From a virus (taxonomy: Duplodnaviria; Heunggongvirae; Uroviricota; Caudoviricetes): 64,000 bases of DNA. The first letter of the stretch is position 1. Each line of letters opens with the position of its first letter. The notes below the pieces were generated by a model. It saw only the letters and a program-made list of their open reading frames with translations, ran no database searches and was not told where the DNA came from. The translations under genes and the position numbers were made by a program. The stretch is taken from the IMG/VR virus record IMGVR_UViG_3300036766_001364, positions 1 through 64,000 of that record; one strand, given 5' to 3'. Of the stretch, positions 1 to 64,000 are shown in pieces.

Positions 1-10
1 CCAGCTAATC

Positions 11-307
11 ATGCAAACATTCAAACTCAACACCGAATCAGCCGCAGCCGTCGACCGCACCTACGACAACGACACTACCGTCACGTCGACCGTCCTCGAT
101 TTCATCGGCCCCGCCATCGCCCAAGCCGTCGATGCCGCCGTCGCCATCGACCACGACACCGACTTCATCAGCTCACTCGACTTCAAGGCCACCTTCGTCT
201 GCGACCACACATTCTACTTTCTCGACGACCTCATCCTCACCGTCCGCGTCCCCAACATCGACGACGACATCGTCATCACGCACAACGTCCAAGCTCACAA
301 CAACTAA
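11..307 (+). CDS. Possible acidic 98-aa protein with atypical codon usage (almost only NNC/NNA codons, + strand strongly G-depleted). It may instead be a non-coding stretch with strand asymmetry.
   Basis: ORF in track. No Gly/Arg-rich junk. Third positions nearly all C or A, unlike the rest of the window. Only 10 nt upstream inside the window. Confidence 0.3.
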   Translation: MQTFKLNTESAAAVDRTYDNDTTVTSTVLDFIGPAIAQAVDAAVAIDHDTDFISSLDFKATFVCDHTFYFLDDLILTVRVPNIDDDIVITHNVQAHNN

Positions 308-1024
308 CGCCCGTCAGCAGCCAGCCGGCCCTCACCGGCCGGCTGCGCTGTAACCGCTCTCGTCCCCCTCTCCAGCTCTCTCTGTGGCAGCCCTCCACCC
401 CTGACCCGGGTCGGAGGGTTTTCCCATGTCCGGGCGCTGGCCCTCTCTCCCTCCTTCTCTCTGTCTCTCGCCCCCCCGCACAGAAAAAGGCCGACCGGGG
501 GTGGGGGCGCCTCCGTATATGGCGAACAGGGGGCGGGGGGTACCTCTAAGGTCCCCCGAACGGTCTCGATGCTCATCGCCCCGTCTGGACCGTCTCTCCC
601 CAGAGCCCCACGGGTCCGTCGGTGGAGAGAGGCCGCCCGCCCGCGTGGCCGACGCGGCGAGGAGTCCACGGGCGCGACCGGACCGGGAGCCTCCGTCTGT
701 CCGAGAACGGGCGGGGGGAGGACCGCGCGATCGCCCGCTGCCGACGGGCGACCCCCTTTCCCACGCCGCGGGCGCGCCGCGCTCTGCCGGCCCCGCCGTC
801 GCCGTGCCGAGCCGGGCTTCGCCGCGGCCTTGCGTTGCCCGGCTGTGCATTGCCGTCGCCGAGCCGTGCGACGCGTCGCCGACGCATTTCCCTGCCATGC
901 ACAGCCGTAGCCACGCTACGCTCCGCCACGCTCCGCCAGCGCAGCGCGTAGCATCGCCTTGCCCGTGCTCTGCTGTCTCCGCGCGTTGCCCGGCCTTGCG
1001 TTTCTCGCGCGAGACACCGCCGCG

Positions 1025-1062
1025 CAGGGCGTCGCCGACACAGGGCGTCGCCGACACAGGGC
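1025..1062. repeat. Exact tandem duplication of the 16-mer gtcgccgacacagggc (1031-1046 and 1047-1062), preceded by a cagggc copy
   Basis: Read directly in the sequence. Confidence 0.8.
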
Positions 1063-1200
1063 CGTGCCGCGCTCCGCTACGCAGCGCCGCGCTAGACTCT
1101 GCCGCTGCTGAGCCACGCGCGGCTGGGCTATGCCCTCGCTGCGCAGTGCCGTCGCCGGACGGGACCTCGCCGCGGCCTTGTAGCGCGTCGCCGCTGCCTG

Positions 1201-1312
1201 ACGCGGCATAGCAGTGCCGTAGCCGCGCTTATACTGTGCTGTGCCCGCGCTTCTGCCGCCGCTCGACTCTACGGCGCATCGCCGCCGCCTGACATGGCAT
1301 AGCAGTGCCGTC
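1201..1312. repeat. Imperfect direct repeat of about 30 nt, gcctgacRYggcatagcagtgccgtMgc (about 1205-1233 and 1283-1312). A third gcagtgccgtcgc copy lies at about 1143-1158.
   Basis: Read directly. Lies in a 75% GC region (340-1350) with no convincing coding frame. Confidence 0.7.
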
Positions 1313-1352
1313 GCGTCGTCGCGACCCACGGGGACGGGTCGCGCTCGCTCGC

Positions 1353-1955
1353 CTATTCGCGAGTGAGCTCGTAGGTGAACGTGCCCCAGGAACCCGAGCG
1401 CCACTGCCCGAGGCCGATGAACTGCCCGTAGTCGAGCAGCTCGCGCAGCAGGCCCTCGGTGATCTCGGGCTTCAGGACGGAGAGCTCCGCGGAGATCGAG
1501 GTGCCCGCGGGCAGCTCCTCGGAGCGCGCGAGGCCGACGCGCGGCCCCTGCTGCGTCATGGCGCGCAGCGGGCGCTCGTTGATCGTGACGCCCCCGCCGT
1601 CGGGCACTCTCAGCGGGATCAGGCGCGGGCCGACGAACACCGTCGCGGCCACCTTCGAGCGGAGGTTCTTCACCCCGCCCGAGTTGCCCGCGCCGTTGAA
1701 CACCAGCCCGGCCTCCTTGAGGAACCCCTTGACCTGGTAGTTCCAGAGCGCGGGGTCTCCGGCCGCGTCGCGGTGGAACCCCGTCGTGCCCTTCTCGATC
1801 GCCTCGGGGATGGAGTCGATCGTCTCGTCGACCTCTCCCTCGGTCGCGCCCGCGTCGAGCGCCTTCTTCCTGAGGAACTCGGTCGCCACTTCGCGCTGTG
1901 GCTGCGAGCCGAGCAGCGGCTCAGAGAACGTCAGGACCAACCTGTACTTCTGCAT
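1353..1955 (-). CDS. Hypothetical protein, 200 aa. The C-terminal Gly-rich segment GLGQWRSGSWGTF is noted.
   Basis: ORF on the minus strand with normal amino-acid composition. The overlapping + strand frames are Arg/Pro-rich junk. Confidence 0.5.
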   Translation of the reverse strand: MQKYRLVLTFSEPLLGSQPQREVATEFLRKKALDAGATEGEVDETIDSIPEAIEKGTTGFHRDAAGDPALWNYQVKGFLKEAGLVFNGAGNSGGVKNLRSKVAATVFVGPRLIPLRVPDGGGVTINERPLRAMTQQGPRVGLARSEELPAGTSISAELSVLKPEITEGLLRELLDYGQFIGLGQWRSGSWGTFTYELTRE

Positions 1956-2085
1956 CGCACGTCTCCCGTGTGTGTCGCGGCGACGGGCGGCGTCGCCGAT
2001 CCCCGGGCCACCCAGGACGGGCGCCCCGGCCCCACCGTACCATCGCGGACCGGAAGAGAGACGGATCCGCCGCTCGTGGCCGGCG

Positions 2086-2349
2086 TCACTCCGCCCGATC
2101 TGCGTTGAGCCTCGGTCTTTGCGCTTCGGAGACGGTCTCTTTCAAAGCGATGGCCGCGTACCAGTCTGCGGCCGATGCGACCGTCCCGCAGTGCTGGCAG
2201 AAGAGGTGGCGATCGACCGTCGAGTCGGAATATTCGCGCAGGACGTGCGTGCGATCGACATAGCCCGCGCCGATCTGCCTCGGCGCGGCGCACGCGTTGG
2301 TCGGCAGGAACATGGCAACCACCTCTCTCGCGATACGAGCGCATCGCAC
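2086..2349 (-). CDS. Hypothetical small protein (87 aa or shorter)
   Basis: Minus-strand ORF diverging from the 2375 promoter region. Confidence 0.3.
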   Translation of the reverse strand: MRCARIAREVVAMFLPTNACAAPRQIGAGYVDRTHVLREYSDSTVDRHLFCQHCGTVASAADWYAAIALKETVSEAQRPRLNADRAE

Positions 2350-2370
2350 CGCGGCTGAACGCGCTCTCCG

Positions 2371-2380
2371 GTACTATAAT
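2371..2380 (+). promoter_or_regulatory. Promoter-like gtacTATAAT, a perfect -10 hexamer at 2375-2380, 30 nt upstream of the GTG at 2410
   Basis: AT-rich island in a GC-rich genome, followed by the RBS GAGGAGG at 2393-2399. Confidence 0.5.
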
Positions 2381-2409
2381 AGCGCCACGACGCAGAGGAG
2401 GACCGATCA

Positions 2410-2796
2410 GTGAACGACCGAACCGATCCGTCGCCGACGGGCCGCCTCGGCGGGCGTGGCCCCAGCATCCAGAACGCGACGGTCCGCACCGCGAGGGGCG
2501 GCGAGATCCGAGACGCTTTCACGGGCGCGCGCCTTCCGACCGGGGCAGAGAGAGCGGCCCTCGCCGTCGCCGCGAGAGGGACGGTCCACGACTGGCCCTA
2601 CGAGATCCGCGACGAGGAGATACGCGAATGCCGCCGCCGGGGATGGCTCTTCACGTGGCACTCGGTCGTCACGTCGGCGGGCGGCGGCGCTGTGGGCGGC
2701 CGGAACAAGGACGAGATCACGGCGCTTGGGCTGCGCGCACTCCACGCCTATTCGACGCCGGCCAGCGGGCCGTCATCGCTCGCGGAGGGATCGTGA
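2410..2796 (+). CDS. Hypothetical protein (128 aa), GTG start
   Basis: GAGGAGG RBS 10 nt upstream; ORF in track. Confidence 0.6.
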   Translation: MNDRTDPSPTGRLGGRGPSIQNATVRTARGGEIRDAFTGARLPTGAERAALAVAARGTVHDWPYEIRDEEIRECRRRGWLFTWHSVVTSAGGGAVGGRNKDEITALGLRALHAYSTPASGPSSLAEGS

Positions 2797-2972
2797 CCGT
2801 CGCCAGCTGCCTGGACTGCGGGAGAGAGATCTCCGGTCGCCCGATAGAGGATCGATTGAAGATCCTCACGGCGCTGGGGATACCGGCCGCCGTCCGCAGC
2901 GTGGTCTGCGCTCCCTGCGCTCGGGCCGGTGCGGAGCGCGAGAAGGCGTCCGACGGGAGCGGCGGGCGATGA
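2793..2972 (+). CDS. Small zinc-ribbon protein (CxxC...CxxC), 59 aa, GTG start
   Basis: GGAGGGA RBS; 4-nt overlap with the previous stop. Confidence 0.4.
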   Translation: MTVASCLDCGREISGRPIEDRLKILTALGIPAAVRSVVCAPCARAGAEREKASDGSGGR

Positions 2973-3295
2973 CCAAGACCGAGATCGCGGTCTTCGTCGC
3001 CGTCGGCGCCGGCGCTTTCTTCATGCGTTTCGAGGGGTGGACGCCGAACTTCTACTTCACGTTTATCGGCGGCGTGATCGGCGGCGCGCTCATCGGGTTC
3101 GACGAGGGCAAGCGCAGCGCGATCAAGTCTGCGCGCTCGCTAGGCGAGGACGCGATCGCCGACGAGCCCTGCTTGACGTGCGGACTCCAGTACAGCGCGG
3201 GCGACTCGATCGGGCCGGCGGGCTGGCACGACGGTCACTTCTGGCGCGACCGAGCGGGCCTGACGCCGGCCCAGAAGCGGAGGACCCGTGCCTGA
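2969..3295 (+). CDS. Small membrane protein (hydrophobic N-terminal half)
   Basis: ATGA overlap with the upstream gene; hydrophobic segment FVAVGAGAFFM...FIGGVIGGALIG. Confidence 0.5.
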   Translation: MTKTEIAVFVAVGAGAFFMRFEGWTPNFYFTFIGGVIGGALIGFDEGKRSAIKSARSLGEDAIADEPCLTCGLQYSAGDSIGPAGWHDGHFWRDRAGLTPAQKRRTRA

Positions 3296-3509
3296 CGAAT
3301 TCCCACAGGACGCGATCTGCCACGGCGGGAGCTCGAACGCCTTTGGTGCCCCGTGTACGAAAGACCCGACGCACGACATCACGGTTGACGGCGGGGGTGG
3401 GTTCATCGGCAGACTCTGTGACGAGTGTCTGGATCGCTACGAGGAGCTCTTTACCGGTAACGCTCGACGAGCGCTGCGGTACAAGACTGAGCAGGAAGTG
3501 AGAGGATGA
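3288..3509 (+). CDS. Hypothetical Cys-containing small protein
   Basis: ORF in track, overlapping gene chain. Confidence 0.35.
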   Translation: MPDEFPQDAICHGGSSNAFGAPCTKDPTHDITVDGGGGFIGRLCDECLDRYEELFTGNARRALRYKTEQEVRG

Positions 3510-3793
3510 CTGAACGCGAAGACGCCGATGACTTTCGTTTTCACGGCGATGCTCCAGTCCGTCTCGTGCTGACAGACTCTTATGTGGTCGCGCCAGGTGG
3601 GATCCCGGCATTCGAGGCCGCCGCGGCTCGAGACGCCCGCGTCGAGACTCTGGTGCGCTTGCTCCGAGCGCGCGAATGGTCGCCCACCGGCGGCCCAGAG
3701 GGGCGTGAATGCGACGACTGCGGGCGCTTTCAAAGCGAGGGTCACGCCCGGGACTGCGAGCTCGCGAGGGCGATCGAGGGACGAGATGGATGA
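3506..3793 (+). CDS. Hypothetical protein (95 aa)
   Basis: ATG with GAGAGG RBS. Confidence 0.45.
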   Translation: MTEREDADDFRFHGDAPVRLVLTDSYVVAPGGIPAFEAAAARDARVETLVRLLRAREWSPTGGPEGRECDDCGRFQSEGHARDCELARAIEGRDG

Positions 3794-4196
3794 CGCCCGG
3801 CTGCCAGACGACGAACAGTTCGAGCGCGCGACGGCCGCGAAGGTGGTGCGATCCTCAGACGGCGGGTGGTCTGTCACGCGGACGAACGGCTGGGGCTGTT
3901 CGTCCAAGACGCCGGGATCACGCCCGAGGTCGGCGACGCGTTCAGGCTCTACGGGCGCGGCATCGGCTACGCCGTGCGCGGGCGAGGTGACATGCGCCCA
4001 TTTCCGTGGCACCCGCGACCCATTCGGCACGACGACGCGCATCCAGCACGGCGACGACCCCGAGGCCGCCCGCGACTTCACGGCGGGGGTCATGCCCGAG
4101 GGGGTGTGCGAGAACGGTCACGACGTGGCGCTTGAGCGGTGGCTGTTTGCCACGATGCGCCACGCCGGGTGCGCACCGACAGGAGAGGAGCGATGA
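3786..4196 (+). CDS. Hypothetical protein (136 aa)
   Basis: In-frame ATG at 3786 after GAGGGA; upstream part of track ORF 3582 is probably not translated. Confidence 0.45.
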   Translation: MDDARLPDDEQFERATAAKVVRSSDGGWSVTRTNGWGCSSKTPGSRPRSATRSGSTGAASATPCAGEVTCAHFRGTRDPFGTTTRIQHGDDPEAARDFTAGVMPEGVCENGHDVALERWLFATMRHAGCAPTGEER

Positions 4197-4642
4197 CCCA
4201 GACGAACCGCGAAGCGACGCAGGCGGTGGTGGATGCCGCGCGAAAGGACGCCGCCGCGGCGAATCACCCGTTCGCATCGCTCTGTGGGTGCGATATCCAC
4301 ATCGCCCTTCGCACCCTCGACGCCACGCTGGAGACGGAGAGCGAGCGCATCTTCCGCAAGCTGTCACTCGCCTTCAACCGATGGGCTGACGGGGAGCGAC
4401 ACAGCCACGCGGATGAATGCCTGAGCGCCGGATTCCTTACCCGCGTTACAGGCGGACGATTCACAGGCTCTCATCCATTGAACGACGTTGAAGCCACGCT
4501 AGACGCCTACCTCGCCTCCAAGCCGGAGATGCTGGATATCGCAAAGCGCGGAATACAGGATGCGCTGAACTGCTTGGGCGATACCAGATCGGTGGGGAAC
4601 CGTCTCAGCGCTCTGCTGATCGAGTTGGAGGCGGAACGATGA
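4193..4642 (+). CDS. Hypothetical protein, paralog family A (paralog at 16529..17008)
   Basis: AGGAGAGGAG RBS. Shared block ERIFRKLSLAFNRWADGER...ATLDAYLA matches DRVFRKLARSFPIWRDGQR...AALDAYLA. Confidence 0.55.
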   Translation: MTQTNREATQAVVDAARKDAAAANHPFASLCGCDIHIALRTLDATLETESERIFRKLSLAFNRWADGERHSHADECLSAGFLTRVTGGRFTGSHPLNDVEATLDAYLASKPEMLDIAKRGIQDALNCLGDTRSVGNRLSALLIELEAER

Positions 4643-4854
4643 GCGGTGAAGTCGGGCGTTCTCAACTCGATTCGATGCTGTGCGACGGCGATGGCTGTCT
4701 CGGTGATCATGACGGGCTTTTCTTCCATTCACGGTGTCACAGCAGTGTCCCGACGTGGGTGGTCTACAGCCATGGAGTTGCCACGATTACCTGCGCCGAA
4801 TGCAAAGAGCCGATAGCGCGCCTGCTCATCGGCGACTGCGAGGCGGCATCGTGA
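4639..4854 (+). CDS. Hypothetical Cys/His-rich small protein
   Basis: ORF in overlapping gene chain. Confidence 0.4.
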   Translation: MSGEVGRSQLDSMLCDGDGCLGDHDGLFFHSRCHSSVPTWVVYSHGVATITCAECKEPIARLLIGDCEAAS

Positions 4855-5033
4855 CGCAGCCCAACAGTTCTCCACAGCTACTTGGCAGAATGGAGTTCGA
4901 TGATGGCACTGGTATTGAACTGTTCCAGTGTCCTGACTGCGAGACTGTTCTCACAACCGAGATTCTTTGCCCTGTTTGTATGCTTCGTCGGGAGATAGCG
5001 GACATGCGGGAAGACTTGCGAGCGATTCGATGA
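4851..5033 (+). CDS. Small zinc-ribbon protein, paralog family B (DDGTG...CPxC...CPxC); paralog at 21310..21498
   Basis: GTG start. FDDGTGIELFQCPDCE...CPVCMLRRE matches VDDGTGFDVFLCPVC...CPICLLREE. Confidence 0.5.
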   Translation: MTQPNSSPQLLGRMEFDDGTGIELFQCPDCETVLTTEILCPVCMLRREIADMREDLRAIR

Positions 5034-5269
5034 CGCAGCCCACAAGCATCGAACTGGCAGAGGCGCTACGCACCTGTCTAGCCCGCAGTTGGCGCTATCA
5101 CGAATCAAACGACCTACAGGCCATTCTTGACGCATTTGACCCCGAGCAGGCGCGGCTAGAGGCGATGGTGGTAAAGGCGGCGCTGGTGTGGCCAAGCTCC
5201 CTCACCGAACTATGGATGGCAGTCAAATCTCTCGAAACTCACATCGCAGTGAAGGAGGCCAAGCCGTGA
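5030..5269 (+). CDS. Hypothetical protein, paralog family C (paralogs at 9327..9713 and 19545..19838)
   Basis: Shared FDPEQARLEAMVVKAAL...LETHIAVKEAKP-type C-terminus. Confidence 0.55.
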   Translation: MTQPTSIELAEALRTCLARSWRYHESNDLQAILDAFDPEQARLEAMVVKAALVWPSSLTELWMAVKSLETHIAVKEAKP

Positions 5270-5500
5270 TTAGCAGGGAACTGGCAATCGAACTGCATAA
5301 ACGGCTGAACAATGCAGGCACGCTCACTGGCTTGGGTGACGTGAAAACGGCGGTCTACGAATTAATCGAGGTAATGAGCCGACTGGTGGACGCGGCCACG
5401 GAGCACCCGCGATGAACGTACACCTGCCCGCCGAGTACCGCCTGTCGCCCGAGCGTCGTGAGCTGGTGCCGACGTGGCGGGTAATCGCGTGGAGGCCGTC

Positions 5501-5737
5501 ATGACCAAATTGCAGACCAAAGAAGTCCTGCGAGACATCGAGCGGGAACGCCGCCAGTGGGCCGATCTGATCAACCTCATCGAACGACTGGCGGAGGATA
5601 TCAGAGTCCACCTCGGCTGGTGCGAGGAACACCAGCGCTACGAACCGAACGGAGAACCGTTCGACGGGTTTCCGGGGAGCACGTACCAAGCCGACCTGCT
5701 CGCCAAAGCCGAGCGCGTGACGAAAAGAGAGGCGTAA
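5501..5737 (+). CDS. Hypothetical protein (78 aa)
   Basis: GGAGG RBS then ATG at 5501, internal to track ORF 5474. Confidence 0.45.
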   Translation: MTKLQTKEVLRDIERERRQWADLINLIERLAEDIRVHLGWCEEHQRYEPNGEPFDGFPGSTYQADLLAKAERVTKREA

Positions 5738-5738
5738 C

Positions 5739-6065
5739 ATGGGAGACATGGCGGACTTTGCCTTAGACGCCGTGATGGATGACGAAGAAGCGCGACTCGA
5801 CTTCCACATGGGTCTGACGAACATCGTCGAAGCCTATGAGCGTGGAATAGTCGATGAGCTTGGGCGCGAGCTGTCCTATCGCCTCGCTTTGCTCATCCGA
5901 TGCAAGTACTGTAGCGCTCCCGATCTTCATTGGAAAGACGTTGAACGCGGCTGGCGTCTAGTTGACGGCGCAGGAGACGTCCACAGTTGCGCGAAGTATG
6001 GACGCGCGAAGCACTCGGAGAAGCGGCGGCCCGGTTCGATGCCGGAGCTCCCGGAGGCGAAGTGA
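5739..6065 (+). CDS. Hypothetical protein (108 aa)
   Basis: AGAGAGG RBS; ORF in track. Confidence 0.45.
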   Translation: MGDMADFALDAVMDDEEARLDFHMGLTNIVEAYERGIVDELGRELSYRLALLIRCKYCSAPDLHWKDVERGWRLVDGAGDVHSCAKYGRAKHSEKRRPGSMPELPEAK

Positions 6066-6307
6066 GCGGTCTGAATCGCTATCGGCTGGCGGTCGGCCCG
6101 TGGTTGGACCGCTGGAGGGTGATGTACTCGGCGACGGTCTGCGACGGGTGGGCCCAGTCGTTCGTGGTCATCGCGCGAAGCGAGGCGGCGGCACACCTGG
6201 TCGCGAAGGGCATCAGGCTGTCGATCGCGGAAGGACTCGCCGACGCGAGCGACGTCCAGTCGCTGTACCGCGCCGCCCGGACGACCCTCGGCAGAGTCGA
6301 CTCGTGA
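6062..6307 (+). CDS. Hypothetical protein (81 aa), GTG start
   Basis: GGAGG at 6050-6054; overlap chain. Confidence 0.35.
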   Translation: MSGLNRYRLAVGPWLDRWRVMYSATVCDGWAQSFVVIARSEAAAHLVAKGIRLSIAEGLADASDVQSLYRAARTTLGRVDS

Positions 6308-6732
6308 ACGCACGTCTGTCGGTGTATTATCGCGGCGTGCGCGTCCTCGTCTGCGGAGGTCGAAACTTTGGACACCTGGCCGACTGTCGCGGTGGCGACT
6401 GCCTTTCCTGCGACCCCGTGGACTTCAAGATCATCGAGGCAGAGCTGGCGAAGCTCGGCTCGGGCGACATCGTGATCGAGGGCGACGCGCGCGGAGCCGA
6501 TCGGATCGGCGGCCACATCGCCGCGGCGTTGGGCCACGAGGTCCTCGTCTTTCCGGCGCAGTGGGATAAGTTCCACAGAGCGGCCGGACTGATCCGCAAC
6601 CAACAGATGCTCACCGAGGGGAAGCCAGACCGAGTGCTCGCGTTCCACCGCGACCTCGCGCGCTCGAAGGGGACGAAAGACATGGTAGCCCGTTCAAAGT
6701 GGGCGGGACTGCCCGTGGAGGTGTTGCCTTGA
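6304..6732 (+). CDS. SLOG / DUF2493-like Rossmann-fold protein (YspA/DprA/LOG-like)
   Basis: VLVCGGRNFG...IVIEGDARGADRIGGHIAAALG...VLVFPAQW matches the GGR...GGA.GAD SLOG signature. Confidence 0.55.
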   Translation: MNARLSVYYRGVRVLVCGGRNFGHLADCRGGDCLSCDPVDFKIIEAELAKLGSGDIVIEGDARGADRIGGHIAAALGHEVLVFPAQWDKFHRAAGLIRNQQMLTEGKPDRVLAFHRDLARSKGTKDMVARSKWAGLPVEVLP

Positions 6733-7091
6733 CTTATCCACCGGACATCCCCAAGGGGTTGTTCAGAGACGACGAGGGGTTCCTGAAGGCGGTCAAGGAC
6801 TATGACGAGAATGGCCTCCCGCGGCGGCCATCCGTCGATCCCTACGACTTGACCGGCAAAGCGTGCACGGCAGTCTCTGCGCGGGACGGGTTCAAAGGGG
6901 AGTGCGGACACCCCGCGTTCACCGTCTGGTCGTGGGCGCCTGGGCACCTCGACGGGTACCGCTGCGTCTGTTGCGTCCGCAGGGCGTGGGAGGAATCGTC
7001 TGCCAATTTGAAGAAAGAACTCGATTCCCTGCCATCGGGCTGCTCAGCGCAGTCCGAAGGACAGTCGGGAATGGAGGAAACCGATGATTAA
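6699..7091 (+). CDS. Hypothetical protein; true start is either GTG 6699 or TTG 6729
   Basis: GGAGG 7 nt before the TTG at 6729. Confidence 0.4.
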   Translation: MGGTARGGVALTYPPDIPKGLFRDDEGFLKAVKDYDENGLPRRPSVDPYDLTGKACTAVSARDGFKGECGHPAFTVWSWAPGHLDGYRCVCCVRRAWEESSANLKKELDSLPSGCSAQSEGQSGMEETDD

Positions 7092-7497
7092 GCTGGAGCG
7101 CGGCGACTATCATGTGGAGATCGAGTATCCGAAATTGGTCTGGATCGAAGGCAGACTGATTGGAGGTCACTTCGGCGACGGGTACATCGTGCGCGTGTGG
7201 CGAGACGTCCCAGAGGCCCCCGGGCCGGCGACGTGGGCCCGTTACAGCGGCGTGGGACCGGTCAATGAAGTGTACCCCTATCAGTGCTGCCTGCGGGGCG
7301 AGCTGAAGAAGCCGGGGCTGCTGTTCAACAGATCAGTTCCAAGCGTCGAGCGACAGCTCTCAGACGCCGTCGTTCGCGCCATCGTCTTGGCTGAGCGAGC
7401 TGCAGATGAGGCGCAAAAGCGACGCGTCGCCGATGAAGCGCTCGCTGATCTCATACGCAAGGAGATGGTGAGCGGACCGCATGTGGCGTCCCTGTGA
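7084..7497 (+). CDS. Hypothetical protein (137 aa)
   Basis: GGAGGAAACCG then ATG. Confidence 0.5.
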   Translation: MIKLERGDYHVEIEYPKLVWIEGRLIGGHFGDGYIVRVWRDVPEAPGPATWARYSGVGPVNEVYPYQCCLRGELKKPGLLFNRSVPSVERQLSDAVVRAIVLAERAADEAQKRRVADEALADLIRKEMVSGPHVASL

Positions 7498-7654
7498 CGA
7501 CCGTCGGGACCATATACGATCGCGTCTTACCGAGGATCAGAGAGTTGCGGGTCGGCTTCGATCGTGAGCGCGTCCTGCGCTTCGATCTATACGGATCTCC
7601 TCCGCGAGCCGTCTGGCTTCGCCTGAAGAAAGCGCGCGAAGAGAGGAAGGCGAT

Positions 7655-7975
7655 TTGACACTAAGCGTCGAAGTCAAGGCCGAACGCACGGACGCGTGGA
7701 CGGGCGCCGTCTCGGAAGGCGTCTGTCGCCTCGAGATCCGCGACGGCCACGATAAAAAGCCGTGGATCTACATTACGCGCGGGGGCGTGACCGGCTACGA
7801 GTCCCTGTCCGTCGAGTCTTTTCTGAAGCGCGACCGCTGCGATCCCGACGCGTGCGACAAATCCTGGAACGCCTGCTGGGGCACGGAGAAGCGATGGGAC
7901 GGGCTCGTCGTGCCCGCCCGCGAGTTCCACCGCGCGCTGAAAGAGCTGGGGGTCTTCGATGACGTGCGAGCGTAA
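7655..7975 (+). CDS. Hypothetical protein (106 aa), TTG start
   Basis: GAGGAAGG RBS. Confidence 0.45.
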   Translation: MTLSVEVKAERTDAWTGAVSEGVCRLEIRDGHDKKPWIYITRGGVTGYESLSVESFLKRDRCDPDACDKSWNACWGTEKRWDGLVVPAREFHRALKELGVFDDVRA

Positions 7976-8064
7976 GAACTGCGTCGGCGAGTCAGACGCA
8001 CGCGAGCACCGTCGGCCGTGCGGCCCGATCCAGCCGAACGAGGTCGTATGCGGGGAGGACGACC

Positions 8065-9222
8065 ATGCTCCAGACTGAAGGAGAGAGCGCGGTGGGCATA
8101 TTCGGTCACGTCGCGATGACGGTCTCTCCCCTGACGTACACGATTTCTGTCGCGGGCATCATCGATCTCGCGTTCGCCTCTAACCTCTCTCGATGGGAGA
8201 GCGTCTACCTCGTGCAGGTGATGAGCGAGTCGGGGCTGCCGGTCGTCGACCCGCTGCTCGCGCTCAAGGGACTCGAGTTCGCGTGTCTCGTGAGCAGGAC
8301 AGACAGCATCTCGGTGGACGCGTTCTGCTCGACAGGCGGCTGCTTCGTGCGCTCGACTTACCACCGCAGCGACCGCAGGCTCATCGCCGAGGTCGCCGCT
8401 CAGACCGCGGCGGACGCCGAGCGGATCGCCGGCCTGATCAGGGCGAACATGCCCGCGCCCGTCAAGGCCCTGGACGGGACCTGCCCGTTCACTTTCTGGA
8501 ACAGGTCTGACAGCGGCCCGCGCAGCTTCTATCGGAGGCTTGCGGTCCCGGCGTGGGACGCGATCATGGACAACTACGCCGAGAGGACAAGGGACGCGCT
8601 GGACGACCTCATGAGCATGGCGCCGCCGCTGCCCGGCGGGCGCCTGGTGCTGCTGCACGGTGACCCCGGGACGGGAAAGTCCTACGCTATCCGCGCGCTC
8701 GCGAACCGGTGGGCGCCGTGGTGCGCGGCCCACTACGTGACCGACCCCGAGGCGTTCTTCGGAGACGCTTCCTACCTGATGTCGGTGCTCCTCAGTCAGA
8801 GTGAGACGGCAGCGGCGGTGGAACCGGACGAGGGGGCGGGCAGCCGCTGGCGGCTGATCATCGCAGAAGACGCAGACCAGTACCTCTCGTCGGACGCGCG
8901 CGAGCGCAGCGGGTCGGCTCTCGGCCGCTTGCTCAACGTCACCGACGGGCTGATCGGCCAGGGGTTGAACATGATCGTCCTGCTGACGACGAACGAGCCG
9001 CTGGACAAGATCCACCCCGCCGTGAGCCGCCCCGGCCGCTGCCTCAACAGCACCGAATTCATGGCGCTGTCGCTCGAAGAATCGACGCGATGGCTGGCGA
9101 ACCGCCGCACAGACGCGCCCGTCGACAAGCCCCTCACCATCGCCGAACTGTACGAACGAGCCAGCGGTACGGAGCATGGGAACACGCGCTCGTCTCGCCG
9201 CGCGATCGGCTACTTGACCTGA
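8065..9222 (+). CDS. AAA+ family ATPase with an N-terminal domain of about 190 aa of unknown function
   Basis: Walker A LLHGDPGTGKSY, Walker B LIIAEDADQYL, sensor-2 PAVSRPGRC. Confidence 0.8.
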   Translation: MLQTEGESAVGIFGHVAMTVSPLTYTISVAGIIDLAFASNLSRWESVYLVQVMSESGLPVVDPLLALKGLEFACLVSRTDSISVDAFCSTGGCFVRSTYHRSDRRLIAEVAAQTAADAERIAGLIRANMPAPVKALDGTCPFTFWNRSDSGPRSFYRRLAVPAWDAIMDNYAERTRDALDDLMSMAPPLPGGRLVLLHGDPGTGKSYAIRALANRWAPWCAAHYVTDPEAFFGDASYLMSVLLSQSETAAAVEPDEGAGSRWRLIIAEDADQYLSSDARERSGSALGRLLNVTDGLIGQGLNMIVLLTTNEPLDKIHPAVSRPGRCLNSTEFMALSLEESTRWLANRRTDAPVDKPLTIAELYERASGTEHGNTRSSRRAIGYLT

Positions 9223-9282
9223 CTCGGCCACGCGGGCGTGTCGCCGACTGGTCTCCGTTCGCCCCATGACGCACGCTCTCGC

Positions 9283-9297
9283 GTGATATATTAGTAC
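9283..9297 (+). promoter_or_regulatory. Promoter-like gtgaTATATTagtac, 30 nt upstream of gene 9327
   Basis: AT-rich island; same motif at 14699-14714. Confidence 0.4.
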
Positions 9298-9326
9298 CAG
9301 CAACGCAACGGCGAGAGGACGACCAG

Positions 9327-9713
9327 ATGAAGTCCACGAACAGCGACATGACTGAGGCGCTGCGTTTAATTGCAGACCTTTCACCCGTAGCATCGGACGT
9401 CCGATGGGATGCAGAAGACGGCTATGCAGCCTATCGCACGCTCGACGGTAAACGTGAGTCCGTGCGGTGCTACGTTGGTGCGCATAACTCGGGGGACTCA
9501 GAGGATTTTGGCTACGAAATGGGCCTGTGGGCCGCAGCTAAAATAGCTCGGAAGTACCTTGTGGGCTTCGACCCCGCGCAGGCGCGGCTAGAGGCAGCGG
9601 TGGTAGAAGCTGCGTTGGCTACTCATACCAAAAGAGCCTATGCCAACCAAGAGTTCGATACCGCCCTTTACAATCTCGAAGCTCACATCGCAGCGCAGGA
9701 GGCAGGAGCGTGA
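9327..9713 (+). CDS. Hypothetical protein, paralog family C
   Basis: FDPAQARLEAAVVEAAL...LEAHIAAQEAGA C-terminus. Confidence 0.5.
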   Translation: MKSTNSDMTEALRLIADLSPVASDVRWDAEDGYAAYRTLDGKRESVRCYVGAHNSGDSEDFGYEMGLWAAAKIARKYLVGFDPAQARLEAAVVEAALATHTKRAYANQEFDTALYNLEAHIAAQEAGA

Positions 9714-9982
9714 ACAGGTCCACTCAAGAAGAGCGCAGAGCCGCCCGAGCGAAGCGCGCTGTCGCCTACGCTGCTCGCGACGCGGCCAAGTACGACGGCC
9801 CAGAAATCGGCTGGAGTGATCTCACGCTCGCGGAGCGGGAGCGCGTGAAAGCGATGCCCTGCTGGGGCGGTCGCGCGTGGCCGTTCGAGCGCTACGGCTA
9901 TCGGCGCGAGCGAGCGGGCGGGATGTCTGTCCGCGACTACGACGCGCTGGCCGACGTGTTCTTCGTCGAGGCCGAGCGGTGA
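9710..9982 (+). CDS. Hypothetical protein (90 aa)
   Basis: GTG overlap start. Confidence 0.4.
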   Translation: MNRSTQEERRAARAKRAVAYAARDAAKYDGPEIGWSDLTLAERERVKAMPCWGGRAWPFERYGYRRERAGGMSVRDYDALADVFFVEAER

Positions 9983-10494
9983 TGCAGCCATTCGAACGTG
10001 TCGAGCCGATTCTCAACGCGGCGATCATCGATGAGGCCAGGCGCGACCCAGAGTTCGCGAACGTGCTCGAGGAGCATCAGAGGAAGTACGCCTCTGGAGA
10101 GTCGACGCTCTGGCGCAACGACGCCTATCAGGTCGAGGTCGACACGAACCCGTCTGTCCATTCGGCGTGGCCGAAGACCGTCCACCTCTCGATCAAGCGC
10201 GTCGACAGAGAGCCGATCCACGACTGGCGCGAGCTGCAAGAGATCAAGAACGCGCTCGTCGGCCCCGAGGTCGAGGCGATGGAGCTCTACCCAGCCGAGA
10301 GCCGCGTCGTGGACACGGCCAATCAGTACCACCTGTGGGCGATCGTCGAACCCGGTGCGCGGTTCCCGGTCGGGTTTGAACAGGGATCGCGCGTCGGGGC
10401 CGACGACGCCGCGAGGGTGGGAGCGAGACAGCGCCCATTCAACAAGCCAGCGAACCGGGCCGCGCGGCGCAGGGCGATGAGGGATCGCCGATGA
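9982..10494 (+). CDS. Hypothetical protein (about 170 aa)
   Basis: ATG at 9982, inside track ORF 9877. Confidence 0.45.
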   Translation: MQPFERVEPILNAAIIDEARRDPEFANVLEEHQRKYASGESTLWRNDAYQVEVDTNPSVHSAWPKTVHLSIKRVDREPIHDWRELQEIKNALVGPEVEAMELYPAESRVVDTANQYHLWAIVEPGARFPVGFEQGSRVGADDAARVGARQRPFNKPANRAARRRAMRDRR

Positions 10495-11489
10495 AGTCGA
10501 CGCGCTACCTCCAGGCCCTCGAGACGCAGATCGACCTCAAGCGGTTCTACGAGTCCGCCGACGGGAAGGCCATCTACTTCGCCTCGCGGACGGGAGACAC
10601 GACGCCCGGCGGCAGGGATCTGGCCGACGCGCGCAGCGTCCACTACGACGCGCTGCTGTGCCTACTGGACGTCGGCACGCCGACGTATGTCGACCCGAGG
10701 ATCACGCAGGCGCTGTCTGACGCGATGCCCACCCTGCCGGACAAGATCCCGCTCCACGCCGACGACGTGCCCATGCCCAGCGGGTTCGCCTACCTCGACG
10801 GAGCGCCGTGGCGCCTGCCGCCGACGGTCGCCGGGTTCGAACAGTCGATCACCGCGATCGGCTGGCTGACGCTGAAGGACGGCCTCATCTGGGTCAGCGC
10901 GTTCGGGACCGTGCGCGAGCCGGGTCATCCGTCGGCCGTCGACCACCTGTCTCAGGTGCTGTTCTCGGAGGCCTGGCGCGTGGGAGACCCCATCGACCAC
11001 GACGGCGACCTGGCGAGAGAGCTCGCGCACGTCGGAGAAGACACGTCGGTCCACGTGAAGTTCATAGACCACACCCAGACCGCGCGCGTCATCGACGTCC
11101 CGGCCGCCGACGTGTACGCGTCTGAGTACATGCGACGGATCGAGGGGCGGCGATTCGCCTACGCGCTGTGGCACTTCATGGGGCAGCGGATCGTCTCGCT
11201 AGAGCGCGGCCACCTAGATCGGGCGACGCGACGGAGGATGCCGCCAGAGCGCCAGGACTCGGTCGTCCAGATCGTCGAACTGCGCGCGCGACAGGTGACG
11301 CCGCGCGAGCCGGGGATGGAAGAAGCGTCGCGCCAGTACAGCGTGCGCTGGGTCGTGCGCGGGCACTGGCGCTCGCAGTGGTACCCGTCGCTCGACAGGC
11401 ACAAGCCCCTCTGGATCTCGGCCTACGACAAGGGGCCAGAGGGCGCTCCCCTCAGGAGCGCTACCAAGCTCTTCGCGGTGGCGCGCTGA
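10491..11489 (+). CDS. Hypothetical protein (332 aa)
   Basis: ORF in track, overlap chain. Confidence 0.5.
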   Translation: MKSTRYLQALETQIDLKRFYESADGKAIYFASRTGDTTPGGRDLADARSVHYDALLCLLDVGTPTYVDPRITQALSDAMPTLPDKIPLHADDVPMPSGFAYLDGAPWRLPPTVAGFEQSITAIGWLTLKDGLIWVSAFGTVREPGHPSAVDHLSQVLFSEAWRVGDPIDHDGDLARELAHVGEDTSVHVKFIDHTQTARVIDVPAADVYASEYMRRIEGRRFAYALWHFMGQRIVSLERGHLDRATRRRMPPERQDSVVQIVELRARQVTPREPGMEEASRQYSVRWVVRGHWRSQWYPSLDRHKPLWISAYDKGPEGAPLRSATKLFAVAR

Positions 11490-11710
11490 TGTCGCGCGAT
11501 CTTCAGGCCCTAAGTGATGCAGCCGGATACGACGAGGCTGGCCAACTCGCCCTCGCTGAGATCCTAGACCTGGCCTCGTCCGAGGACAGATCGATCACGC
11601 GCCTGCGCGAGATCCGCGCCCTCTGCCTCGATATCCGGCGGCACCACTACGCGCTGGCAGGTATGCCGGACCCAGGCGACGACTCTTCATTCACGCGAGC
11701 GACACGCTGA
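11486..11710 (+). CDS. Hypothetical protein (74 aa)
   Basis: ATG internal to track ORF 11168. Confidence 0.4.
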   Translation: MMSRDLQALSDAAGYDEAGQLALAEILDLASSEDRSITRLREIRALCLDIRRHHYALAGMPDPGDDSSFTRATR

Positions 11711-12006
11711 TGTACGTCCACGAATGCGGGGCCTGTTTCGCGCCGATGAATCGCCACAGCGAGATGTGCGTCTTCGGCTGTTTCCACTGGCCAGCGCTCT
11801 GTTGCCCAGGCTGCGACTGCGAATCATTCCAGGAAGCTCATCCACCCGACACAGTGCTGCGCCCCGGCGTCGACCGCGTTTTTGGGCGATTCACCTATAT
11901 TGGGTTCGATCAAGCCGCGTGGAACGAGCTCGGAGCACGTGTCTCTGCACTACCTGACGGCCCTGGTGGCGCGGCGCGCGGTCGAGATGGGGAGATATAC
12001 GCATGA
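11710..12006 (+). CDS. Cys-rich protein, paralog family D (HEC..C...C...C.HW...CCPGC.C.SF.E.H); paralog at 19348..19548
   Basis: HECGACFAPMNRHSEMCVFGCFHWPALCCPGCDCESFQEAH matches HECLVCFTLIGRHGRCPLGCDHWEPFPCCPGCKCGSFEESH. Confidence 0.5.
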   Translation: MYVHECGACFAPMNRHSEMCVFGCFHWPALCCPGCDCESFQEAHPPDTVLRPGVDRVFGRFTYIGFDQAAWNELGARVSALPDGPGGAARGRDGEIYA

Positions 12007-12239
12007 GCCGCGCGAACGAAGTCAACCGCAAACTCAGAGACATCTCACAGTTCGGCAACCTCTATCCGACCGACGTCGCCTACTTGCAGCGGAAGATCTT
12101 GGCGGCGGGAGAAATGAAGTCTGCGATCAAACACTTCCTCGATCGCGTGGAAACTGATAGCGGCACGAGCTTGATGTATGAGCTCAACATCGCCGAGCTC
12201 AAGATACGGATGGAGGAGTACCTGAATGTCAAGAACTGA
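12003..12239 (+). CDS. Hypothetical protein (78 aa)
   Basis: ORF in track. Confidence 0.4.
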   Translation: MSRANEVNRKLRDISQFGNLYPTDVAYLQRKILAAGEMKSAIKHFLDRVETDSGTSLMYELNIAELKIRMEEYLNVKN

Positions 12240-12284
12240 CGAGCAGCTCATCGCGGCGACCGCCGCGCCGAGGAGGCTCATCAC

Positions 12285-12584
12285 GTGAACTGGCAGATCA
12301 TCGACATACTCACGCTTACGATCGGTCTTGCGGTCGCGATCGTGATGGTCGCGTCGCCCGGCGCGAAGACGACTCCACACGCGCCCAAGATGTCGGTCGA
12401 GTTCGTCCCAAAGTCGCTGGATGAATGGCTGGCCCAGGCAGACTGTCCGGTGCCCTGTCGCCCGCTGATGTTCCGTCAAGACGGTCACAGCTGGGAAGAC
12501 GTCCCGCTTCAGACGGTGACGTATACGGCCGCCGAGCAGTGTCATCTGTGCGGCGCGCGGCGGGCTTTCAGGCACTCGTACTGA
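12285..12584 (+). CDS. Small membrane protein (N-terminal TM segment)
   Basis: GTG start; hydrophobic ILTLTIGLAVAIVMVA. Confidence 0.4.
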   Translation: MNWQIIDILTLTIGLAVAIVMVASPGAKTTPHAPKMSVEFVPKSLDEWLAQADCPVPCRPLMFRQDGHSWEDVPLQTVTYTAAEQCHLCGARRAFRHSY

Positions 12585-12683
12585 CGGCGCTTGAGAGAGC
12601 CCGTGTCTTCGAGGCCAGAGTCGAACTCGGCAGACGGTCCCGCGCGCGCGAGGTGTATTATCATCGGGGGGGAGGTGGCGTCG

Positions 12684-13166
12684 ATGAATGACGACAACGA
12701 CTTCGTCGAACAGCTCGTTGAAGCCGTGAATGCTTCCGACAGTTTCCTCGACGAGATCGGGTTCCTCGGCCTCGCTCACCTGGAAAAGATCGAGGCGATC
12801 CCAGCCGTCCCAGCCGCTATCACGCGCGAGAACATCCCGCATCGCGAGTTCAGGATGCGCTGTCTCGCGATCTACGAGAAGCGAGACGGGCGCCGCCCCA
12901 CGATCGAGCAGTGGATGGCGCTCACCGGGGTGAGCAAGCCGACGGCCAAGAGAGACATCGAGATCGCCGAGACCGCTAACCACGCGGGTTCATTCGACGC
13001 GGGCGACGGGTCGAGGCACCTCGGGACCGTCTCCATCGGCGCTCTAGCGCGGGCCGCAGACAGAGCAGATCTCGGCGGCAATCGTGCGCTGACCATCGAC
13101 AGGCCGAGGAGTCTTCTGCCCGACGACCTCGACGACGACCTCGACGACGACTACGGCGATGAATGA
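12684..13166 (+). CDS. Putative HTH DNA-binding protein with an acidic C-terminus
   Basis: GGGGGGAGG RBS then ATG at 12684; HTH-like TIEQWMALTGVSKPTAKRDIE. Confidence 0.45.
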   Translation: MNDDNDFVEQLVEAVNASDSFLDEIGFLGLAHLEKIEAIPAVPAAITRENIPHREFRMRCLAIYEKRDGRRPTIEQWMALTGVSKPTAKRDIEIAETANHAGSFDAGDGSRHLGTVSIGALARAADRADLGGNRALTIDRPRSLLPDDLDDDLDDDYGDE

Positions 13167-13500
13167 TCGGCTCGACAGGGCGCTCAATCGCGTCACGATG
13201 TGGCGTAGCGCATTTGCGGGCTGGCAGCTGGGGACGCGCCCGAAGGGAGACCCAGAGTGCGACGCCGTCCGCGATCATCGCGAGCTGTCTATCGCGCTTC
13301 GCGTCGAAGCGTCCGCTCTCGCGCGAGTCCTGATCGACAGGGGGATCATGACAGTCCAGGAATGGGAGAACGCGGTGGCCAGCGAGGCCGACGCGCTCGA
13401 GCTCCTCTACGAAGCGAGCTTTCCCGGCATCAGCGCCACCGTTGATGGTCTCACGTTCGACGAGCGCGCCGTTAAGACGATGCGCGGCTGGAAGCCGTAG
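13159..13500 (+). CDS. Hypothetical protein (113 aa)
   Basis: ORF in track. Confidence 0.4.
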   Translation: MNDRLDRALNRVTMWRSAFAGWQLGTRPKGDPECDAVRDHRELSIALRVEASALARVLIDRGIMTVQEWENAVASEADALELLYEASFPGISATVDGLTFDERAVKTMRGWKP

Positions 13501-13901
13501 TGACGGCGGTCGCGAAGAAGCCGAAACCGAATCCGGTCATCGGCGTGGGGCAGCCGGGGCTGATCAGGCTGAACCTCTTCGGTCGGATAGTCGACGAGGT
13601 GTTCGGCACCATGCCCTACCTCGTCGGGTCTGCGGCGCGCGGGAAGCAGTGGCGAGACGTGGACGTGCGGCTGATCCTCACCGATGAAGAGTACAGGCAG
13701 TGGTGCGGAGAGCCGGCGAGACCGGAGTGGGTCAACCCGCGCTGGTCGGGGCTGTGCCTGGCGTTCGCGACGCTCGGGCGCGAGATGACGGGCCTCCCCG
13801 TCGACTTCCAGATCCAGACGATGGCTATGGCGAACGAGCTCTTTGGCGGCGAGGTCCGCGTCCCGCTCGGCCTCGCGCTCGCCTCGGGAGCGAGGCCGTG
13901 A
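13500..13901 (+). CDS. Minimal nucleotidyltransferase-fold protein (Pol-beta superfamily)
   Basis: YLVGSAARGKQWRDVDVRLIL fits the GS-x(8-13)-DhDh NTase motif. Confidence 0.5.
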   Translation: MTAVAKKPKPNPVIGVGQPGLIRLNLFGRIVDEVFGTMPYLVGSAARGKQWRDVDVRLILTDEEYRQWCGEPARPEWVNPRWSGLCLAFATLGREMTGLPVDFQIQTMAMANELFGGEVRVPLGLALASGARP

Positions 13902-14203
13902 TCGCGCTCACCCACGAAGAATATCTGAAGAGGACAGGCGCCCAAAACGTGCGTGATCGTGAGCGTTTCACGGGCGTTCGTGTCGACGCCGTGGTCTTCG
14001 ACATCAGGTCTGGACTTCCGGTGGACCTGACAGGACCAGAGCCGCGTCGCGTCGGTCCGGCCGCATTCATGCTCCACGGGATCAGCTTTCCCGTCGAGGA
14101 GATCGACGCGTCAGAACTCAGATTGAACATGGTCGCGATGCTCGCGCGGGCGTTTCAAGTTCCTGCATTCCCACGCGATGAACGCGTTGGACTCGGACGA
14201 TGA
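13898..14203 (+). CDS. Hypothetical protein (101 aa), GTG start
   Basis: Overlap chain. Confidence 0.4.
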   Translation: MIALTHEEYLKRTGAQNVRDRERFTGVRVDAVVFDIRSGLPVDLTGPEPRRVGPAAFMLHGISFPVEEIDASELRLNMVAMLARAFQVPAFPRDERVGLGR

Positions 14204-14607
14204 GCTGCGCTCACGTCGATGACGATGGCCTCTCCTGGTGGGGCGGAGCCGTCAAGATCATGCTCTCCTGCCACCACACCCCGAGGGGATATGTCCTGCT
14301 CGGGGTCGTCGAGCATCCGGAGGTCGCCGTCTACCTCGGGACGAGCCTCCACTGGGAGGAGAATCACGCGCGACCGGGCGGATGGACCGACTGCCGACAC
14401 TGGTACGGGGACGATCCGGACGACATGAGGATGGTCTACGCAGCGATGCGCCAGTGTCTCATCGCGGGCGACAGCGAAGCTCGCTGGCAGGACTTCGCGG
14501 CAGACGAGGACGTCGGCAAGCGCTCGCCGCGCGGCATGGCCGCGACTCTGGGCATCGTCTCAGCCACATTCAAGGCCCTCCTCGGCGATGAGCAGCGCTC
14601 CACCTAG
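14200..14607 (+). CDS. Hypothetical protein (135 aa)
   Basis: ORF in track. Confidence 0.45.
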   Translation: MSCAHVDDDGLSWWGGAVKIMLSCHHTPRGYVLLGVVEHPEVAVYLGTSLHWEENHARPGGWTDCRHWYGDDPDDMRMVYAAMRQCLIAGDSEARWQDFAADEDVGKRSPRGMAATLGIVSATFKALLGDEQRST

Positions 14608-14698
14608 GACAGGCAGGGGGACGCACAAACAGTCTGGTAAGATGTCTTATAATGCGCAAGAGACTGGAGATTGCCGAGCGCTTCACCCTCAATTCTCC

Positions 14699-14714
14699 CG
14701 TGGTATATTAGTAC
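14699..14714 (+). promoter_or_regulatory. Promoter-like gtggTATATTagtac directly upstream of 14724. A tcttATAATg hexamer also lies at 14648.
   Basis: AT-rich intergenic island 14610-14723. Confidence 0.4.
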
Positions 14715-14723
14715 TACACGACG

Positions 14724-14960
14724 GTGAATGATGGGGAATCGATGATCGGCTACCAGCGCTTCGGGGGTTTGGCCGAGGTGGACATCGCCAAACTGACGGC
14801 CGAGTGTTCTAAGGTCGCGTACTCGTCGGCCGCCACGGCGCACCATTCGCTGGCCGAGATCCGCGTGAAGAACCTCGATGACGGCCTGCGCGTATACCAC
14901 TGTCCGCACTGCGAGCTCTGGCATGTGGGACACAGCAAGCGGCCGCGAGTAACGCCTTGA
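14724..14960 (+). CDS. Hypothetical protein (78 aa) with a C-terminal CPHCxxWH motif
   Basis: ORF in track after the promoter-like island. Confidence 0.45.
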   Translation: MNDGESMIGYQRFGGLAEVDIAKLTAECSKVAYSSAATAHHSLAEIRVKNLDDGLRVYHCPHCELWHVGHSKRPRVTP

Positions 14961-15119
14961 CTGCCGCTGACAAGGGCGATGTTCAGGCGATCTCGATCGG
15001 CAGCCAGACGCTGTGGGGCAGGGTCGCAGCGATCGGCCTCATAGGGGGCGAGCGGTACTACTGGATGGTGGACAAGAACTCCGTGTCAACGATGCCGGCG
15101 TGCGTGGTGGAAGCGTGAA
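14958..15119 (+). CDS. Possible small ORF (53 aa, TTG start)
   Basis: GC3-rich frame after the 14960 stop; weak support. Confidence 0.2.
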
Positions 15120-15290
15120 GACTCTCTCGTTTGGACGCGTTCATCTTGGCGTCTCGACCCAGCTCATGCTCGGCGTGGCTTGGTTCGACTCCTCGCTCGA
15201 GCTGAGCGTTGGCCCGTTCTTCGTGCTCGTGCTCTTCTGGAAAATAAAGAGCGACGGCGCCCACGGCGCTGTCGAGACAGCGGGCCCCAG

Positions 15291-16532
15291 ATGATTGATG
15301 TCTTCAAGACCGAGAACGCGTTCGGGACCGGGGAAGTCCGCTCGTGGGCGTCTCTGCTCGACGAGAACTGCCGCCGGCAAGCCGAGGCGATCAGTCGCGT
15401 GCCGATCCTGGACGGCTACCTCGCGCTCATGCCCGACGCCCACTTCGGCTACGGGCCGCCTGTCGGCTCGGCGTTAATCACGACCGACGCGATCATGCCC
15501 TACGCGGTCGGGAGTGACATCGGCTGCGGGATGATCGCCATCAAGACAACCATAGAACGGGGCCGATTCGGCGAAACCGAACTGCACCGGCTGGCGGGGA
15601 ACGTCCGCACCCTGATCCCTTCGGGGCCAGCAGCACACGAGACGCCCTCGGAACTCAGCGATGAGTTCTTCGCGGGCTATGGCGATGCGCCGGGCCTCAC
15701 TCTGTTTGGGCAACGGGCGGAACACATGGCCTCAACCGCTCGGCGACAATTCGGTACTCTCGGCGCGGGCAATCATTTTGTGGAAGCGTGCGTCGGATTC
15801 GATTCGCCCGAAGCGCCCGTTTGGCTTGTGCTTCACAGCGGATCACGCGGCATCGGGAAGATGCTCTGCGACGTTCATGTAGCGGCTGCCAAGGCGGTCT
15901 GCATGAGAGACGTGGAGCGGCTGGAGTCCCCCGACTTCGCCTTCGTGCGGCGGGGCGATCCCGCGTATGGGGCATACATCGCGGACATGGTGTGGGCGCA
16001 GAATTTCGCTCACCACCAGCGCGAGGCAATGATGGAGGCGTTCATCGACGCCGTCAAGACTTCGCTCGGTATCACACACGACTCGCTCGACTACGAGACC
16101 GTGGCGAACTGCCACCACAACTACGCCGAGGAGATCGCCCCGAGTCGGTGGCTGACCCGCAAGGGCGCGATCGACGCTTCGCTCGGCGCCGTGGGCGTCA
16201 TCCCCGGCTCGATGGGCGCCGCGACATACATCGTCCGCGGCCTCGGCAACGAAGAAGCGTACTGCACGTCTCCGCACGGGGCGGGTCGACTGCTCGGACG
16301 CGGCGTCGCTCGGCGCACCCTGAGCCTCGACGACTTCAGGGCGCAGATGGGCGGCCGGACGTGGCAGGACCGAGACGCCGACGAGCTGCTCGACGAAGCG
16401 CCGGGGGCGTACAAGCCGATAGAGACCGTGATCGCAGACAGCGCGTCGCTGGTCGAGACGACCGCCGTGTTGAGTCAGTTCTTCAACTACAAGGGGGTCG
16501 GCTCGGGCCACGGGAAAGGCGTGAAGCGATGA
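15291..16532 (+). CDS. rtcB: RNA-splicing ligase RtcB (3'-phosphate/5'-hydroxyl RNA ligase)
   Basis: LMPDAHFGYGPPVGS, GSDIGCGMIA, NCHHNYAEE, SPHGAGR. ATG at 15291 is the likely start; the upstream part of track ORF 15180 is not RtcB-like. Confidence 0.9.
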   Translation: MIDVFKTENAFGTGEVRSWASLLDENCRRQAEAISRVPILDGYLALMPDAHFGYGPPVGSALITTDAIMPYAVGSDIGCGMIAIKTTIERGRFGETELHRLAGNVRTLIPSGPAAHETPSELSDEFFAGYGDAPGLTLFGQRAEHMASTARRQFGTLGAGNHFVEACVGFDSPEAPVWLVLHSGSRGIGKMLCDVHVAAAKAVCMRDVERLESPDFAFVRRGDPAYGAYIADMVWAQNFAHHQREAMMEAFIDAVKTSLGITHDSLDYETVANCHHNYAEEIAPSRWLTRKGAIDASLGAVGVIPGSMGAATYIVRGLGNEEAYCTSPHGAGRLLGRGVARRTLSLDDFRAQMGGRTWQDRDADELLDEAPGAYKPIETVIADSASLVETTAVLSQFFNYKGVGSGHGKGVKR

Positions 16533-17008
16533 GTCCCTCAACGAGCCGTGACGACGCCACCAGAATGTTGATAGAGGCCGTGCGGCTAGAACACGCGGCC
16601 CATGGGAACCCACGCGACGGCGATTGCGCGCTCTGCGTCGCTCTCCGCGACCTCGACGATGCGCCTGAAGAGACCGACGCAGACCGCGTCTTTCGCAAGC
16701 TGGCACGATCGTTCCCCATCTGGCGAGATGGCCAGCGGACGCCGGCAAACCACGATTGGCTGTGTGGACGATTTCTCAACGAAGTCTTGGGGACGACCTA
16801 CAAACACGAGTGGATAGGCGTCCAAGCCCAAGAATGGACCGATGCCGATGCGGCGCTCGACGCTTATCTCGCTCACGCTCAATCGAACGGCGGGGTGAAG
16901 CTAGAGAAGCTGCGACGCGCCGCGGCTGGCGTGTTTCCCGACGGCGATAGGAACGCGCCATCGAGGGCTTGGGATGAGCTCCGCAGCGCACTGGATGAGA
17001 CGCGATGA
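16529..17008 (+). CDS. Hypothetical protein, paralog family A
   Basis: See 4193..4642. Confidence 0.5.
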   Translation: MSPSTSRDDATRMLIEAVRLEHAAHGNPRDGDCALCVALRDLDDAPEETDADRVFRKLARSFPIWRDGQRTPANHDWLCGRFLNEVLGTTYKHEWIGVQAQEWTDADAALDAYLAHAQSNGGVKLEKLRRAAAGVFPDGDRNAPSRAWDELRSALDETR

Positions 17009-17211
17009 GCGATCGCGCTGTCGAGTGTTGGTCATATCTGTGTGCCGCGATCGTGAGTATGTCGATCGCGTGGCTCATCGGCCTGGCGGCTTTTGTAGAT
17101 TGGAACAATCGCGATCTCACTTTTCGCGCCTGCGTAGCTTACGCCTACGGAATACTGCCGTTCGTGCTGGCGGGGGTCGTCGGCGCCGTTATGGCTTGGA
17201 GGAAGCGATGA
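17005..17211 (+). CDS. Small membrane protein (2 TM segments)
   Basis: Hydrophobic ORF in overlap chain. Confidence 0.4.
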   Translation: MSDRAVECWSYLCAAIVSMSIAWLIGLAAFVDWNNRDLTFRACVAYAYGILPFVLAGVVGAVMAWRKR

Positions 17212-17606
17212 ATCACTATCACAGTTCCAAGGAGACATGTCCGGTGTGTTCTCCCGTTGCCGATATGACGACGCTACACGACAGGATGGAAGCCGCGATC
17301 ACACGAGCTGCGTCTGAGCACGACTACGGCTGCGGACACCTCGGCCTGATGATCGAGCTCGTCGCCTGTCTTCGCGGCGTCTCGGCAGAATTAGACGCGA
17401 AGCGCTCCGAGAACACAGACACCATGAACCGCATCATCGAACGAGATCTCCTGGTCGCTCAGCTCCGGCGCGTTCTCGCGATCTACGCGCAGCTTGGCAA
17501 CCCGGAGTTCATCAAGCAGTTAGTAGAATCCAAGCGGTTCTTCGACGATGGTGGCGTGGGAAAGACGCTCGCAGACTTGGTCACAGAGATCGGTGACGAC
17601 CGATGA
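17208..17606 (+). CDS. Hypothetical protein (132 aa), CPVC near the N-terminus
   Basis: ATG internal to track ORF 16974. Confidence 0.45.
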   Translation: MNHYHSSKETCPVCSPVADMTTLHDRMEAAITRAASEHDYGCGHLGLMIELVACLRGVSAELDAKRSENTDTMNRIIERDLLVAQLRRVLAIYAQLGNPEFIKQLVESKRFFDDGGVGKTLADLVTEIGDDR

Positions 17607-17782
17607 GCGTGTGCGTCTACGTCGCCTGCGATCGCTGCGGAGCCGCGACCGAGGCGTACCGCCTGAGGGCGCAGGCAGTCAGATCTGCGAAGCTCTCCGG
17701 ATTCTTGACGCGCGGAAAGAGGAACTACTGCTCTGTCGAATGCGACCGCCTCGAGAGCGTCCGACTGGAGAAGGAGGCGTAA
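17603..17782 (+). CDS. Small zinc-ribbon-like protein (59 aa)
   Basis: CDRCG...CSVEC; below the 60-aa track cutoff. Confidence 0.3.
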   Translation: MSVCVYVACDRCGAATEAYRLRAQAVRSAKLSGFLTRGKRNYCSVECDRLESVRLEKEA

Positions 17783-17980
17783 GTGGCAGGCGAGATGGCG
17801 CAGTTCCGCGGCGGCGGGCCGTGGGACGGCAAGCGCGCGAAACTGTCTGTGTGGCCGCCGCCAGAACGCATCGGCGACTACGAGCGCGTTTCTTACAGTC
17901 AGCTCACAGAAGAGCAGGCGGGACAGTACGTCGTGCGCGGTGCCGATTACAGGTACGCCCCGCAGATCGAGGAGGCGTGA
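17783..17980 (+). CDS. Hypothetical protein (65 aa)
   Basis: AAGGAGG RBS then GTG. Confidence 0.4.
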   Translation: MAGEMAQFRGGGPWDGKRAKLSVWPPPERIGDYERVSYSQLTEEQAGQYVVRGADYRYAPQIEEA

Positions 17981-18309
17981 TGTTTCGGAGAAGGGTCGCT
18001 CCCGAATCAGAATACGTCGCTCGCGCGCGAGCCAACCTCGCAATATTAGATGAGCTCATCGCCTGCGCCAGAGAGCAGGTCAGGCTCGGCGAGGAGCTCT
18101 TTGAGGTCCGTCGGAACGCGTATCTGACTATGGCGAAACTGCCCACGTCGCTAGAGGCGCTCCGCGAACTGTATGCCTCTCCCGGCGTCGTTGACGTCGA
18201 ACGAGCGCGAACGGCCAGGGAGCGGACTCGCGATGTGTTGGCATGCGTCGACGGAGATGGGGTCGATATGGGCCAGTCGACGACGATCGAGGCGGTGTCT
18301 GGGTCATGA
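17980..18309 (+). CDS. Hypothetical protein (about 110 aa)
   Basis: ATG inside track ORF 17548. Confidence 0.4.
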   Translation: MFRRRVAPESEYVARARANLAILDELIACAREQVRLGEELFEVRRNAYLTMAKLPTSLEALRELYASPGVVDVERARTARERTRDVLACVDGDGVDMGQSTTIEAVSGS

Positions 18310-18701
18310 AGATGCCGAAATTCAGGCGCTCGCCCGCGCCGCCCAAAGAGACGGGACGCGAATACGACTACACGAAACCAGGGGATGGACACGGCCTCAC
18401 GTTCGTCCACATGGACGAAAAGAACGTCCACCATGTCTCCGGCTTTGGACCAGACTGGGGCTCGTGTCAGCAGTCCAAAGACACCGTGCAGGCCATCATG
18501 CGCGTCGGTGGGATCATCAACGACTGGACGGTATTCGACCGCAAGCTCGTGCCCGGCGACGTGCTCCTGGCCCGGTTCGCCGACGCGGACGATGAGCCGT
18601 ACACGGGGCGCTGTCTCGTCATGACGGTGGAGTACTACGACGATCCCAAGGACATGTTCCAGGCGACACTGAGGAACATGGGAAGGCAGTCGGAGCCGTG
18701 A
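18306..18701 (+). CDS. Hypothetical protein (131 aa)
   Basis: ATG inside track ORF 18243. Confidence 0.45.
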   Translation: MKMPKFRRSPAPPKETGREYDYTKPGDGHGLTFVHMDEKNVHHVSGFGPDWGSCQQSKDTVQAIMRVGGIINDWTVFDRKLVPGDVLLARFADADDEPYTGRCLVMTVEYYDDPKDMFQATLRNMGRQSEP

Positions 18702-18943
18702 TCGCCCTTGAACGCAGCGACGGGACGGCAGAGCCTGAGCTCGCCGACAGTTATGGATTGGCCGTGACCTTCGCCTGCGAGGGCGGTAAACGCGCCATTT
18801 CGTTCTGTTCGCGTCCCATCGCGTACGGGCACCTCGTCCCTGATTTTGGCCCTGGCATCTGGGGGCTTCAGTGCAAGATGCACTCAGCGGGATGCAGGCG
18901 AAGCCACCCCGATCACGTGGTGGCCGTGAAGGTGGCCTCGTGA
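18698..18943 (+). CDS. Hypothetical protein (81 aa)
   Basis: GTG overlap start. Confidence 0.35.
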   Translation: MIALERSDGTAEPELADSYGLAVTFACEGGKRAISFCSRPIAYGHLVPDFGPGIWGLQCKMHSAGCRRSHPDHVVAVKVAS

Positions 18944-19167
18944 ATTCGCGTCCGATACCCGACGTGGGGACCATCGAGCGCAAGACGTTCTTTGCGGTCT
19001 TCCCGCGGTGGTGCAAGCCGACCAGGAATTGGGTGTGGCTGGCCGATGTCGTCCTCGTGTGCGAAGTCAATACTGAGCGTAAGTTCGACTGGGACTTGGA
19101 CAGGTGGGTTGACGAGCCACGATGGATCAGCTGGTATGAGATGTCACCTGAGGAAGCAGCACCGTGA
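18940..19167 (+). CDS. Hypothetical protein (75 aa)
   Basis: GTG overlap start. Confidence 0.35.
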   Translation: MNSRPIPDVGTIERKTFFAVFPRWCKPTRNWVWLADVVLVCEVNTERKFDWDLDRWVDEPRWISWYEMSPEEAAP

Positions 19168-19355
19168 CGCGGCTCAATGCCTGTTGCGAGCACCAAGTGC
19201 CGAGCGCTGGGTATGCGCGGCATGGCGACCTGTGGACGTGCCCCACCTGCGACTCGCGGTGGGTTCACGACTGCGATGAGGCCGAGGGGTGTGCGTGGTA
19301 TTTGTCCAAGCGCAGGGGGCCAGACAGCCCGACGAGGGGAGCGCACTATGCATGA
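19164..19355 (+). CDS. Hypothetical Cys-rich small protein
   Basis: ORF in track. Confidence 0.35.
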   Translation: MTRLNACCEHQVPSAGYARHGDLWTCPTCDSRWVHDCDEAEGCAWYLSKRRGPDSPTRGAHYA

Positions 19356-19548
19356 GTGCCTGGTATGCTTTACCCTCATCGGCAGGCACGGTCGATGCCC
19401 GCTTGGCTGCGACCATTGGGAGCCATTTCCCTGTTGTCCTGGCTGTAAGTGTGGCAGTTTCGAAGAATCCCACCGGGGCGTGATCCTGTCTGCTGAACAG
19501 CAAGAATGGGTGCGAGAGTTTCGAGAGACAATGGAAGCAGCATCGTGA
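19348..19548 (+). CDS. Cys-rich protein, paralog family D (CCPGC)
   Basis: ATG at 19348 after GAGGGGA; see 11710..12006. Confidence 0.5.
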   Translation: MHECLVCFTLIGRHGRCPLGCDHWEPFPCCPGCKCGSFEESHRGVILSAEQQEWVREFRETMEAAS

Positions 19549-19838
19549 CACGGCCCACGAGCGATGACGCTCTCACGCCACATGTAATCGAATTCGCCGA
19601 GGCGCTGCGCGACGCCGCGCGATTCCTCTGGGATGACTATCACGCCATCGCTGCCGAGTACCAAGCCCTGCTCACCGAGTTCGACTATCGCTTCGATCCC
19701 GAACGGGAGCGGCTAAGGGACGCGGTGGCGGACGCGGCGCTGACAGCCGCGCTTCCTCACGACGCGTGGGCGAGTCGGGTATGGAACGCCAGCCGCGCAC
19801 TCAGAGACCACATCGCGACAAAGGAGATCAAGACATGA
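19545..19838 (+). CDS. Hypothetical protein, paralog family C
   Basis: GTG at 19545; VTRPTSDDALTPHVIEFAEALR matches MTQPTSIELAEALR of 5030..5269; C-terminal FDPERERL...LRDHIATKEIKT. Confidence 0.5.
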   Translation: MTRPTSDDALTPHVIEFAEALRDAARFLWDDYHAIAAEYQALLTEFDYRFDPERERLRDAVADAALTAALPHDAWASRVWNASRALRDHIATKEIKT

Positions 19839-20029
19839 TTGATCGTCGGCACGCTCTCGGGGGAGTCTGCGTCGTCTGCTCACCGGCCTCGCACGTTGTG
19901 AAAGATGAAATTGAAGCGCAATATCTACTGGCCATCGGAAAAGCCACGAATCGGGGAGACAACGATAGGGCGCAGCACCTCTCAACGGGGCTGGCGGAAT
20001 ATCGGCATCACTACAAGGTGCTCTCATGA
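19835..20029 (+). CDS. Hypothetical protein (64 aa)
   Basis: AAGGAG RBS then ATG at 19835. Confidence 0.35.
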   Translation: MIDRRHALGGVCVVCSPASHVVKDEIEAQYLLAIGKATNRGDNDRAQHLSTGLAEYRHHYKVLS

Positions 20030-20424
20030 CCGACGCGCCGCACGAGACGATGGACGCCGCAGACAGTGTGGTCGAGTGGCTCGCTGAGCACCTATTCGGA
20101 TGGAAGCATGGCTCGGGACCACTGAGTCAGTGGTGGATCACCCCGCCGGGCGCACATGTGAGCCCGATCGGCTGGACATGTTATCTAAAGTCGTGGTCTG
20201 AGACCGGCGATGGGATGCTGCTGGTCATGGAGGCGATGCGTGAGCGCGGCTACCTGGTGGAACTAGTCAGCCACGCTCAAACGCTCCCTGCCTACATCTG
20301 GGGGGTTGAGTTCGCAGATGTCGAGAGGTCGTATGAGACCGCATACAGCGCATCAGCGCCGATGGCCGTCGCGAAGGCCGCAAAGCGGGCGTTGGAAGAT
20401 AGCGTGAGAGGGGACCGGCAATGA
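20026..20424 (+). CDS. Hypothetical protein (132 aa)
   Basis: ORF in track. Confidence 0.45.
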   Translation: MTDAPHETMDAADSVVEWLAEHLFGWKHGSGPLSQWWITPPGAHVSPIGWTCYLKSWSETGDGMLLVMEAMRERGYLVELVSHAQTLPAYIWGVEFADVERSYETAYSASAPMAVAKAAKRALEDSVRGDRQ

Positions 20425-20458
20425 CTGACGCTTCGCGTGAAGCCAGAACGACCGGGCC

Positions 20459-20881
20459 TTGAACGTCATCTTCCTCGACATCGACGGCGTGCTGAACACG
20501 CCCGAGACCCCAACCCGCACGCGCGACGGGCGTTTCCTCGGCCTGGACCCCGTCTTAGTCGCGCGGTTCTGTGAGCTGCTCGCGCGGACGGACGCGAGGG
20601 TCGTCCTGTCGTCGACGTGGCGCGGGGTTCTAGAGCTCTACGACATAGTGGCCGCGGCCGTGCCGGTCATGGACGTGACCCCGTATTTCCCAGGAGAGAT
20701 GCGCGGGACCGAGATCGCTTCTTGGCTGGGCTCTCACCCAGACGTCGAGCGATACGCGATCATCGACGACGACCGAGACATGCTGCCGTCGCAGATCGCA
20801 TTCTTCACTGACTACAGCGAGGGGTTGACAGACGGGATCGTCGAGCAGATATGCGCGCACTTCGAGAGGGGAACGCGGTGA
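20459..20881 (+). CDS. HAD-superfamily phosphatase (polynucleotide 3'-phosphatase / nucleotidase-like)
   Basis: Motif I IFLDIDGVLNT, motif AIIDDD; TTG start. Confidence 0.6.
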   Translation: MNVIFLDIDGVLNTPETPTRTRDGRFLGLDPVLVARFCELLARTDARVVLSSTWRGVLELYDIVAAAVPVMDVTPYFPGEMRGTEIASWLGSHPDVERYAIIDDDRDMLPSQIAFFTDYSEGLTDGIVEQICAHFERGTR

Positions 20882-21141
20882 CGATCTACGTCGACGCCAT
20901 GTACGCGCGGTTCGGGCGCATGAAGATGTCGCACATGATCACGGACGGAGACGACGATGAGCTGCACGCGATGGCCGACGCGATCGGGGTCGCGAGAAAG
21001 TGGTACCAGGGAGATCACTACGACGTCTGCATGTCTAAGCGCCGGCTCGCCGTGGCGCGGGGAGCGCTTGAGATCGGACCGCACGAACTGGGCGCGTGGC
21101 TCAGGAATCGCCGCAAGGACGGGAGAGCGCACCGTGGCTAA
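20878..21141 (+). CDS. DUF4031-family protein
   Basis: VTIYVDAMYARFGRMKMSHMITDGDDDELHAMADAIG...WYQGDHYDV; GTG at 20878. Confidence 0.55.
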   Translation: MTIYVDAMYARFGRMKMSHMITDGDDDELHAMADAIGVARKWYQGDHYDVCMSKRRLAVARGALEIGPHELGAWLRNRRKDGRAHRG

Positions 21142-21313
21142 GCGCTGCGCCGGCGGGTTCCCAGATCGCGGCGACCAGTGCGACAGCCCTCCCGGCCCGA
21201 GGAACCCGGTCTGGTGCGACGCGTGCGACGTGATCCGCATGGAACACTTGGACGGGCAGATGAAAGCGCTCGCCGAAAAGTTCGGGATGAAACCGAGCGA
21301 TGAACGGCGATGA
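21134..21313 (+). CDS. Small Cys-containing protein (59 aa)
   Basis: GTG overlap start. Confidence 0.3.
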   Translation: MAKRCAGGFPDRGDQCDSPPGPRNPVWCDACDVIRMEHLDGQMKALAEKFGMKPSDERR

Positions 21314-21498
21314 AACCACCAGGATACATCGGGCGGATCACCGTGGACGACGGCACTGGGTTCGACGTGTTCCTGTGTCCAGTCTGTCGCATCCTGCTGT
21401 GGGACGACGCCGCGTGCCCCATCTGTCTGCTGCGCGAAGAGGTACGGACACTGGAGCGGAGACGGATCGGTCACGAGCCGCCCGCTCTTCGGTTGTAG
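21310..21498 (+). CDS. Small zinc-ribbon protein, paralog family B
   Basis: See 4851..5033. Confidence 0.5.
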   Translation: MKPPGYIGRITVDDGTGFDVFLCPVCRILLWDDAACPICLLREEVRTLERRRIGHEPPALRL

Positions 21499-21529
21499 AA
21501 TGACGCTAACATCAAAATAGGGGAGAAAG

Positions 21530-21745
21530 ATGATGGCCGAAGGCTGGATCGATCGAGAACGCGACAAGCTGGCGCGGGCGCTCTTTGGGAAAGACGCGAA
21601 GGACCTCTCGGTGAGCGCGCTCATGCCCATCTTCAACTTTCAGGCCGCCCTCGAGCGGATGGTCGAGCGCGGGTGCGCTTGCAACGGAGACACGTTCGAC
21701 AGTCACCAGGAGACGTGCCTCGTGGGGAAGAATTCTCATGAGTGA
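21530..21745 (+). CDS. Hypothetical protein (71 aa)
   Basis: AGGGGAGAAAG RBS; AT-rich upstream with tagaat at 21496. Confidence 0.45.
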   Translation: MMAEGWIDRERDKLARALFGKDAKDLSVSALMPIFNFQAALERMVERGCACNGDTFDSHQETCLVGKNSHE

Positions 21746-22025
21746 ACAAGACAAGCGCTGCGCCAGCTACGAAGACCACGAGCGCAGTCTGTTTCACCGA
21801 CACGTTGGGCCGATCGCGCCGCGTCCGAATCTGCGATTTCGCACTCGCGACGGGTGCTCTGGTGCGGCCTGCACAGAGTGCGCGCCGCGCGTCGGGATCT
21901 GCGAAATCGTCGAGATCGATTGCGACGGGATCCCGCTCGATCGGAGCGTGTGGACCGAGGGCGACATCATTGGAGACTTGATCAGGTGGGCGCCCGAGAC
22001 CGCAGACGTGAGAATGAAGCGATGA
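21738..22025 (+). CDS. Hypothetical Cys-rich protein (95 aa)
   Basis: ORF in track. Confidence 0.4.
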   Translation: MSEQDKRCASYEDHERSLFHRHVGPIAPRPNLRFRTRDGCSGAACTECAPRVGICEIVEIDCDGIPLDRSVWTEGDIIGDLIRWAPETADVRMKR

Positions 22026-22306
22026 CGTACACGCCGCCGACGGCTGAAGCGCGTGCCGCGATCATCAAGCTAGCGGCTATCCCTTGCTTTTTTGAGATCA
22101 CGGTCGGCGGGCTGATCGACGCCTGTACTGCGTGTCGGCTCGACATCGACGCTAAAGACATGGAGATCGTCCGTCAGAAGTCGTTGATAGATAGGTTGGG
22201 CAGAGCGCTCAGGTCGGCAAAAGCGGAAGTCTCTCTGCATTTCGTGCCGATGCCAGAATGGCACGCGCTGCTCGCCGAAGCGGGCATTGAGGAGAGCGAA
22301 GAGTGA
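22022..22306 (+). CDS. Hypothetical protein (94 aa)
   Basis: ATG inside track ORF 21854. Confidence 0.4.
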   Translation: MTYTPPTAEARAAIIKLAAIPCFFEITVGGLIDACTACRLDIDAKDMEIVRQKSLIDRLGRALRSAKAEVSLHFVPMPEWHALLAEAGIEESEE

Positions 22307-22815
22307 TCCTCCGCATGCTCGTCGTCTTTGTGGTCGCCGTGGGGTTAACTGCGATGGGGGCGTCGCATCGCCTCCCGGTCATCGCCGACGCGCAGGTCTC
22401 AGACGCGACCGTCGCCGCGTCTCCGACTGTCGTGACGTCTACGCCCGCGTCCACAGTCTTGCCCGCGTCCACGGTCGCGCCGATGACCGCCGTCCCGTCT
22501 GCCCAGGTCTCGCCCGCATCGAGCCCGATCTCGACGCCCACGCGGATTTCTGCGCCGAGCCAGATCGCCTCTTCGACGCCGCCCGTTTCTACGGCGACTC
22601 CGACGCCGCAGAACGCGAACGGTTCGTTCTGCTTCACGTACAACAATCCCGGCGCGGCGATAGCGGACACCGTCAAGCGCATGGGCGCCGCCTATTATTC
22701 GGTCAACCTCCCCGGCGAAGAATGGGCGCTGGCCGTGCTGACATCGATATCATCGCTGCTCTCGGCCATCCCGTCGGGACCACAGATCTGCGTCCCGATC
22801 CCAGCGGCACGATAG
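22303..22815 (+). CDS. Secreted or membrane-anchored protein with a signal peptide and a Ser/Thr/Pro/Ala-rich linker
   Basis: N-terminal ILRMLVVFVVAVGLTAMGA followed by a low-complexity STPA tract. Confidence 0.5.
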   Translation: MILRMLVVFVVAVGLTAMGASHRLPVIADAQVSDATVAASPTVVTSTPASTVLPASTVAPMTAVPSAQVSPASSPISTPTRISAPSQIASSTPPVSTATPTPQNANGSFCFTYNNPGAAIADTVKRMGAAYYSVNLPGEEWALAVLTSISSLLSAIPSGPQICVPIPAAR

Positions 22816-22827
22816 GAGATATTTGAA

Positions 22828-23052
22828 TTGGCGATGCGACAGGCGACCTGCTATATCCCCGCCTGCGACGGGTGCGGCGTCGAAGACGAGGGCGGAGACT
22901 ATCTCGTCCATTTCGCGAGCGAGAGCGTAGCGCTCGATCAGTGTCGTGAAGGCCCGGAAGAATTCTGGAGAGTACGCGATGTCGACGGCGCGACGAAACT
23001 GTTCTGCGAGACGTGCGATCCGGGCGACGCGATCGAGAGCGGAGATGCCTGA
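22828..23052 (+). CDS. Hypothetical Cys-rich small protein
   Basis: ORF in track. Confidence 0.35.
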   Translation: MAMRQATCYIPACDGCGVEDEGGDYLVHFASESVALDQCREGPEEFWRVRDVDGATKLFCETCDPGDAIESGDA

Positions 23053-23162
23053 CGGCATGTGGACCGCTATTGCTATATTCGTCACGGCTTCTGTCGTCGG
23101 AGACATCGGATACCATTCTGCGGCGACGATCCTCGTGATATTGGGGATCGCGAGGCTGTTCG

Positions 23163-23405
23163 ATGACTGAGTCAGACGCAGACCTGATCGCGCGGATGCT
23201 CAGTGGGGCGTCTCCGGCCCCTGATGCCACGTCTATGGCGACCGATATACGGTCCCTCGCTCAGCGGCTGAGAGAGGCGGCCGGTCAGCTCGAGCTCTGT
23301 CGAGCGCAGCGCGATGAGATGACGAGGCTGGCGCTCGGACGCGCCGGAGAGATCGACGCGCTGCGGATTGAGATATCGGATCGAGCACCGAAGAGCGCGC
23401 TGTGA
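23163..23405 (+). CDS. Hypothetical protein (80 aa)
   Basis: ORF in track. Confidence 0.35.
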   Translation: MTESDADLIARMLSGASPAPDATSMATDIRSLAQRLREAAGQLELCRAQRDEMTRLALGRAGEIDALRIEISDRAPKSAL

Positions 23406-23686
23406 ACGCCGCGCCGCGCGACATGATGCTCGTCGAACTCGCCACCGACGAGGCGAAGTTTCGCGAAGCCAACGACGAGCACGCTTCCCTCAAGACGGTC
23501 GCTGAGATGCGGCTCAAGCAGTCTGAAGCCCTGCTCGACTACTTGGAAAATTACGCGGCGAAGCATCCTGACGAGCTGACCGACGATCAGAGAGAAGAAA
23601 TCCGGCGTGCCCGTGTCCAGATGGGAGAGATCAGGCCGTCGCTCTGTCGCCTGAAGCCCGTGCGTCAGAAGGGGAAGTCCGCGTGA
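23402..23686 (+). CDS. Hypothetical protein (94 aa), coiled-coil-like
   Basis: ORF in track. Confidence 0.4.
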   Translation: MNAAPRDMMLVELATDEAKFREANDEHASLKTVAEMRLKQSEALLDYLENYAAKHPDELTDDQREEIRRARVQMGEIRPSLCRLKPVRQKGKSA

Positions 23687-24018
23687 CTGACGAGACGACT
23701 GAGCTCCTCGCCGCGGCATTTCACCGAGTCGCGTTCTTCTTCATGGTCGGCGAGCGCTTCCCGCGGATCCCGGCGTCAGTCGGAGACCTGGCGATAGAAG
23801 CGTCGTCATTTCCAGGGTTCCACACGTACTTTGAGCGGATCGGATTCATCGTCGATCTAGACAGAGACGATCCCTTCGGGCCCGTGACCGTCGAGCAACT
23901 CGACGGCGCGCGCTTGAGATGGGAGAACAGCGAATGGATCGCGATGCCAGAAGGTTGCACGGGCGAGATAAGACGCGCGATGGACAGTGCGCGTGCGCGC
24001 TGGAGGAAGATCTCGTGA
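23683..24018 (+). CDS. Hypothetical protein (111 aa)
   Basis: ORF in track. Confidence 0.4.
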   Translation: MTDETTELLAAAFHRVAFFFMVGERFPRIPASVGDLAIEASSFPGFHTYFERIGFIVDLDRDDPFGPVTVEQLDGARLRWENSEWIAMPEGCTGEIRRAMDSARARWRKIS

Positions 24019-24237
24019 GTCACAACGTCTGCGGAGAGAACCACGGCGGCGAGTGCGACGAAGAGTGCTATCAGCTACTGCGAGACGCCTGCGTCTGTCG
24101 GGAGTTCCTGGTGTCTCAGGGGAGACACGCGAAGTTCTGTCCGCTGGCGCGGGCCGCAGAGCGATCTCTCCGAGCGACCGCTCTTCGGGTTTTTCTGGTG
24201 AGACGCCGAAGCTAGGCTGTGGGCGGAGGACGCTGCC

Positions 24238-24483
24238 GTGTCGATGGATCCCTTCGCGCTCCGGCGCGCCTGGCCGACGGGCGCCGACCGCGTCAAGGCC
24301 TGGCAGATCAAGTGTGACGGCTGCGGGCTGATGCGCCCGCCGCTCTTCACGCGAGCGGGAGTCCTCACGGACGCGACGCTGAGGTTCGAGGCCAAGATCT
24401 CGGGGTGGGAATCGACAGAGAGCGGAGCCGACTACTGTCCGAGGTGTTCGGCGCGACGCCCGCGCGGGATGACGCGAGGCTGA
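24238..24483 (+). CDS. Hypothetical zinc-ribbon-like protein
   Basis: CDGCG...CPRC. Confidence 0.35.
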   Translation: MSMDPFALRRAWPTGADRVKAWQIKCDGCGLMRPPLFTRAGVLTDATLRFEAKISGWESTESGADYCPRCSARRPRGMTRG

Positions 24484-24728
24484 TGGTTGGGAACAGGCTC
24501 TCGCCAGACCTTCCGAGGCGCGCGTGTCACAGGTGCGAAAAGACCTACGCTCCGTCGCAGTCGACGTCTGCGCTCCCGCTGACGTACTGCGGGTTCTTCT
24601 GCGAGAAGGGAGACCTGGGCTACGGGATGGACGGCCTCGAGAGCATGAGGTTCACGCTCGAGAAGAACGTCGCCGACGGGATCAGGAAGGCCATCGAAGA
24701 GGCGGAGTCGACGCGGTCGTCGCGGTAG
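24483..24728 (+). CDS. Hypothetical protein (81 aa)
   Basis: ATG inside track ORF 24405. Confidence 0.35.
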   Translation: MVGNRLSPDLPRRACHRCEKTYAPSQSTSALPLTYCGFFCEKGDLGYGMDGLESMRFTLEKNVADGIRKAIEEAESTRSSR

Positions 24729-24737
24729 ATTCAGTGT

Positions 24738-25274
24738 GTGAACGCGGCGCTGGATGAGGACGCGGGGGCAGTCTTTCGCGGGAACCATCGACTGGAGGCT
24801 TGGGAGACCTGGGGCCCCGGGGCGTTCGCGTGCTTCATCGTCGACTCTCCCCCTGTCTCAGGCGCGGTCGACACGGCGTTCGGCAAGTGCAGGCGTGTCG
24901 CGCGAAAGTGGGGACTCGACGGGCTCATCGTCGTCGCGCTGTGGTCTCTCCGCGGCTACTCTCCCGGAAGCGACTCAGGAGAAGACCCGATGACAGACGG
25001 GTGCGACGCGACCATAGACGCGGCCGCGTTCGGGACATCGCTCCGAGGGGGACCGGTGGTCGCGTGCTGGGGGCTGGCGGCGCACAACACGCCCAGAGCC
25101 GCCGAAGTCGCCGCGCGGCTCGGCGGGCGCGGCGTCGAGCTCGCGGCCGTGGCGATCACCGGCCACGGCGCTCCCGCGCACGCGTCGGCGCGCGTGCGAG
25201 TCCTCTCGGGACCTATCCCGTTCGCCTATTCGCCCCCCAGACGGCGCTATTTCCCCGATCGCGCGGGGATCTGA
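24738..25274 (+). CDS. DUF1643-like protein
   Basis: FACFIVDSPPVSGAVDTAFGKCRRVARKWGLDGLIVVALWSLR...VVACWG resembles the DUF1643 consensus (recalled from memory). Confidence 0.45.
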   Translation: MNAALDEDAGAVFRGNHRLEAWETWGPGAFACFIVDSPPVSGAVDTAFGKCRRVARKWGLDGLIVVALWSLRGYSPGSDSGEDPMTDGCDATIDAAAFGTSLRGGPVVACWGLAAHNTPRAAEVAARLGGRGVELAAVAITGHGAPAHASARVRVLSGPIPFAYSPPRRRYFPDRAGI

Positions 25275-25289
25275 CCATCAGTTCTGTCG

Positions 25290-25299
25290 TACTAAGATA
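25290..25299 (+). promoter_or_regulatory. Promoter-like gtacTAAGAT only 5 nt before the GTG at 25305, suggesting a leaderless transcript
   Basis: AT-rich island; motif shared with 2371, 32483 and 34495. Confidence 0.35.
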
Positions 25300-25304
25300 C
25301 GGGC

Positions 25305-26186
25305 GTGACGCTCTCTACAACATCGACTAGGGTCGTCGGCATCGACGAAGCCGGTCGCGGAGCGTGGTCTGGCCCACTCGTCGTCGGCGCTGCGGTCGAG
25401 CCCGACGGCGTCCCGCCGTGGTGGGGACAGCTCGACGACAGCAAGCTCCTCTCGCCGCGCCAGCGCGAAGGGCTCTATTCGCTCATGCTCCGCGACGGAG
25501 TCAGGCACGCGCTCGGATGGGTCTCGGCGTGGGAGATCGACGGGCGCGGCATGCAGTGGGCTTTCAGAGAGGCCGTCAGGCGGGCGCTGTTCGCGCTCGG
25601 TCCCATCGAGGGCGGCCGCACGATCCTCGACGGAGACACGACCGCGGGCGTGGCAGACGAGTGCCTCATCGGGGCCGACAAGGTCGTCCCCGCGGTGTCC
25701 GCGGCGTCGATCGCGGCGAAGGTGTCACGCGACCGCTACGTGACCGAGGTCGACGGAGCGCTCTGGCCAGAGTACGGGTTCGCCGCGCACAAGGGCTACG
25801 GCACGGGCGACCATCGGAACCGCATCGCGGAGCACGGATCGGCGATGGTCCACAGGCGATCGTTTAAGCCGCTGCGGGGGACGCGCGTCACCGAGCGCAT
25901 GGCGCGCCCGCGCTACAGGCTCGGCAGCCTGTCGATCGACCACGCCGGGACGCCGCTCCTGACGCTCAGGGGCGAGAAAGACGCCGACCGCGACGCCGTC
26001 CGTCACGGAGACCTCCGGCAGCGGCAGGTCTATCCGCTCGATCAGCAGGCCATATCTCACTTCACGCTCCATCCGGCGTTCGCCTCGGGCGCAACTGCCG
26101 CAGAGACGCGCTACGAGATGGCGCGCGTCTTCAACGCGTGGGAGATGATGAAGAGCGTCGACGACAGGTTCTGGAGGTACCAGTGA
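25305..26186 (+). CDS. rnhB: Ribonuclease HII with a C-terminal extension of about 80 aa
   Basis: VGIDEAGRGAWSGPLVVGAAV...DSKLLS...KVSRDRY...HKGYG matches the RNase HII core. Confidence 0.8.
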   Translation: MTLSTTSTRVVGIDEAGRGAWSGPLVVGAAVEPDGVPPWWGQLDDSKLLSPRQREGLYSLMLRDGVRHALGWVSAWEIDGRGMQWAFREAVRRALFALGPIEGGRTILDGDTTAGVADECLIGADKVVPAVSAASIAAKVSRDRYVTEVDGALWPEYGFAAHKGYGTGDHRNRIAEHGSAMVHRRSFKPLRGTRVTERMARPRYRLGSLSIDHAGTPLLTLRGEKDADRDAVRHGDLRQRQVYPLDQQAISHFTLHPAFASGATAAETRYEMARVFNAWEMMKSVDDRFWRYQ

Positions 26187-26272
26187 GCGTGCTCCAGACG
26201 GTCAAGAGCCGCCTTACGATCGTCCTGTCCTATTTTCCCTTATCGGCCGGCGCTCATCCGAGGTAGATTGTA

Positions 26273-26941
26273 TTGAACGACACAGCAACGATACGGAGCA
26301 AGGCGATGGACCTGTTCGGAACAGAGGCAGAAGCGCTGTCGCGCGTCAGAGAAATGCGACTGGAGTCGATCGAGACGGCGATCGGCGTCCCGGCGAAAGC
26401 GTGGGCGGGTCGATGCTACGAGATCGCGTGTCGCGCGGTGCGCGCGAAGGCCGTCGACGGATCCCCCAGGTACGGACACTGGCTCGGCCCCGTGGCGAAG
26501 GGGATTCGGTTCGACAACTCCTACCCGTTCCAGCGACACGGGTGGATCGAGAAGGGCGACGGGGCGATCGTCGACCCGACGCGGTGGGTGTTCGAGGGCG
26601 CGCAGCCGTACGTCTACGTGGGGCGCAACGACCACTACGACGCGGGCGGGAACAGGCTCAGGGAGTCCATGGAGCGACCGTGCCCGCCGTTCATGCCCGA
26701 CGACCAGTCGTTCACGGTGCGGCTGCCCGCCGAGGTGGAGGGCATGCTGCCGCCCAACGCGTTGACGTCGTTCGCCAAGGAGTCGGCGACGGTGTCGTTC
26801 CCGCAGCTCGTGTGGCTCGCGAACCTGTCGCTGAACCGGCTCGGAGACTTCGCCCGGCCCGTGTACCGCGAGATCGAGCGGGTCGGGATGCGGGCGCTCA
26901 TCCCGCTCGACAACAGGACCGCCGTGCTCGGCGAGAAATAG
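26273..26941 (+). CDS. Hypothetical protein (222 aa); possible papain-like Cys/His/Asp arrangement
   Basis: CYEIACRAV...HGWIEKGDGAIVDPT; assignment speculative. Confidence 0.4.
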   Translation: MNDTATIRSKAMDLFGTEAEALSRVREMRLESIETAIGVPAKAWAGRCYEIACRAVRAKAVDGSPRYGHWLGPVAKGIRFDNSYPFQRHGWIEKGDGAIVDPTRWVFEGAQPYVYVGRNDHYDAGGNRLRESMERPCPPFMPDDQSFTVRLPAEVEGMLPPNALTSFAKESATVSFPQLVWLANLSLNRLGDFARPVYREIERVGMRALIPLDNRTAVLGEK

Positions 26942-26952
26942 GGGGACGGGCG

Positions 26953-27204
26953 ATGGGCGCGAAGCTCAACGACGCGATGTTCCCCGGCGGCAGGCGGCGC
27001 CGTCAGATCAGTCGCAGATACGACGCCGTCGCGTTCGCGAAGACCTGCACGACGTGTTGGATTGGGTTCAGGGCCCAGAGGCCAGACGCGCGCGACTGTC
27101 CGGCGTGTGAAGACCTGATCGACATGTTGTCGGGACTGCGACGGCGCAGCCGCGACGGGTACGCCGCGCTCGTCGAATCGATGCATCGGGGGCTCGCGCG
27201 ATGA
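26953..27204 (+). CDS. Hypothetical Cys-rich small protein
   Basis: ATG inside track ORF 26401. Confidence 0.35.
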   Translation: MGAKLNDAMFPGGRRRRQISRRYDAVAFAKTCTTCWIGFRAQRPDARDCPACEDLIDMLSGLRRRSRDGYAALVESMHRGLAR

Positions 27205-27581
27205 AGAGGGGACGGCGGGACGCGGCCAGCAAGCGACCGCGGGTGGCGCTCAAGAAAGTCGTGTGGCGCGCGGCGATCGCGCGGGTCGGCCGAGATCGCG
27301 ACGCCACCGCGCTGGGGAAGGAAGCGCTCGCCGACGCGATCGCCGGGTACAAGACGCCGGCGCCGCTCGCTCTCGATTTCGATGCGCGTCGCGAGCCGAT
27401 CGGGCGGGTGCTGTCCGTGAGCATGGAGGGAGACACGGTCTTCGCCGACGTGGAGGTGGACGAGGACTTCGCCGGCCTCGCTCTCCGTCCCGCTTTCCAG
27501 ATGAGCCTGCTGGCCGCTGAGTGGAAGCTGTCGGCGATCAGCGCGACGTCGCGTCCGGGTCCGCTCCCCGAAAGGAGATAG
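27201..27581 (+). CDS. Hypothetical protein (126 aa)
   Basis: ORF in track. Confidence 0.4.
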   Translation: MKRGRRDAASKRPRVALKKVVWRAAIARVGRDRDATALGKEALADAIAGYKTPAPLALDFDARREPIGRVLSVSMEGDTVFADVEVDEDFAGLALRPAFQMSLLAAEWKLSAISATSRPGPLPERR

Positions 27582-27583
27582 AC

Positions 27584-27997
27584 ATGTTCGAACAGACCGA
27601 CATGGTGTGCGAGAAGCACCCGTTGACCGAGTGGCCGCACGACGGGTGTCTCGGTCCGGGCATGCCGATCGGCGCGGGGATCGACTGGGTCCGCGGCGTC
27701 CTGGCCAACAGCGCGAACGGCGGCTACGCCTTCTGGCAGATCATGAAGCGCGGCGTGGCGATCCCGCGGCGACCGTGGTGCTGCTACATCGATCAGATCA
27801 CGCGCGAGGGCTGTACGAGCGCGGCCGAGTGGAACATCTCGTGGCCGTTCATGGACGAGGCGCTCGCGCCGGGAGGCGTCCGCGATCCCTACGCGGCTGA
27901 CACGCAGGCCTGTTCAGACCACTTCGGGCACCTGATCCCAGACGGAGTGCACAGTCTCGAAATAGAACGCGTCAAAACGACGCAGGAGGCACGATAA
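27584..27997 (+). CDS. Hypothetical Cys/Trp-rich protein (137 aa)
   Basis: AAAGGAGATAGAC then ATG at 27584. Confidence 0.45.
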   Translation: MFEQTDMVCEKHPLTEWPHDGCLGPGMPIGAGIDWVRGVLANSANGGYAFWQIMKRGVAIPRRPWCCYIDQITREGCTSAAEWNISWPFMDEALAPGGVRDPYAADTQACSDHFGHLIPDGVHSLEIERVKTTQEAR

Positions 27998-28359
27998 TGG
28001 GTACGCGACAACAGGACCTATTCGTCATCTTCGACGGGCCCCCGGGCCCCACGTCGGGGCGCTTCGTCGAAGTCGAAGACGCCGCCGGTCAGTCCCACAG
28101 ACTGGGCGAATGGGAACAGCGCCTTGACGGAGAGTGGACGCTTGGCCCGATCGCCGCGTTCGACGACGCGTGCCTGATGAAGGTCAAGCCCGGAGAACCG
28201 ATCTTTGTGCTGCGGGCGCAAGACCTGCTCTCGCCCGTGTTCGTGCGCGGTTGGGCGCTCGCCGCACAGGCTGTCGGGCTGCCGAAGGAGAGGTTCGACG
28301 AGGCGATGGCCTGCGCCGCGGCGATGGAGGCGTGGCCGAACAGGAAGATGCCGGACTGA
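27997..28359 (+). CDS. Hypothetical protein (120 aa)
   Basis: ORF in track. Confidence 0.45.
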   Translation: MGTRQQDLFVIFDGPPGPTSGRFVEVEDAAGQSHRLGEWEQRLDGEWTLGPIAAFDDACLMKVKPGEPIFVLRAQDLLSPVFVRGWALAAQAVGLPKERFDEAMACAAAMEAWPNRKMPD

Positions 28360-28595
28360 TGGTCAAGACACCGATCCAAGTCTCCGCCTATGACGTGCGT
28401 TGGGTGGCGCAGACCGTGCACAACGCGTATCACCAGCCGCCCGAGGGGCGAGGTGGCGTTTGGCAGGACTGCTCCAAGACGGTCTGCCGATGGGCGATCC
28501 AGTTGCTGACAAAGCACGACGTAGATGTCGCTGCGCCGTTCGACGCGGCTTTCTCAGAAACGGATCACAACACTCACTCCGAGACGCGGAGATAG
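28359..28595 (+). CDS. Hypothetical protein (78 aa)
   Basis: ATGA overlap. Confidence 0.35.
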   Translation: MVKTPIQVSAYDVRWVAQTVHNAYHQPPEGRGGVWQDCSKTVCRWAIQLLTKHDVDVAAPFDAAFSETDHNTHSETRR

Positions 28596-28612
28596 CGAAA
28601 GAGGAGATTCAA

Positions 28613-28879
28613 ATGACAGAAGACCGGATCAGGCTCGGACAGGTCGTTCGCGATCGGATCACCGGATATGAGGGCACCGTGGTCGCCATCACTCACTGGC
28701 TGTACGGATGCACCAGGTTGGTCCTTCAAGCCAGTGGGCTGCACGAGGGAAAACCGATCGAATCATATGCGTGCGATGAACCACAGTGCGACATCGTCAA
28801 TAAGGACGCTCCAGAACCCGCAGCGCCGCGCCATGGAGATCGCCCACGCGTCAGTCGACACGCGGACCCATCGCGGTGA
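28613..28879 (+). CDS. Hypothetical protein (88 aa)
   Basis: AGAGGAGATTCAA then ATG. Confidence 0.4.
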   Translation: MTEDRIRLGQVVRDRITGYEGTVVAITHWLYGCTRLVLQASGLHEGKPIESYACDEPQCDIVNKDAPEPAAPRHGDRPRVSRHADPSR

Positions 28880-29112
28880 CGGAGGCGACGATCTCAGATT
28901 GCGCGTGTGGCAGATCGCTGCACTACAACGATCCTGAGATCGGCGCGATCATCCGCGACATCTCAGACACGAACGGCGAGTTCATAACCATCAACATCGG
29001 CGAGCGCGCGTTCAAGGTGCAGCGCCACTACATCGCACTCCACGGCATCAAAGCGCAGGACCTCCTGGCGGCGCGCGTGCCGTGCGAGGAGATAACGGAG
29101 AAGAGCGAATGA
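28876..29112 (+). CDS. Hypothetical protein (78 aa)
   Basis: ORF in track. Confidence 0.35.
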   Translation: MTEATISDCACGRSLHYNDPEIGAIIRDISDTNGEFITINIGERAFKVQRHYIALHGIKAQDLLAARVPCEEITEKSE

Positions 29113-29342
29113 ATCCCATATGCGTCACGCACGCGTGCGAGTTCAAGATCCACAAGAACGGCTTCGACGTCCTCGAGAAACACGCTGACGATCGCCCGTA
29201 CCGCGTGAGGTCGGGAGACGCGTACGTCTGTCCCGTGGGCGGCGAGTCGATCGTGTCCGGCTTCGGGAGCCCGATCTATCCCGACCATCCCGCGTTCGAG
29301 CGCGACGCTGGACACGCAGACCTCACCGTGGCGGTGGCGTAG
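29109..29342 (+). CDS. Hypothetical protein (77 aa)
   Basis: ATG inside track ORF 29082. Confidence 0.4.
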   Translation: MNPICVTHACEFKIHKNGFDVLEKHADDRPYRVRSGDAYVCPVGGESIVSGFGSPIYPDHPAFERDAGHADLTVAVA

Positions 29343-29758
29343 TGTCCGCCGACCTGCACATCCACGTCTACCGAGGGCTGACCGAAGACGACCTGCGAGC
29401 GTTCTTCGCCAACACGATGGGTTCGAAATACTTCGCAGGCTGGGACAACCTTACGGACACACCCAAAGAGCGCGCGTACGAGAAGATCAGTAGAACGCCC
29501 GATTTCTGGATCGGTGAGGTGTCGTGGCTGAAGGCCGCGCTGTTCGATGACGGAGCACAGTTCATCCCGTCCACCGTGCAACTGGTGCACGACGCGATCG
29601 GCGAAGACCTTCCCGTACTGACCGACGAGCTCGTGGGCGAGATCGTCGCGGCGTTCGACGCTCCGAACGACACGGGCTACAGGCTCGCCAAGCGCGGCGA
29701 CGTCGAGCGCTTCCTCGCCGAACACGCGGGCGAGAGGCTCTTTACGGTGAGCTGGTGA
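29342..29758 (+). CDS. Hypothetical protein (138 aa)
   Basis: ORF in track. Confidence 0.45.
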   Translation: MSADLHIHVYRGLTEDDLRAFFANTMGSKYFAGWDNLTDTPKERAYEKISRTPDFWIGEVSWLKAALFDDGAQFIPSTVQLVHDAIGEDLPVLTDELVGEIVAAFDAPNDTGYRLAKRGDVERFLAEHAGERLFTVSW

Positions 29759-29973
29759 TGGATATTTTATCGTTGAACAGTCGGAGACATCGGTGGGCCG
29801 TGTGCGGCCCGCGTGAGATGGCGGTCGTCCGCCTTCCCGCCGATGAATGGCGCGCGATGCGCGACCTGATGCAGCGCTACGCCGACGACGTCGCCGCGTG
29901 GGGCGGATCGGTCGCCATCGCCGAGGACTTCCTCAACGCTATCGACACGCTGGACATCGAGGACGAGCCGTGA
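29755..29973 (+). CDS. Hypothetical protein (72 aa)
   Basis: ORF in track. Confidence 0.35.
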   Translation: MMDILSLNSRRHRWAVCGPREMAVVRLPADEWRAMRDLMQRYADDVAAWGGSVAIAEDFLNAIDTLDIEDEP

Positions 29974-30182
29974 AGCCGATCCTCTCTCGCGATCTTTACG
30001 TGGCGGTGCTCGTGATCCAGGTGTTCGCGCTTGGAATGATCGCGACGCTGATCGCGAGCGCGATGTTCTCGCCTGCGACCGCCGCCGCGTTTGGAGTCTT
30101 CTTGAGCGCCGTCGTCGTCGTCGCGTCGTGTGTCGCGATATACTTGCGCCACAGAGCGCGTGAACAGAGCGCGCGCCGTTGA
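29970..30182 (+). CDS. Small membrane protein (2 TM segments)
   Basis: GTG start; hydrophobic. Confidence 0.35.
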   Translation: MKPILSRDLYVAVLVIQVFALGMIATLIASAMFSPATAAAFGVFLSAVVVVASCVAIYLRHRAREQSARR

Positions 30183-30438
30183 ACAGGGCTCTCAAACACA
30201 GACGGCCACGAGTCGTCACGATCGAGATCTGTCTTCGCCACAGACCGCTGCGGCTGGACTATGCGGCCTGGCACGAGGAAGCCGAGCGTCGCCACTCGGC
30301 GGGTCGGAAACAGAAGCGGTGTCCAGACTGCGAGCACTGGTTCTGGAGCGACGAGATGGGATCGAAGCGATGATTTAAACGATTCACTCAGTCATCCATC
30401 GACATACATCTCAGAGCATCGATCTACAGGAGGTCCCA

Positions 30439-31431
30439 ATGGCTTGGATAGGTTTCGTCATCTTTTTCACGCTCGCGCTCGGTGGGGCGATCGCCTTCGC
30501 GCGATTCTACGACGCCGAACCCAGACCCACAACGGGCGAATATGGGAATGCCATTGCGCCAACCGACACGCGCCCGTGGACGCGACGCATTAGGCGTTAC
30601 TCGGTCATCGCGTACGCCGTGCTCGTGGCGCTCTTCTCGTTCCTCTTTTCGGTCAACGTCATCCAAGCGGGAGACGTCGGCATCGTCTATCAGTTCGGCT
30701 CGATCGTCGGACAGCGGGACGCGGGGTTCCAGCTCACCTTCCCGTGGCAGAGCATCACGACTCAGAGCGTCCAGGTCCAGCGGTTCTCGAACAACGGCGA
30801 GAAGGACCAGCCGTACGTCGGCTTCTCGAAAGAGACCCAGGACGTCTTCATCAGGGCCACGGTCAACTACTCGGTCTCGCCGGACGCCGTCCAGAACCTC
30901 TATCGCACGGTCGGCAGCGATTGGTTCAACAAGCTCGTCGCCCCGAGAGTGCAGAACTTTCTCAAGGAAGAGACCGTCAAGTACTCTGTTACAGACATCG
31001 CGCCGCAGCGCGAACAGATCCGCCTCGCCGTGAAACAGCGGCTCATCAACGAGCTGAAGCCCTACTCGATCACGGTCCAGGACTTCCTCCTCGACAACGT
31101 CGACTTCGACCAGTCGTTCAAGGATTCTATCCTCGCAAAACAGCGGGCCGTCCAGGACGCCGAAGCGGCCAAGAACAAGGTCGAGCAGACGAAGGCAGAA
31201 GCGCAGCAGGCCGTCGAGCAGGCGACGGGTCAGGCGAACGCGGCCGTCGCGTTGGCCACCGGTCAGGCCAAAGCGAACGACCTGCTCAACGCGTCGCTGA
31301 CGCAGAACGTGCTCGAATACGCGGCCATCAACAAGTTCTCGCCCAACGTCCAGATCGCGCTCATCCCGTCTGGGCAGGGGCTCATCTTGGACCCGTCGAC
31401 GTTCCTGAAGCCGGTGACGGCGGGGAAGTGA
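30439..31431 (+). CDS. SPFH/band-7 (prohibitin/HflK-like) membrane protein with a C-terminal coiled coil
   Basis: N-terminal TM, then the SPFH core VNVIQAGDVGIVYQFGSIV...FIRATVNYSV...ILAKQRAVQDAEAAKN. Confidence 0.8.
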   Translation: MAWIGFVIFFTLALGGAIAFARFYDAEPRPTTGEYGNAIAPTDTRPWTRRIRRYSVIAYAVLVALFSFLFSVNVIQAGDVGIVYQFGSIVGQRDAGFQLTFPWQSITTQSVQVQRFSNNGEKDQPYVGFSKETQDVFIRATVNYSVSPDAVQNLYRTVGSDWFNKLVAPRVQNFLKEETVKYSVTDIAPQREQIRLAVKQRLINELKPYSITVQDFLLDNVDFDQSFKDSILAKQRAVQDAEAAKNKVEQTKAEAQQAVEQATGQANAAVALATGQAKANDLLNASLTQNVLEYAAINKFSPNVQIALIPSGQGLILDPSTFLKPVTAGK

Positions 31432-31815
31432 ACGCAGAGATCCTCAGCGGTCCCTTCCGCCACGGCGTCCGCGCCGATGGGCGGGAGGGACGCTGCAACA
31501 GGCCGGGCTGCCCGGGTTCGCACGCGTATGCGTTCGACAACGCGCACCCGATCTACAGTTCGGACGGCGCCTTGAAGCACTACAGCGCCTGCAGACGGGC
31601 AGACTGTAAGATAGCGCGATGAGAAAGAGGCTGGGGATTCTCTCAACGCTCCGCCAGGGTAGAGTATCGCGAAGCACGGCGGTAACGCGCCGGTCGAGGA
31701 GAAGACGCACAATGTTGTATGCGAACGGACGCCCGACGATCGGGCTGATCGAGCCGGTGCACGCGCCGGCGCCGACAGAGAGAGAGCCCTGAGGGCGGCA
31801 CTGTGCGCTGCGACG

Positions 31816-32457
31816 TTGACCGTGGCGCTGCTCGCGATGGCCTGCCAGGCCGTCGGAGAAAGAGAAGATCAACAGGAAATTCGCGTGGGGACCGATCGCG
31901 CCCTGTCGGCGTCCACGCCCATCGAGGCAACGGCGCCCGTGGGGGAGACGCCGACGATGCCGAGCGTGCCGGCGACGGTCAGCGCAGAGACGGGCGCGGT
32001 CGACGCGGCCAGCGCTGGGGTCGCTTCGCCGATCTCATCGAGACCGACGGCCGCGGTATCTGCGACTGTCACAGTAGAAAACAGAGTCTTGGCGGTCGCC
32101 CATTACCTGCGCGGGACGCCTCTCGAGGGCGAGGCCGCGATGCTCGTGAGAGTGGCCGCAGACTTCGACATAGACTGGAGGACGCTCCCGGCGATCGCGA
32201 TCAGAGAATCGTCGGGCGGGGCAGCGGCCTGTGGTTTCAACGCGTGGGGGCTCGGCAACTGCGAGGGCCCGGCGTTCTCGTCGTGGGAAGAAGCGGCGCG
32301 CGCATCGGCGAAGCTCTTCGTCGAAGTGGGGGGACGCGACGACCCGTATTACGCGCTGCGCGTGTGGCAGGCGGGCGGAAACGGCGCCGCGGCCGGCGGG
32401 GGACTGTCCTACGCCACCGAGGTCGCTCAGATGATGGACGCCATGGGCCCGGCGTGA
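31816..32457 (+). CDS. Putative lipoprotein; its C-terminal domain may be lytic-transglycosylase-like
   Basis: LLAMAC lipobox-like signal, S/T/A-rich linker, AIAIRESSGG...NAWGLG; start is uncertain (31804-31816). Confidence 0.45.
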   Translation: MTVALLAMACQAVGEREDQQEIRVGTDRALSASTPIEATAPVGETPTMPSVPATVSAETGAVDAASAGVASPISSRPTAAVSATVTVENRVLAVAHYLRGTPLEGEAAMLVRVAADFDIDWRTLPAIAIRESSGGAAACGFNAWGLGNCEGPAFSSWEEAARASAKLFVEVGGRDDPYYALRVWQAGGNGAAAGGGLSYATEVAQMMDAMGPA

Positions 32458-32482
32458 TGGGACGCGCATTCGACGCTCTCCT

Positions 32483-32492
32483 GTACTAAAAT
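32483..32492 (+). promoter_or_regulatory. Promoter-like tgtacTAAAAT 20 nt upstream of the ATG at 32513 (RBS GAGGAGG)
   Basis: AT-rich island; identical core at 34495. Confidence 0.45.
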
Positions 32493-32512
32493 AGAATACA
32501 CGAGGAGGCGCG

Positions 32513-32737
32513 ATGCCAGACTTCACGATCAATCCCGTGCGGAGCACGTTCCACGTGCGCGAGTACCGCATCGTCAGCGTCGACTTGGACAAGTACTACG
32601 GTCGCGTCTTCACCGACCACGATTCGCGCGGGTGGATCGCAGTCGACGTAGACGACGGTGAGGCGTCCGGGTTCACCAACAAGCATCGGGCGGCAGCCCA
32701 CCTGTTCGGGCTCGGCGGCAAGGCGTGGAAGTGGTGA
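32513..32737 (+). CDS. Hypothetical protein (74 aa)
   Basis: Good RBS and promoter-like motif. Confidence 0.45.
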   Translation: MPDFTINPVRSTFHVREYRIVSVDLDKYYGRVFTDHDSRGWIAVDVDDGEASGFTNKHRAAAHLFGLGGKAWKW

Positions 32738-32798
32738 TCCTCCAGAGAGTCTCACGTGGTAGGATCCCCCGAGACTAAAAACCGAGGAGATCAAACCC

Positions 32799-33842
32799 GT
32801 GAAGATCGCGACCGTCGAGACGGGCAAGGGCACAGACCTGGAGAGCGCGCTGGCGTACGCCACGCCGCGCGCGAGAGAGCACATGCTCGTGGGCATGGAC
32901 GAGCTGCGGATCGACGGCGATTCGGGCGAGCTCGTCTACGGTGACGGGCGCTACACGATGACGGGCAGGGCCGCCGAGCGACTCGCGGGACGCTTGGGCA
33001 TCAACCCGCGCTACGCTCTGAAGATCCCCAACGACCTGGCGGCGACCAACTTCAACACGTTCCTCGAGACTGCCCAAGGCCACGCTCAGATGTGCGTCGA
33101 GGTCAGACCAGACGGCGAGCACGTCGTGACCGGGTTCCTCCGCGAAGGGACGATGCCAGTCGAGCCCATCCAGCTCATCGAGGCGTTGGGAGACAGGCTC
33201 AACGACAACCTCAGGCTCCACACGTGGACGTCGAACGACGCCGGCCTCATCTTTCGCACGGGCTGGCAGTCGATGGCGGTCGAGCCGCGCGTGGGAGACA
33301 TCGTCTACGGCGGCGCAGACGTCACTCTCTACGAGGACGAAGACGTCGCGCTCTCGACGCGCGGGATACTCTTGCGGCTCATCTGCACGAACGGCGCGAC
33401 GACGCCGATCATGTCGTCGGTCCGTCGGAGCGTGCGGCGCGACATGGGCGCGGACCCCGCCGCGCGGATCCAGACGGCGCTCGACGCGGGCGAGGACGCT
33501 GCTCAGATCGCTCACGGCGCGTCTGAGAACCTCCGGCGCATGACGACCATGGAGCTCGCTGACATGCCCGTCGAGTTCGAAGACCGGGTGGGATACGTCG
33601 GGCTCGCCTGCCGAGCGATCGCCTCTCGACCGATCCGTGGCACGGCGAACATCGAGGCCGTGGCCGAGGCGATATCGACCGAAGAACGCACCCTCTACGG
33701 CCTCTACAACGCGATCACGCGGATCGGTCGCGACGCCGTGTGGGACCGTCGGCGCGAGCGGTACGAGTCGGCGGGGCTGTGCCTGGCAGTCGACCCGGAC
33801 CCCGTGGCCGCGGCGCTGCTCGAGTTCGACTCAGAAGACTGA
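32799..33842 (+). CDS. Hypothetical protein (347 aa)
   Basis: GAGGAG RBS then GTG; normal composition. Confidence 0.55.
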   Translation: MKIATVETGKGTDLESALAYATPRAREHMLVGMDELRIDGDSGELVYGDGRYTMTGRAAERLAGRLGINPRYALKIPNDLAATNFNTFLETAQGHAQMCVEVRPDGEHVVTGFLREGTMPVEPIQLIEALGDRLNDNLRLHTWTSNDAGLIFRTGWQSMAVEPRVGDIVYGGADVTLYEDEDVALSTRGILLRLICTNGATTPIMSSVRRSVRRDMGADPAARIQTALDAGEDAAQIAHGASENLRRMTTMELADMPVEFEDRVGYVGLACRAIASRPIRGTANIEAVAEAISTEERTLYGLYNAITRIGRDAVWDRRRERYESAGLCLAVDPDPVAAALLEFDSED

Positions 33843-33944
33843 TCTGAGCGTTCTGGATGGTCAAGAGCGGCCGCGACGCCGTTCAGTCGGGGAATCCTGC
33901 CGGATCGGACGGTATCCTATACGCGTGGATGAAGAGGCGTCGCC

Positions 33945-34463
33945 GTGACGACAGACGCGATCGCTCGACTGCTCGCCGAGCTCGGGTTCACGGTGACGGC
34001 TCAGGACGGCGACGCGGTGATCGCCACGGTCACCGATCCCGTCCGAGACTCGGTCCTGGTCATGGCCGTGCTCGCGAGCTTTGGCGCCCACCTCAGTTCC
34101 ATCAACTACGGGAAGAGCGTCAGCGGGATGTTCGACCCGCTGCGCCGAAGCGCGACCGTGGCGGTGACGGGGATCGGTGACGCCGACATCGTCCGCGGCG
34201 CCACCGTCAAGAAGCCGGCGGCGAACGCGCGCGTCGGCGGGGACAATTATATCCACTCGACGTTCGATCACGCCGTGACGGCGTGCGGTCGGGCCGCGAG
34301 CTACGTGTACCGGACAGAACCGGGACCCGTCGACTGTCCTGAGTGCGCCGAGTGGGCGCGAAGGATCATCGCCGCCGTCGGCGCCACCGGACCAGAGGGT
34401 CGGATGGCCATCGCCAAGATGGCGGTGAGGCGCGCCGAGTACGAGGAGCGCATGGGCGACTGA
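33945..34463 (+). CDS. Hypothetical protein (172 aa)
   Basis: ORF in track. Confidence 0.45.
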   Translation: MTTDAIARLLAELGFTVTAQDGDAVIATVTDPVRDSVLVMAVLASFGAHLSSINYGKSVSGMFDPLRRSATVAVTGIGDADIVRGATVKKPAANARVGGDNYIHSTFDHAVTACGRAASYVYRTEPGPVDCPECAEWARRIIAAVGATGPEGRMAIAKMAVRRAEYEERMGD

Positions 34464-34494
34464 AGAGAGAGCCCGTGTTCTTCTTCCACTTTGT

Positions 34495-34504
34495 GTACTA
34501 AAAT
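34495..34504 (+). promoter_or_regulatory. Promoter-like tgtgtacTAAAAT 30 nt upstream of the ATG at 34534
   Basis: AT-rich island; identical to 32483. Confidence 0.45.
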
Positions 34505-34533
34505 AAGGGCATCACAACAAAGGGAATAAGCAG

Positions 34534-35049
34534 ATGCCGACCAATACGCTCACGCGACCGAGCGCGAAGACGCCGAGATCCAAGAAGAAATCGCTTCCCA
34601 AGATCCGCAAGCCCCTCAGCAGCGCGACGCGCGCCGCCCTGCAGCCGCTCATCGTCAAGCTGAACGAGGCCAAGACCCAGAAAGCCGCGGCCGAGAAAGA
34701 ACACGACGCGGTTCGCGACCAGATCGTCGCGATCGTCCGCGATCGGCAGCTGCCGATCGTGGGACCGAAGTCCGAGTACCTCAACTCGAACACCATCGAC
34801 AAGGCGCTCTGCGTCACCCGCCCCGAGCCCAAGCTCACCGTCGACCCGACCAAGCTCTTCGAAGCCGTCGGGCCCGCCGTGTTCTTCAAGGTCTGTCGGG
34901 TGCTCAAGGTCGACTTCAACCTCGCGATGTGGGAAGTCCTCAAGGAGCAGGAGATGGTCACCGACGAGCAGCTGACCAGGTCGCTGCCCGACGAGGACCC
35001 AGACGCTAAGGACTCGATCACGATCTCGCTCGCCGCGATCCAGAAATAG
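34534..35049 (+). CDS. Hypothetical protein with a basic N-terminus (171 aa)
   Basis: AAGGGAATAAG RBS; strong promoter-like motif upstream. Confidence 0.5.
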   Translation: MPTNTLTRPSAKTPRSKKKSLPKIRKPLSSATRAALQPLIVKLNEAKTQKAAAEKEHDAVRDQIVAIVRDRQLPIVGPKSEYLNSNTIDKALCVTRPEPKLTVDPTKLFEAVGPAVFFKVCRVLKVDFNLAMWEVLKEQEMVTDEQLTRSLPDEDPDAKDSITISLAAIQK

Positions 35050-35104
35050 CGGATCGCGCGGGCGATCTCGACCGCGACGACCGAACACTGAAGGAGACGA
35101 AAGC

Positions 35105-35326
35105 ATGGCAGACACGTGTAGCCACGGGTTCATCGATCCGCTCGCGTTGGATGCGCTTCTCTCTGAGATGCGCGACATCACCGGTGCAGAATGCGTCGAG
35201 GTGCGCATCTCGCGATCTCCGACGGGGACCGGCGCAGTCCTGTGGGTGAACACGGAGAAGGGGTGCGTCCTGCGGATCTGCCGGGTCAAGGAGCTGAACA
35301 TCGAGGACGAGAGGAAGACGCGATGA
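35105..35326 (+). CDS. Hypothetical protein (73 aa)
   Basis: AAGGAGACGAAAGC then ATG. Confidence 0.4.
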   Translation: MADTCSHGFIDPLALDALLSEMRDITGAECVEVRISRSPTGTGAVLWVNTEKGCVLRICRVKELNIEDERKTR

Positions 35327-35787
35327 GCCGAGAAGCGCGGCGCGCGCCCAAGAACTTCAACTGGCCGCTGCACGAGGTCTGGTGGGGGTACGTCCTCGAT
35401 CCGATGCCGTGCCAGGAACGGTTCGAGGACGGCGACCACGCCGAGTGTCAGGTCTGCGAGGGTGAAGGCCGCGTCTACTCCAGGATCGAATGTCCCGCGT
35501 TCGCCGTGAACGACCAGACTGACGGGCAGAAGCGCCGCGCTGAGCGCCTCGACTACGGCTGGCAGATGTGGGAGACGACGAGTGAGGGTTCACCGACGTC
35601 TCCCGTGTGCGACTCGCCCGAGGAGCTCGCGCACTGGCTGACCGACAGCGGCGCTTCGACGTTCGCGGGCATGACGACCACCTACAAGAGATGGCTCGCG
35701 ATGATCCGGGCCGGGAGCAGCGTCGCGTCCACGGTCGCGATCGGCGATCAGCTGGTGTCTGGAGTCGACGCGGTCTCAGATGTCTAG
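35323..35787 (+). CDS. Hypothetical protein (154 aa)
   Basis: ATG inside track ORF 35191. Confidence 0.45.
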   Translation: MSREARRAPKNFNWPLHEVWWGYVLDPMPCQERFEDGDHAECQVCEGEGRVYSRIECPAFAVNDQTDGQKRRAERLDYGWQMWETTSEGSPTSPVCDSPEELAHWLTDSGASTFAGMTTTYKRWLAMIRAGSSVASTVAIGDQLVSGVDAVSDV

Positions 35788-35823
35788 GGTGAGGCGAAGG
35801 ATCTCATCGATCAGATCTGCGAC

Positions 35824-37857
35824 GTGACGAACCTCTCGACAGAGACGGTCAGTCGGCCAGATCGGCTCTCGCGTGATAAGATTGTCCCAACAGCAACGGG
35901 ACAGGGATGTCGCATGCGGGTCAACGATCTAGTCAACGACGCGCTCTTGAGATGGGCCGGTCTGCACGCGGGCGAGAAGAACTCCTGGGAATTCAATGAA
36001 CAGCGCCGGGACCTGAACGCAAGCCGGGACCTCGATCCCACGGGCCTGACCGCGTTCATGATGGTCCGCGGCCTGCTCGAAGAGTGGCTGAAAGATCGGA
36101 CGTTCACCGGCCTCGATATCGTCACCGATTTCGCCGACGTCTCCGAGAAATTAGCGCCCGCGCGCGCGCTCAGAGAACTGCTGGAAGACCCCCAGATCGC
36201 GGCGATCAGCGACGCGTTCGTCGACAAACTCAGGGACGCGGCGAAACACTACGCTCTGTCTGAGGGACGGGCGCTGGCATTCGAGGACCTCCTGGCAGAC
36301 AAGTACGACCTCGCTTACGTCCGCCGAGACGCCCTCCGGTCTATGGAGCGTCTCGCTGCGCACCAGTTCGTCCAGGGAGAGCCAGACGCCGCTCCGCTCA
36401 AGTTCAACCCCGAGATCTTCGAGTTCTGGAACGTGAACTCGCTGCTCAGGGCGATGATCGGACAGAAGGAGTCTGGCATCACTCTCTGCCTCATCAGGGA
36501 CCCCGAGTTAGAATTGGCCTCGTACTTCGTTTTCGCGGTGCGCAACGGCGAGACCCTGACGATCCTCACCGACCGGGAAGAAGGGCCTCATCCCGCCTTC
36601 AACAGGATGTCAAGGCGCCCAGACAGGAACTTTGAAAGACGAGCGGCGAAGCACTGGTTTCCGTACCACTTGCTCGATCTTGAGCGGACGCCGGACGACG
36701 AGTACCTCAAGGTGAAAGCGCGCAGCGCACTGGTGCCGATCGACGCGAAAGCGGTCGTGCTGGCTTGCGTCGGAGACCTCTATCCAGAAGAGTTCGTCTG
36801 GCTGACGCTCGTCTTTGAGCTGATCCTCGACCGCTACGGTCGGCAGAACGCCCTCCTTCCTGAGGTCTCCTACACCGGTGAGATGGTGGTCGCGCCCAAC
36901 GCTCTCATCGGCGAACACGGCGCCCTGGCGGTCGCGGAACGGTACACGCCGCTTGCCATGGCCTCACTCACCAGGAAAGACGTGACCGCGAAGACGACCA
37001 GAAAGCAGTGGGCCAGAGAGCCCGTGCTCTGGAACCGGTGGATGATCGAGCGCTACGGTGATCAAGTCCCAGACGAAGTCCTCAATCCGGTCGGAGAGGG
37101 TGCTCGCCTCATCGTTGAAGCCGCTGTCGACGCGCTCGCGCTCGATCCCGCAGACCGTCGCCTCGCGCTCTTCGAGAAGAAGCCAAGGCGCGTAGAAACG
37201 CTCTCTCCGGTCACCTTTGGGACGCGCGACAAGCTCGAGAAAGACAGGCTCTGGGTGGCGCGCGTGAACCAGATGCGGACCATCGACAGGCTCGCCAGAG
37301 ACGAGTACGAGCGCGAGAATAAAGCGATCCGCGCCTGGTGCAAGGAACGCCTCAGCGCTAACCGCGAGGCGCTCCTCGACGCCGCAGCGTGCGGCGAATT
37401 GCTCGGGCCGCGTCAGTCGTTCTGGGAAAAGGGAACGATCGGATTTTTGCACGGGTACGCCAAAGAGGAGCGCACAAACCTGCTCTCGCAGCGCGTCGAT
37501 CGGCCAAACGGGGGCGGGTACGCGGACTTCGGCGTCGACGAGGGCGAGACGCCCGCGCTCTACTCTCACGTCGCGCCGACATGTCCGGGAGCGTTGGCCA
37601 TCCTGTACGGCGTGGCCGAAGAAGACCTGCCGTGGCCCCTGAGGCACTGGTACCCCGACGAGCCGTATAGGGGGAACTCGATCCTGGAGCGTCTTGACCC
37701 CGAGGACTGGATCCTTAAGAATCCGTGGAGAGGGATTGGCCTCTCCCTCCGTATCGCGCAGTCTCGCAGTGCCTACAACGCGCGCCGCAAGGCTCTAGGG
37801 TTGCCGCTCAAGCGGCTGCCAGAGCCTCCGCCGAAAGATGATGAGAGATGGCGATGA
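35824..37857 (+). CDS. Large hypothetical protein (about 677 aa) of unknown function; alternative ATG start at 35911
   Basis: Long ORF with balanced composition; no motif recognised. Confidence 0.6.
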   Translation: MTNLSTETVSRPDRLSRDKIVPTATGQGCRMRVNDLVNDALLRWAGLHAGEKNSWEFNEQRRDLNASRDLDPTGLTAFMMVRGLLEEWLKDRTFTGLDIVTDFADVSEKLAPARALRELLEDPQIAAISDAFVDKLRDAAKHYALSEGRALAFEDLLADKYDLAYVRRDALRSMERLAAHQFVQGEPDAAPLKFNPEIFEFWNVNSLLRAMIGQKESGITLCLIRDPELELASYFVFAVRNGETLTILTDREEGPHPAFNRMSRRPDRNFERRAAKHWFPYHLLDLERTPDDEYLKVKARSALVPIDAKAVVLACVGDLYPEEFVWLTLVFELILDRYGRQNALLPEVSYTGEMVVAPNALIGEHGALAVAERYTPLAMASLTRKDVTAKTTRKQWAREPVLWNRWMIERYGDQVPDEVLNPVGEGARLIVEAAVDALALDPADRRLALFEKKPRRVETLSPVTFGTRDKLEKDRLWVARVNQMRTIDRLARDEYERENKAIRAWCKERLSANREALLDAAACGELLGPRQSFWEKGTIGFLHGYAKEERTNLLSQRVDRPNGGGYADFGVDEGETPALYSHVAPTCPGALAILYGVAEEDLPWPLRHWYPDEPYRGNSILERLDPEDWILKNPWRGIGLSLRIAQSRSAYNARRKALGLPLKRLPEPPPKDDERWR

Positions 37858-38020
37858 TCGACGCGCGTGGAGACCGAGTGATGGTGCTCTATCGGGGGTC
37901 GTGGCCGCTCTACATGGATCGAGGCGTGGTGGTCGCCTTCTATCAGACGCGCGTCGAGGTCCAATTCGATCAGGTCGTCGGCGCGCAGCGTGGCGATCCG
38001 AAGCACCTGAGGCGGCTGCC

Positions 38021-38365
38021 GTGAGCGCTCGCGACGAGGCAGACGTGGCGATCGGCCTCGAAGAAGCGCGTCGCTTGAACGCGGGAGAGACGATCCTGAT
38101 TGACTATGCCTCGGATCGGTACGGCGTGGACAGCTCTGTCGCCGTCGCGCTGAGCATCGAGGCCATAGAATGCGATGCGCTCAGAGGCGCGGTCCTGCGG
38201 GCAGCGCTCCGCGTGACGACGGCCTTCCAGAAGGCGAACGAATCTGGCGAGAGAAGCGTCCAGGTCTATGTCACTGACGACGCCGCGTCGCCGATCGGGC
38301 GGCTGGTGCTGGCGGCGCGCCGTCTCGAAGAGTTCGAGGCGCTATTTGAGAGGAGACAGAGATGA
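38021..38365 (+). CDS. Hypothetical protein (114 aa)
   Basis: GTG in frame of track ORF 37838. Confidence 0.4.
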   Translation: MSARDEADVAIGLEEARRLNAGETILIDYASDRYGVDSSVAVALSIEAIECDALRGAVLRAALRVTTAFQKANESGERSVQVYVTDDAASPIGRLVLAARRLEEFEALFERRQR

Positions 38366-38568
38366 TCACCGATTTCGATCGCGAGCACGTCCAGGAGATC
38401 CTCGTCAACAAAGATGGTCGGTTCGACTGGTACTCGTGCCACGTGATCCGCACAGTCGCGAAGGCAGATCGCGCCAACAGGGAAGTCATGCGCGCGGCCT
38501 ATCCAGAGCACGTCGCGGCCTACGAGCGCTGGCTGTTTTCATCGACCGACGGGAGGACACTGAGATGA
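38362..38568 (+). CDS. Hypothetical protein (68 aa)
   Basis: ORF in track. Confidence 0.35.
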   Translation: MITDFDREHVQEILVNKDGRFDWYSCHVIRTVAKADRANREVMRAAYPEHVAAYERWLFSSTDGRTLR

Positions 38569-38984
38569 CCAAGACGTATCGCGGCCACCGGGCAGCAGAC
38601 GGCCATGTCGTCGTGCAGCGCTCAGACGGAGACGGTCCGCCGTGGAAAGCCCTGCCCCACGTCGCTTTCCATTCGCCCACGGGATTCGAGTGGGGGTACG
38701 GAGGATCGGGACCCGCTGACCTCTCGCTCTCGCTGCTGTGCGACGCTTTAGGCGTCGCGCCCAGCTCGATGCGGTCTTACGCGAAGGGGTCGATCAGGGA
38801 CTTTCCGGTCGAGCGCTACGTCTCGTGCCACGCCGTATACGGGATGCACCAGCGGTTCAAGTTCGAGGTCGTGGCGAAGCTCGATCACAACCAGTGGGAG
38901 CTGACTCAGGACAAGATCTCGTCCTGGTCGCTGAGGGCGTCGGCGCAGGATCGAGACCAAGAACACTCGGAGGACGAACGGTGA
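38565..38984 (+). CDS. Hypothetical protein, possibly DUF6166-like
   Basis: ATG inside track ORF 38268; motif HSPTGFEWGYGGSGPADLSLSLL. Confidence 0.45.
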   Translation: MTKTYRGHRAADGHVVVQRSDGDGPPWKALPHVAFHSPTGFEWGYGGSGPADLSLSLLCDALGVAPSSMRSYAKGSIRDFPVERYVSCHAVYGMHQRFKFEVVAKLDHNQWELTQDKISSWSLRASAQDRDQEHSEDER

Positions 38985-39538
38985 CGCATTTCACGTGCCT
39001 GGTGATCGGGGGCGACGTCGCGCGCCAGCTAGCGCCCTACGACAGGGGACTCGCCATGGAACCGTATCGCGACTACAAAGACGACCCAAAGATAGAACGG
39101 TTAGCCGAGATCTACGGAGTCGACGCCTCCGATCTCGAAGCGCTCGCCGCGACGCTCATCAAAGATGGGGACAGGCTGTGTGGCATTGACGAGACCGGTC
39201 TCTACGAAGTCACGACGTACAATCCAGACTCGAAGTGGGATTGGTACACAGTCGAAGGGCGCTGGTCTGGCTACTTCGCCCTCAAGGACGGGAGCCGGGT
39301 CGACGAAGCGCTGAAGGGCGACGTCGACTGGGAGAAGATGCGCTCAGAAGATGAACACAGTGGACGCCACCACACGGTGGCGATCGTCGGAGAAGGCGTC
39401 TACCAGGCGGTGGGCGTCGTCGGCTGGTTCGGCGCGGTCGACACGTCTCACGAGAGCGAATGGAGAGAGCGCTGGTGGAAGGTCGTCGACGGTCTGTCAG
39501 ACGACGCCCCGCTGACGCTCGTCGACATGCACATATGA
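38981..39538 (+). CDS. Hypothetical protein (185 aa)
   Basis: GTG inside track ORF 38738. Confidence 0.45.
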   Translation: MTHFTCLVIGGDVARQLAPYDRGLAMEPYRDYKDDPKIERLAEIYGVDASDLEALAATLIKDGDRLCGIDETGLYEVTTYNPDSKWDWYTVEGRWSGYFALKDGSRVDEALKGDVDWEKMRSEDEHSGRHHTVAIVGEGVYQAVGVVGWFGAVDTSHESEWRERWWKVVDGLSDDAPLTLVDMHI

Positions 39539-39579
39539 TACGACGCCTCCGGAGTCGAGCCCCCCTCGTTAGTAGTACA

Positions 39580-39903
39580 ATGACGCGGCGTATGACGATC
39601 AACGGTCTGCTTCGACACATCGGCTTTCGGGCGAGATTTCCACGTCAGAGTTCTCTGTCAGCGACAGAAAAGGCACTGATCGACGTTCTCGGTGACTGGT
39701 GGAACGCCTACTGTAAGTTGCCGGACCGCCACCTGACGGAGGAAAATGAGGTCGCGTCGATGGTCCACGAACTCCAACGGATCATCATGGCTCGCGTGGC
39801 CGAGCGGACAGATCCTGACGTGTTCAAGAGATCCGTGCGATCGACGAGACATCTCGCAGACGCTGGTAGAGATCCACGGATGGTGAAATATGAGCGTTCT
39901 TGA
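39580..39903 (+). CDS. Hypothetical protein (107 aa), apparently leaderless (tagtagtacaATG)
   Basis: ATG immediately after an AT-rich GTAC motif; no RBS. Confidence 0.4.
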   Translation: MTRRMTINGLLRHIGFRARFPRQSSLSATEKALIDVLGDWWNAYCKLPDRHLTEENEVASMVHELQRIIMARVAERTDPDVFKRSVRSTRHLADAGRDPRMVKYERS

Positions 39904-40056
39904 ATGGTGGTTCTTCTTCGGTGGACTGGTGCTGACGATCGCGATCGCCGCGTTCTGCGTCGGCTTCTATCTTGGCGTGTCGATGAAGCTGAAAGACCTC
40001 GAAGAGTACCTCAAAGGGAAGGTGGTAGAGAGCGATGAACCAGCCCGTCGAACTTG
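39890..40056 (+). CDS. Small membrane protein (55 aa)
   Basis: Hydrophobic WWFFFGGLVLTIAIAAFCVGFYLGV. Confidence 0.3.
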
Positions 40057-40247
40057 AGAGGGCGATGCAGGCGGCTCGGGAACTGTATTTTGAGTTCACG
40101 CAGGCCGACTTTCTCGAACAAGAACTGCGGCGAAAGCACGACGCTGCGATGGCCGACGTGACCCGACTCGTGGACAAGAAAGCCAAAGCAGAAGAACTGG
40201 TCAGAAGACTGGCCGTCGAAGCCTGCTATCAAGAAGTTTTCGAATGA
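40035..40247 (+). CDS. Hypothetical protein (70 aa)
   Basis: ORF in track. Confidence 0.35.
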   Translation: MNQPVELERAMQAARELYFEFTQADFLEQELRRKHDAAMADVTRLVDKKAKAEELVRRLAVEACYQEVFE

Positions 40248-40469
40248 CTCGCGGCCGTATGACCACGAGACAAGCCTGGCTGCAAGCGCGGTGAGAGCGG
40301 CGCGCGGCGTGAACCTCTCTGACGCGACACGCAGATGGGCCGCGACCGTCGACCTCGGAAACGTGGCCCCGGTCCTGGCCTGCGCGATATGTTCTCCCGT
40401 GGACCGCTGCAAAGCGTGCGGACGCCGAGAGATCTCACAGACTGAGATCGAGACCAAAGGTACCACGGT

Positions 40470-40649
40470 GTGAGCTGGAATTTCGTCGGTTGGTATCTGG
40501 TCGCGATGGAATGCTCAGTTTTTGCTGTGGTCGCGTGGGCGCGACAGTACGGTGGACGGATCGATCCCGTGAGGACTGGCGTCGTCGTGGTCGGTTTCGC
40601 GGCAGCGATCGTTGTTTGCTTCGGCTTCGGGGCGAGAGACTCCAGATGA
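40470..40649 (+). CDS. Small membrane protein (59 aa)
   Basis: GTG; two hydrophobic segments. Confidence 0.3.
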   Translation: MSWNFVGWYLVAMECSVFAVVAWARQYGGRIDPVRTGVVVVGFAAAIVVCFGFGARDSR

Positions 40650-40894
40650 GCGCGTTCGAGATCGTCAAGGGCATGCGGGCGTTCGTCGTCACAGACTGCG
40701 CTGGGCTCGGGCGCGTGGGGTTTGGGCGCGTGGCGCGCTACGACCCGGAGCGTTACCTCGTCCTGATCGCGCTCGATGACGGGCGCGAGATCTACGGCTG
40801 GGAGTGTTGGTGGCTCGACGGCGTTCAAGCAGAGCGCGACCTCTCGACGATAGCGCTTCCGATGTCGTTTGGGGTCGAAGACTCGGTGCCGTGA
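40646..40894 (+). CDS. Hypothetical protein (82 aa)
   Basis: ATG inside track ORF 40490. Confidence 0.4.
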   Translation: MSAFEIVKGMRAFVVTDCAGLGRVGFGRVARYDPERYLVLIALDDGREIYGWECWWLDGVQAERDLSTIALPMSFGVEDSVP

Positions 40895-41202
40895 TCTTCC
40901 TTACGCGTGTACGCGCGCAAGAGACCTGCGGTCTCTGGGCTGGAGGGCTCTGCTGATCCCGGTCTCTGGCTCTCTTGTCCTTCAGGAAACAGGAGCGCTA
41001 GGCCTCTCGGTCCAGAAATCCAGAGTTCCCGAGGGACGCGTCCTTCGAGGGGTCCAGTGCGCGGTCGGACGCCCCTGCGGGCGCCGCGGCGAACAGATGT
41101 TACCCGTGCTGGATCGGTCTCCGTCTCAACCGCGGGTGGGTACCATCGGTGCATGCTACAGGACGCTTCTGAGTGACGCGACAGACGAGCCTCGTCCCGC
41201 CG

Positions 41203-42369
41203 ATGAGATCGGGTGAGCTGGACCCGGCGAATGCGCAGAGCGTGAGCCTCGCCGACAGCTATCGAGACTCGAAGTGCACGCGGTGCTCGCTGTCAGAGTA
41301 CGCGCAAAACGTGTGCCTCCCCGGCGAGGGACCGGTGCCAGCGCGCGGGATGATCGTCGCCGACGCCCCCGGCATCCCAGACGACGAGAACGGGAGGCCG
41401 CTCCACCAATCGACCGAGGCGGCGGCCTATTTCGACGCCGTGATCAGGGACGCCGACCTCGATCGCGCCGACCTGTACGTCACGTATGCGGTCAAGTGCC
41501 GACCGCCGTACGGAGACCGGCGCGCCGACCTCATCAAGGTCGCCCAGAAGGAGTGCGCGGTCTATCTCGACAGCGAGATCGCGGCCGTGAAGCCGCGGGC
41601 GGTGCTGTCGATGGGGGCGCCGGGTTACTACTACTTCACGCACGCGCAGGGCATCATGAAGCACCGCGGACAGGCGGTCTACGACGCCGCGCGCGGGCTG
41701 TGGGTCGTCCCCACGGTGTCTCCGATCGCCGTCCTCACGAACCCCGCGCTCGAGGAGGATTTCACCGCCGACGTGAAGAAGTTCAGGAGGCTGATGCTCG
41801 GGATCGACGACGCGCCGAGGGTCAACGTCATCGAGGTCCGCACGATCGAGGACCTGCGCGCGATGGTCTCCGACCTGGATTCGCAGGCGCCCGCCGTGCT
41901 CACGTTCGACCTCGAGACGCGCGGGTTCAACGACGTCAGGGTCGACGGGACGAGCTTCGTCTGGACCGTGGCGCTGACGCGCGGGCACCGGACGCGGGGC
42001 CTGATCGACTCCTACGTCGTGCCGTTGGAGCACCCCGAGTCTCCGTTCCTGGACGACGTCGGACAGCTCAGGGAGGCGGTGGGCTCGGTCGTCGGGCTCG
42101 TGCAGGGGTCTCGGTGCAGCGGGCACAACGTCAAGTTCGACTATCGCTGGCTCGAAATGCTGCGGCTCCGCTACGCCGAGTGCGGCGACGAGGCGCTCAG
42201 AGACGCAGCGCGACGGCTGAAGGAGCGCGAGTACTGGCCCGTGGTCGCTCCAAAGCGCCGCGGCAAGAAGGCGATCCTCGCAGAGCAGCCAGAGCTCCCC
42301 ATGGGATCGGGAGCGATCGATCGCTCCAGCGACGACGATCCGCGCTCCACGCTCTCCGATGAGTTATAG
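41203..42369 (+). CDS. Fusion of a family-4-like uracil-DNA glycosylase to a 3'-5' exonuclease (Exo I and Exo II motifs of a family-A polymerase proofreading domain)
   Basis: CTRCSLSEY...CLPGEGPVPARGMIVADAPG (UDG-4 Fe-S Cys plus GEAPG-like motif); VLTFDLETRGF (Exo I DxE); HNVKFDYRWLE (Exo II); low-complexity C-terminal tail. Confidence 0.8.
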   Translation: MRSGELDPANAQSVSLADSYRDSKCTRCSLSEYAQNVCLPGEGPVPARGMIVADAPGIPDDENGRPLHQSTEAAAYFDAVIRDADLDRADLYVTYAVKCRPPYGDRRADLIKVAQKECAVYLDSEIAAVKPRAVLSMGAPGYYYFTHAQGIMKHRGQAVYDAARGLWVVPTVSPIAVLTNPALEEDFTADVKKFRRLMLGIDDAPRVNVIEVRTIEDLRAMVSDLDSQAPAVLTFDLETRGFNDVRVDGTSFVWTVALTRGHRTRGLIDSYVVPLEHPESPFLDDVGQLREAVGSVVGLVQGSRCSGHNVKFDYRWLEMLRLRYAECGDEALRDAARRLKEREYWPVVAPKRRGKKAILAEQPELPMGSGAIDRSSDDDPRSTLSDEL

Positions 42370-42377
42370 TTGACTGG

Positions 42378-42905
42378 ATGACCGAGCAACTCGTGCACTT
42401 CTTGTTCCCCACTCCAAAGGCCGAACGCGACCTGTTGGCGAAGCTGGCGTCGAGCGACGGCCAGGAGGCCGTCGTGATCACGTCGGGAGAACGCGAGGTC
42501 GCCCTCGCCGCGATGCAGCGGGCGCACCGCGGAGACCGCCTCGCCGAGAGCGTCGCCGCCACGCGACACGTCCTCTTCGCGGTCGACGCGCACTCGTGCG
42601 CCACCGTCGAACAGTGTCGGGACGACTTCGAGAACGATCGCCTCGCTCCCGGAGACATGTGTCCCTGGCAGGCGTCTCAGATCATGGGCTACTACGCCGA
42701 TGACGATTCCCCCAAGGTCAGCGGCGTCAACGGTGAGCTCCTCGCGGCGCTGGTCGCGTACACGCTGTGGCCCGCGTGGGCGGTCGCGATGGGTTCGATC
42801 AAGCTCTATCGCAAGCGGTTCAGAAGCAGACCGGGCGGAGACCCGTTTGCATACGATGATATCGAGAACGTAGATCGATCAGGACGCATGCGCTCGGCTT
42901 CGTAG
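42378..42905 (+). CDS. Hypothetical protein (175 aa) interposed between the exonuclease and polymerase parts of the PolA-like gene
   Basis: ORF in a third frame; no polymerase or nuclease motif recognised. Confidence 0.45.
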   Translation: MTEQLVHFLFPTPKAERDLLAKLASSDGQEAVVITSGEREVALAAMQRAHRGDRLAESVAATRHVLFAVDAHSCATVEQCRDDFENDRLAPGDMCPWQASQIMGYYADDDSPKVSGVNGELLAALVAYTLWPAWAVAMGSIKLYRKRFRSRPGGDPFAYDDIENVDRSGRMRSAS

Positions 42906-43129
42906 GGACGCGGCCCTGACGCACGAGGCGCTGTGGCGCCTGCAGAGGCGCGTCGAACCGCTGCTGGACCTCATGAGAGCGGCGAGAGAGGCAGACAGGC
43001 TCGCGTCCCTTGGAGACCACCCCGACGCCCGCGCGGCGCTCTTCCTGAGGGCAGCGATAGAGAAGTTTGAGGCGGACATCAGGCCGATCGGTTGAGCCGC
43101 CCGCCGGGACCGTCAGGTACCATCTCCGT

Positions 43130-44743
43130 ATGTCCATCTTCTACGACACGATGCTGGCCGCGCACTGCCTCGGAGAGGAGCGCGGCCTCTCGCTGCTGAA
43201 CCAAGCGAGCACCGAGCTTGGCGTCGACGACTGGGGCAAGGGCACCCACTCGTTCGGCGATGCGAAGACGCCTCCCGACCCGCTCTGGGGACCAGACGGA
43301 CTTGCGTACTACAACGCCCGCGACGCCGGGTACACCCACCTCCTCTACGAGGCGCAGCGCGATCAGCTCGTGGCGCACCAGGACCAGGCGAGGCTGATGA
43401 AGCTGCTCGCTTTCCCCGGGATGAACGCTGTGTGTCAGATGGAGCTCAACGGCATCTGGGTCGACCTCGACCGCCTTGAAAAGAGGCGCGAAGAGCTCCT
43501 CGCCAGGCGCGAGGCGGCCAGGATCGAGATGCTGCAGTACGTGTCTGATGATTTTCGAGAGAGCGCAGATTTCGCCAACGAACACTTCCTGCGCAGATGG
43601 ATCTTCGGCCAGCTCCCCGACGGGCTCGGTCTCGAGCCCGTCTCGTTCACCGAGAAGACGCAGAAACCGCAGGTCGACGAGGCGGCGCTCACGGCGCTCT
43701 CGGCGAAGCATCCCGCGATGGAGGTGCTCATGCGATTCCGTCGCGCGACGAAGCACGTGCAGTTCCTCGATGGGTGGAAGACGTTCATGGATCGCGGGCA
43801 CCGACTGCACCCGAGGTTCAACATGACGGGGACGGTCACTGGGCGGAGGTCGTGTTCCGATCCGAACCTCCAGCAGGTCCCGCGCGACAAGTACATCAGG
43901 TCGATCATCGGTGCGCCGCCAGGATGGCGGCTGCTCGAGATCGACTATTCACAGATTGAGGTGCGCCTGTCTGCGTGGTTCGCTGAGGAAGACACGATGC
44001 TCGCCCTCTACGCCGACGACAAGGACGTCTACATCCACATCGCGTCGCTCATCTACGAGAAACCAGAGTCCGAAGTCACGAGGTCCGAGCGGCAGGGAGC
44101 GAAGGCCGTCGTGCTCGGGTTCCTGTACGGCATGGGTCCGCGCAGTTTCGTCATCTACGCCAAGGAAACATTCGACGTCGACTTCACGCTCGACCAGGGG
44201 CGCGCGTTCCGAGAGACGTTCTTCAGCGCGTACCCGCGCCTGCTGCCGTGGCACGATCGCCAGCGCAAGCTCGTCAGGCAGCACCTCCAGGTCTCGTCGC
44301 CGATCGGCAGGGTGCGCCACCTCAAGAGGGTGCTCAGCCTGGACGAATTCACGCGGGCGAAGGCCGAGCGCCAGGCGATCAACAGCCCCGTGCAGGGGTT
44401 CGGCGGGGACCTGACGCTCGCCACCAACCTGAGCCTCATGCCCGAGCTCGACCCCGAAGAGTGTCTCGTCGTGGGCGACATCCACGACGCGCTGCTCTTT
44501 CAGGTGCGCGACGACGTGTGGGAGAAGTGGGCCCATCGGATACTCACCGTCATGCAGGACCCGCCAGCGCTGAGCCCGTTCAACGCCAACGCGCCCGTCA
44601 GGTTCCTCGCCGAGGGCAAGATCGGCCAGCACTGGGGGCAGGGGCTCGAGTTCCTGCTGAAGGACTTCGGTCCAGACGGGACGCTCCCCGTCCAGTGGCA
44701 CGAAGAGTGGGAGAAGCTCTTGGCCGGATACGCGGTGGCGTGA
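43130..44743 (+). CDS. Family-A DNA polymerase, polymerase domain, beginning with the Exo III motif
   Basis: YYNARDAGY (Exo III YxxxD); motif A DYSQIEVRL; RRSCSDPNLQQVPRD; motif B RQGAKAVVLGFLYGMG; motif C VGDIHDALLF. The start may be further upstream (43067). Confidence 0.85.
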   Translation: MSIFYDTMLAAHCLGEERGLSLLNQASTELGVDDWGKGTHSFGDAKTPPDPLWGPDGLAYYNARDAGYTHLLYEAQRDQLVAHQDQARLMKLLAFPGMNAVCQMELNGIWVDLDRLEKRREELLARREAARIEMLQYVSDDFRESADFANEHFLRRWIFGQLPDGLGLEPVSFTEKTQKPQVDEAALTALSAKHPAMEVLMRFRRATKHVQFLDGWKTFMDRGHRLHPRFNMTGTVTGRRSCSDPNLQQVPRDKYIRSIIGAPPGWRLLEIDYSQIEVRLSAWFAEEDTMLALYADDKDVYIHIASLIYEKPESEVTRSERQGAKAVVLGFLYGMGPRSFVIYAKETFDVDFTLDQGRAFRETFFSAYPRLLPWHDRQRKLVRQHLQVSSPIGRVRHLKRVLSLDEFTRAKAERQAINSPVQGFGGDLTLATNLSLMPELDPEECLVVGDIHDALLFQVRDDVWEKWAHRILTVMQDPPALSPFNANAPVRFLAEGKIGQHWGQGLEFLLKDFGPDGTLPVQWHEEWEKLLAGYAVA

Positions 44744-44744
44744 C

Positions 44745-45218
44745 ATGGCGATCAGGACGCGGAAGCCGGCGAACAGGGTGTTGCCAGAGCAGGACATCGT
44801 CGACAGGATATACGCCGACCTGCAGGAGACGGGCGTCCCGATGCCTCTCCATCGAGCGGTCGTCAAGCGGGTCTCGAGCTTCCTCCAGGACGTCGACGAC
44901 AGGGCGCTCGTCGAGCTGGTCATCCGCGAGAGCGTGCGCGCAGACGGCGCGAACTTCAGCATCCCATTCACGCTCGACCCAGTGGCGTTCGAGCACACGC
45001 GCCGGCGGCTCGACATCCCGGACGGAGCGTGGCGATACGCGCTCTGGGCGTACGACTGCGATCGGCCCGATCTGAAGCAGAGCGTCGAGTACTGGATCAA
45101 CGCGTGGCGCGACGGCATCGACGCCGAGGACGGGGCGATCGTCGAGCGCGCCAGAGAGATGCTCGCGAAGCTGATGGACTATACGGGCGACGGCACGCTC
45201 GAGGAGATCGTGATTTGA
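44745..45218 (+). CDS. Hypothetical protein (157 aa)
   Basis: ORF in track. Confidence 0.45.
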   Translation: MAIRTRKPANRVLPEQDIVDRIYADLQETGVPMPLHRAVVKRVSSFLQDVDDRALVELVIRESVRADGANFSIPFTLDPVAFEHTRRRLDIPDGAWRYALWAYDCDRPDLKQSVEYWINAWRDGIDAEDGAIVERAREMLAKLMDYTGDGTLEEIVI

Positions 45219-46504
45219 CGGTCCACATCGGCGAGGCCAGCCCAGAGGAGGTCGAGCTGTACGTCCTCTCGTCGCTTCGGACGCCCGAGGCCGTCGCGCG
45301 CGCCGCCGACGCCGGCATAAACGACGAATCTTGGCAGGTCGACGACCACGCTGAGGCGTGGAAATACGTCCGTGAGCGCCTGCGCGGCGGCGGCGAGATG
45401 CCGAGCGTCGCAGACGTCGAGGCCGCGTGCGGCATCGCGCTCATCAGGGACGTCACGGACGAAGACACGTTCCTCTCAGAGCTAGTCAAGCGGACGATCG
45501 AGCGCCAGGCGACGCGTCGCATCTTGGAGGGGGTCGAAGGGCTGCGCGACGACCCGCGAGCGGCGGTGGCGAAGCTCATCGGCGACCTGTCTGAGATCTC
45601 GGCCTCGACGACGGCGCATTCGGCCGTGTACGACGGATCGATCCAGAGCCGGCTCGACTTGATGCGCGAACGGACCGATCGGAAGGCCAGAGGGGAAGTG
45701 ATCGGCATACGCACTGGGCTGCGCGTGCTCGACGACGCCGGCTACACTTTTCGCCCGGGCGTGCTCGTCTGCCTCCAGGGGCCCATGAACGTCGGAAAAT
45801 CGGGGCTCCTGCTCTGGTTCTGCGCTCGCGCGTACCACCACGACCGGGCGCGCATACTGTTCCTCACGCCCGAGTCGACGATCAACGACATCCACGACCG
45901 GCTCGATCCCATGCTCGCGCGCTTCAGGGGGTACGAGCTGTCGAACCACGACCTCCGCATGGGCACGGTCGACATGGACCTGTATTCGCAGTACGTCGCG
46001 GACGTCGCGCTCGACGGGCGGAACGACTGGATCACGCGCGACTCGGGCGACTCGGGCGTGTTCAGCGTCGGCGAGATCATCCAGCTCGCTCGCGAGCACA
46101 GGCCAGACATCATCGCGATCGACGGCGTGCACCTGATCAGCGGAGAGGGTCGCACGTGGGAGCGCATCAAGGACGCTGCGGAGATGCTCAAGGGGCTCGC
46201 CCAGAGCATGGGACTCGTCGTCATCGGCGGGACGCAGGTCACGCGCGAGGCCATGCTCTCAGACGACCCGGCCGAGCTCGGACAATCGGCGTACGGCCTC
46301 GCCTTCTTAGAGGCGTCGAACATGGTCATCAGCCTCGCGACGAAGCGCGGAGACTCGATGCAGCGCACCTGGAAGCTGGTCAAGAACAGGGACGGACGCC
46401 AGATCTTGGCGCGACAGTACCTCAGGTTCGACATCGACGCGGGGAACCTCGGCGACGTCCAGATCAACGTCGACGGGTCCACCGGGATCGTGGGGTTCGA
46501 TTGA
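45215..46504 (+). CDS. DnaB-like replicative helicase (RecA-fold C-terminal domain)
   Basis: Walker A GVLVCLQGPMNVGKSGLLLWF, Walker B DIIAIDGVHLI, GLVVIGGTQVTRE; TTG at 45215 after GAGGAG. Confidence 0.8.
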   Translation: MTVHIGEASPEEVELYVLSSLRTPEAVARAADAGINDESWQVDDHAEAWKYVRERLRGGGEMPSVADVEAACGIALIRDVTDEDTFLSELVKRTIERQATRRILEGVEGLRDDPRAAVAKLIGDLSEISASTTAHSAVYDGSIQSRLDLMRERTDRKARGEVIGIRTGLRVLDDAGYTFRPGVLVCLQGPMNVGKSGLLLWFCARAYHHDRARILFLTPESTINDIHDRLDPMLARFRGYELSNHDLRMGTVDMDLYSQYVADVALDGRNDWITRDSGDSGVFSVGEIIQLAREHRPDIIAIDGVHLISGEGRTWERIKDAAEMLKGLAQSMGLVVIGGTQVTREAMLSDDPAELGQSAYGLAFLEASNMVISLATKRGDSMQRTWKLVKNRDGRQILARQYLRFDIDAGNLGDVQINVDGSTGIVGFD

Positions 46505-47058
46505 GCCAGACCGAGCTGCCGACGACAGAGGGCGGTTTCAGGACGGTCGTGGCGGACCCCCCGTGGCCGTACAACGACAGGCTCCCCGGAAAGGGCCGAG
46601 GCGCAGCGAAGCACTACGGACTCATGGACGTCGACGCGATATCGGCGCTGCCGGTCGCGGACGTCGCCGCAGACGCCGCGCATCTCTACGTGTGGACGAC
46701 GAACGGTTTCCTCGGCGAAGCGATCGCGGTGTGTCGCGCTTGGGGCTTCGACCCGAAGACGGTGCTCACGTGGGTCAAGGTGTCGCGCGCCGGCAACGTG
46801 CGCATCGGCATGGGGAGGACCTTCAGGAACGCCACAGAACACGCGGTATTCGGCGTGCGCGGAAAGCTGCCGGCGCTGCGACGCGACGTCCCCAACGTCT
46901 TCTTCGCCGAGCGCACAGAACACTCGCGCAAGCCCGATCGGTTCTATGAGATAGTCCGCTCGATGTCCCCCGGACCGTACCTAGAACTGTTCGCGCGGCG
47001 ACACGAGCCCGACTTCGTCGCTTGGGGCGATGAAGCGCCGCGATCGGACCTCGGCTGA
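46501..47058 (+). CDS. MT-A70-like DNA N6-adenine (or N4-cytosine) methyltransferase
   Basis: VVADPPWPY catalytic motif with the downstream WTTNGFLGEA...WGF...LTWVK core; TTG at 46501; track ORF 46156 is extended upstream by GC bias. Confidence 0.75.
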   Translation: MSQTELPTTEGGFRTVVADPPWPYNDRLPGKGRGAAKHYGLMDVDAISALPVADVAADAAHLYVWTTNGFLGEAIAVCRAWGFDPKTVLTWVKVSRAGNVRIGMGRTFRNATEHAVFGVRGKLPALRRDVPNVFFAERTEHSRKPDRFYEIVRSMSPGPYLELFARRHEPDFVAWGDEAPRSDLG

Positions 47059-48017
47059 TGCAGTACGGGTCGGAAGTCGTCCTGATGGTCATCGAAGAAC
47101 TCGGCATCGCCGAGGTCCGTCCCGACGCATTCGGGTGGATGGACGCCTGCTGCCCGCTCCACGAAGAGAACAATCCGTCGTTCTCCATCAACCTCAACCA
47201 CGGCGGCTGGGTCTGCCGTTCGAGCTGCGGGACTGGCGGCCTGGAGTCGCTCGTCGCCGGGGCTACGGGAGAGCCGACCAGGGACGTGGCGCGACGCCTT
47301 CGCAACAGGATGCCGATGGACTCCTCGACCATCGAGCGACTCTTGGGCCGCACGGAAGGGGTCGAGATCGATTCTGCTGGGGAGCCGCTTTTCTACGAGA
47401 GGAACAGGGTCCCAAAATACATGGTCGACCGCGGGTTCGACGTCGACACTCTTAAGCGGTGGCAGGTCGGCTACGACGCAGAGAGCGATTCGGCTGTGAT
47501 GCCCGTGCGCTTAGACGGAAAGCTCGTCGGGCTGATCAGGCGCCTGGTCGATCCCGGAGACGGTCCAAAATACCTCTATACGCGCGGCATGGCGAAGGAT
47601 CAGGTCCTGTTCGGCGAATGGATGATCGGGCCGGACGTCAGAGACGTCATCGTCGTAGAGGGCCCGCTCGACGCGATGTGGCTCGACCAGCACGGGCTCC
47701 CCGCCGTGGCCATCCTGGGATCGGCGATGAGCGATCAGCAGGCCGCGATGCTCAAGAAGCGGTTCTGGGGGGCCGTCTTGGCGTTCGACGCAGATTACGC
47801 CGGAAGGCGCGCGACCAAGCTCGTGGCCGAGAAGCTCGGGCGGATGAGGCTGAGCGTGGCGGCGCTTCCAGACGGCCGAAAGGACGTCCAGGAATGTTCA
47901 GAAATTGAGCTGAAGACGATGTTTTCATCAGTCTCGGACGTGTGGTATGATCGCCTGCGCTCGAGACGCCGCGGTCGTCGAGAAGTGGATCGATGGGCCC
48001 GGCCAGCGGCGTCATGA
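47058..48017 (+). CDS. DnaG-like DNA primase (zinc-binding domain plus TOPRIM)
   Basis: CCPLHEENNPSFSIN...WVCRSSCG; TOPRIM VIVVEGPLDAMWL ... AFDADYAGRRA. Confidence 0.8.
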   Translation: MQYGSEVVLMVIEELGIAEVRPDAFGWMDACCPLHEENNPSFSINLNHGGWVCRSSCGTGGLESLVAGATGEPTRDVARRLRNRMPMDSSTIERLLGRTEGVEIDSAGEPLFYERNRVPKYMVDRGFDVDTLKRWQVGYDAESDSAVMPVRLDGKLVGLIRRLVDPGDGPKYLYTRGMAKDQVLFGEWMIGPDVRDVIVVEGPLDAMWLDQHGLPAVAILGSAMSDQQAAMLKKRFWGAVLAFDADYAGRRATKLVAEKLGRMRLSVAALPDGRKDVQECSEIELKTMFSSVSDVWYDRLRSRRRGRREVDRWARPAAS

Positions 48018-48047
48018 CGACAGCTTAACGCGTGGGGATGGAAGAGC

Positions 48048-48800
48048 ATGGATGCATCGGATAACGGTCGCCTCGAGAGCGTCGCAGGACTGTCAGCGGC
48101 CCAGATACGCGGACTTAGCGACGACGAGTTCCTCAGGCTGATGCACCCGCTGATGATCAAGTTCGCCCATCGGTCATACATCCCCGGATACGAATTCGAC
48201 GACAAGATGCAGGAGCTCGCGATCGTCCTGTTGCGGTGCAAGAAGCAATATGCGCCCGACGACCCGAGCAAGCTCGGTCACGGCGGGAAGCCGTCGGGCT
48301 TTATGAACTATACGATCAGGGCCGTGCGCAATTTCCTAGGCAAGCTCGACGAGGCCGGCAAGCGCGGAAGCTTCGTGGCGAGCCACATGGAGTGCAAGGC
48401 GTGCGGCAACGTCGTCATCGCGCGGCGCAAGGACACGTGTTCCTTCTGTAGCGGCCGACGCTGGCAGCTCGTGCGCGTCTCTCCCGCCTCGGTGGACGCG
48501 CTCAAGGAAGCCCTCGTCCCGTGGGAACCGATGTCCATGGATGACTACCCGATCGAGATCGAGGACCTCGTGGACAGGGTCCTGGCGCTCTTGCCCGCGG
48601 CGCAGCGCGACTCGGCCGTCGGCTACTTTTACGGGCACGCGTCGCTCACGGCGCCGCTCAGGCGATCGATCACGGAAGCGATCATTTCTCATCCCGGTAT
48701 CCTCATGGGTGGCCCATTTGATGCGATTCGAAACGACGCAGACGTTGAGGGCCGGGAGCACTCAGAGAGATGCCTTCAGGTGGATTCGGCAGAGGTCTAG
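48048..48800 (+). CDS. Sigma-70-like factor (region-2-like) with an inserted CxxC...CxxC zinc ribbon
   Basis: FLRLMHPLMIKFAHRSYIPGYEFDDKMQELAIVLLRCKKQYAPD resembles sigma region 2; CKACGN...CSFCSG. Confidence 0.45.
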   Translation: MDASDNGRLESVAGLSAAQIRGLSDDEFLRLMHPLMIKFAHRSYIPGYEFDDKMQELAIVLLRCKKQYAPDDPSKLGHGGKPSGFMNYTIRAVRNFLGKLDEAGKRGSFVASHMECKACGNVVIARRKDTCSFCSGRRWQLVRVSPASVDALKEALVPWEPMSMDDYPIEIEDLVDRVLALLPAAQRDSAVGYFYGHASLTAPLRRSITEAIISHPGILMGGPFDAIRNDADVEGREHSERCLQVDSAEV

Positions 48801-49600
48801 CATTCCTCAAGTCCCAGCAGGACAAGATGCCCAAGGGCTGGGGCCAGCGCACGAACAAGCTCTGGCTGAGGACGAACGAGACGGCGCAGTTCTATTTTCT
48901 GGTGGAATACGACCAGCTCACGAACCTGTTCCTCCACGTGATCGAGAAGCCGCGCGGCGGCGGGAAGAACCCGATCAAGCTTGACGTCCTGTGCACGCGA
49001 AGGGACTACGACGACGATTCGTCGACGTGCCCGATATGCGTCGAACAGGAGCGCGGCCCGATGCTCCGCATCGTCACCCCCGTCTGGGTGAAGCAGATCA
49101 TCCATCCCAACAACGTTCCCGGGTCGAAGTGGCGCCAGATCAACACGCGCGACGGGGCGACGGGCGAGCAGAAGGCCATGTTCGCCGAGTCGATCGAGGA
49201 CGTCATGCTGTGGAACATCCGTCCCAAGGTGGCGGACCAGCTCATCTCCTACTTGAGCACGGGTGGAGACGACGTGAACCCGACGCCGGTGGACACGATC
49301 CTCGACCGTGGGTTCCGCGTCCGCATCCTCGGCGAGGGGCAGCAGCGCAACGATGTCTTCTCGCACGAGCACGTCCCCGGCGTCCCCGACGCCGTGCTCG
49401 ACGCTCGCAAGAACGCGCGCGACATCGACGAGTGGATGGCGGCCGAATTCACGGACGAGATGCCCAAGGCGACGGCCGCGGGCGGCGCTAAGAAGGCCGC
49501 CGCGTCGGCCGGTCAGACCGTGAGCTACGCGACCGGCCCAGACACCGACGCCGACGCCGACGAAGCCGCGTCGGACGATGAGGAGTTCAACTTTGACTGA
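48770..49600 (+). CDS. T4 gp32-like single-stranded DNA-binding protein with a zinc site and an acidic C-terminal tail
   Basis: H...CTRRDYDDDSSTCPICV (compare gp32 C-x9-C-x2-C with DYD); tail DADADEAASDDEEFNFD; alternative start at 48827. Confidence 0.6.
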   Translation: MPSGGFGRGLAFLKSQQDKMPKGWGQRTNKLWLRTNETAQFYFLVEYDQLTNLFLHVIEKPRGGGKNPIKLDVLCTRRDYDDDSSTCPICVEQERGPMLRIVTPVWVKQIIHPNNVPGSKWRQINTRDGATGEQKAMFAESIEDVMLWNIRPKVADQLISYLSTGGDDVNPTPVDTILDRGFRVRILGEGQQRNDVFSHEHVPGVPDAVLDARKNARDIDEWMAAEFTDEMPKATAAGGAKKAAASAGQTVSYATGPDTDADADEAASDDEEFNFD

Positions 49601-49946
49601 TGAGGCGGGCCGTTCTCTTACGGTCGAACTCGGCCTCACGATCCAGTGGGGCGAGATGAACTTCATAAAGCCGTGCATCACGATCTCGATCGACCCGGAC
49701 GGGGACGTCGAGGCTCAGTTGGACCGCGGGCTCGCCGCTGCTGACGTGGCGTTCGCGCGCATCGACGGCCACATCGAGAACGTGATCGCCGACCTCATCG
49801 CGCCGAACGCGGGGCAGCCGGGGTTCAACGAGCGCGTCGAGAAGATGGAGAAGGCGCTAGAGATCGCTCGGAAGAACATCAAGACGATCAAGGAAAAGAT
49901 CGACGAACTGATCGCCGCGCCGCAGCGCGGGGCCGGCGTGACGTGA
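49578..49946 (+). CDS. Hypothetical protein (122 aa)
   Basis: ORF in track. Confidence 0.35.
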   Translation: MRSSTLTDEAGRSLTVELGLTIQWGEMNFIKPCITISIDPDGDVEAQLDRGLAAADVAFARIDGHIENVIADLIAPNAGQPGFNERVEKMEKALEIARKNIKTIKEKIDELIAAPQRGAGVT

Positions 49947-51049
49947 CAGCGAAGGCCGATCGGAAGGCGCCGATCCAGCCCCGAGCCGCGGCCGGCCGGA
50001 GCGTCGACCTCATCGGACCGTCAGACGGGATGCTCACGCTCGACGACCTGGCCGACCTGCGGAAGTCTGTCGAGAAGGACCTCGGCGCGCGCATCTATTT
50101 CGGCAACGACGAGCGGTTGAAGCTCAGGAAGCTCACCCTCGGGATCGCGCCGATAGACAGGGTGCTCGCCGGCGGGTTCGCCTTCGATCGGATGTCGCTG
50201 ATCATCGGCGAGTTCTCGGCGGGCAAGACGCTGCTCGCGCTGTTCGCCCTCAAGGCGGCGATCGAGCTGGGCGTGTCGTGCGCGTACATCGACGGAGAGA
50301 AGACGTGGACCCCCGAATGGTCTGAGAGCCTCGGCGTTGACACGTCGAAGGTCCTCGTCGTGAGGCCCCGCTCGGGAGAGGACGCGTTCAACACGGCCCT
50401 GACGCTCGTGAAGCGGCGCGTCGGTGTGCTGATCATCGATTCTCTCGCGTCGCTCAGGCCGAAGACCGAGATCGAGGGGGACGAGAAAGAGATATTCGAC
50501 CGCCAGCACGTGGCCGTGCACGCTCGCCTCATCAACCGCGGGATCGAGGACCTCGAGCAGGTCAATGACGGGACGCTCATCATCGCGATCAACCAGCTCA
50601 GGTCTGGCGTCAACGCGTACGGCAACCCCGAGACGCTGCCGGGTGGAAAGGCGCAGGGGTTCTACGCGTGGCAGCTGATCCGCGTGAGGCGCACCGCGTT
50701 CATCGAGGAGGGCGTCGGGGCCAAGAAGAAGAAGATCGGCTACAAGCTGCTGATCAGGGTGGAGAAGAGCAAGCAGTCAGAGCCGTATCGCGAAGTCGAG
50801 GTGTCATACTACTACACCGGCCAGATCGACGAGCTCATGGGCATCATCGAGATGTGCATCGAGGCCGGCGTCATCAGGCAGGAGGGCACCTATTACTTCA
50901 TCGATGACGTGGTCGACGAGGCGACGGGAGAGCTGAGCCAGCTCAAGATCTGGGGTCGACCGCGCCTGCTCGAGGCGCTCAAGGCTTCAGAGGCGCTCCA
51001 GGAGCTCATCGTCAAGCGCGTCGAATCAATGCCATCGATCGAGATCTGA
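49943..51049 (+). CDS. RecA/UvsX/RadA-family recombinase ATPase
   Basis: Walker A LIIGEFSAGKTLLAL; Walker B VLIIDSLAS; overall RecA-fold layout. Confidence 0.75.
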   Translation: MTAKADRKAPIQPRAAAGRSVDLIGPSDGMLTLDDLADLRKSVEKDLGARIYFGNDERLKLRKLTLGIAPIDRVLAGGFAFDRMSLIIGEFSAGKTLLALFALKAAIELGVSCAYIDGEKTWTPEWSESLGVDTSKVLVVRPRSGEDAFNTALTLVKRRVGVLIIDSLASLRPKTEIEGDEKEIFDRQHVAVHARLINRGIEDLEQVNDGTLIIAINQLRSGVNAYGNPETLPGGKAQGFYAWQLIRVRRTAFIEEGVGAKKKKIGYKLLIRVEKSKQSEPYREVEVSYYYTGQIDELMGIIEMCIEAGVIRQEGTYYFIDDVVDEATGELSQLKIWGRPRLLEALKASEALQELIVKRVESMPSIEI

Positions 51050-51050
51050 G

Positions 51051-51425
51051 ATGCCGCAGTGGGATCGACCGGTCGAAGACACGACGGGGACGCGCGGTCA
51101 CCGCGCGCTCCACGACGCTATCGTGGCGGTGGGGTTCGACGTCGAGGACGAGCACGCCGTGGGCCGATATTCGATCGATTGTTACGTGCGCGAAGCGCAC
51201 CTCGGCTTTGAGTTTGACGGCCCCAAGCACGGCTGGAGGAGCGCCAAGAAGCGCGATTCAGAACGCGACCTGTGGATCCGTGAGAACGGCGGGATACCGA
51301 TCATGCGCGTGACCGATAGAGACGTCTCACGGCGGAGCGAGCTGGCCGGTAGGATCCGACAGTTCATCATCGACAATGAGCACGACATCGCCGACAGGAG
51401 GGCCCAAGGATGGGCGCTGGTATAG
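51051..51425 (+). CDS. DUF559 / Vsr-like (PD-(D/E)xK) endonuclease-domain protein
   Basis: YSIDCYVREAHLGFEFDGPKHGW...RDLWIRENGGIPIMRV. Confidence 0.55.
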   Translation: MPQWDRPVEDTTGTRGHRALHDAIVAVGFDVEDEHAVGRYSIDCYVREAHLGFEFDGPKHGWRSAKKRDSERDLWIRENGGIPIMRVTDRDVSRRSELAGRIRQFIIDNEHDIADRRAQGWALV

Positions 51426-51793
51426 CGGACAACCTCCAGCAGATCATGGACGCGCAGGGACGCCTCCAGGAGCGCATGCTCCCGAAGTGGGTCGCGATGG
51501 GCGAAGCGCTCGGCCTGGACTACATGTCGCTCTACCTCAAGGAGAACTGCGTCATGCTGGTTGACGAAGCGCTCGAGGCGATGCACGAGACGCCGTGGAA
51601 GTTCCACAAGAATGACTTCGGACGAGCGATGCTTGACGGCGAGCGCGACCGCTATCTCCATGAGACGATCGACTGCCTCCATTTCGTGGTGAACATGCTC
51701 ATCTTCGCGGGCGTCACGTCTGCCGACGAGGTCTTGGCGCTCTATATGGAAAAGAACGAAATCAATCACGATCGCCAGGATCGGGGGTACTGA
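51410..51793 (+). CDS. MazG-like / dimeric-dUTPase-like all-alpha NTP pyrophosphohydrolase (candidate dCTPase/dUTPase, like T4 gp56)
   Basis: Alpha-helical protein with VDEALEAMHETPWKFHK...LHETIDCLHF acidic motifs; assignment from memory. Confidence 0.45.
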   Translation: MGAGIADNLQQIMDAQGRLQERMLPKWVAMGEALGLDYMSLYLKENCVMLVDEALEAMHETPWKFHKNDFGRAMLDGERDRYLHETIDCLHFVVNMLIFAGVTSADEVLALYMEKNEINHDRQDRGY

Positions 51794-51833
51794 GACGCCA
51801 CAGCTCCAGCCGAGGCAGACCCATAGCGCGATC

Positions 51834-52241
51834 GTGTGGATGCTCTCGGGCATGAGCGGGGTGTCGCGCGAGACGGTGCACGAGAAGTTCCAGGCGTTTC
51901 TGCAAGAGATATATGACAACCCAGACTTCAGGAAGAAGAAGGACGGATCGAAGATCAATTTCACGACGTTCAGGGGGAACGTCCACGACGCGTTCAGGAT
52001 GATCGAGACGGTGATCTACGAGCTGGACACGGCGAACGGCGCCGTCCTGAAGGCCATGCACGAGGGATACTTCGGCGGCGGGAATCTGAAGTCGATCAGG
52101 GAGAAGGTCGTGAGACTGGTCCGCGAACGGAAGCGCATCCCGATGCGAGCGAAGCGCGAGGGGATCAGAGTCGACCAGAAGCACAGGGGCGCGATCATCA
52201 CCGATCCCGCCGCAGCCGAAGCTCGACCGAGAGCAAGCTGA
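51834..52241 (+). CDS. Hypothetical protein (135 aa)
   Basis: ORF in track. Confidence 0.4.
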   Translation: MWMLSGMSGVSRETVHEKFQAFLQEIYDNPDFRKKKDGSKINFTTFRGNVHDAFRMIETVIYELDTANGAVLKAMHEGYFGGGNLKSIREKVVRLVRERKRIPMRAKREGIRVDQKHRGAIITDPAAAEARPRAS

Positions 52242-52699
52242 TGGCGGCAGATGACATCAATCGGTTCGAGGGAGAGTTCGAGTTCCTGTCGAACTTTTCG
52301 ACGTGTCGGATCGAATTCCGTGGACGGACGTTTCCGACCGTGGAGCACGCGTACCAGTCGGCTAAGACCGACGAACACCACTGGATCGACGCGATCCGGC
52401 AGGCGCCGACGCCGGCCGAGGCCAAGAAGCTCGGGCGGAAATCTCCCGTCCGGTCCGACTGGGAAGAAGTGAAGGAGGGCGCGATGATCGGTCTCCTCCG
52501 CGAGAAGTTCACGAACGAAATGCTGAGGTCGCTCCTCGTCGCTACCGGAGATCGGAAGCTCATCGAGGGAAACTGGTGGGGCGACCGATACTGGGGAGTC
52601 CATCGCGGCGAGGGCCTGAACCGGCTCGGCGAACTGCTGATGCAGGTCAGGAAAGAGATCGCGTCCGTGTATCCTCAGCCTGAGGAGTTTGTGTACTAG
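52241..52699 (+). CDS. NADAR (YbiA-like, DUF1768) domain protein
   Basis: FEGEFEFLSNFS...FPTVEHAYQSAKT...KKLGRK...REKF...LLVATGDRKLIEGNWWGDRYWG. Confidence 0.8.
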   Translation: MAADDINRFEGEFEFLSNFSTCRIEFRGRTFPTVEHAYQSAKTDEHHWIDAIRQAPTPAEAKKLGRKSPVRSDWEEVKEGAMIGLLREKFTNEMLRSLLVATGDRKLIEGNWWGDRYWGVHRGEGLNRLGELLMQVRKEIASVYPQPEEFVY

Positions 52700-53815
52700 A
52701 TGAACATCGCGCTCTTCAGGATCATGAAAAGCTTCAACTCTGGCCGCCAGGCCCTCGGAATGGGCGGGGGCGAGGAGTTCTCGACGATCGCGCGCGAGAT
52801 GGCGCGACGCGGACACCGCGTGACGGTCTACTGTGAGGTAGCGCGCACGTCCCGCGACGACCTCCTCGAGTGGGGCCTCAGGCTGAAGCCCGACGCCGCG
52901 CGCCTCGACGACGACGAGAACTGCCTGATCGTGGACAACGGGGCCGGGATCAATCTCCTGTGGGCGCCGAACCAGCTCGTCTTACCGCGGAGACTCGCTC
53001 GGTTCTACCAGCTCGTGTCGACGTGCGACGTACCGATCTTCTACTCGCAGAGCGACCCGGCGGTCAGCATGGCGATCGTCACCGAGATCGACGACTGGCT
53101 CAAGCTCCCGTCGAAGGTGGGCGTGCTCGAGTATATCACCGTACCAGAACGGGCGCTCGACGGCAAGCAGGTCATCGTGATGTTCACGCAGCATTGGCCA
53201 GACGAGTTCGCCACCAAGATCAAGTCGCGCTACGTGCAGATGGCGAAACACGGCATGAAGTACGAGCACCTCGACCTCTCGCCGACGGCGCTCATCGGCC
53301 GCGAGCGCCAGAACCCAAAGCAAGACCCCGAATACGACATCGTCTACGTGGGGAATTCACGCCGCCGAAAACGGCTGATCCCATACGTCAATCGTCCCGA
53401 CGCGCATGTGTGGGGCCAGTGGTCAGACCGCGTCCGCGCAGATCAGGTGCCGCTCGCCACGATGCACGGGAAGGTCGGCGTGCACCTGGTCCCCGGTGTG
53501 TACCACGACGGGCGCATGACGTTCGTCGTGCGCGACGACCACGAGCTCGGGTTCAACGCGCGGCCGACGCGCATATTCGAGTCAGTGCAGGCGGGATGCC
53601 CGACGTGGGTCGACGCGAAGACGTTCCGGGAGGGGTCTGAGCCGTATTGGCCGTGGCTGATCGAGCACGCCGACATCGATGCGCGGCTCGACGAGATGCG
53701 CGATCCGAATCGGCGTCGGAGCCTGGTCGGCCTGCAGCAGGACTTGGTCTCGTCTGTCGACCCGTTGCAGCCGATCGACGATCTTGAGGCCATCCTCGAG
53801 AAGCACCTGCGGTGA
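52700..53815 (+). CDS. GT-B fold glycosyltransferase (GT4-like); candidate DNA (hydroxymethylcytosine) glycosyltransferase
   Basis: N-terminal MNIALFRIMKSF..GGGEEFSTIAREMARRGHRVTVYC; C-terminal RIFESVQAGCPTWV (E...G.P motif). Confidence 0.6.
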   Translation: MNIALFRIMKSFNSGRQALGMGGGEEFSTIAREMARRGHRVTVYCEVARTSRDDLLEWGLRLKPDAARLDDDENCLIVDNGAGINLLWAPNQLVLPRRLARFYQLVSTCDVPIFYSQSDPAVSMAIVTEIDDWLKLPSKVGVLEYITVPERALDGKQVIVMFTQHWPDEFATKIKSRYVQMAKHGMKYEHLDLSPTALIGRERQNPKQDPEYDIVYVGNSRRRKRLIPYVNRPDAHVWGQWSDRVRADQVPLATMHGKVGVHLVPGVYHDGRMTFVVRDDHELGFNARPTRIFESVQAGCPTWVDAKTFREGSEPYWPWLIEHADIDARLDEMRDPNRRRSLVGLQQDLVSSVDPLQPIDDLEAILEKHLR

Positions 53816-54243
53816 GGCCGCCGCGAAAGCAGGCGTATTTCGACACCGCAGCGGTGTGGGCGCAGCAGTCCACCTGCAATCGGAAGCACGTGGGCTGCGT
53901 CCTGGTCAGTCCAGATGGGTTCGTGATCGCGACCGGGTACAACGGGTCTGAGCGCGGCCGACCGCACTGCGTGGATGTCGGGTGCTACGTTGTCGAGGGG
54001 CACTGCGCGCGGACGATCCACGCCGAGAAGAACGCCCTGCTGCAGGCCGCTTTTCGGGGCGAATCGACGCGGGGGGCGGGCTGCTACAGCACCATGAAAC
54101 CGTGCTTCCGATGTCAGATGGAACTGCGCCAAGCCGGGGTCGCCGAGTTCTTCTGGGTCGAAGACTACGACGACTATCCCGACAACCCGGGCGACATGTT
54201 CGACCTCGACGGGACGATTCGCGAGAGCTCAGAAACAGGATAA
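53812..54243 (+). CDS. dCMP deaminase (cytidine/deoxycytidylate deaminase family)
   Basis: HAEKNALLQAA ... PCFRCQMEL zinc-binding motifs; GTG start overlapping the upstream stop. Confidence 0.85.
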   Translation: MRPPRKQAYFDTAAVWAQQSTCNRKHVGCVLVSPDGFVIATGYNGSERGRPHCVDVGCYVVEGHCARTIHAEKNALLQAAFRGESTRGAGCYSTMKPCFRCQMELRQAGVAEFFWVEDYDDYPDNPGDMFDLDGTIRESSETG

Positions 54244-54282
54244 TATCCGGTCCATACGGTAGACGAGGGTGAATGTCAACGC

Positions 54283-55089
54283 ATGACAGCGCGATCGATG
54301 TCGATTGAGACTAGAGAGAAGATCAGCATTGCGACTCGGGGCCGTCCAAAGGGACCGATGCCGGTTGAGACGCGCGCGAAAATTGGTCAATCGCTCATTG
54401 GAAAGCCATGGGACACTGAGCGTAAACAGCGATATACGTCGCCGATGTTCGGTAAAACGCATACTGCCGAGTCGCGCGCCAAGATAAAGGCCGCCCGGGC
54501 ACTGCAGGTTATGACGCCGATGAGCGAAGACACACGAGAAAAATTAAGGGTCGCCAAGATCGGGTGGAATCCATCGGTTGAGACACGTAAAAAGATTGGT
54601 GATGCGCATCGCGGCAAGGCGGCCTGGAACAAGGGAATTGCATGCCCTGATGACGTGAAAGAGAAACTTCGTCAGGCGAATCTCGGCAAGAAGGCGTCTT
54701 TCGAGACTCGTGAAAAGCTCAGTCTGTTCTTCAGGAATGTGCCACGAACGCCAGAGTGGTGTCAGCGCATAGCTGAAGGTAAGCGACGGCACATTGTTGC
54801 TGGGACAGATTGCGCGGGCGCGTGCTGTCGCCCTAAATGGAGCAATACGCTCCTCGAACAGGCCCTCGCTAGATTGCTTGGCGATTTTCCGCACGTCGTT
54901 CAGTGGAAACGTTTTGGACATTTCACGGTCGACGCATATCTGCCTCATCCATATCATTTAGCGTTTGAAGCGGACGGCTGGCATCATCAGTTCAGGATAG
55001 AGCGCGATCTTGAGAGAGATCAATGGTTGCTTAAAAATCATCAGTTGATCGTCATTCGCCTGACCACTGATGATTTGAAAGGAATATAA
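54283..55089 (+). CDS. Free-standing homing-endonuclease-like protein: about 7 N-terminal NUMOD3 repeats plus a C-terminal DUF559/Vsr-like nuclease domain
   Basis: Repeats ETREKIS / ETRAKIG / ESRAKIK / DTREKLR / ETRKKIG / DVKEKLR / ETREKLS; C-terminal FGHFTVDAYLPHPYHLAFEADGWHH...RIERDLERDQWLL. Confidence 0.65.
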   Translation: MTARSMSIETREKISIATRGRPKGPMPVETRAKIGQSLIGKPWDTERKQRYTSPMFGKTHTAESRAKIKAARALQVMTPMSEDTREKLRVAKIGWNPSVETRKKIGDAHRGKAAWNKGIACPDDVKEKLRQANLGKKASFETREKLSLFFRNVPRTPEWCQRIAEGKRRHIVAGTDCAGACCRPKWSNTLLEQALARLLGDFPHVVQWKRFGHFTVDAYLPHPYHLAFEADGWHHQFRIERDLERDQWLLKNHQLIVIRLTTDDLKGI

Positions 55090-57315
55090 GTGAACTCTCA
55101 GCCTACGGCCATTGGGGTTCACATATACTCTGGCGCCTTTGTTTTAGGATTCCGTGAAAAATTCAAGGTGCTTGGAAAGTGGGAGGAGCTCGACGCTGGC
55201 GCTGAGACATTCAGAATAAACTTGGGTCACGAGATCCCACAGATCATTTCACGACAGGGATTAGACGGTTGGCCGATCGATCAGCATCGCGGCCGTGTGA
55301 ACGTCGTGTTCGCGAACCCGCCGTGCTTTTCGGCGGACACTGTCGTTCTGACTGAGAACGGTTGGGAGAAGATCGGCAAGCTCGTGAAATCCAGATCCAC
55401 CGATAGGGTCTGGGCTATCGGCAGCGACGGCGCGATGGGTTTTCATCGCATCGACGGCTGGCACGACAATCCGTATACAGGCGATCTGTACGCCGTGTCG
55501 TTGAAACACGGCAGGGGCGGAAGTTGGGGGAAGCGACCCGCGATCGCGACGTATAACCATCGCTTTTTGACGACGCGCGGGTGGGTTCAGGCCGCGTCGC
55601 TTCAGCAGGATGATCTGGTGGCCACCGGTGAGATCGCTCCCAATGCGCGGCAGCGCGAGCTCATCGACGGCATGATGCTTGGAGACGCCACTATCAAGGC
55701 ACGACAAGCGCAGTTTGGCACGTCACAGACGTGTGAGGAGCTCGTCGCCATGAAACGCGATGCTCTGGGCGATCTCGTGTGTGGCGACGGTGTCGAACCG
55801 CGAGGGATGGGCGGAGACGGATATTTTCGCCGGCCGCTTCATGGCTTTTATTGCAAGACGTTGAACTGGGCGAAGGTCGAACGCGAGCGCTGGTACGGGG
55901 GCGACGGTCGGAAGATCGTGCCTGTCGACGTCCGATTGACCGACCTCGCTCTCGCCGTTTGGTTTATGGACGATGGCCACGGGATAGGTCAGAGATGGTC
56001 ACATCGCCCCGAGTATAAAACTCGGTATCACGGTCCTTGGCTGTCGATGGCTACCTGCAGTTTCGATGCGACGAGCCTTGAGATACTCACGCGCGGTCTG
56101 GAAGCGATCGGCATAACGGCGGTTCAACACCGGCGAAAGAGCGGCTACGTGGATCTCGAGATAAGGGGCGAATCGGCGATCGCGTTCATCGATCGTATCG
56201 GGCGGTTCGTGCCGCCATCGATGCGCTACAAGCTGCCCGACTGGGCTCCGGGGTTTGAACAGGACAACTGGCAGCTTGGCGCGTCGATCACCGGTTGGGA
56301 CAGTCCCGTGGTCGTGAATCGCGGTCCGGCGCCAGACAGTTTTAGAGCGTACTGTCTGGACGTTCCCGAAGCCCAGAATTTCGTGACGCGCGGCGGCGTC
56401 GTCCATAACTGTGCTATCTGGTCGACGATGGGGTCGCGGCTGGGCGAGAACGACCCGCGGATCGTGTTCACCAAGAACTGCGCAGAACTCGCAAAGCGGC
56501 TCGAACCGGATTTCTTCGTCATGGAGTCCGTCTGTAGAGCGTGGAGCCCGACAGGCGGCAGGCCGACCTACACGCGCATGGCGCAGGAATTTGGCGCTCT
56601 CGGGTACGCGACGACTATATTCATGACGAACACCATGCTCCACGGAGCTCCGCAGTCGCGCGAACGCTTTCACTTCATCGCGCATCGATACGCCATAGAC
56701 CTCCACGGGCCAGACATGCGAACGTTCAGGCCGGCGACCGTCAGAGACGCGATCGGAGACCTCGAAGAGAGCGCGGTGTCGACGGTCTCAGGGAGGGATC
56801 CGACGCTCGCGAACCATGTCTATCCCGTGCTCTCTCCGAGCGAGATGAACGTCGTGAAGCGCATGTGCCCGGGCGAGGGCTGGGACGTCGGCATCGGACG
56901 CTGCATCGAGGACGGCGTCCCGTTCCGCAAGTCCAGGTTCCTGGCCGGACGCATGGAATACGATCGGCCGTCGCGCACGATGGTCGACATCTCGTGTGTG
57001 TTCCATCCCGCGCGCGATCGCATCATTACGATGCGCGAGGGGGCGAGGCTCTGCGGGTACCCAGACTGGTTCAGGTTCTCGGACTCTCCGTCGAACCGCA
57101 CGTATGGGGCAGAGCACGTCGAGCTCACCCAGGCGGCCCTGCCGTTCATGGGCAGGTTCCTCGGAGACGAATTCGCGCGCGCCCTAGACAGGGCCGACGG
57201 CGTCCGACCGACGGCGTCCGCAGACGACATCAAGGTGGTGGACCTGAGGCCGCTCACGGCGCGGTTCGGGCCGCGTTCGCTCAGAGAGCTGCAGACCGAC
57301 GACACGGTAGCATGA
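55090..57315 (+). CDS. DNA (cytosine-5)-methyltransferase-like protein interrupted by an intein (extein about 379 aa)
   Basis: Extein motif IV FANPP|C-AIWSTMGSRLGENDPR (compare GPPCQAFSxxGKxKGxxDxR), ESV (ENV-like), HGAPQSRERFHFIA (motif VIII QxRxR); N-terminal IYSGAFVLGF is a degenerate motif I. Confidence 0.75.
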   Translation: MNSQPTAIGVHIYSGAFVLGFREKFKVLGKWEELDAGAETFRINLGHEIPQIISRQGLDGWPIDQHRGRVNVVFANPPCFSADTVVLTENGWEKIGKLVKSRSTDRVWAIGSDGAMGFHRIDGWHDNPYTGDLYAVSLKHGRGGSWGKRPAIATYNHRFLTTRGWVQAASLQQDDLVATGEIAPNARQRELIDGMMLGDATIKARQAQFGTSQTCEELVAMKRDALGDLVCGDGVEPRGMGGDGYFRRPLHGFYCKTLNWAKVERERWYGGDGRKIVPVDVRLTDLALAVWFMDDGHGIGQRWSHRPEYKTRYHGPWLSMATCSFDATSLEILTRGLEAIGITAVQHRRKSGYVDLEIRGESAIAFIDRIGRFVPPSMRYKLPDWAPGFEQDNWQLGASITGWDSPVVVNRGPAPDSFRAYCLDVPEAQNFVTRGGVVHNCAIWSTMGSRLGENDPRIVFTKNCAELAKRLEPDFFVMESVCRAWSPTGGRPTYTRMAQEFGALGYATTIFMTNTMLHGAPQSRERFHFIAHRYAIDLHGPDMRTFRPATVRDAIGDLEESAVSTVSGRDPTLANHVYPVLSPSEMNVVKRMCPGEGWDVGIGRCIEDGVPFRKSRFLAGRMEYDRPSRTMVDISCVFHPARDRIITMREGARLCGYPDWFRFSDSPSNRTYGAEHVELTQAALPFMGRFLGDEFARALDRADGVRPTASADDIKVVDLRPLTARFGPRSLRELQTDDTVA
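55324..56409 (+). mobile_element. Intein (362 aa) with a LAGLIDADG homing-endonuclease domain, inserted directly before the PC-motif catalytic Cys
   Basis: Block A CFSADTVVLTENG, block B ATYNHRF, two LAGLIDADG blocks LIDGMMLGDATI and AVWFMDDGHGIG, C-terminal VVHN followed by Cys+1. Confidence 0.75.
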
Positions 57316-57319
57316 TCGC

Positions 57320-58267
57320 ATGACAGATCCCTTCGTCGTCATAGAGGGCATAGATGGAGCGGGGAAATCTACGCTCGCCAGGGCTTTCGTCGCTCAAGGG
57401 ATGGCGTACGGACACTTTGGTCCACCCGACAGACCCGCGTACCGATTCTACTCAGAGATCTTTGACCGCCACCCACACCAGGCGACCGTCGTCGATCGGA
57501 TGCACGTCGGGAGCTTCGTGTATGGCACGATCTTTCGCGGGATGGACGAACTGACGCCCTACGAGCACTGGCTCATCGAGGGCCGGCTCATGGGCCGGAA
57601 CAGCGTCATGGTCTACGCGTGTCCCCCGGCGGTCGCCTCGGATCGCGCGCTCGACCGCGGTCCGCGCGACGCCGTTGAGGAGCTCTATGAGGACGCGAGC
57701 CGACGAGACGACGTGCGCCGGCTCTACGAACAGTACATGAGCAGCATGTCTGCATTGCCGATCTTCGCTTACGATTTCACGGCCGCTCCAGACGCGATGC
57801 AGCGCACTGTGTCTGAGGTGATGGCGACGCTCGCGTATTTCTCTGATGCGCCCCGCCCCGTGGCGTCGGCAGACCCATTTGGGAATGCCTATTCTCCACA
57901 GTACTGTCTCGTCGGCGCTGCGCCGAGTCGCTACCTGCACGGGGCGCTCGTCGCCGCTCGAATACGGTTGAATGCCACGTGCATCGTTGGGCGGCTGCCG
58001 GACGATTATGAACCGAGCGAGTTCTGGCTGTCGACAGTCTTCGTCGCGCTTGGCAGGAAGGCGCACGCGCAGCTCGATGAGATGGGAATCAAGCACGTCG
58101 CCGTGCCCCATCCCGGCCTCGTCGAGGCGGCGCATTACGCCGACATCGTCCGCTATGCGAAGGCGATCAGGGGCGATACAGACTTCCCGCTCGATCGCCC
58201 GACGAAGCGCGAAGAGCTCGCAGCGACCGCGTCTAGGCTCAGGAAGATCGGGCTTGTTCTGCCGTGA
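57320..58267 (+). CDS. P-loop deoxynucleoside monophosphate kinase (thymidylate-kinase-like; T4 gp1 analogue) with a C-terminal extension of about 110 aa
   Basis: VVIEGIDGAGKSTLARAF Walker A of the Tmk/dNMP kinase type. Confidence 0.7.
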   Translation: MTDPFVVIEGIDGAGKSTLARAFVAQGMAYGHFGPPDRPAYRFYSEIFDRHPHQATVVDRMHVGSFVYGTIFRGMDELTPYEHWLIEGRLMGRNSVMVYACPPAVASDRALDRGPRDAVEELYEDASRRDDVRRLYEQYMSSMSALPIFAYDFTAAPDAMQRTVSEVMATLAYFSDAPRPVASADPFGNAYSPQYCLVGAAPSRYLHGALVAARIRLNATCIVGRLPDDYEPSEFWLSTVFVALGRKAHAQLDEMGIKHVAVPHPGLVEAAHYADIVRYAKAIRGDTDFPLDRPTKREELAATASRLRKIGLVLP

Positions 58268-59109
58268 AGGTCTACAGGCTCGATGCCCTTGGCACGGGAT
58301 ACGCAGACCTCCTCAGAGACGTCGAGCAGAGCGGCGACATCGTGAGGCCGCGCGGGATGGAGGTCCGCGAGGTCAGGCCGCTCGTGCTCGAGATCTTAGA
58401 TCCGACGCGATCGCTCGTGAAGCGTCCGGGGATCAACCGCGCGCTGATGTGGATGGAGATCGCGCAGCTCATCGCGGGTGAATGGGACGAGGGGCTCATG
58501 CGCGCGATGTCCGCGCAGGCAGCCGTACTCATGTCCGCTCAGGGCGCGTACGGGCCGCGCACGGCGATGCAGCTCGAGCAGGCCGTCCTCGAGCTGGTCC
58601 ACGACGCGGACTCGCGTCGTGCGACTGTGATCGTGGCGCGCGAGAGCGACCTGTTGAAAGCGCGGGCCGGCGCGAATGAACAGCCGTGCACGCTGTCTTG
58701 GCAAGTTTTCGCGAGAGGCGGCAGGCTCGAGATGGTGGTCAGCATGCGCTCGTGGGACCTCGTCTGGGGGCTCGCAAACGACGTGCCGATGTTCACCATG
58801 ATCCAGCGATGTCTCGCGTGGGCGCTCGGCCTCGAAGTCGGGACGTACACCCATGTCGCGGGCAGCGGCCACGTCTATAGCCGCCACTACGGGCTCTGGG
58901 AGCGGGTGTCGCCGACGACCGAGCGGCTCGCGCTCGTGATTCCACGCGATCTGCCAAGCGGCTTCATGGCGCAGGACAGGTGGGTCGGCGTCGTCGCTGG
59001 AGCGATATCGGCTCTCAGGCTCGCGAGGGTCGGTAAGCTTGACGAGCTGCCCGCGCATTGGAGCCACGTCGCTCCCCTCTGGAAGAAGAAGCTGGAGAAT
59101 CATGGCTGA
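58264..59109 (+). CDS. ThyA-fold pyrimidine hydroxymethylase/methylase, predicted deoxycytidylate hydroxymethylase (T4 gp42-like)
   Basis: DSRRATVIVAR; catalytic QPCTLSWQ; MRSWDLVWGLANDVPMF aligns with E. coli [17 protein letters not shown] so that ThyA Asn177 becomes Asp, the cytosine-specificity determinant of gp42; LEVGTYTHVAGSGHVYSRHY. Confidence 0.75.
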   Translation: MKVYRLDALGTGYADLLRDVEQSGDIVRPRGMEVREVRPLVLEILDPTRSLVKRPGINRALMWMEIAQLIAGEWDEGLMRAMSAQAAVLMSAQGAYGPRTAMQLEQAVLELVHDADSRRATVIVARESDLLKARAGANEQPCTLSWQVFARGGRLEMVVSMRSWDLVWGLANDVPMFTMIQRCLAWALGLEVGTYTHVAGSGHVYSRHYGLWERVSPTTERLALVIPRDLPSGFMAQDRWVGVVAGAISALRLARVGKLDELPAHWSHVAPLWKKKLENHG

Positions 59110-60004
59110 CGCCGTGGCCGATCGCCGCATCGGGCTCGACAGGCTCCTCAGGCAGCTGAAGTCCAATGACTGGGTGTCGCGTGCGCTCGACGGGATCGGC
59201 GTCCAGCCGGAAGACGCGTGGGTCCCTCCCAAGCTCGAGATAAACCCGTCGGGGACGGGAGGGCCGTGCGCTCTCGACATCCAGTTCGGCATGCTCGGGC
59301 ACAGGACGCCGATCGCGCCCAAGAATCGACGGCGCATGGACAACGGGACGATGGCCCACCGGAGGTGGTCTGAGTACTTCGAACAGACCAATCTGCTCGT
59401 GGTCGCGTCCAAGAGGCTCAAGCAGGCGGGCGTCTGGAGCGGAGAGATCGATGTCATCGTGAAGAGCCCGGCGACGGGGTCGTTCCATGTCGGCGAGATC
59501 AAGACGACCAACTCGAACAGTTTCGGTCGACTCCCGCGGCAGGTCGCCGACCTCGACGCGATGGCCCTCGCGATGGCGGGGCACAACAAGGCCTACCTCT
59601 TCCAGCTTGCGCAGTACGTCGTCAAGTTCAAGCAGGCGTACTCAGCGCTGTCAGACGAAGCGTTCTTCCTGTTCGAGAACACCGATGACCAGGACTATCG
59701 CGTCCTGTGGCTGCGGATCGGCGCGAACCTCAAGCGCGACGCGTTCCTCAACGGCGAACTCGCGCGACAGGCCACGATCGATGGGCGAGTCATCGAGAGG
59801 CCGTTCGCCAAGGGATCGAGCACGTGCAAGCGTTGCTATCGCAGGAAGGTCTGCGACGACTATCACGCCGGGATCGGGGACGTCGTCCAGCGCGTCGAAG
59901 AAGCGATGTTCAAGGCGGGACAGCTTCCTCCGCCGAGCACGGTATGGACCGAGGGGTTCGACCGCGATCAGTCTGACGAATTCGACGAGGAGATCGCGTG
60001 GTGA
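59101..60004 (+). CDS. PD-(D/E)xK nuclease (RecB/Cas4-like) with a C-terminal Cys cluster
   Basis: IDVIVKSPATGSFHVGEIKTTN (D...E.K); C-terminal CKRCYRRKVCDDYH; ATG at 59101 after GGAG. Confidence 0.55.
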
Positions 60005-60555
60005 CGACAGATTTTGAACTCATCGACACCCAGGTCGAGGAGGGGACTCAGCAGGCTCCCGAGGACGGCATGACGGTGGGAGAGCTGTTCGAGAACGGTC
60101 GCCGCTTCATGCGCGGTCTGAACATGCCGGCGATGCGCAAACCCGTGGGTCACGAGAGTGAGTATGATTTCCCCACCGACGTGACCGTGTTGAGGTCTCC
60201 TCAGCTCGGAGCGTTGCAATTGCGATTGGCGGCGTGGTACACCTATTCGCTGTCGATCATCGGCCGTGAGGAGTCTGAACTCGGGGTCTTCAAAGAGATC
60301 TTCGACGTGAAGGTCGGAGCGGCGATGGCGGTGGAGAAGACGAGGCACGACAAGCTGGTCGCGAAGGAGATCCTGCGATCGATCTGCATCCAGAACGTAC
60401 TGGAGCTCAGGAAGCTGCACAAGGCCATCCTCGCGCGTCAGCACCGTGTGGACCTCATCAAGGCTCAGGCGAACGTCTATCACGAGCAGCTCGTGAGGCT
60501 TTCGCGTGAGCAGAGCAGGCGGGAATCCGAGGCCTCAGTCGGACGCGCGTACTGA
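59998..60555 (+). CDS. Hypothetical protein (185 aa), coiled-coil-like C-terminus
   Basis: ORF in track. Confidence 0.4.
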   Translation: MVTTDFELIDTQVEEGTQQAPEDGMTVGELFENGRRFMRGLNMPAMRKPVGHESEYDFPTDVTVLRSPQLGALQLRLAAWYTYSLSIIGREESELGVFKEIFDVKVGAAMAVEKTRHDKLVAKEILRSICIQNVLELRKLHKAILARQHRVDLIKAQANVYHEQLVRLSREQSRRESEASVGRAY

Positions 60556-60913
60556 TGAGGGCAAGCGCTCGAACAGCCTCGGGTGGGTCGCCGGCGCGTT
60601 CGCGCTTACGACTCCGTCTTCGATGCTCTCGCAAATCACCTGCATCGACGACTGTCCAAACTGTCCGCTGTTCATGAAAGGATGCGCGGGCATGTGCGTC
60701 AGGTGGGACGAATTGGTCTGTCACAACTGTCCCTGTCTGGGGTCTCAATACGCCGACAAGGACGGCGATCCGACGACGGTCGACGCGGTCACGAACGAGC
60801 CGAAGGGTGCTCGCGCAGAGCTTCTAGAGATCCGTCGGATCAGGCGGTTCTTGTGGGACGGTGAACAGGTACCGCTAGAATTGATACTATCTACAAAGGA
60901 GTCAGTCCCATGA
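60506..60913 (+). CDS. Cys-rich hypothetical protein (CIDDCPNCP...CAGMC...CHNCPC); start uncertain
   Basis: ORF in track; overlaps the upstream gene by about 50 nt; an internal Met at about 60623 is an alternative start. Confidence 0.35.
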   Translation: MSRAGGNPRPQSDARTDEGKRSNSLGWVAGAFALTTPSSMLSQITCIDDCPNCPLFMKGCAGMCVRWDELVCHNCPCLGSQYADKDGDPTTVDAVTNEPKGARAELLEIRRIRRFLWDGEQVPLELILSTKESVP

Positions 60914-61527
60914 AGCATCCTACGATAGAACGGGGGTCAAGAAGGCGGGCGGCGAAGCCCGTCGACGGCGTCTCCTCGGTGGACACGCTGACAGAGATCG
61001 ACGCGATCAGAGACGAATACATCGGCGCCAGCGTGGCAGCGATCGAACCGCCTAGTGCCGACGTCGCGGTCAAAGACGAGTCGACGGGACCCGATGAGAC
61101 AGAATCGCTCATTTTACCCACGGCGCCAGGCGAGCTCGTGTCGAGCTGGTACGCGCTCAGGACAGAATACGACGCGGCGCTCGCGCGGACGACGACGATC
61201 GCCGGCGACCTCGAGAAGATCAGGAGCGATCTCCAGCGCTACTATCAGATCGCCGTGCCGTCGTTCGTGTCTGACGACCGGCCCGTGGTGTCGCGCGTCT
61301 CCTCGATATCTGAGAACGCCGACGTCGCCAGCGGCGTCAAGACTTCCGACGCCGTTCAGGGTGAATGGAGCCTTCCCGTGCAGATGCCAGTAAACACAGA
61401 TCAGCTTCAGGACGCTGAGATCGCGAGGATCAGGAGAGAGGCGACGCTCGGCGATTCAGATCAGAGCTTCGCCACGGGCATCGCCAACAAATTCAAGATG
61501 ATCACGGACGGAGGGAAATACAGATGA
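60910..61527 (+). CDS. Hypothetical protein (205 aa)
   Basis: ORF in track. Confidence 0.45.
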   Translation: MKHPTIERGSRRRAAKPVDGVSSVDTLTEIDAIRDEYIGASVAAIEPPSADVAVKDESTGPDETESLILPTAPGELVSSWYALRTEYDAALARTTTIAGDLEKIRSDLQRYYQIAVPSFVSDDRPVVSRVSSISENADVASGVKTSDAVQGEWSLPVQMPVNTDQLQDAEIARIRREATLGDSDQSFATGIANKFKMITDGGKYR

Positions 61528-62126
61528 GCGACGGATTCGGACCGCCGATCACGGTGAGGCCGTCTGTGCTCCTCGACCCGACGGCACAGACGACGGACGT
61601 CCCGTACTACGAGATGATGAGCATGGAGCGCCTCGTGCCGCGGTTCGATCAGTACGGGCCAGAGCTCAAGACGCTCTCGGCCGCGGTGGCGATGCCAGCG
61701 CCAGACGCAGTCGCGGCTTCAGACCCAGAGACCATCGACTTCCTATTCGAGGTCCCGGGCGTGGAGCCAGGACTCTCGTTTGAGGACTTCATCAGGGGCG
61801 CGGCGATCGCGACGCGGACCATCGACAATCGCTGGCATAACGCGATACGCGACGCTCTCATCAGCGTTGGACAGAGCGTGATCGACGGGGGGATGTTGCC
61901 GACGATCGACGTCGACTTCTACGATTCGTTCAAAGTCGTAGAGCGGACGATTTTCGCGAACGGTGAATCGGTGAGCTGGAAGCCGCTCATCGCGTTCACG
62001 GAGGGCGCGTACTGGCTTCTCAGTTTCGTTCAATCGCCCGAGCGACGCCGAGGGAGCATGAGCCCGCTCGAGTTCGTCGAGCGCCGCGTGATGCTCTCGG
62101 CGAGCCTCGGGTACGTCCCGCGATAG
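61524..62126 (+). CDS. Hypothetical protein (200 aa)
   Basis: ORF in track. Confidence 0.45.
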   Translation: MSDGFGPPITVRPSVLLDPTAQTTDVPYYEMMSMERLVPRFDQYGPELKTLSAAVAMPAPDAVAASDPETIDFLFEVPGVEPGLSFEDFIRGAAIATRTIDNRWHNAIRDALISVGQSVIDGGMLPTIDVDFYDSFKVVERTIFANGESVSWKPLIAFTEGAYWLLSFVQSPERRRGSMSPLEFVERRVMLSASLGYVPR

Positions 62127-62143
62127 GGAGGGAGACTGCCGGC

Positions 62144-62830
62144 GTGTCGCTCGTTTCATCGTCTAATATAGAGCGCTTGACGTTGGGCCACCCGTTCTGG
62201 GATGAGGCCGTCGCTATGCGACAGAATCAGTCGGCGATCGGAGCGATCGCCGAACGCGCGCACGCGCTCGGTTACGACGGACTCACCTACGGCGAGATAT
62301 CGCGTGGGCTCAGGCGCGCTCCTGCAGATCTACATCTTCCCATCCAGACGTCGGCGTTCCTGCGCAGACGCTATCTAGAAGTGGCGCGCGATTTCAATTC
62401 GTTCAAGATAATGAAGGACCTCGTCCAGGAGGCGCTGAGCAAGATTGGTGAGTTGGAAGAAGAACTCATGGACCCCGGGATCTCTGGGTCGCGAAAGGCG
62501 ATCATAGAGAGTGAGCTGTACCGCTGGTACGGGCGCGCATTCGGCTGGTCAGAACAGTGTTCTGTCCTCGCGATCAAGATGCAGGGCGTCAACGTCAGGA
62601 GCCCATTCGGCGATGACGATGTCCCAGATCAGGCGCGCGACCAGCGACGGACGACGGACGACATCAAGACTGAGATCGAGGAGTTGGCGAAAGAGTTTCA
62701 ACGGCAGCTGCCATCCCCGCCGTCGCACGACGGCCTCGTCATGCTGTACGGCCCGGACAACGTGCGCCCCGTCGGGGTGGTCATCGACGGCGACACGGGC
62801 GACCTCGACGACGATGACGACGAGGGCTAG
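62144..62830 (+). CDS. Hypothetical protein with an acidic C-terminal tail (DTGDLDDDDDEG)
   Basis: ORF in track. Confidence 0.45.
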   Translation: MSLVSSSNIERLTLGHPFWDEAVAMRQNQSAIGAIAERAHALGYDGLTYGEISRGLRRAPADLHLPIQTSAFLRRRYLEVARDFNSFKIMKDLVQEALSKIGELEEELMDPGISGSRKAIIESELYRWYGRAFGWSEQCSVLAIKMQGVNVRSPFGDDDVPDQARDQRRTTDDIKTEIEELAKEFQRQLPSPPSHDGLVMLYGPDNVRPVGVVIDGDTGDLDDDDDEG

Positions 62831-64000
62831 AGGGCCGATCGAGCCGTTCACCGTCCGCGAACGCGCGGTCATCCGCGCGGGTCAAGCGTCGTTCCAGTTC
62901 TTCCTCATGCACATCTACCCGCTCTCGTTCGAGAAGCGCATGTGGAAGATGGCAGACGGTCAGAAGCACGCGTTCTCGCTCGGCTATATCCACTACCTGT
63001 GGGCGAAGATCGTCGAAGAGAACCCGCGCGCGTGCGTATTGGCGCCGCGCATGCACCTCAAGTCCACTGTCTTGAATCACGCATTCATCTTCTGGAAGCT
63101 CTTTGGAGCCAACGAGGATCACGACGCGATCGTCATATCGTACAAGGACGAGCTGGCGTCAGACCACGTCGAGAAGATCAAGAAGGCGATCGACGCCAAT
63201 GCCTTCTGTCGTTTTTGGAAGGACAATAAGCCGCTCGCCGAATCGATCGTCGACTACGATATCTCATTCGATGACGGGCACACGTGGAACGGTAAAGTGG
63301 ACGCGCATGGCATATTTTCGACCGTCCGTGGACTGCACCCGCGCACGGTCGTCTGCGACGACATCTTGAGCGACTTCGCGAACGCGCTCGAGCCCGTGCA
63401 GATAAAGCGCATCGACCAGATATTCCGCCAGTCGCTCGAGTCGCTCCCCGACGAGGCCGACAGCCTCGTGGTGATCGGAACGTCGCAGTCGTACGAAGAC
63501 ACGCTCTTCAAGCTGAAGAAGAACGAGCAGTACGCCTGGTTCAGGTTCCCGGCTGAGCTCCCCAACGGGTCCGTCCTCTGGCCCGAGAAGTTCGACGCGG
63601 CTCGGCTCGCGCGCACGAAGCGCCGCGTCGGCCCGACGGCGTACCAGGTCGAGTACCTGCTCGTCCCGTTCATGGCCGTCGACAGCTTCCTGCCCATCGA
63701 GGTCGTGCAGGCGTGCCTCGACCCACGGCTCAGGCAGTTCGAGCTCGATGCCGAGTTCGACTCAGCTGGGATCGCCGGAGTGTACGGCGGCATGGACATC
63801 GGAAAGAACGTCCATCCGAGCCACATATCGATCGGGGCGCTCATGCCGACGGGCGACATCATCCAGATCTACCAGCAGTTCCTCGACGGCATGGACTATC
63901 GATCGCAAGCCAGGCACGTCAAACACATCATCGATCACTTCGGGGTGAAGCGCTTCTACTACGACTCCACGCGGTCAGAGATGGACGATCGCGACATGAC
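62814..64000 (+). CDS. Terminase large subunit-like ATPase, N-terminal part; the ORF runs past the end of the window
   Basis: Frame opened at ATG 62814 (traced by hand; not one ORF in the track because of the window end); Walker-A-like ACVLAPRMHLKSTVL, Walker-B-like RTVVCDDILSD, motif III VVIGTSQ. Confidence 0.55.
   Translation, partial: MTTRARGPIEPFTVRERAVIRAGQASFQFFLMHIYPLSFEKRMWKMADGQKHAFSLGYIHYLWAKIVEENPRACVLAPRMHLKSTVLNHAFIFWKLFGANEDHDAIVISYKDELASDHVEKIKKAIDANAFCRFWKDNKPLAESIVDYDISFDDGHTWNGKVDAHGIFSTVRGLHPRTVVCDDILSDFANALEPVQIKRIDQIFRQSLESLPDEADSLVVIGTSQSYEDTLFKLKKNEQYAWFRFPAELPNGSVLWPEKFDAARLARTKRRVGPTAYQVEYLLVPFMAVDSFLPIEVVQACLDPRLRQFELDAEFDSAGIAGVYGGMDIGKNVHPSHISIGALMPTGDIIQIYQQFLDGMDYRSQARHVKHIIDHFGVKRFYYDSTRSEMDDRDM

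What the first reader, a model, noticed from the sequence alone, without database searches (positions are those of the whole stretch)
58264..59109. ThyA-fold enzyme carrying the cytosine-specificity Asp (gp42 signature)
The segment VSMRSWDLVWGLANDVPMFTMIQRCLAWALGLEVGTYTHVAGSGHVYSRHY aligns residue-for-residue (same length between RS and LEVG) with E. coli ThyA [36 protein letters not shown]...GGDTHLYSNH. This places Asp where ThyA has Asn177, the single residue that switches dUMP to dCMP specificity in T4 dCMP hydroxymethylase (Asp179). The catalytic Cys is present (PCT). The local motifs (MRS.D, ND, HVYSRH) resemble my recollection of gp42 more than ThyA.
Basis: partly seen in the sequence, partly recalled or inferred. 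Interest (0 to 1): 0.7.

Follow-up and report, generated by a model that had tools for sequence, protein, structure and literature searches.

The report
Phage dCMP hydroxymethylase, MilA-like clade
This gene in an uncultivated high-GC phage encodes a thymidylate-synthase-fold enzyme whose active-site residues predict that it converts dCMP to 5-hydroxymethyl-dCMP for modified phage DNA, a well-known kind of phage enzyme in a new lineage.

Summary
ORF 58264-59109 (+, 281 aa) has the thymidylate-synthase fold, with catalytic Cys142. Asp173 sits exactly where E. coli ThyA has Asn177 and T4 gp42 has Asp179, and it is invariant in 115 homologs.

Published residue codes take the prediction further:
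- Glu139, three residues before the Cys (ThyA Leu143, T4 Asp145), predicts a hydroxymethyl product rather than methyl.
- Asp165 is retained (ThyA Asp169), so it is not a flavin-type 5-hydroxy-dCMP synthase.
- Arg118 and Ser163 predict a deoxyribo substrate, not ribo.

The closest characterised relative is MilA, the Streptomyces CMP hydroxymethylase, not gp42.

The gene is translationally coupled to an upstream kinase. That kinase has a nucleotide-kinase-like fold and a dTMP-kinase-like P-loop. The gene lies in a phage replication module with a gp56-family NTP pyrophosphatase, a dCMP deaminase and a putative glycosyltransferase. Relatives carry variable tailoring cassettes at the same place.

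Best reading: a pre-replicative 5-hydroxymethyl-dCMP synthase, probably followed by glycosylation of the DNA. This is a new member of a known kind. A methyl product (Xp12-type) cannot be excluded without an assay.

The parts
58264..59109 (+). ThyA-fold enzyme, 281 aa; predicted dCMP 5-hydroxymethyltransferase (5hmdCMP synthase) of a MilA-like clade
   Evidence: Pfam PF00303 at E 1.8e-12. Best PDB hits are MilA 5jnh/5b6d at E ~1e-15. The AF2 model has pLDDT 97.2. Foldseek top hit is MilA at TMq 0.82. hhalign against MilA gives E 5.9e-35.
58780..58782 (+). Asp173 codon (GAC): equivalent of ThyA Asn177, T4 gp42 Asp179 and MilA Asp186; the cytosine-specificity residue
   Evidence: Alignments; invariant in 115/115 homologs. 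Its role is documented in PMC5175136, PMC6400193 and PMC13326640.
58687..58689 (+). Cys142 codon: catalytic nucleophile (ThyA Cys146). It is followed by Thr143 where ThyA has His147.
   Evidence: Cys 115/115; Thr 114/115. Position 147 is associated with cytosine modification in PMC8670742.
58678..58680 (+). Glu139 codon: the Cys-3 position (ThyA Leu143, T4 Asp145, MilA Asp); published marker for a hydroxymethyl rather than a methyl product
   Evidence: hhalign and HMMER alignments. The family has D or E in 91/115 and N in 14/115. The rule is stated in PMC6400193 and PMC13326640.
58756..58758 (+). Asp165 codon: equivalent of ThyA Asp169. This position is Asn in flavin-dependent 5-hydroxy-dCMP synthases.
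   Evidence: Invariant Asp in 115/115. HY126 AfhB has Asn here. The rule is in PMC13326640 section 28.
57320..58267 (+). 315-aa protein: an N-terminal P-loop kinase domain with a nucleotide-kinase-like fold (predicted 5hmdCMP kinase) plus a C-terminal degenerate UDG-like domain. Its stop overlaps the ThyA-like start (GTGA).
   Evidence: PHROG 761 thymidylate kinase at E 2.5e-12. Pfam Thymidylate_kin P-loop match, below the Pfam cutoff. Foldseek top hits are YorR and thymidylate kinases. Homolog P0125 has a weak Pfam UDG hit, E 5e-4. Synteny is shown; the overlap.
51410..51793 (+). 127-aa all-alpha NTP pyrophosphatase (dUTPase_2 family, as T4 gp56 dCTPase/dUTPase); predicted to turn dCTP into dCMP
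   Evidence: Pfam PF08761 at E 2e-13. T4 gp56 hits the same Pfam family and shares 47% identity over 43 aa. Conserved in relatives.
53812..54243 (+). 143-aa dCMP deaminase
   Evidence: Pfam PF00383 at E 5e-19. PHROG 174 at E 1.9e-40. It lies directly upstream of the kinase/ThyA-like pair in relatives L001, L008 and L009.
52700..53815 (+). 371-aa putative GT-B glycosyltransferase; candidate DNA 5hmC glycosyltransferase (weak evidence)
   Evidence: Sub-threshold Pfam Glyco_trans_4_4 hit, E 4.5e-4. Weak hhalign match to the C-terminal domain of T4 beta-glucosyltransferase, E 4.6e-4 and probability 33%, with the Arg/Glu of RxxE invariant. Its homolog in L047/L048 is followed by a sugar oxidoreductase and a DegT aminotransferase.
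55090..57315 (+). C5-cytosine DNA methyltransferase homolog interrupted by a LAGLIDADG intein (nt 55324-56409) at the catalytic Pro-Cys motif. Accessory gene; role in the pathway unknown.
   Evidence: Pfam PF00145, PF03161 and PF14890. Intein-less orthologs align to residues 1-79 plus 441-734.

Best explanation
ORF 58264-59109 encodes a folate-dependent deoxycytidylate 5-hydroxymethyltransferase, a 5hmdCMP synthase that works like T4 gp42.

Proposed mechanism, inferred by homology:
1. Cys142 attacks C6 of dCMP.
2. Asp173 binds N3/N4 of cytosine and protonates N3, which selects dCMP over dUMP.
3. The one-carbon unit of 5,10-methylene-THF is added at C5.
4. After THF leaves, a water activated by Glu139 hydrates the exocyclic methylene. 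Hydride transfer does not occur, so the products are 5hmdCMP and THF.

Proposed pathway, inferred from context:
1. The dUTPase_2-family pyrophosphatase (51410-51793) supplies dCMP from dCTP.
2. The translationally coupled P-loop kinase (57320-58267) makes 5hmdCDP.
3. Host NDP kinase makes the triphosphate.
4. The phage family-A polymerase incorporates 5hmC.
5. The putative glycosyltransferase (52700-53815) probably decorates the hydroxymethyl group on DNA.
6. The dCMP deaminase feeds dUMP to thymidylate synthesis, as in T4.

Shown: fold, residue identities, conservation and synteny. Inferred: substrate, product and every pathway step.
For: Fold and nearest relatives:
- PF00303. The model has pLDDT 97.2.
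- MilA is the best match by sequence, profile and structure.
- BLASTP ranking: MilA 4e-21, then SP10 dUMP hydroxymethylase 2e-20, HY126 3e-15, gp42 1e-11, ThyA 3e-11, and the PaMx74 5mC-type enzyme 2e-7. The two nearest characterised relatives are hydroxymethylases.

Residue code, from PMC5175136, PMC6400193 and PMC13326640:
- Asp173 at the N177 position, 115/115.
- Glu139 at the L143 position; D or E in 91/115.
- Asp165 retained, 115/115.
- Arg118 and Ser163, the deoxy type, in 115/115 and 114/115.
- Thr143 at the H147 position.

Features of true thymidylate synthase that are missing:
- No Trp80/Trp83 equivalents and no TS-type C-terminal tail; a MilA-like helical extension takes its place.
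- All NCBIfam thymidylate-synthase equivalogs score far below cutoff, for example 48.8 against 174.55 bits.

Genomic context:
- GTGA and ATGGCTGA overlaps with the neighbouring genes.
- The core of pyrophosphatase, deaminase, kinase and ThyA-like gene is conserved in relatives.
- Relatives with D or E at Cys-3 carry tailoring genes that need a 5-hydroxymethyl handle: GTs, a sugar aminotransferase, aGPT-Pplase3/amino acid:DNA transferase, an HMUDK-like kinase and a phosphatase.
- Two relatives with Asn at Cys-3 have none of these.
- No DHFR, ThyX or second ThyA homolog was found in the 64 kb.
Against: - No activity data exist. The product prediction rests on a residue code derived from few characterised enzymes.
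- The T4 'Ser94-x-Tyr96' part of the hydroxymethylase signature is only half met: the query has Gly94-Ala-Tyr96, and the family has G 69, T 26, S 18.
- The pyrophosphatase, deaminase and Asp-type TS context is shared with 5mC phages such as Xp12 and PaMx74.
- The glycosyltransferase assignment is weak.
- The closest relatives (L001, L008, L009) lack a GT at this position.
- A C5 DNA methyltransferase next door is hard to reconcile with complete replacement of C.
- Only 64 kb of a ~172-kb genome was inspected, so a DHFR or a true TS could lie elsewhere.
Confidence: 0.75

Rival explanations
1. It is a dCMP methyltransferase (5-methyl-dCMP synthase) of the Xp12/PaMx74 type. Hydride transfer from THF would give 5mdCMP and DHF. 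The neighbouring deaminase would convert part of the 5-methyl-dC nucleotide pool to thymidine nucleotides.
For: - Asp at the N177 position is shared with 5mdCMP synthases.
- Co-location of a deaminase and an NTP pyrophosphatase with Asp-type TS homologs is typical of 5mC phages, and five of seven such metagenomic enzymes made 5mdCMP (bioRxiv 10.1101/2024.12.05.627091).
- PaMx74 has the same trio of genes.
- 14 of 115 family members carry Asn at Cys-3, as PaMx74 does.
- No second TS was found in the window.
Against: - The query has Glu at Cys-3, the hydroxymethylase state. PaMx74 has Asn, and T4 D145N is inactive for hydroxymethylation.
- It lacks the Trp80 equivalent and the TS-type C-terminal tail that PaMx74 retains.
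- PaMx74 is its most distant reference by BLASTP, at 2e-7.
- No DHFR was found, whereas PaMx74 has frd beside thyA.
- A glycosyltransferase and, in relatives, other enzymes that use a hydroxymethyl group sit in the same island.
Confidence: 0.12
2. It is a flavin-dependent 5-hydroxy-dCMP synthase, like RB69 gp48, DLP3 gp80 and HY126 AfhB. It would make 5hodCMP as the acceptor for O-glycosylation.
For: - It has Asp at the N177 position and Glu at the L143 position, as 5hodCMP synthases do.
- HY126 AfhB is a moderately good structural and sequence match: TMq 0.63-0.70 and BLASTP 3e-15.
- A glycosyltransferase lies nearby.
Against: - The diagnostic D169N substitution is absent. Asp165 is invariant in 115/115 family members, whereas HY126 AfhB has Asn.
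- The nearest homolog is the folate-dependent hydroxymethylase MilA.
Confidence: 0.04
3. It is an ordinary thymidylate synthase (dUMP to dTMP) that happens to be divergent, or a dUMP hydroxymethylase.
For: - It is the only TS-family gene in the window.
- A dCMP deaminase that would supply dUMP is adjacent.
- Sources annotate relatives as 'thymidylate synthase'.
- SP10 dUMP hydroxymethylase is the second-best BLASTP reference.
Against: - Asp173 replaces the Asn that ThyA and the dUMP hydroxymethylases (SPO1 per PMC5175136; SP10 in the alignment here) carry.
- Thr replaces His147, Glu replaces Leu143, and there is no Trp80/83 and no C-terminal tail.
- All NCBIfam TS equivalogs score far below cutoff.
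Confidence: 0.04
4. It is a CMP (ribonucleotide) hydroxymethylase like MilA and BcmA, feeding a nucleoside natural-product-like or RNA-directed pathway.
For: MilA is the closest characterised homolog over the full length, including the C-terminal helices.
Against: - MilA's ribo determinants Lys133 and Ala176 are Arg118 and Ser163 here, the state that the A176S/K133R double mutant shows to favour dCMP.
- The gene sits in a phage DNA replication and nucleotide module, coupled to a kinase with a dTMP-kinase-like P-loop.
Confidence: 0.02

Closest known systems
MilA, CMP 5-hydroxymethylase of Streptomyces rimofaciens (PDB 5JNH/5B6D; mildiomycin pathway)
   Same: - It is the best match by sequence (E ~1e-15, residues 10-274), by profile (hhalign 5.9e-35) and by fold (TMq 0.82).
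- Both have the Asp at the cytosine-specificity position, an acidic residue at Cys-3 and the (G/T)AYGPR motif.
- Both have a C-terminal helical extension ending in LPA(H/Y)W, and both lack the TS C-terminal tail.
   Different: - MilA has Lys133 and Ala176, which favour ribo-CMP. The query has Arg118 and Ser163, the deoxy type.
- MilA belongs to a bacterial antibiotic gene cluster. This gene is in a phage replication module.
- Sequence identity is only ~27-32%.
T4 gp42 deoxycytidylate hydroxymethylase (PDB 1B5E, 6A9B)
   Same: - The predicted chemistry and substrate are the same.
- Matching residues, T4/query: Cys148/Cys142, Asp179/Asp173, Asp145/Glu139, Asp171/Asp165, Arg123-124/Arg118-119, Ser169/Ser163, His216-x-Tyr218/His203-x-Tyr205.
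- The pathway partners are analogous: a gp56-family pyrophosphatase, a dNMP kinase, a dCMP deaminase and a glycosyltransferase.
   Different: - The relationship is distant: BLASTP 1e-11 over 117 aa and TMq 0.54. The family is no closer to gp42 than to ThyA at profile level.
- The query has Gly94 where T4 has Ser94.
- gp42 lacks the long C-terminal helical extension.
Xp12/PaMx74-type dCMP methyltransferase (5mdCMP synthase)
   Same: Both have Asp at the N177 position, and both have a neighbouring dCMP-deaminase-family gene and an NTP pyrophosphatase.
   Different: - PaMx74 has Asn at Cys-3, keeps Trp80 and a TS-like C-terminus, and has DHFR next door.
- It is the most distant reference to the query.
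RB69 gp48 / DLP3 gp80 / HY126 AfhB 5-hydroxy-dCMP synthases (PDB 9IQU/9IQC)
   Same: All share the ThyA fold, Asp at the N177 position, Glu at the L143 position, and coupling to a dNMP kinase and DNA glycosyltransferases.
   Different: These enzymes carry Asn at the ThyA-169 position and use a flavin and O2. The query and all 114 aligned homologs keep Asp.
Bacillus phage SP10/SPO1 dUMP hydroxymethylase
   Same: It is the second-best BLASTP reference (28% over 236 aa). It has an acidic residue at Cys-3 and makes a hydroxymethyl product.
   Different: It has Asn at the specificity position and uses dUMP. The query has Asp.

Membership tests
Thymidylate synthase superfamily (ThyA fold, PF00303) | Significant profile match and ThyA fold, with the catalytic Cys, the Arg-Ser-x-Asp loop, Tyr94, Glu58 and the His-x-Tyr equivalents | tested here: met
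   PF00303 scores 47.4 bits against a cutoff of 24.3. The AF2 model has pLDDT 97.2 and Foldseek probability is 1.0 to many TS-family structures. C142, R162, S163, D165, Y96, E65, H203 and Y205 are conserved.
Bona fide thymidylate synthase ThyA (dUMP to dTMP) | Asn at position 177 (uracil recognition) | tested here: not met
   Asp173 occupies this position, in 115/115 family members.
Bona fide thymidylate synthase ThyA (dUMP to dTMP) | Hydrophobic Leu143, Trp80/Trp83 and a C-terminal tail that seal the site for hydride transfer; His147 | tested here: not met
   The query has Glu139 and Thr143, no Trp in the aligned helix, and a MilA-like helical C-terminus in place of the tail. The rule is in PMC6400193.
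Bona fide thymidylate synthase ThyA (dUMP to dTMP) | Score above the NCBIfam equivalog cutoff | tested here: not met
   The best scores are 48.8 bits against a cutoff of 174.55 (TIGR03283) and 44.4 against 327 (NF002497).
dCMP hydroxymethylase / 5hmdCMP synthase (T4 gp42 type) | Asp at the ThyA-177 position (T4 Asp179) together with the catalytic Cys | tested here: met
   Asp173 and Cys142.
dCMP hydroxymethylase / 5hmdCMP synthase (T4 gp42 type) | Acidic residue three positions before the catalytic Cys (T4 Asp145; Glu in some phages) | tested here: met
   Glu139 in the E-Q-P-C motif. The family has D or E in 91/115.
dCMP hydroxymethylase / 5hmdCMP synthase (T4 gp42 type) | Ser/Thr-x-Tyr motif (T4 Ser94, Tyr96) that positions the proton-abstracting water | tested here: inconclusive
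   Tyr96 is invariant, but the Ser position is Gly94 in the query. The family has G 69, T 26, S 18.
dCMP hydroxymethylase / 5hmdCMP synthase (T4 gp42 type) | Deoxyribose-type Ser (T4 Ser169) and Arg (T4 Arg123) | tested here: met
   Ser163 in 114/115 and Arg118 in 115/115.
dCMP hydroxymethylase / 5hmdCMP synthase (T4 gp42 type) | Catalyses dCMP + CH2-THF + H2O to 5hmdCMP + THF | not testable with these tools
   This needs an enzyme assay or in-vivo LC-MS.
MilA/BcmA CMP hydroxymethylases | Lys133 and Ala176, which confer preference for ribo-CMP | tested here: not met
   The query has Arg118 and Ser163 at these positions.
Flavin-dependent 5-hydroxy-dCMP synthases (RB69 gp48 type) | Asn at the ThyA Asp169 position (D169N) | tested here: not met
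   Asp165 is invariant in 115/115. HY126 AfhB shows Asn in the same column.
5-methyl-dCMP synthases (Xp12/PaMx74 type) | Asp at position 177, a non-acidic residue at Cys-3, and retained TS-like cofactor-sealing elements. DHFR is often adjacent. | tested here: not met
   Asp is present, but Cys-3 is Glu. There is no Trp80 and no TS tail, and no DHFR was detected in the 64 kb. The signature for this family is itself poorly defined.

The most novel reading that the evidence does not exclude
The gene may anchor a modular cytosine-hypermodification island in a previously uncharacterised lineage of high-GC phages.

The proposed core is a MilA-like 5hmdCMP synthase plus a fused dNMP-kinase/UDG-like protein. 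Between the gp56-like pyrophosphatase and this core, different relatives insert different tailoring sets:
- a GT-B enzyme in this phage;
- a GT with a sugar oxidoreductase and an aminotransferase;
- two GTs with an amino acid:DNA transferase;
- an HMUDK-like kinase with a phosphatase;
- an inositol-phosphate synthase with a HAD hydrolase.

An atypical C5-methyltransferase homolog often accompanies these sets. Its motifs read PCA for PCQ, ESV for ENV and TQA for GNS.

If this is right, these phages make several cytosine adducts not yet described. This phage would carry a glycosylated 5hmC with an unknown sugar. MilA-type antibiotic enzymes would descend from such phage dCMP hydroxymethylases.
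Probability: 0.3. Interest if true: 0.65.

Novelty: new member of a known kind. Interest (0 to 1): 0.4.

Why it matters
A predicted 5hmdCMP synthase implies that this uncultivated ~172-kb high-GC phage replaces cytosine with 5-hydroxymethylcytosine, and probably glycosylates it. That would affect how its DNA behaves towards restriction enzymes, CRISPR nucleases, sequencing chemistry and assembly.

The enzyme belongs to a clade that links the Streptomyces antibiotic enzyme MilA to phage DNA metabolism. This gives a natural 'deoxy-type' counterpart to the engineered MilA A176S/K133R mutant.

The variable tailoring cassettes found at the same position in relatives are a practical place to look for new DNA-modifying enzymes: glycosyltransferases, amino acid:DNA transferases and kinases.

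The core observation, however, follows rules that are already published and already used to annotate metaviromes. It extends known biology and does not overturn it.

Tried and rejected
- Megablast of 6 kb around the gene against 50,697 phage records found nothing. tblastn of the ORF and of PolA finds only relatives at 36% identity or less, so no cultured relative or host can be named.
- Exact-sequence look-ups of P0001 and P0007 found no contig. The phage was recovered through the kinase protein instead.
- I looked for a second ThyA, a ThyX or a DHFR in the window. This used Pfam scans of about 50 ORFs and tblastn with ThyA, gp42, and PaMx74 ThyA and frd. None was found. The rest of the genome could not be checked.
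- The glycosyltransferase has no PDB hit by sequence or by profile and no PHROG or NCBIfam hit. It has only sub-threshold Pfam GT4 hits and a weak hhalign hit to T4 beta-GT. Its role stays tentative.
- The kinase has only weak PDB sequence hits. Fold search supports a nucleotide/nucleoside-kinase-like fold for the N-terminal domain but does not resolve the C-terminal domain. The UDG-like reading rests on motifs and on one sub-threshold Pfam hit in a homolog.
- I considered that the C5-methyltransferase is an obligate partner. I rejected this as a general rule because the closest relatives (L001, L008, L009) lack it at this position.
- The antisense ORFs overlapping the gene (for example 58396-59589) were dismissed as high-GC artefacts: their codon-position GC pattern is wrong, and the plus-strand product is the one with conserved homologs.
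Full report
**1. The observation**

The window is 63-65% GC and almost entirely coded on the plus strand. ORF 58264-59109 (GTG start, TGA stop, 281 aa, GC3 0.84) is real. It matches Pfam Thymidylat_synt (PF00303) at E 1.8e-12. Exactly the same 281-aa product is called on two independent assemblies of the same phage, ENA ERZ27247924 and Logan SRR9617649.

Four kinds of alignment put the residues in the same places:
- MAFFT with E. coli ThyA, T4 gp42 and SP10 dUMP hydroxymethylase fetched from annotated records.
- HMMER against PDB sequences.
- Profile-profile hhalign of a 115-sequence family alignment against gp42 and against ThyA.

In all of them Cys142 pairs with ThyA Cys146 and gp42 Cys148. 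Asp173 pairs with ThyA Asn177 and gp42 Asp179. There is no gap across the MRS...LEVG stretch. Asp173 and Cys142 are invariant in all 115 homologs.

**2. What the protein is**

By sequence, the best solved relative is MilA, the CMP 5-hydroxymethylase of Streptomyces rimofaciens, not gp42. MilA matches at E ~1e-15 over residues 10-274. ThyA proteins match at ~1e-7 and gp42 at 1e-6.

An AlphaFold2 model built on the 115-sequence alignment is very confident (pLDDT 97.2, pTM 0.94). Foldseek against the PDB gives these TM-scores normalised to the query:

| Target | TMq |
|---|---|
| MilA | 0.79-0.82 |
| Thymidylate synthases | ~0.6-0.67 |
| HY126 dCMP hydroxylase AfhB | 0.63-0.70 |
| T4 dCH | 0.54 |

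Profile-profile scores rank the same way:

| Reference | hhalign E-value |
|---|---|
| MilA | 5.9e-35 |
| PaMx74 ThyA | 2.2e-21 |
| E. coli ThyA | 4.5e-21 |
| T4 gp42 | 1.5e-19 |

The query shares with MilA a C-terminal helical extension (LPAHW / LPAYW). It lacks the C-terminal tail of true thymidylate synthases.

**3. Residue code**

Three papers give tested determinants.

- Zhao et al. 2016 (PMC5175136). Asp at this position marks the cytosine users (MilA, BcmA, T4 CH) and Asn marks the uracil users. MilA's Lys133 and Ala176 confer ribo preference, enzymes that use deoxy substrates have Arg and Ser, and the A176S/K133R mutant reverses the preference to dCMP.
- Park et al. 2019 (PMC6400193). 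An Asp or Glu three residues before the catalytic Cys (T4 Asp145; Leu143 in E. coli TS) activates the water that hydrates the exocyclic methylene. D145N makes no 5hmdCMP. TS seals the site with Trp83, Leu143 and its C-terminal tail.
- Lee et al. 2026 (PMC13326640). They restate the N177D and L143D/E rules. They also show that a D169N substitution marks flavin-dependent 5-hydroxy-dCMP synthases (RB69 gp48, DLP3 gp80, others).

The query reads as follows:

| Query residue | Reference position | Family conservation | Meaning |
|---|---|---|---|
| Asp173 | ThyA Asn177 | 115/115 | cytosine substrate |
| Glu139 | ThyA Leu143 (Cys-3) | D or E in 91/115, N in 14 | hydroxymethyl product |
| Asp165 | ThyA Asp169 | 115/115 | not a 5-hydroxy-dCMP synthase |
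| Arg118 | MilA Lys133 | 115/115 | deoxy substrate |
| Ser163 | MilA Ala176 | 114/115 | deoxy substrate |
| Thr143 | ThyA His147 | 114/115 | position flagged by MetaGPA |

The only mismatch with the T4 signature is Gly94 where T4 has Ser94. Tyr96 is invariant.

For comparison, the ThyA homolog of the 5mC phage PaMx74 has Asn at Cys-3. It keeps the Trp80 equivalent and a TS-like C-terminus, and it sits next to a DHFR gene. HY126 AfhB has Asn at the 169 position.

All NCBIfam thymidylate-synthase equivalog models score far below their cutoffs.

**4. Context**

The gene lies at the end of a phage replication and nucleotide-metabolism module, just before the terminase. The genes are, in order:

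| Coordinates | Product |
|---|---|
| 41173-42369 | UDG-superfamily protein |
| 43067-44743 | family-A DNA polymerase |
| 45029-46504 | DnaB helicase |
| 47058-48017 | primase |
| 49943-51049 | RecA |
| 51051-51425 | Vsr-like protein |
| 51410-51793 | dUTPase_2-family NTP pyrophosphatase |
| 52241-52699 | NADAR |
| 52700-53815 | putative glycosyltransferase |
| 53812-54243 | dCMP deaminase |
| 54283-55089 | NUMOD3 homing endonuclease |
| 55090-57315 | C5 DNA methyltransferase split by a LAGLIDADG intein |
| 57320-58267 | 315-aa P-loop kinase |
| 58264-59109 | the ThyA-like gene |
| 59102-60004 | Cas4-like nuclease |

The kinase, the ThyA-like gene and the nuclease overlap by GTGA and ATGGCTGA, which suggests translational coupling.

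T4 gp56 dCTPase/dUTPase belongs to the same Pfam family as the 127-aa pyrophosphatase and shares a 47%-identical C-terminal block with it.

The N-terminal domain of the kinase has a P-loop nucleotide/nucleoside-kinase-like fold. The top Foldseek hits are YorR and thymidylate kinases, followed by other P-loop kinases such as shikimate kinases. Its dTMP-kinase sequence matches cover only the P-loop and fall below the curated cutoffs. Its C-terminal domain carries degenerate UDG-like motifs. The support is weak: one sub-threshold Pfam UDG hit in a homolog.

No second TS homolog, no ThyX and no DHFR was found in the 64 kb.

**5. Relatives**

The family has at least 128 metagenomic members and no named or characterised one.

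- The closest relatives (50-58% identity; loci L001, L008, L009) keep the core order pyrophosphatase, dCMP deaminase, kinase, ThyA-like gene.
- Other relatives with D or E at Cys-3 carry extra genes between the pyrophosphatase and the kinase/ThyA-like pair:
  - a homolog of the window's GT, followed by a GFO/IDH/MocA oxidoreductase and a DegT aminotransferase (L047/L048);
  - two GTs plus an aGPT-Pplase3/amino acid:DNA transferase (L049);
  - an ADDT-like protein (weak hit), a phosphatase and an HMUDK-like kinase (faint hit) (L054);
  - an inositol-1-phosphate synthase, a HAD hydrolase and a phosphatase (L053).
- These cassettes usually come with an intein-less ortholog of the methyltransferase.
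- Two relatives with Asn at Cys-3 have no such cassette.

The sample is small. Even so, the pattern fits the residue code, because enzymes that need a 5-hydroxymethyl handle accompany the D/E-type enzymes. The association of GT-B enzymes with thymidylate-synthase homologs in pre-replicative pathways has been reported (bioRxiv 10.1101/2023.12.21.572611).

The window's GT is itself poorly supported. It has sub-threshold Pfam GT4 hits and no PDB hit. There is a weak hhalign match to the C-terminal domain of T4 beta-glucosyltransferase, in which the Arg and Glu of an RxxE motif are invariant.

**6. Mechanism**

The best-supported reading is a folate-dependent dCMP 5-hydroxymethyltransferase acting before replication, as in T-even phages.

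1. The pyrophosphatase turns dCTP into dCMP.
2. The enzyme converts dCMP to 5hmdCMP. Cys142 is the nucleophile, Asp173 recognises the base and protonates N3, and Glu139 activates the water.
3. The kinase makes 5hmdCDP, and host NDK makes the triphosphate.
4. The phage polymerase incorporates the modified base.
5. The GT probably glycosylates the DNA.

Fold, residues, conservation and synteny are shown. Substrate, product and every pathway step are inferred. I put confidence at about 0.75.

**7. Rivals**

- An Xp12-type 5-methyl-dCMP synthase is the main rival. It has the same Asp and the same deaminase and pyrophosphatase neighbours. Glu139, the missing TS sealing elements, the absence of DHFR, the tailoring genes, and the fact that PaMx74 is the most distant reference all argue against it.
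- A 5-hydroxy-dCMP synthase is excluded by the published D169N criterion.
- A true thymidylate synthase or a dUMP hydroxymethylase is excluded by Asp173 and the failed equivalog scores.
- A ribo-CMP hydroxymethylase is unlikely, given Arg118, Ser163 and the phage DNA context.

**8. Novelty and verdict**

Identifying dCMP-specific TS homologs in metaviromes by the N177D, L143D/E and D169N code is established practice. This is a new member of a known kind, in a lineage with no cultured relative: PolA is at most 36% identical to any isolate, and there is no DNA match.

Three things are mildly new:
- its membership of a MilA-like clade of deoxy type;
- the kinase/UDG-like fusion partner;
- the variable tailoring island in relatives.

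Noticed in passing
window 55090-57315 (+); intein at about 55324-56409: A C5-cytosine DNA methyltransferase homolog is interrupted by a LAGLIDADG intein. The intein sits exactly at the catalytic Pro-Cys of motif IV (..VFANPP|CFSADTVV ... VVHN|CAIWS). Intein-less orthologs in L047-L049, L053 and L054 align to the two exteins.

The clade has unusual motifs: PCA for PCQ, ESV for ENV and TQA(V/A) for GNS(V). It often sits directly upstream of the kinase/ThyA-like pair. Its role in a phage predicted to replace C is unexplained.
   Followed up: partly
window 57320-58267 (+), residues ~180-315: The kinase next to the ThyA-like gene carries a C-terminal domain with degenerate uracil-DNA-glycosylase-like motifs (VGAAPS ... 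VPHPG). More distant homologs keep an LPFVS..GGCSAWL segment, and one gives a sub-threshold Pfam UDG hit (E 5e-4). A kinase/UDG-like fusion of this kind is not something I know to be described.
   Followed up: partly
loci L047/L048, L049, L053, L054 (relatives), between the dUTPase_2 gene and the kinase/ThyA-like pair: A variable 'tailoring island' occupies this position in relatives. The sets seen are: a GT with a GFO/IDH/MocA oxidoreductase and a DegT aminotransferase; two GTs with an aGPT-Pplase3/amino acid:DNA transferase; an ADDT-like protein with a dual-specificity phosphatase and an HMUDK-like kinase; and an inositol-1-phosphate synthase with a HAD hydrolase and a phosphatase. This suggests diverse cytosine hypermodifications that have not been characterised.
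   Followed up: partly
window 54283-55089 (+): A NUMOD3/DUF559-type homing endonuclease lies immediately upstream of the intein-containing methyltransferase. Two selfish elements are therefore side by side in the nucleotide-metabolism module. Both are absent from the closest relatives at this position.
   Followed up: no
window 52241-52699 (+) and 51051-51425 (+): A NADAR-domain protein (E 5.6e-26) and a Vsr-like MTES_1575/DUF559 endonuclease-fold protein are conserved next to RecA and the pyrophosphatase in relatives. From my own recollection, not checked here, NADAR proteins have been linked to reversal of DNA ADP-ribosylation, which would make this a possible counter-defence gene.
   Followed up: no
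window 41173-42369 (+) and 43067-44743 (+): A 398-aa UDG-superfamily protein (PF03167, E 8e-15) lies upstream of a 558-aa family-A polymerase gene whose Pfam DNA_pol_A match starts at residue 185. In relative L049, UDG, the 3'-5' exonuclease and the polymerase are fused in one 868-aa product. The polymerase therefore appears to be split in this phage.
   Followed up: no
window 15180-16532 (+), 25305-26186 (+), 30439-31431 (+), 8065-9222 (+): Other annotated genes in the window are an RtcB RNA ligase (E 6e-87), an RNase HII, an SPFH/Band-7 protein and an AAA ATPase with DUF5925. The large terminase subunit starts at about 62511. Most other ORFs have no Pfam match.
   Followed up: no
window 59102-60004 (+) and 59998-60555 (+): A Cas4-like PD-(D/E)XK nuclease with a C-terminal Cys cluster, followed by a 185-aa protein with no family match, lies directly downstream of the ThyA-like gene. 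The nuclease is translationally coupled to it. The pair is conserved in relatives and is probably a recombination pair, not part of the modification pathway.
   Followed up: no
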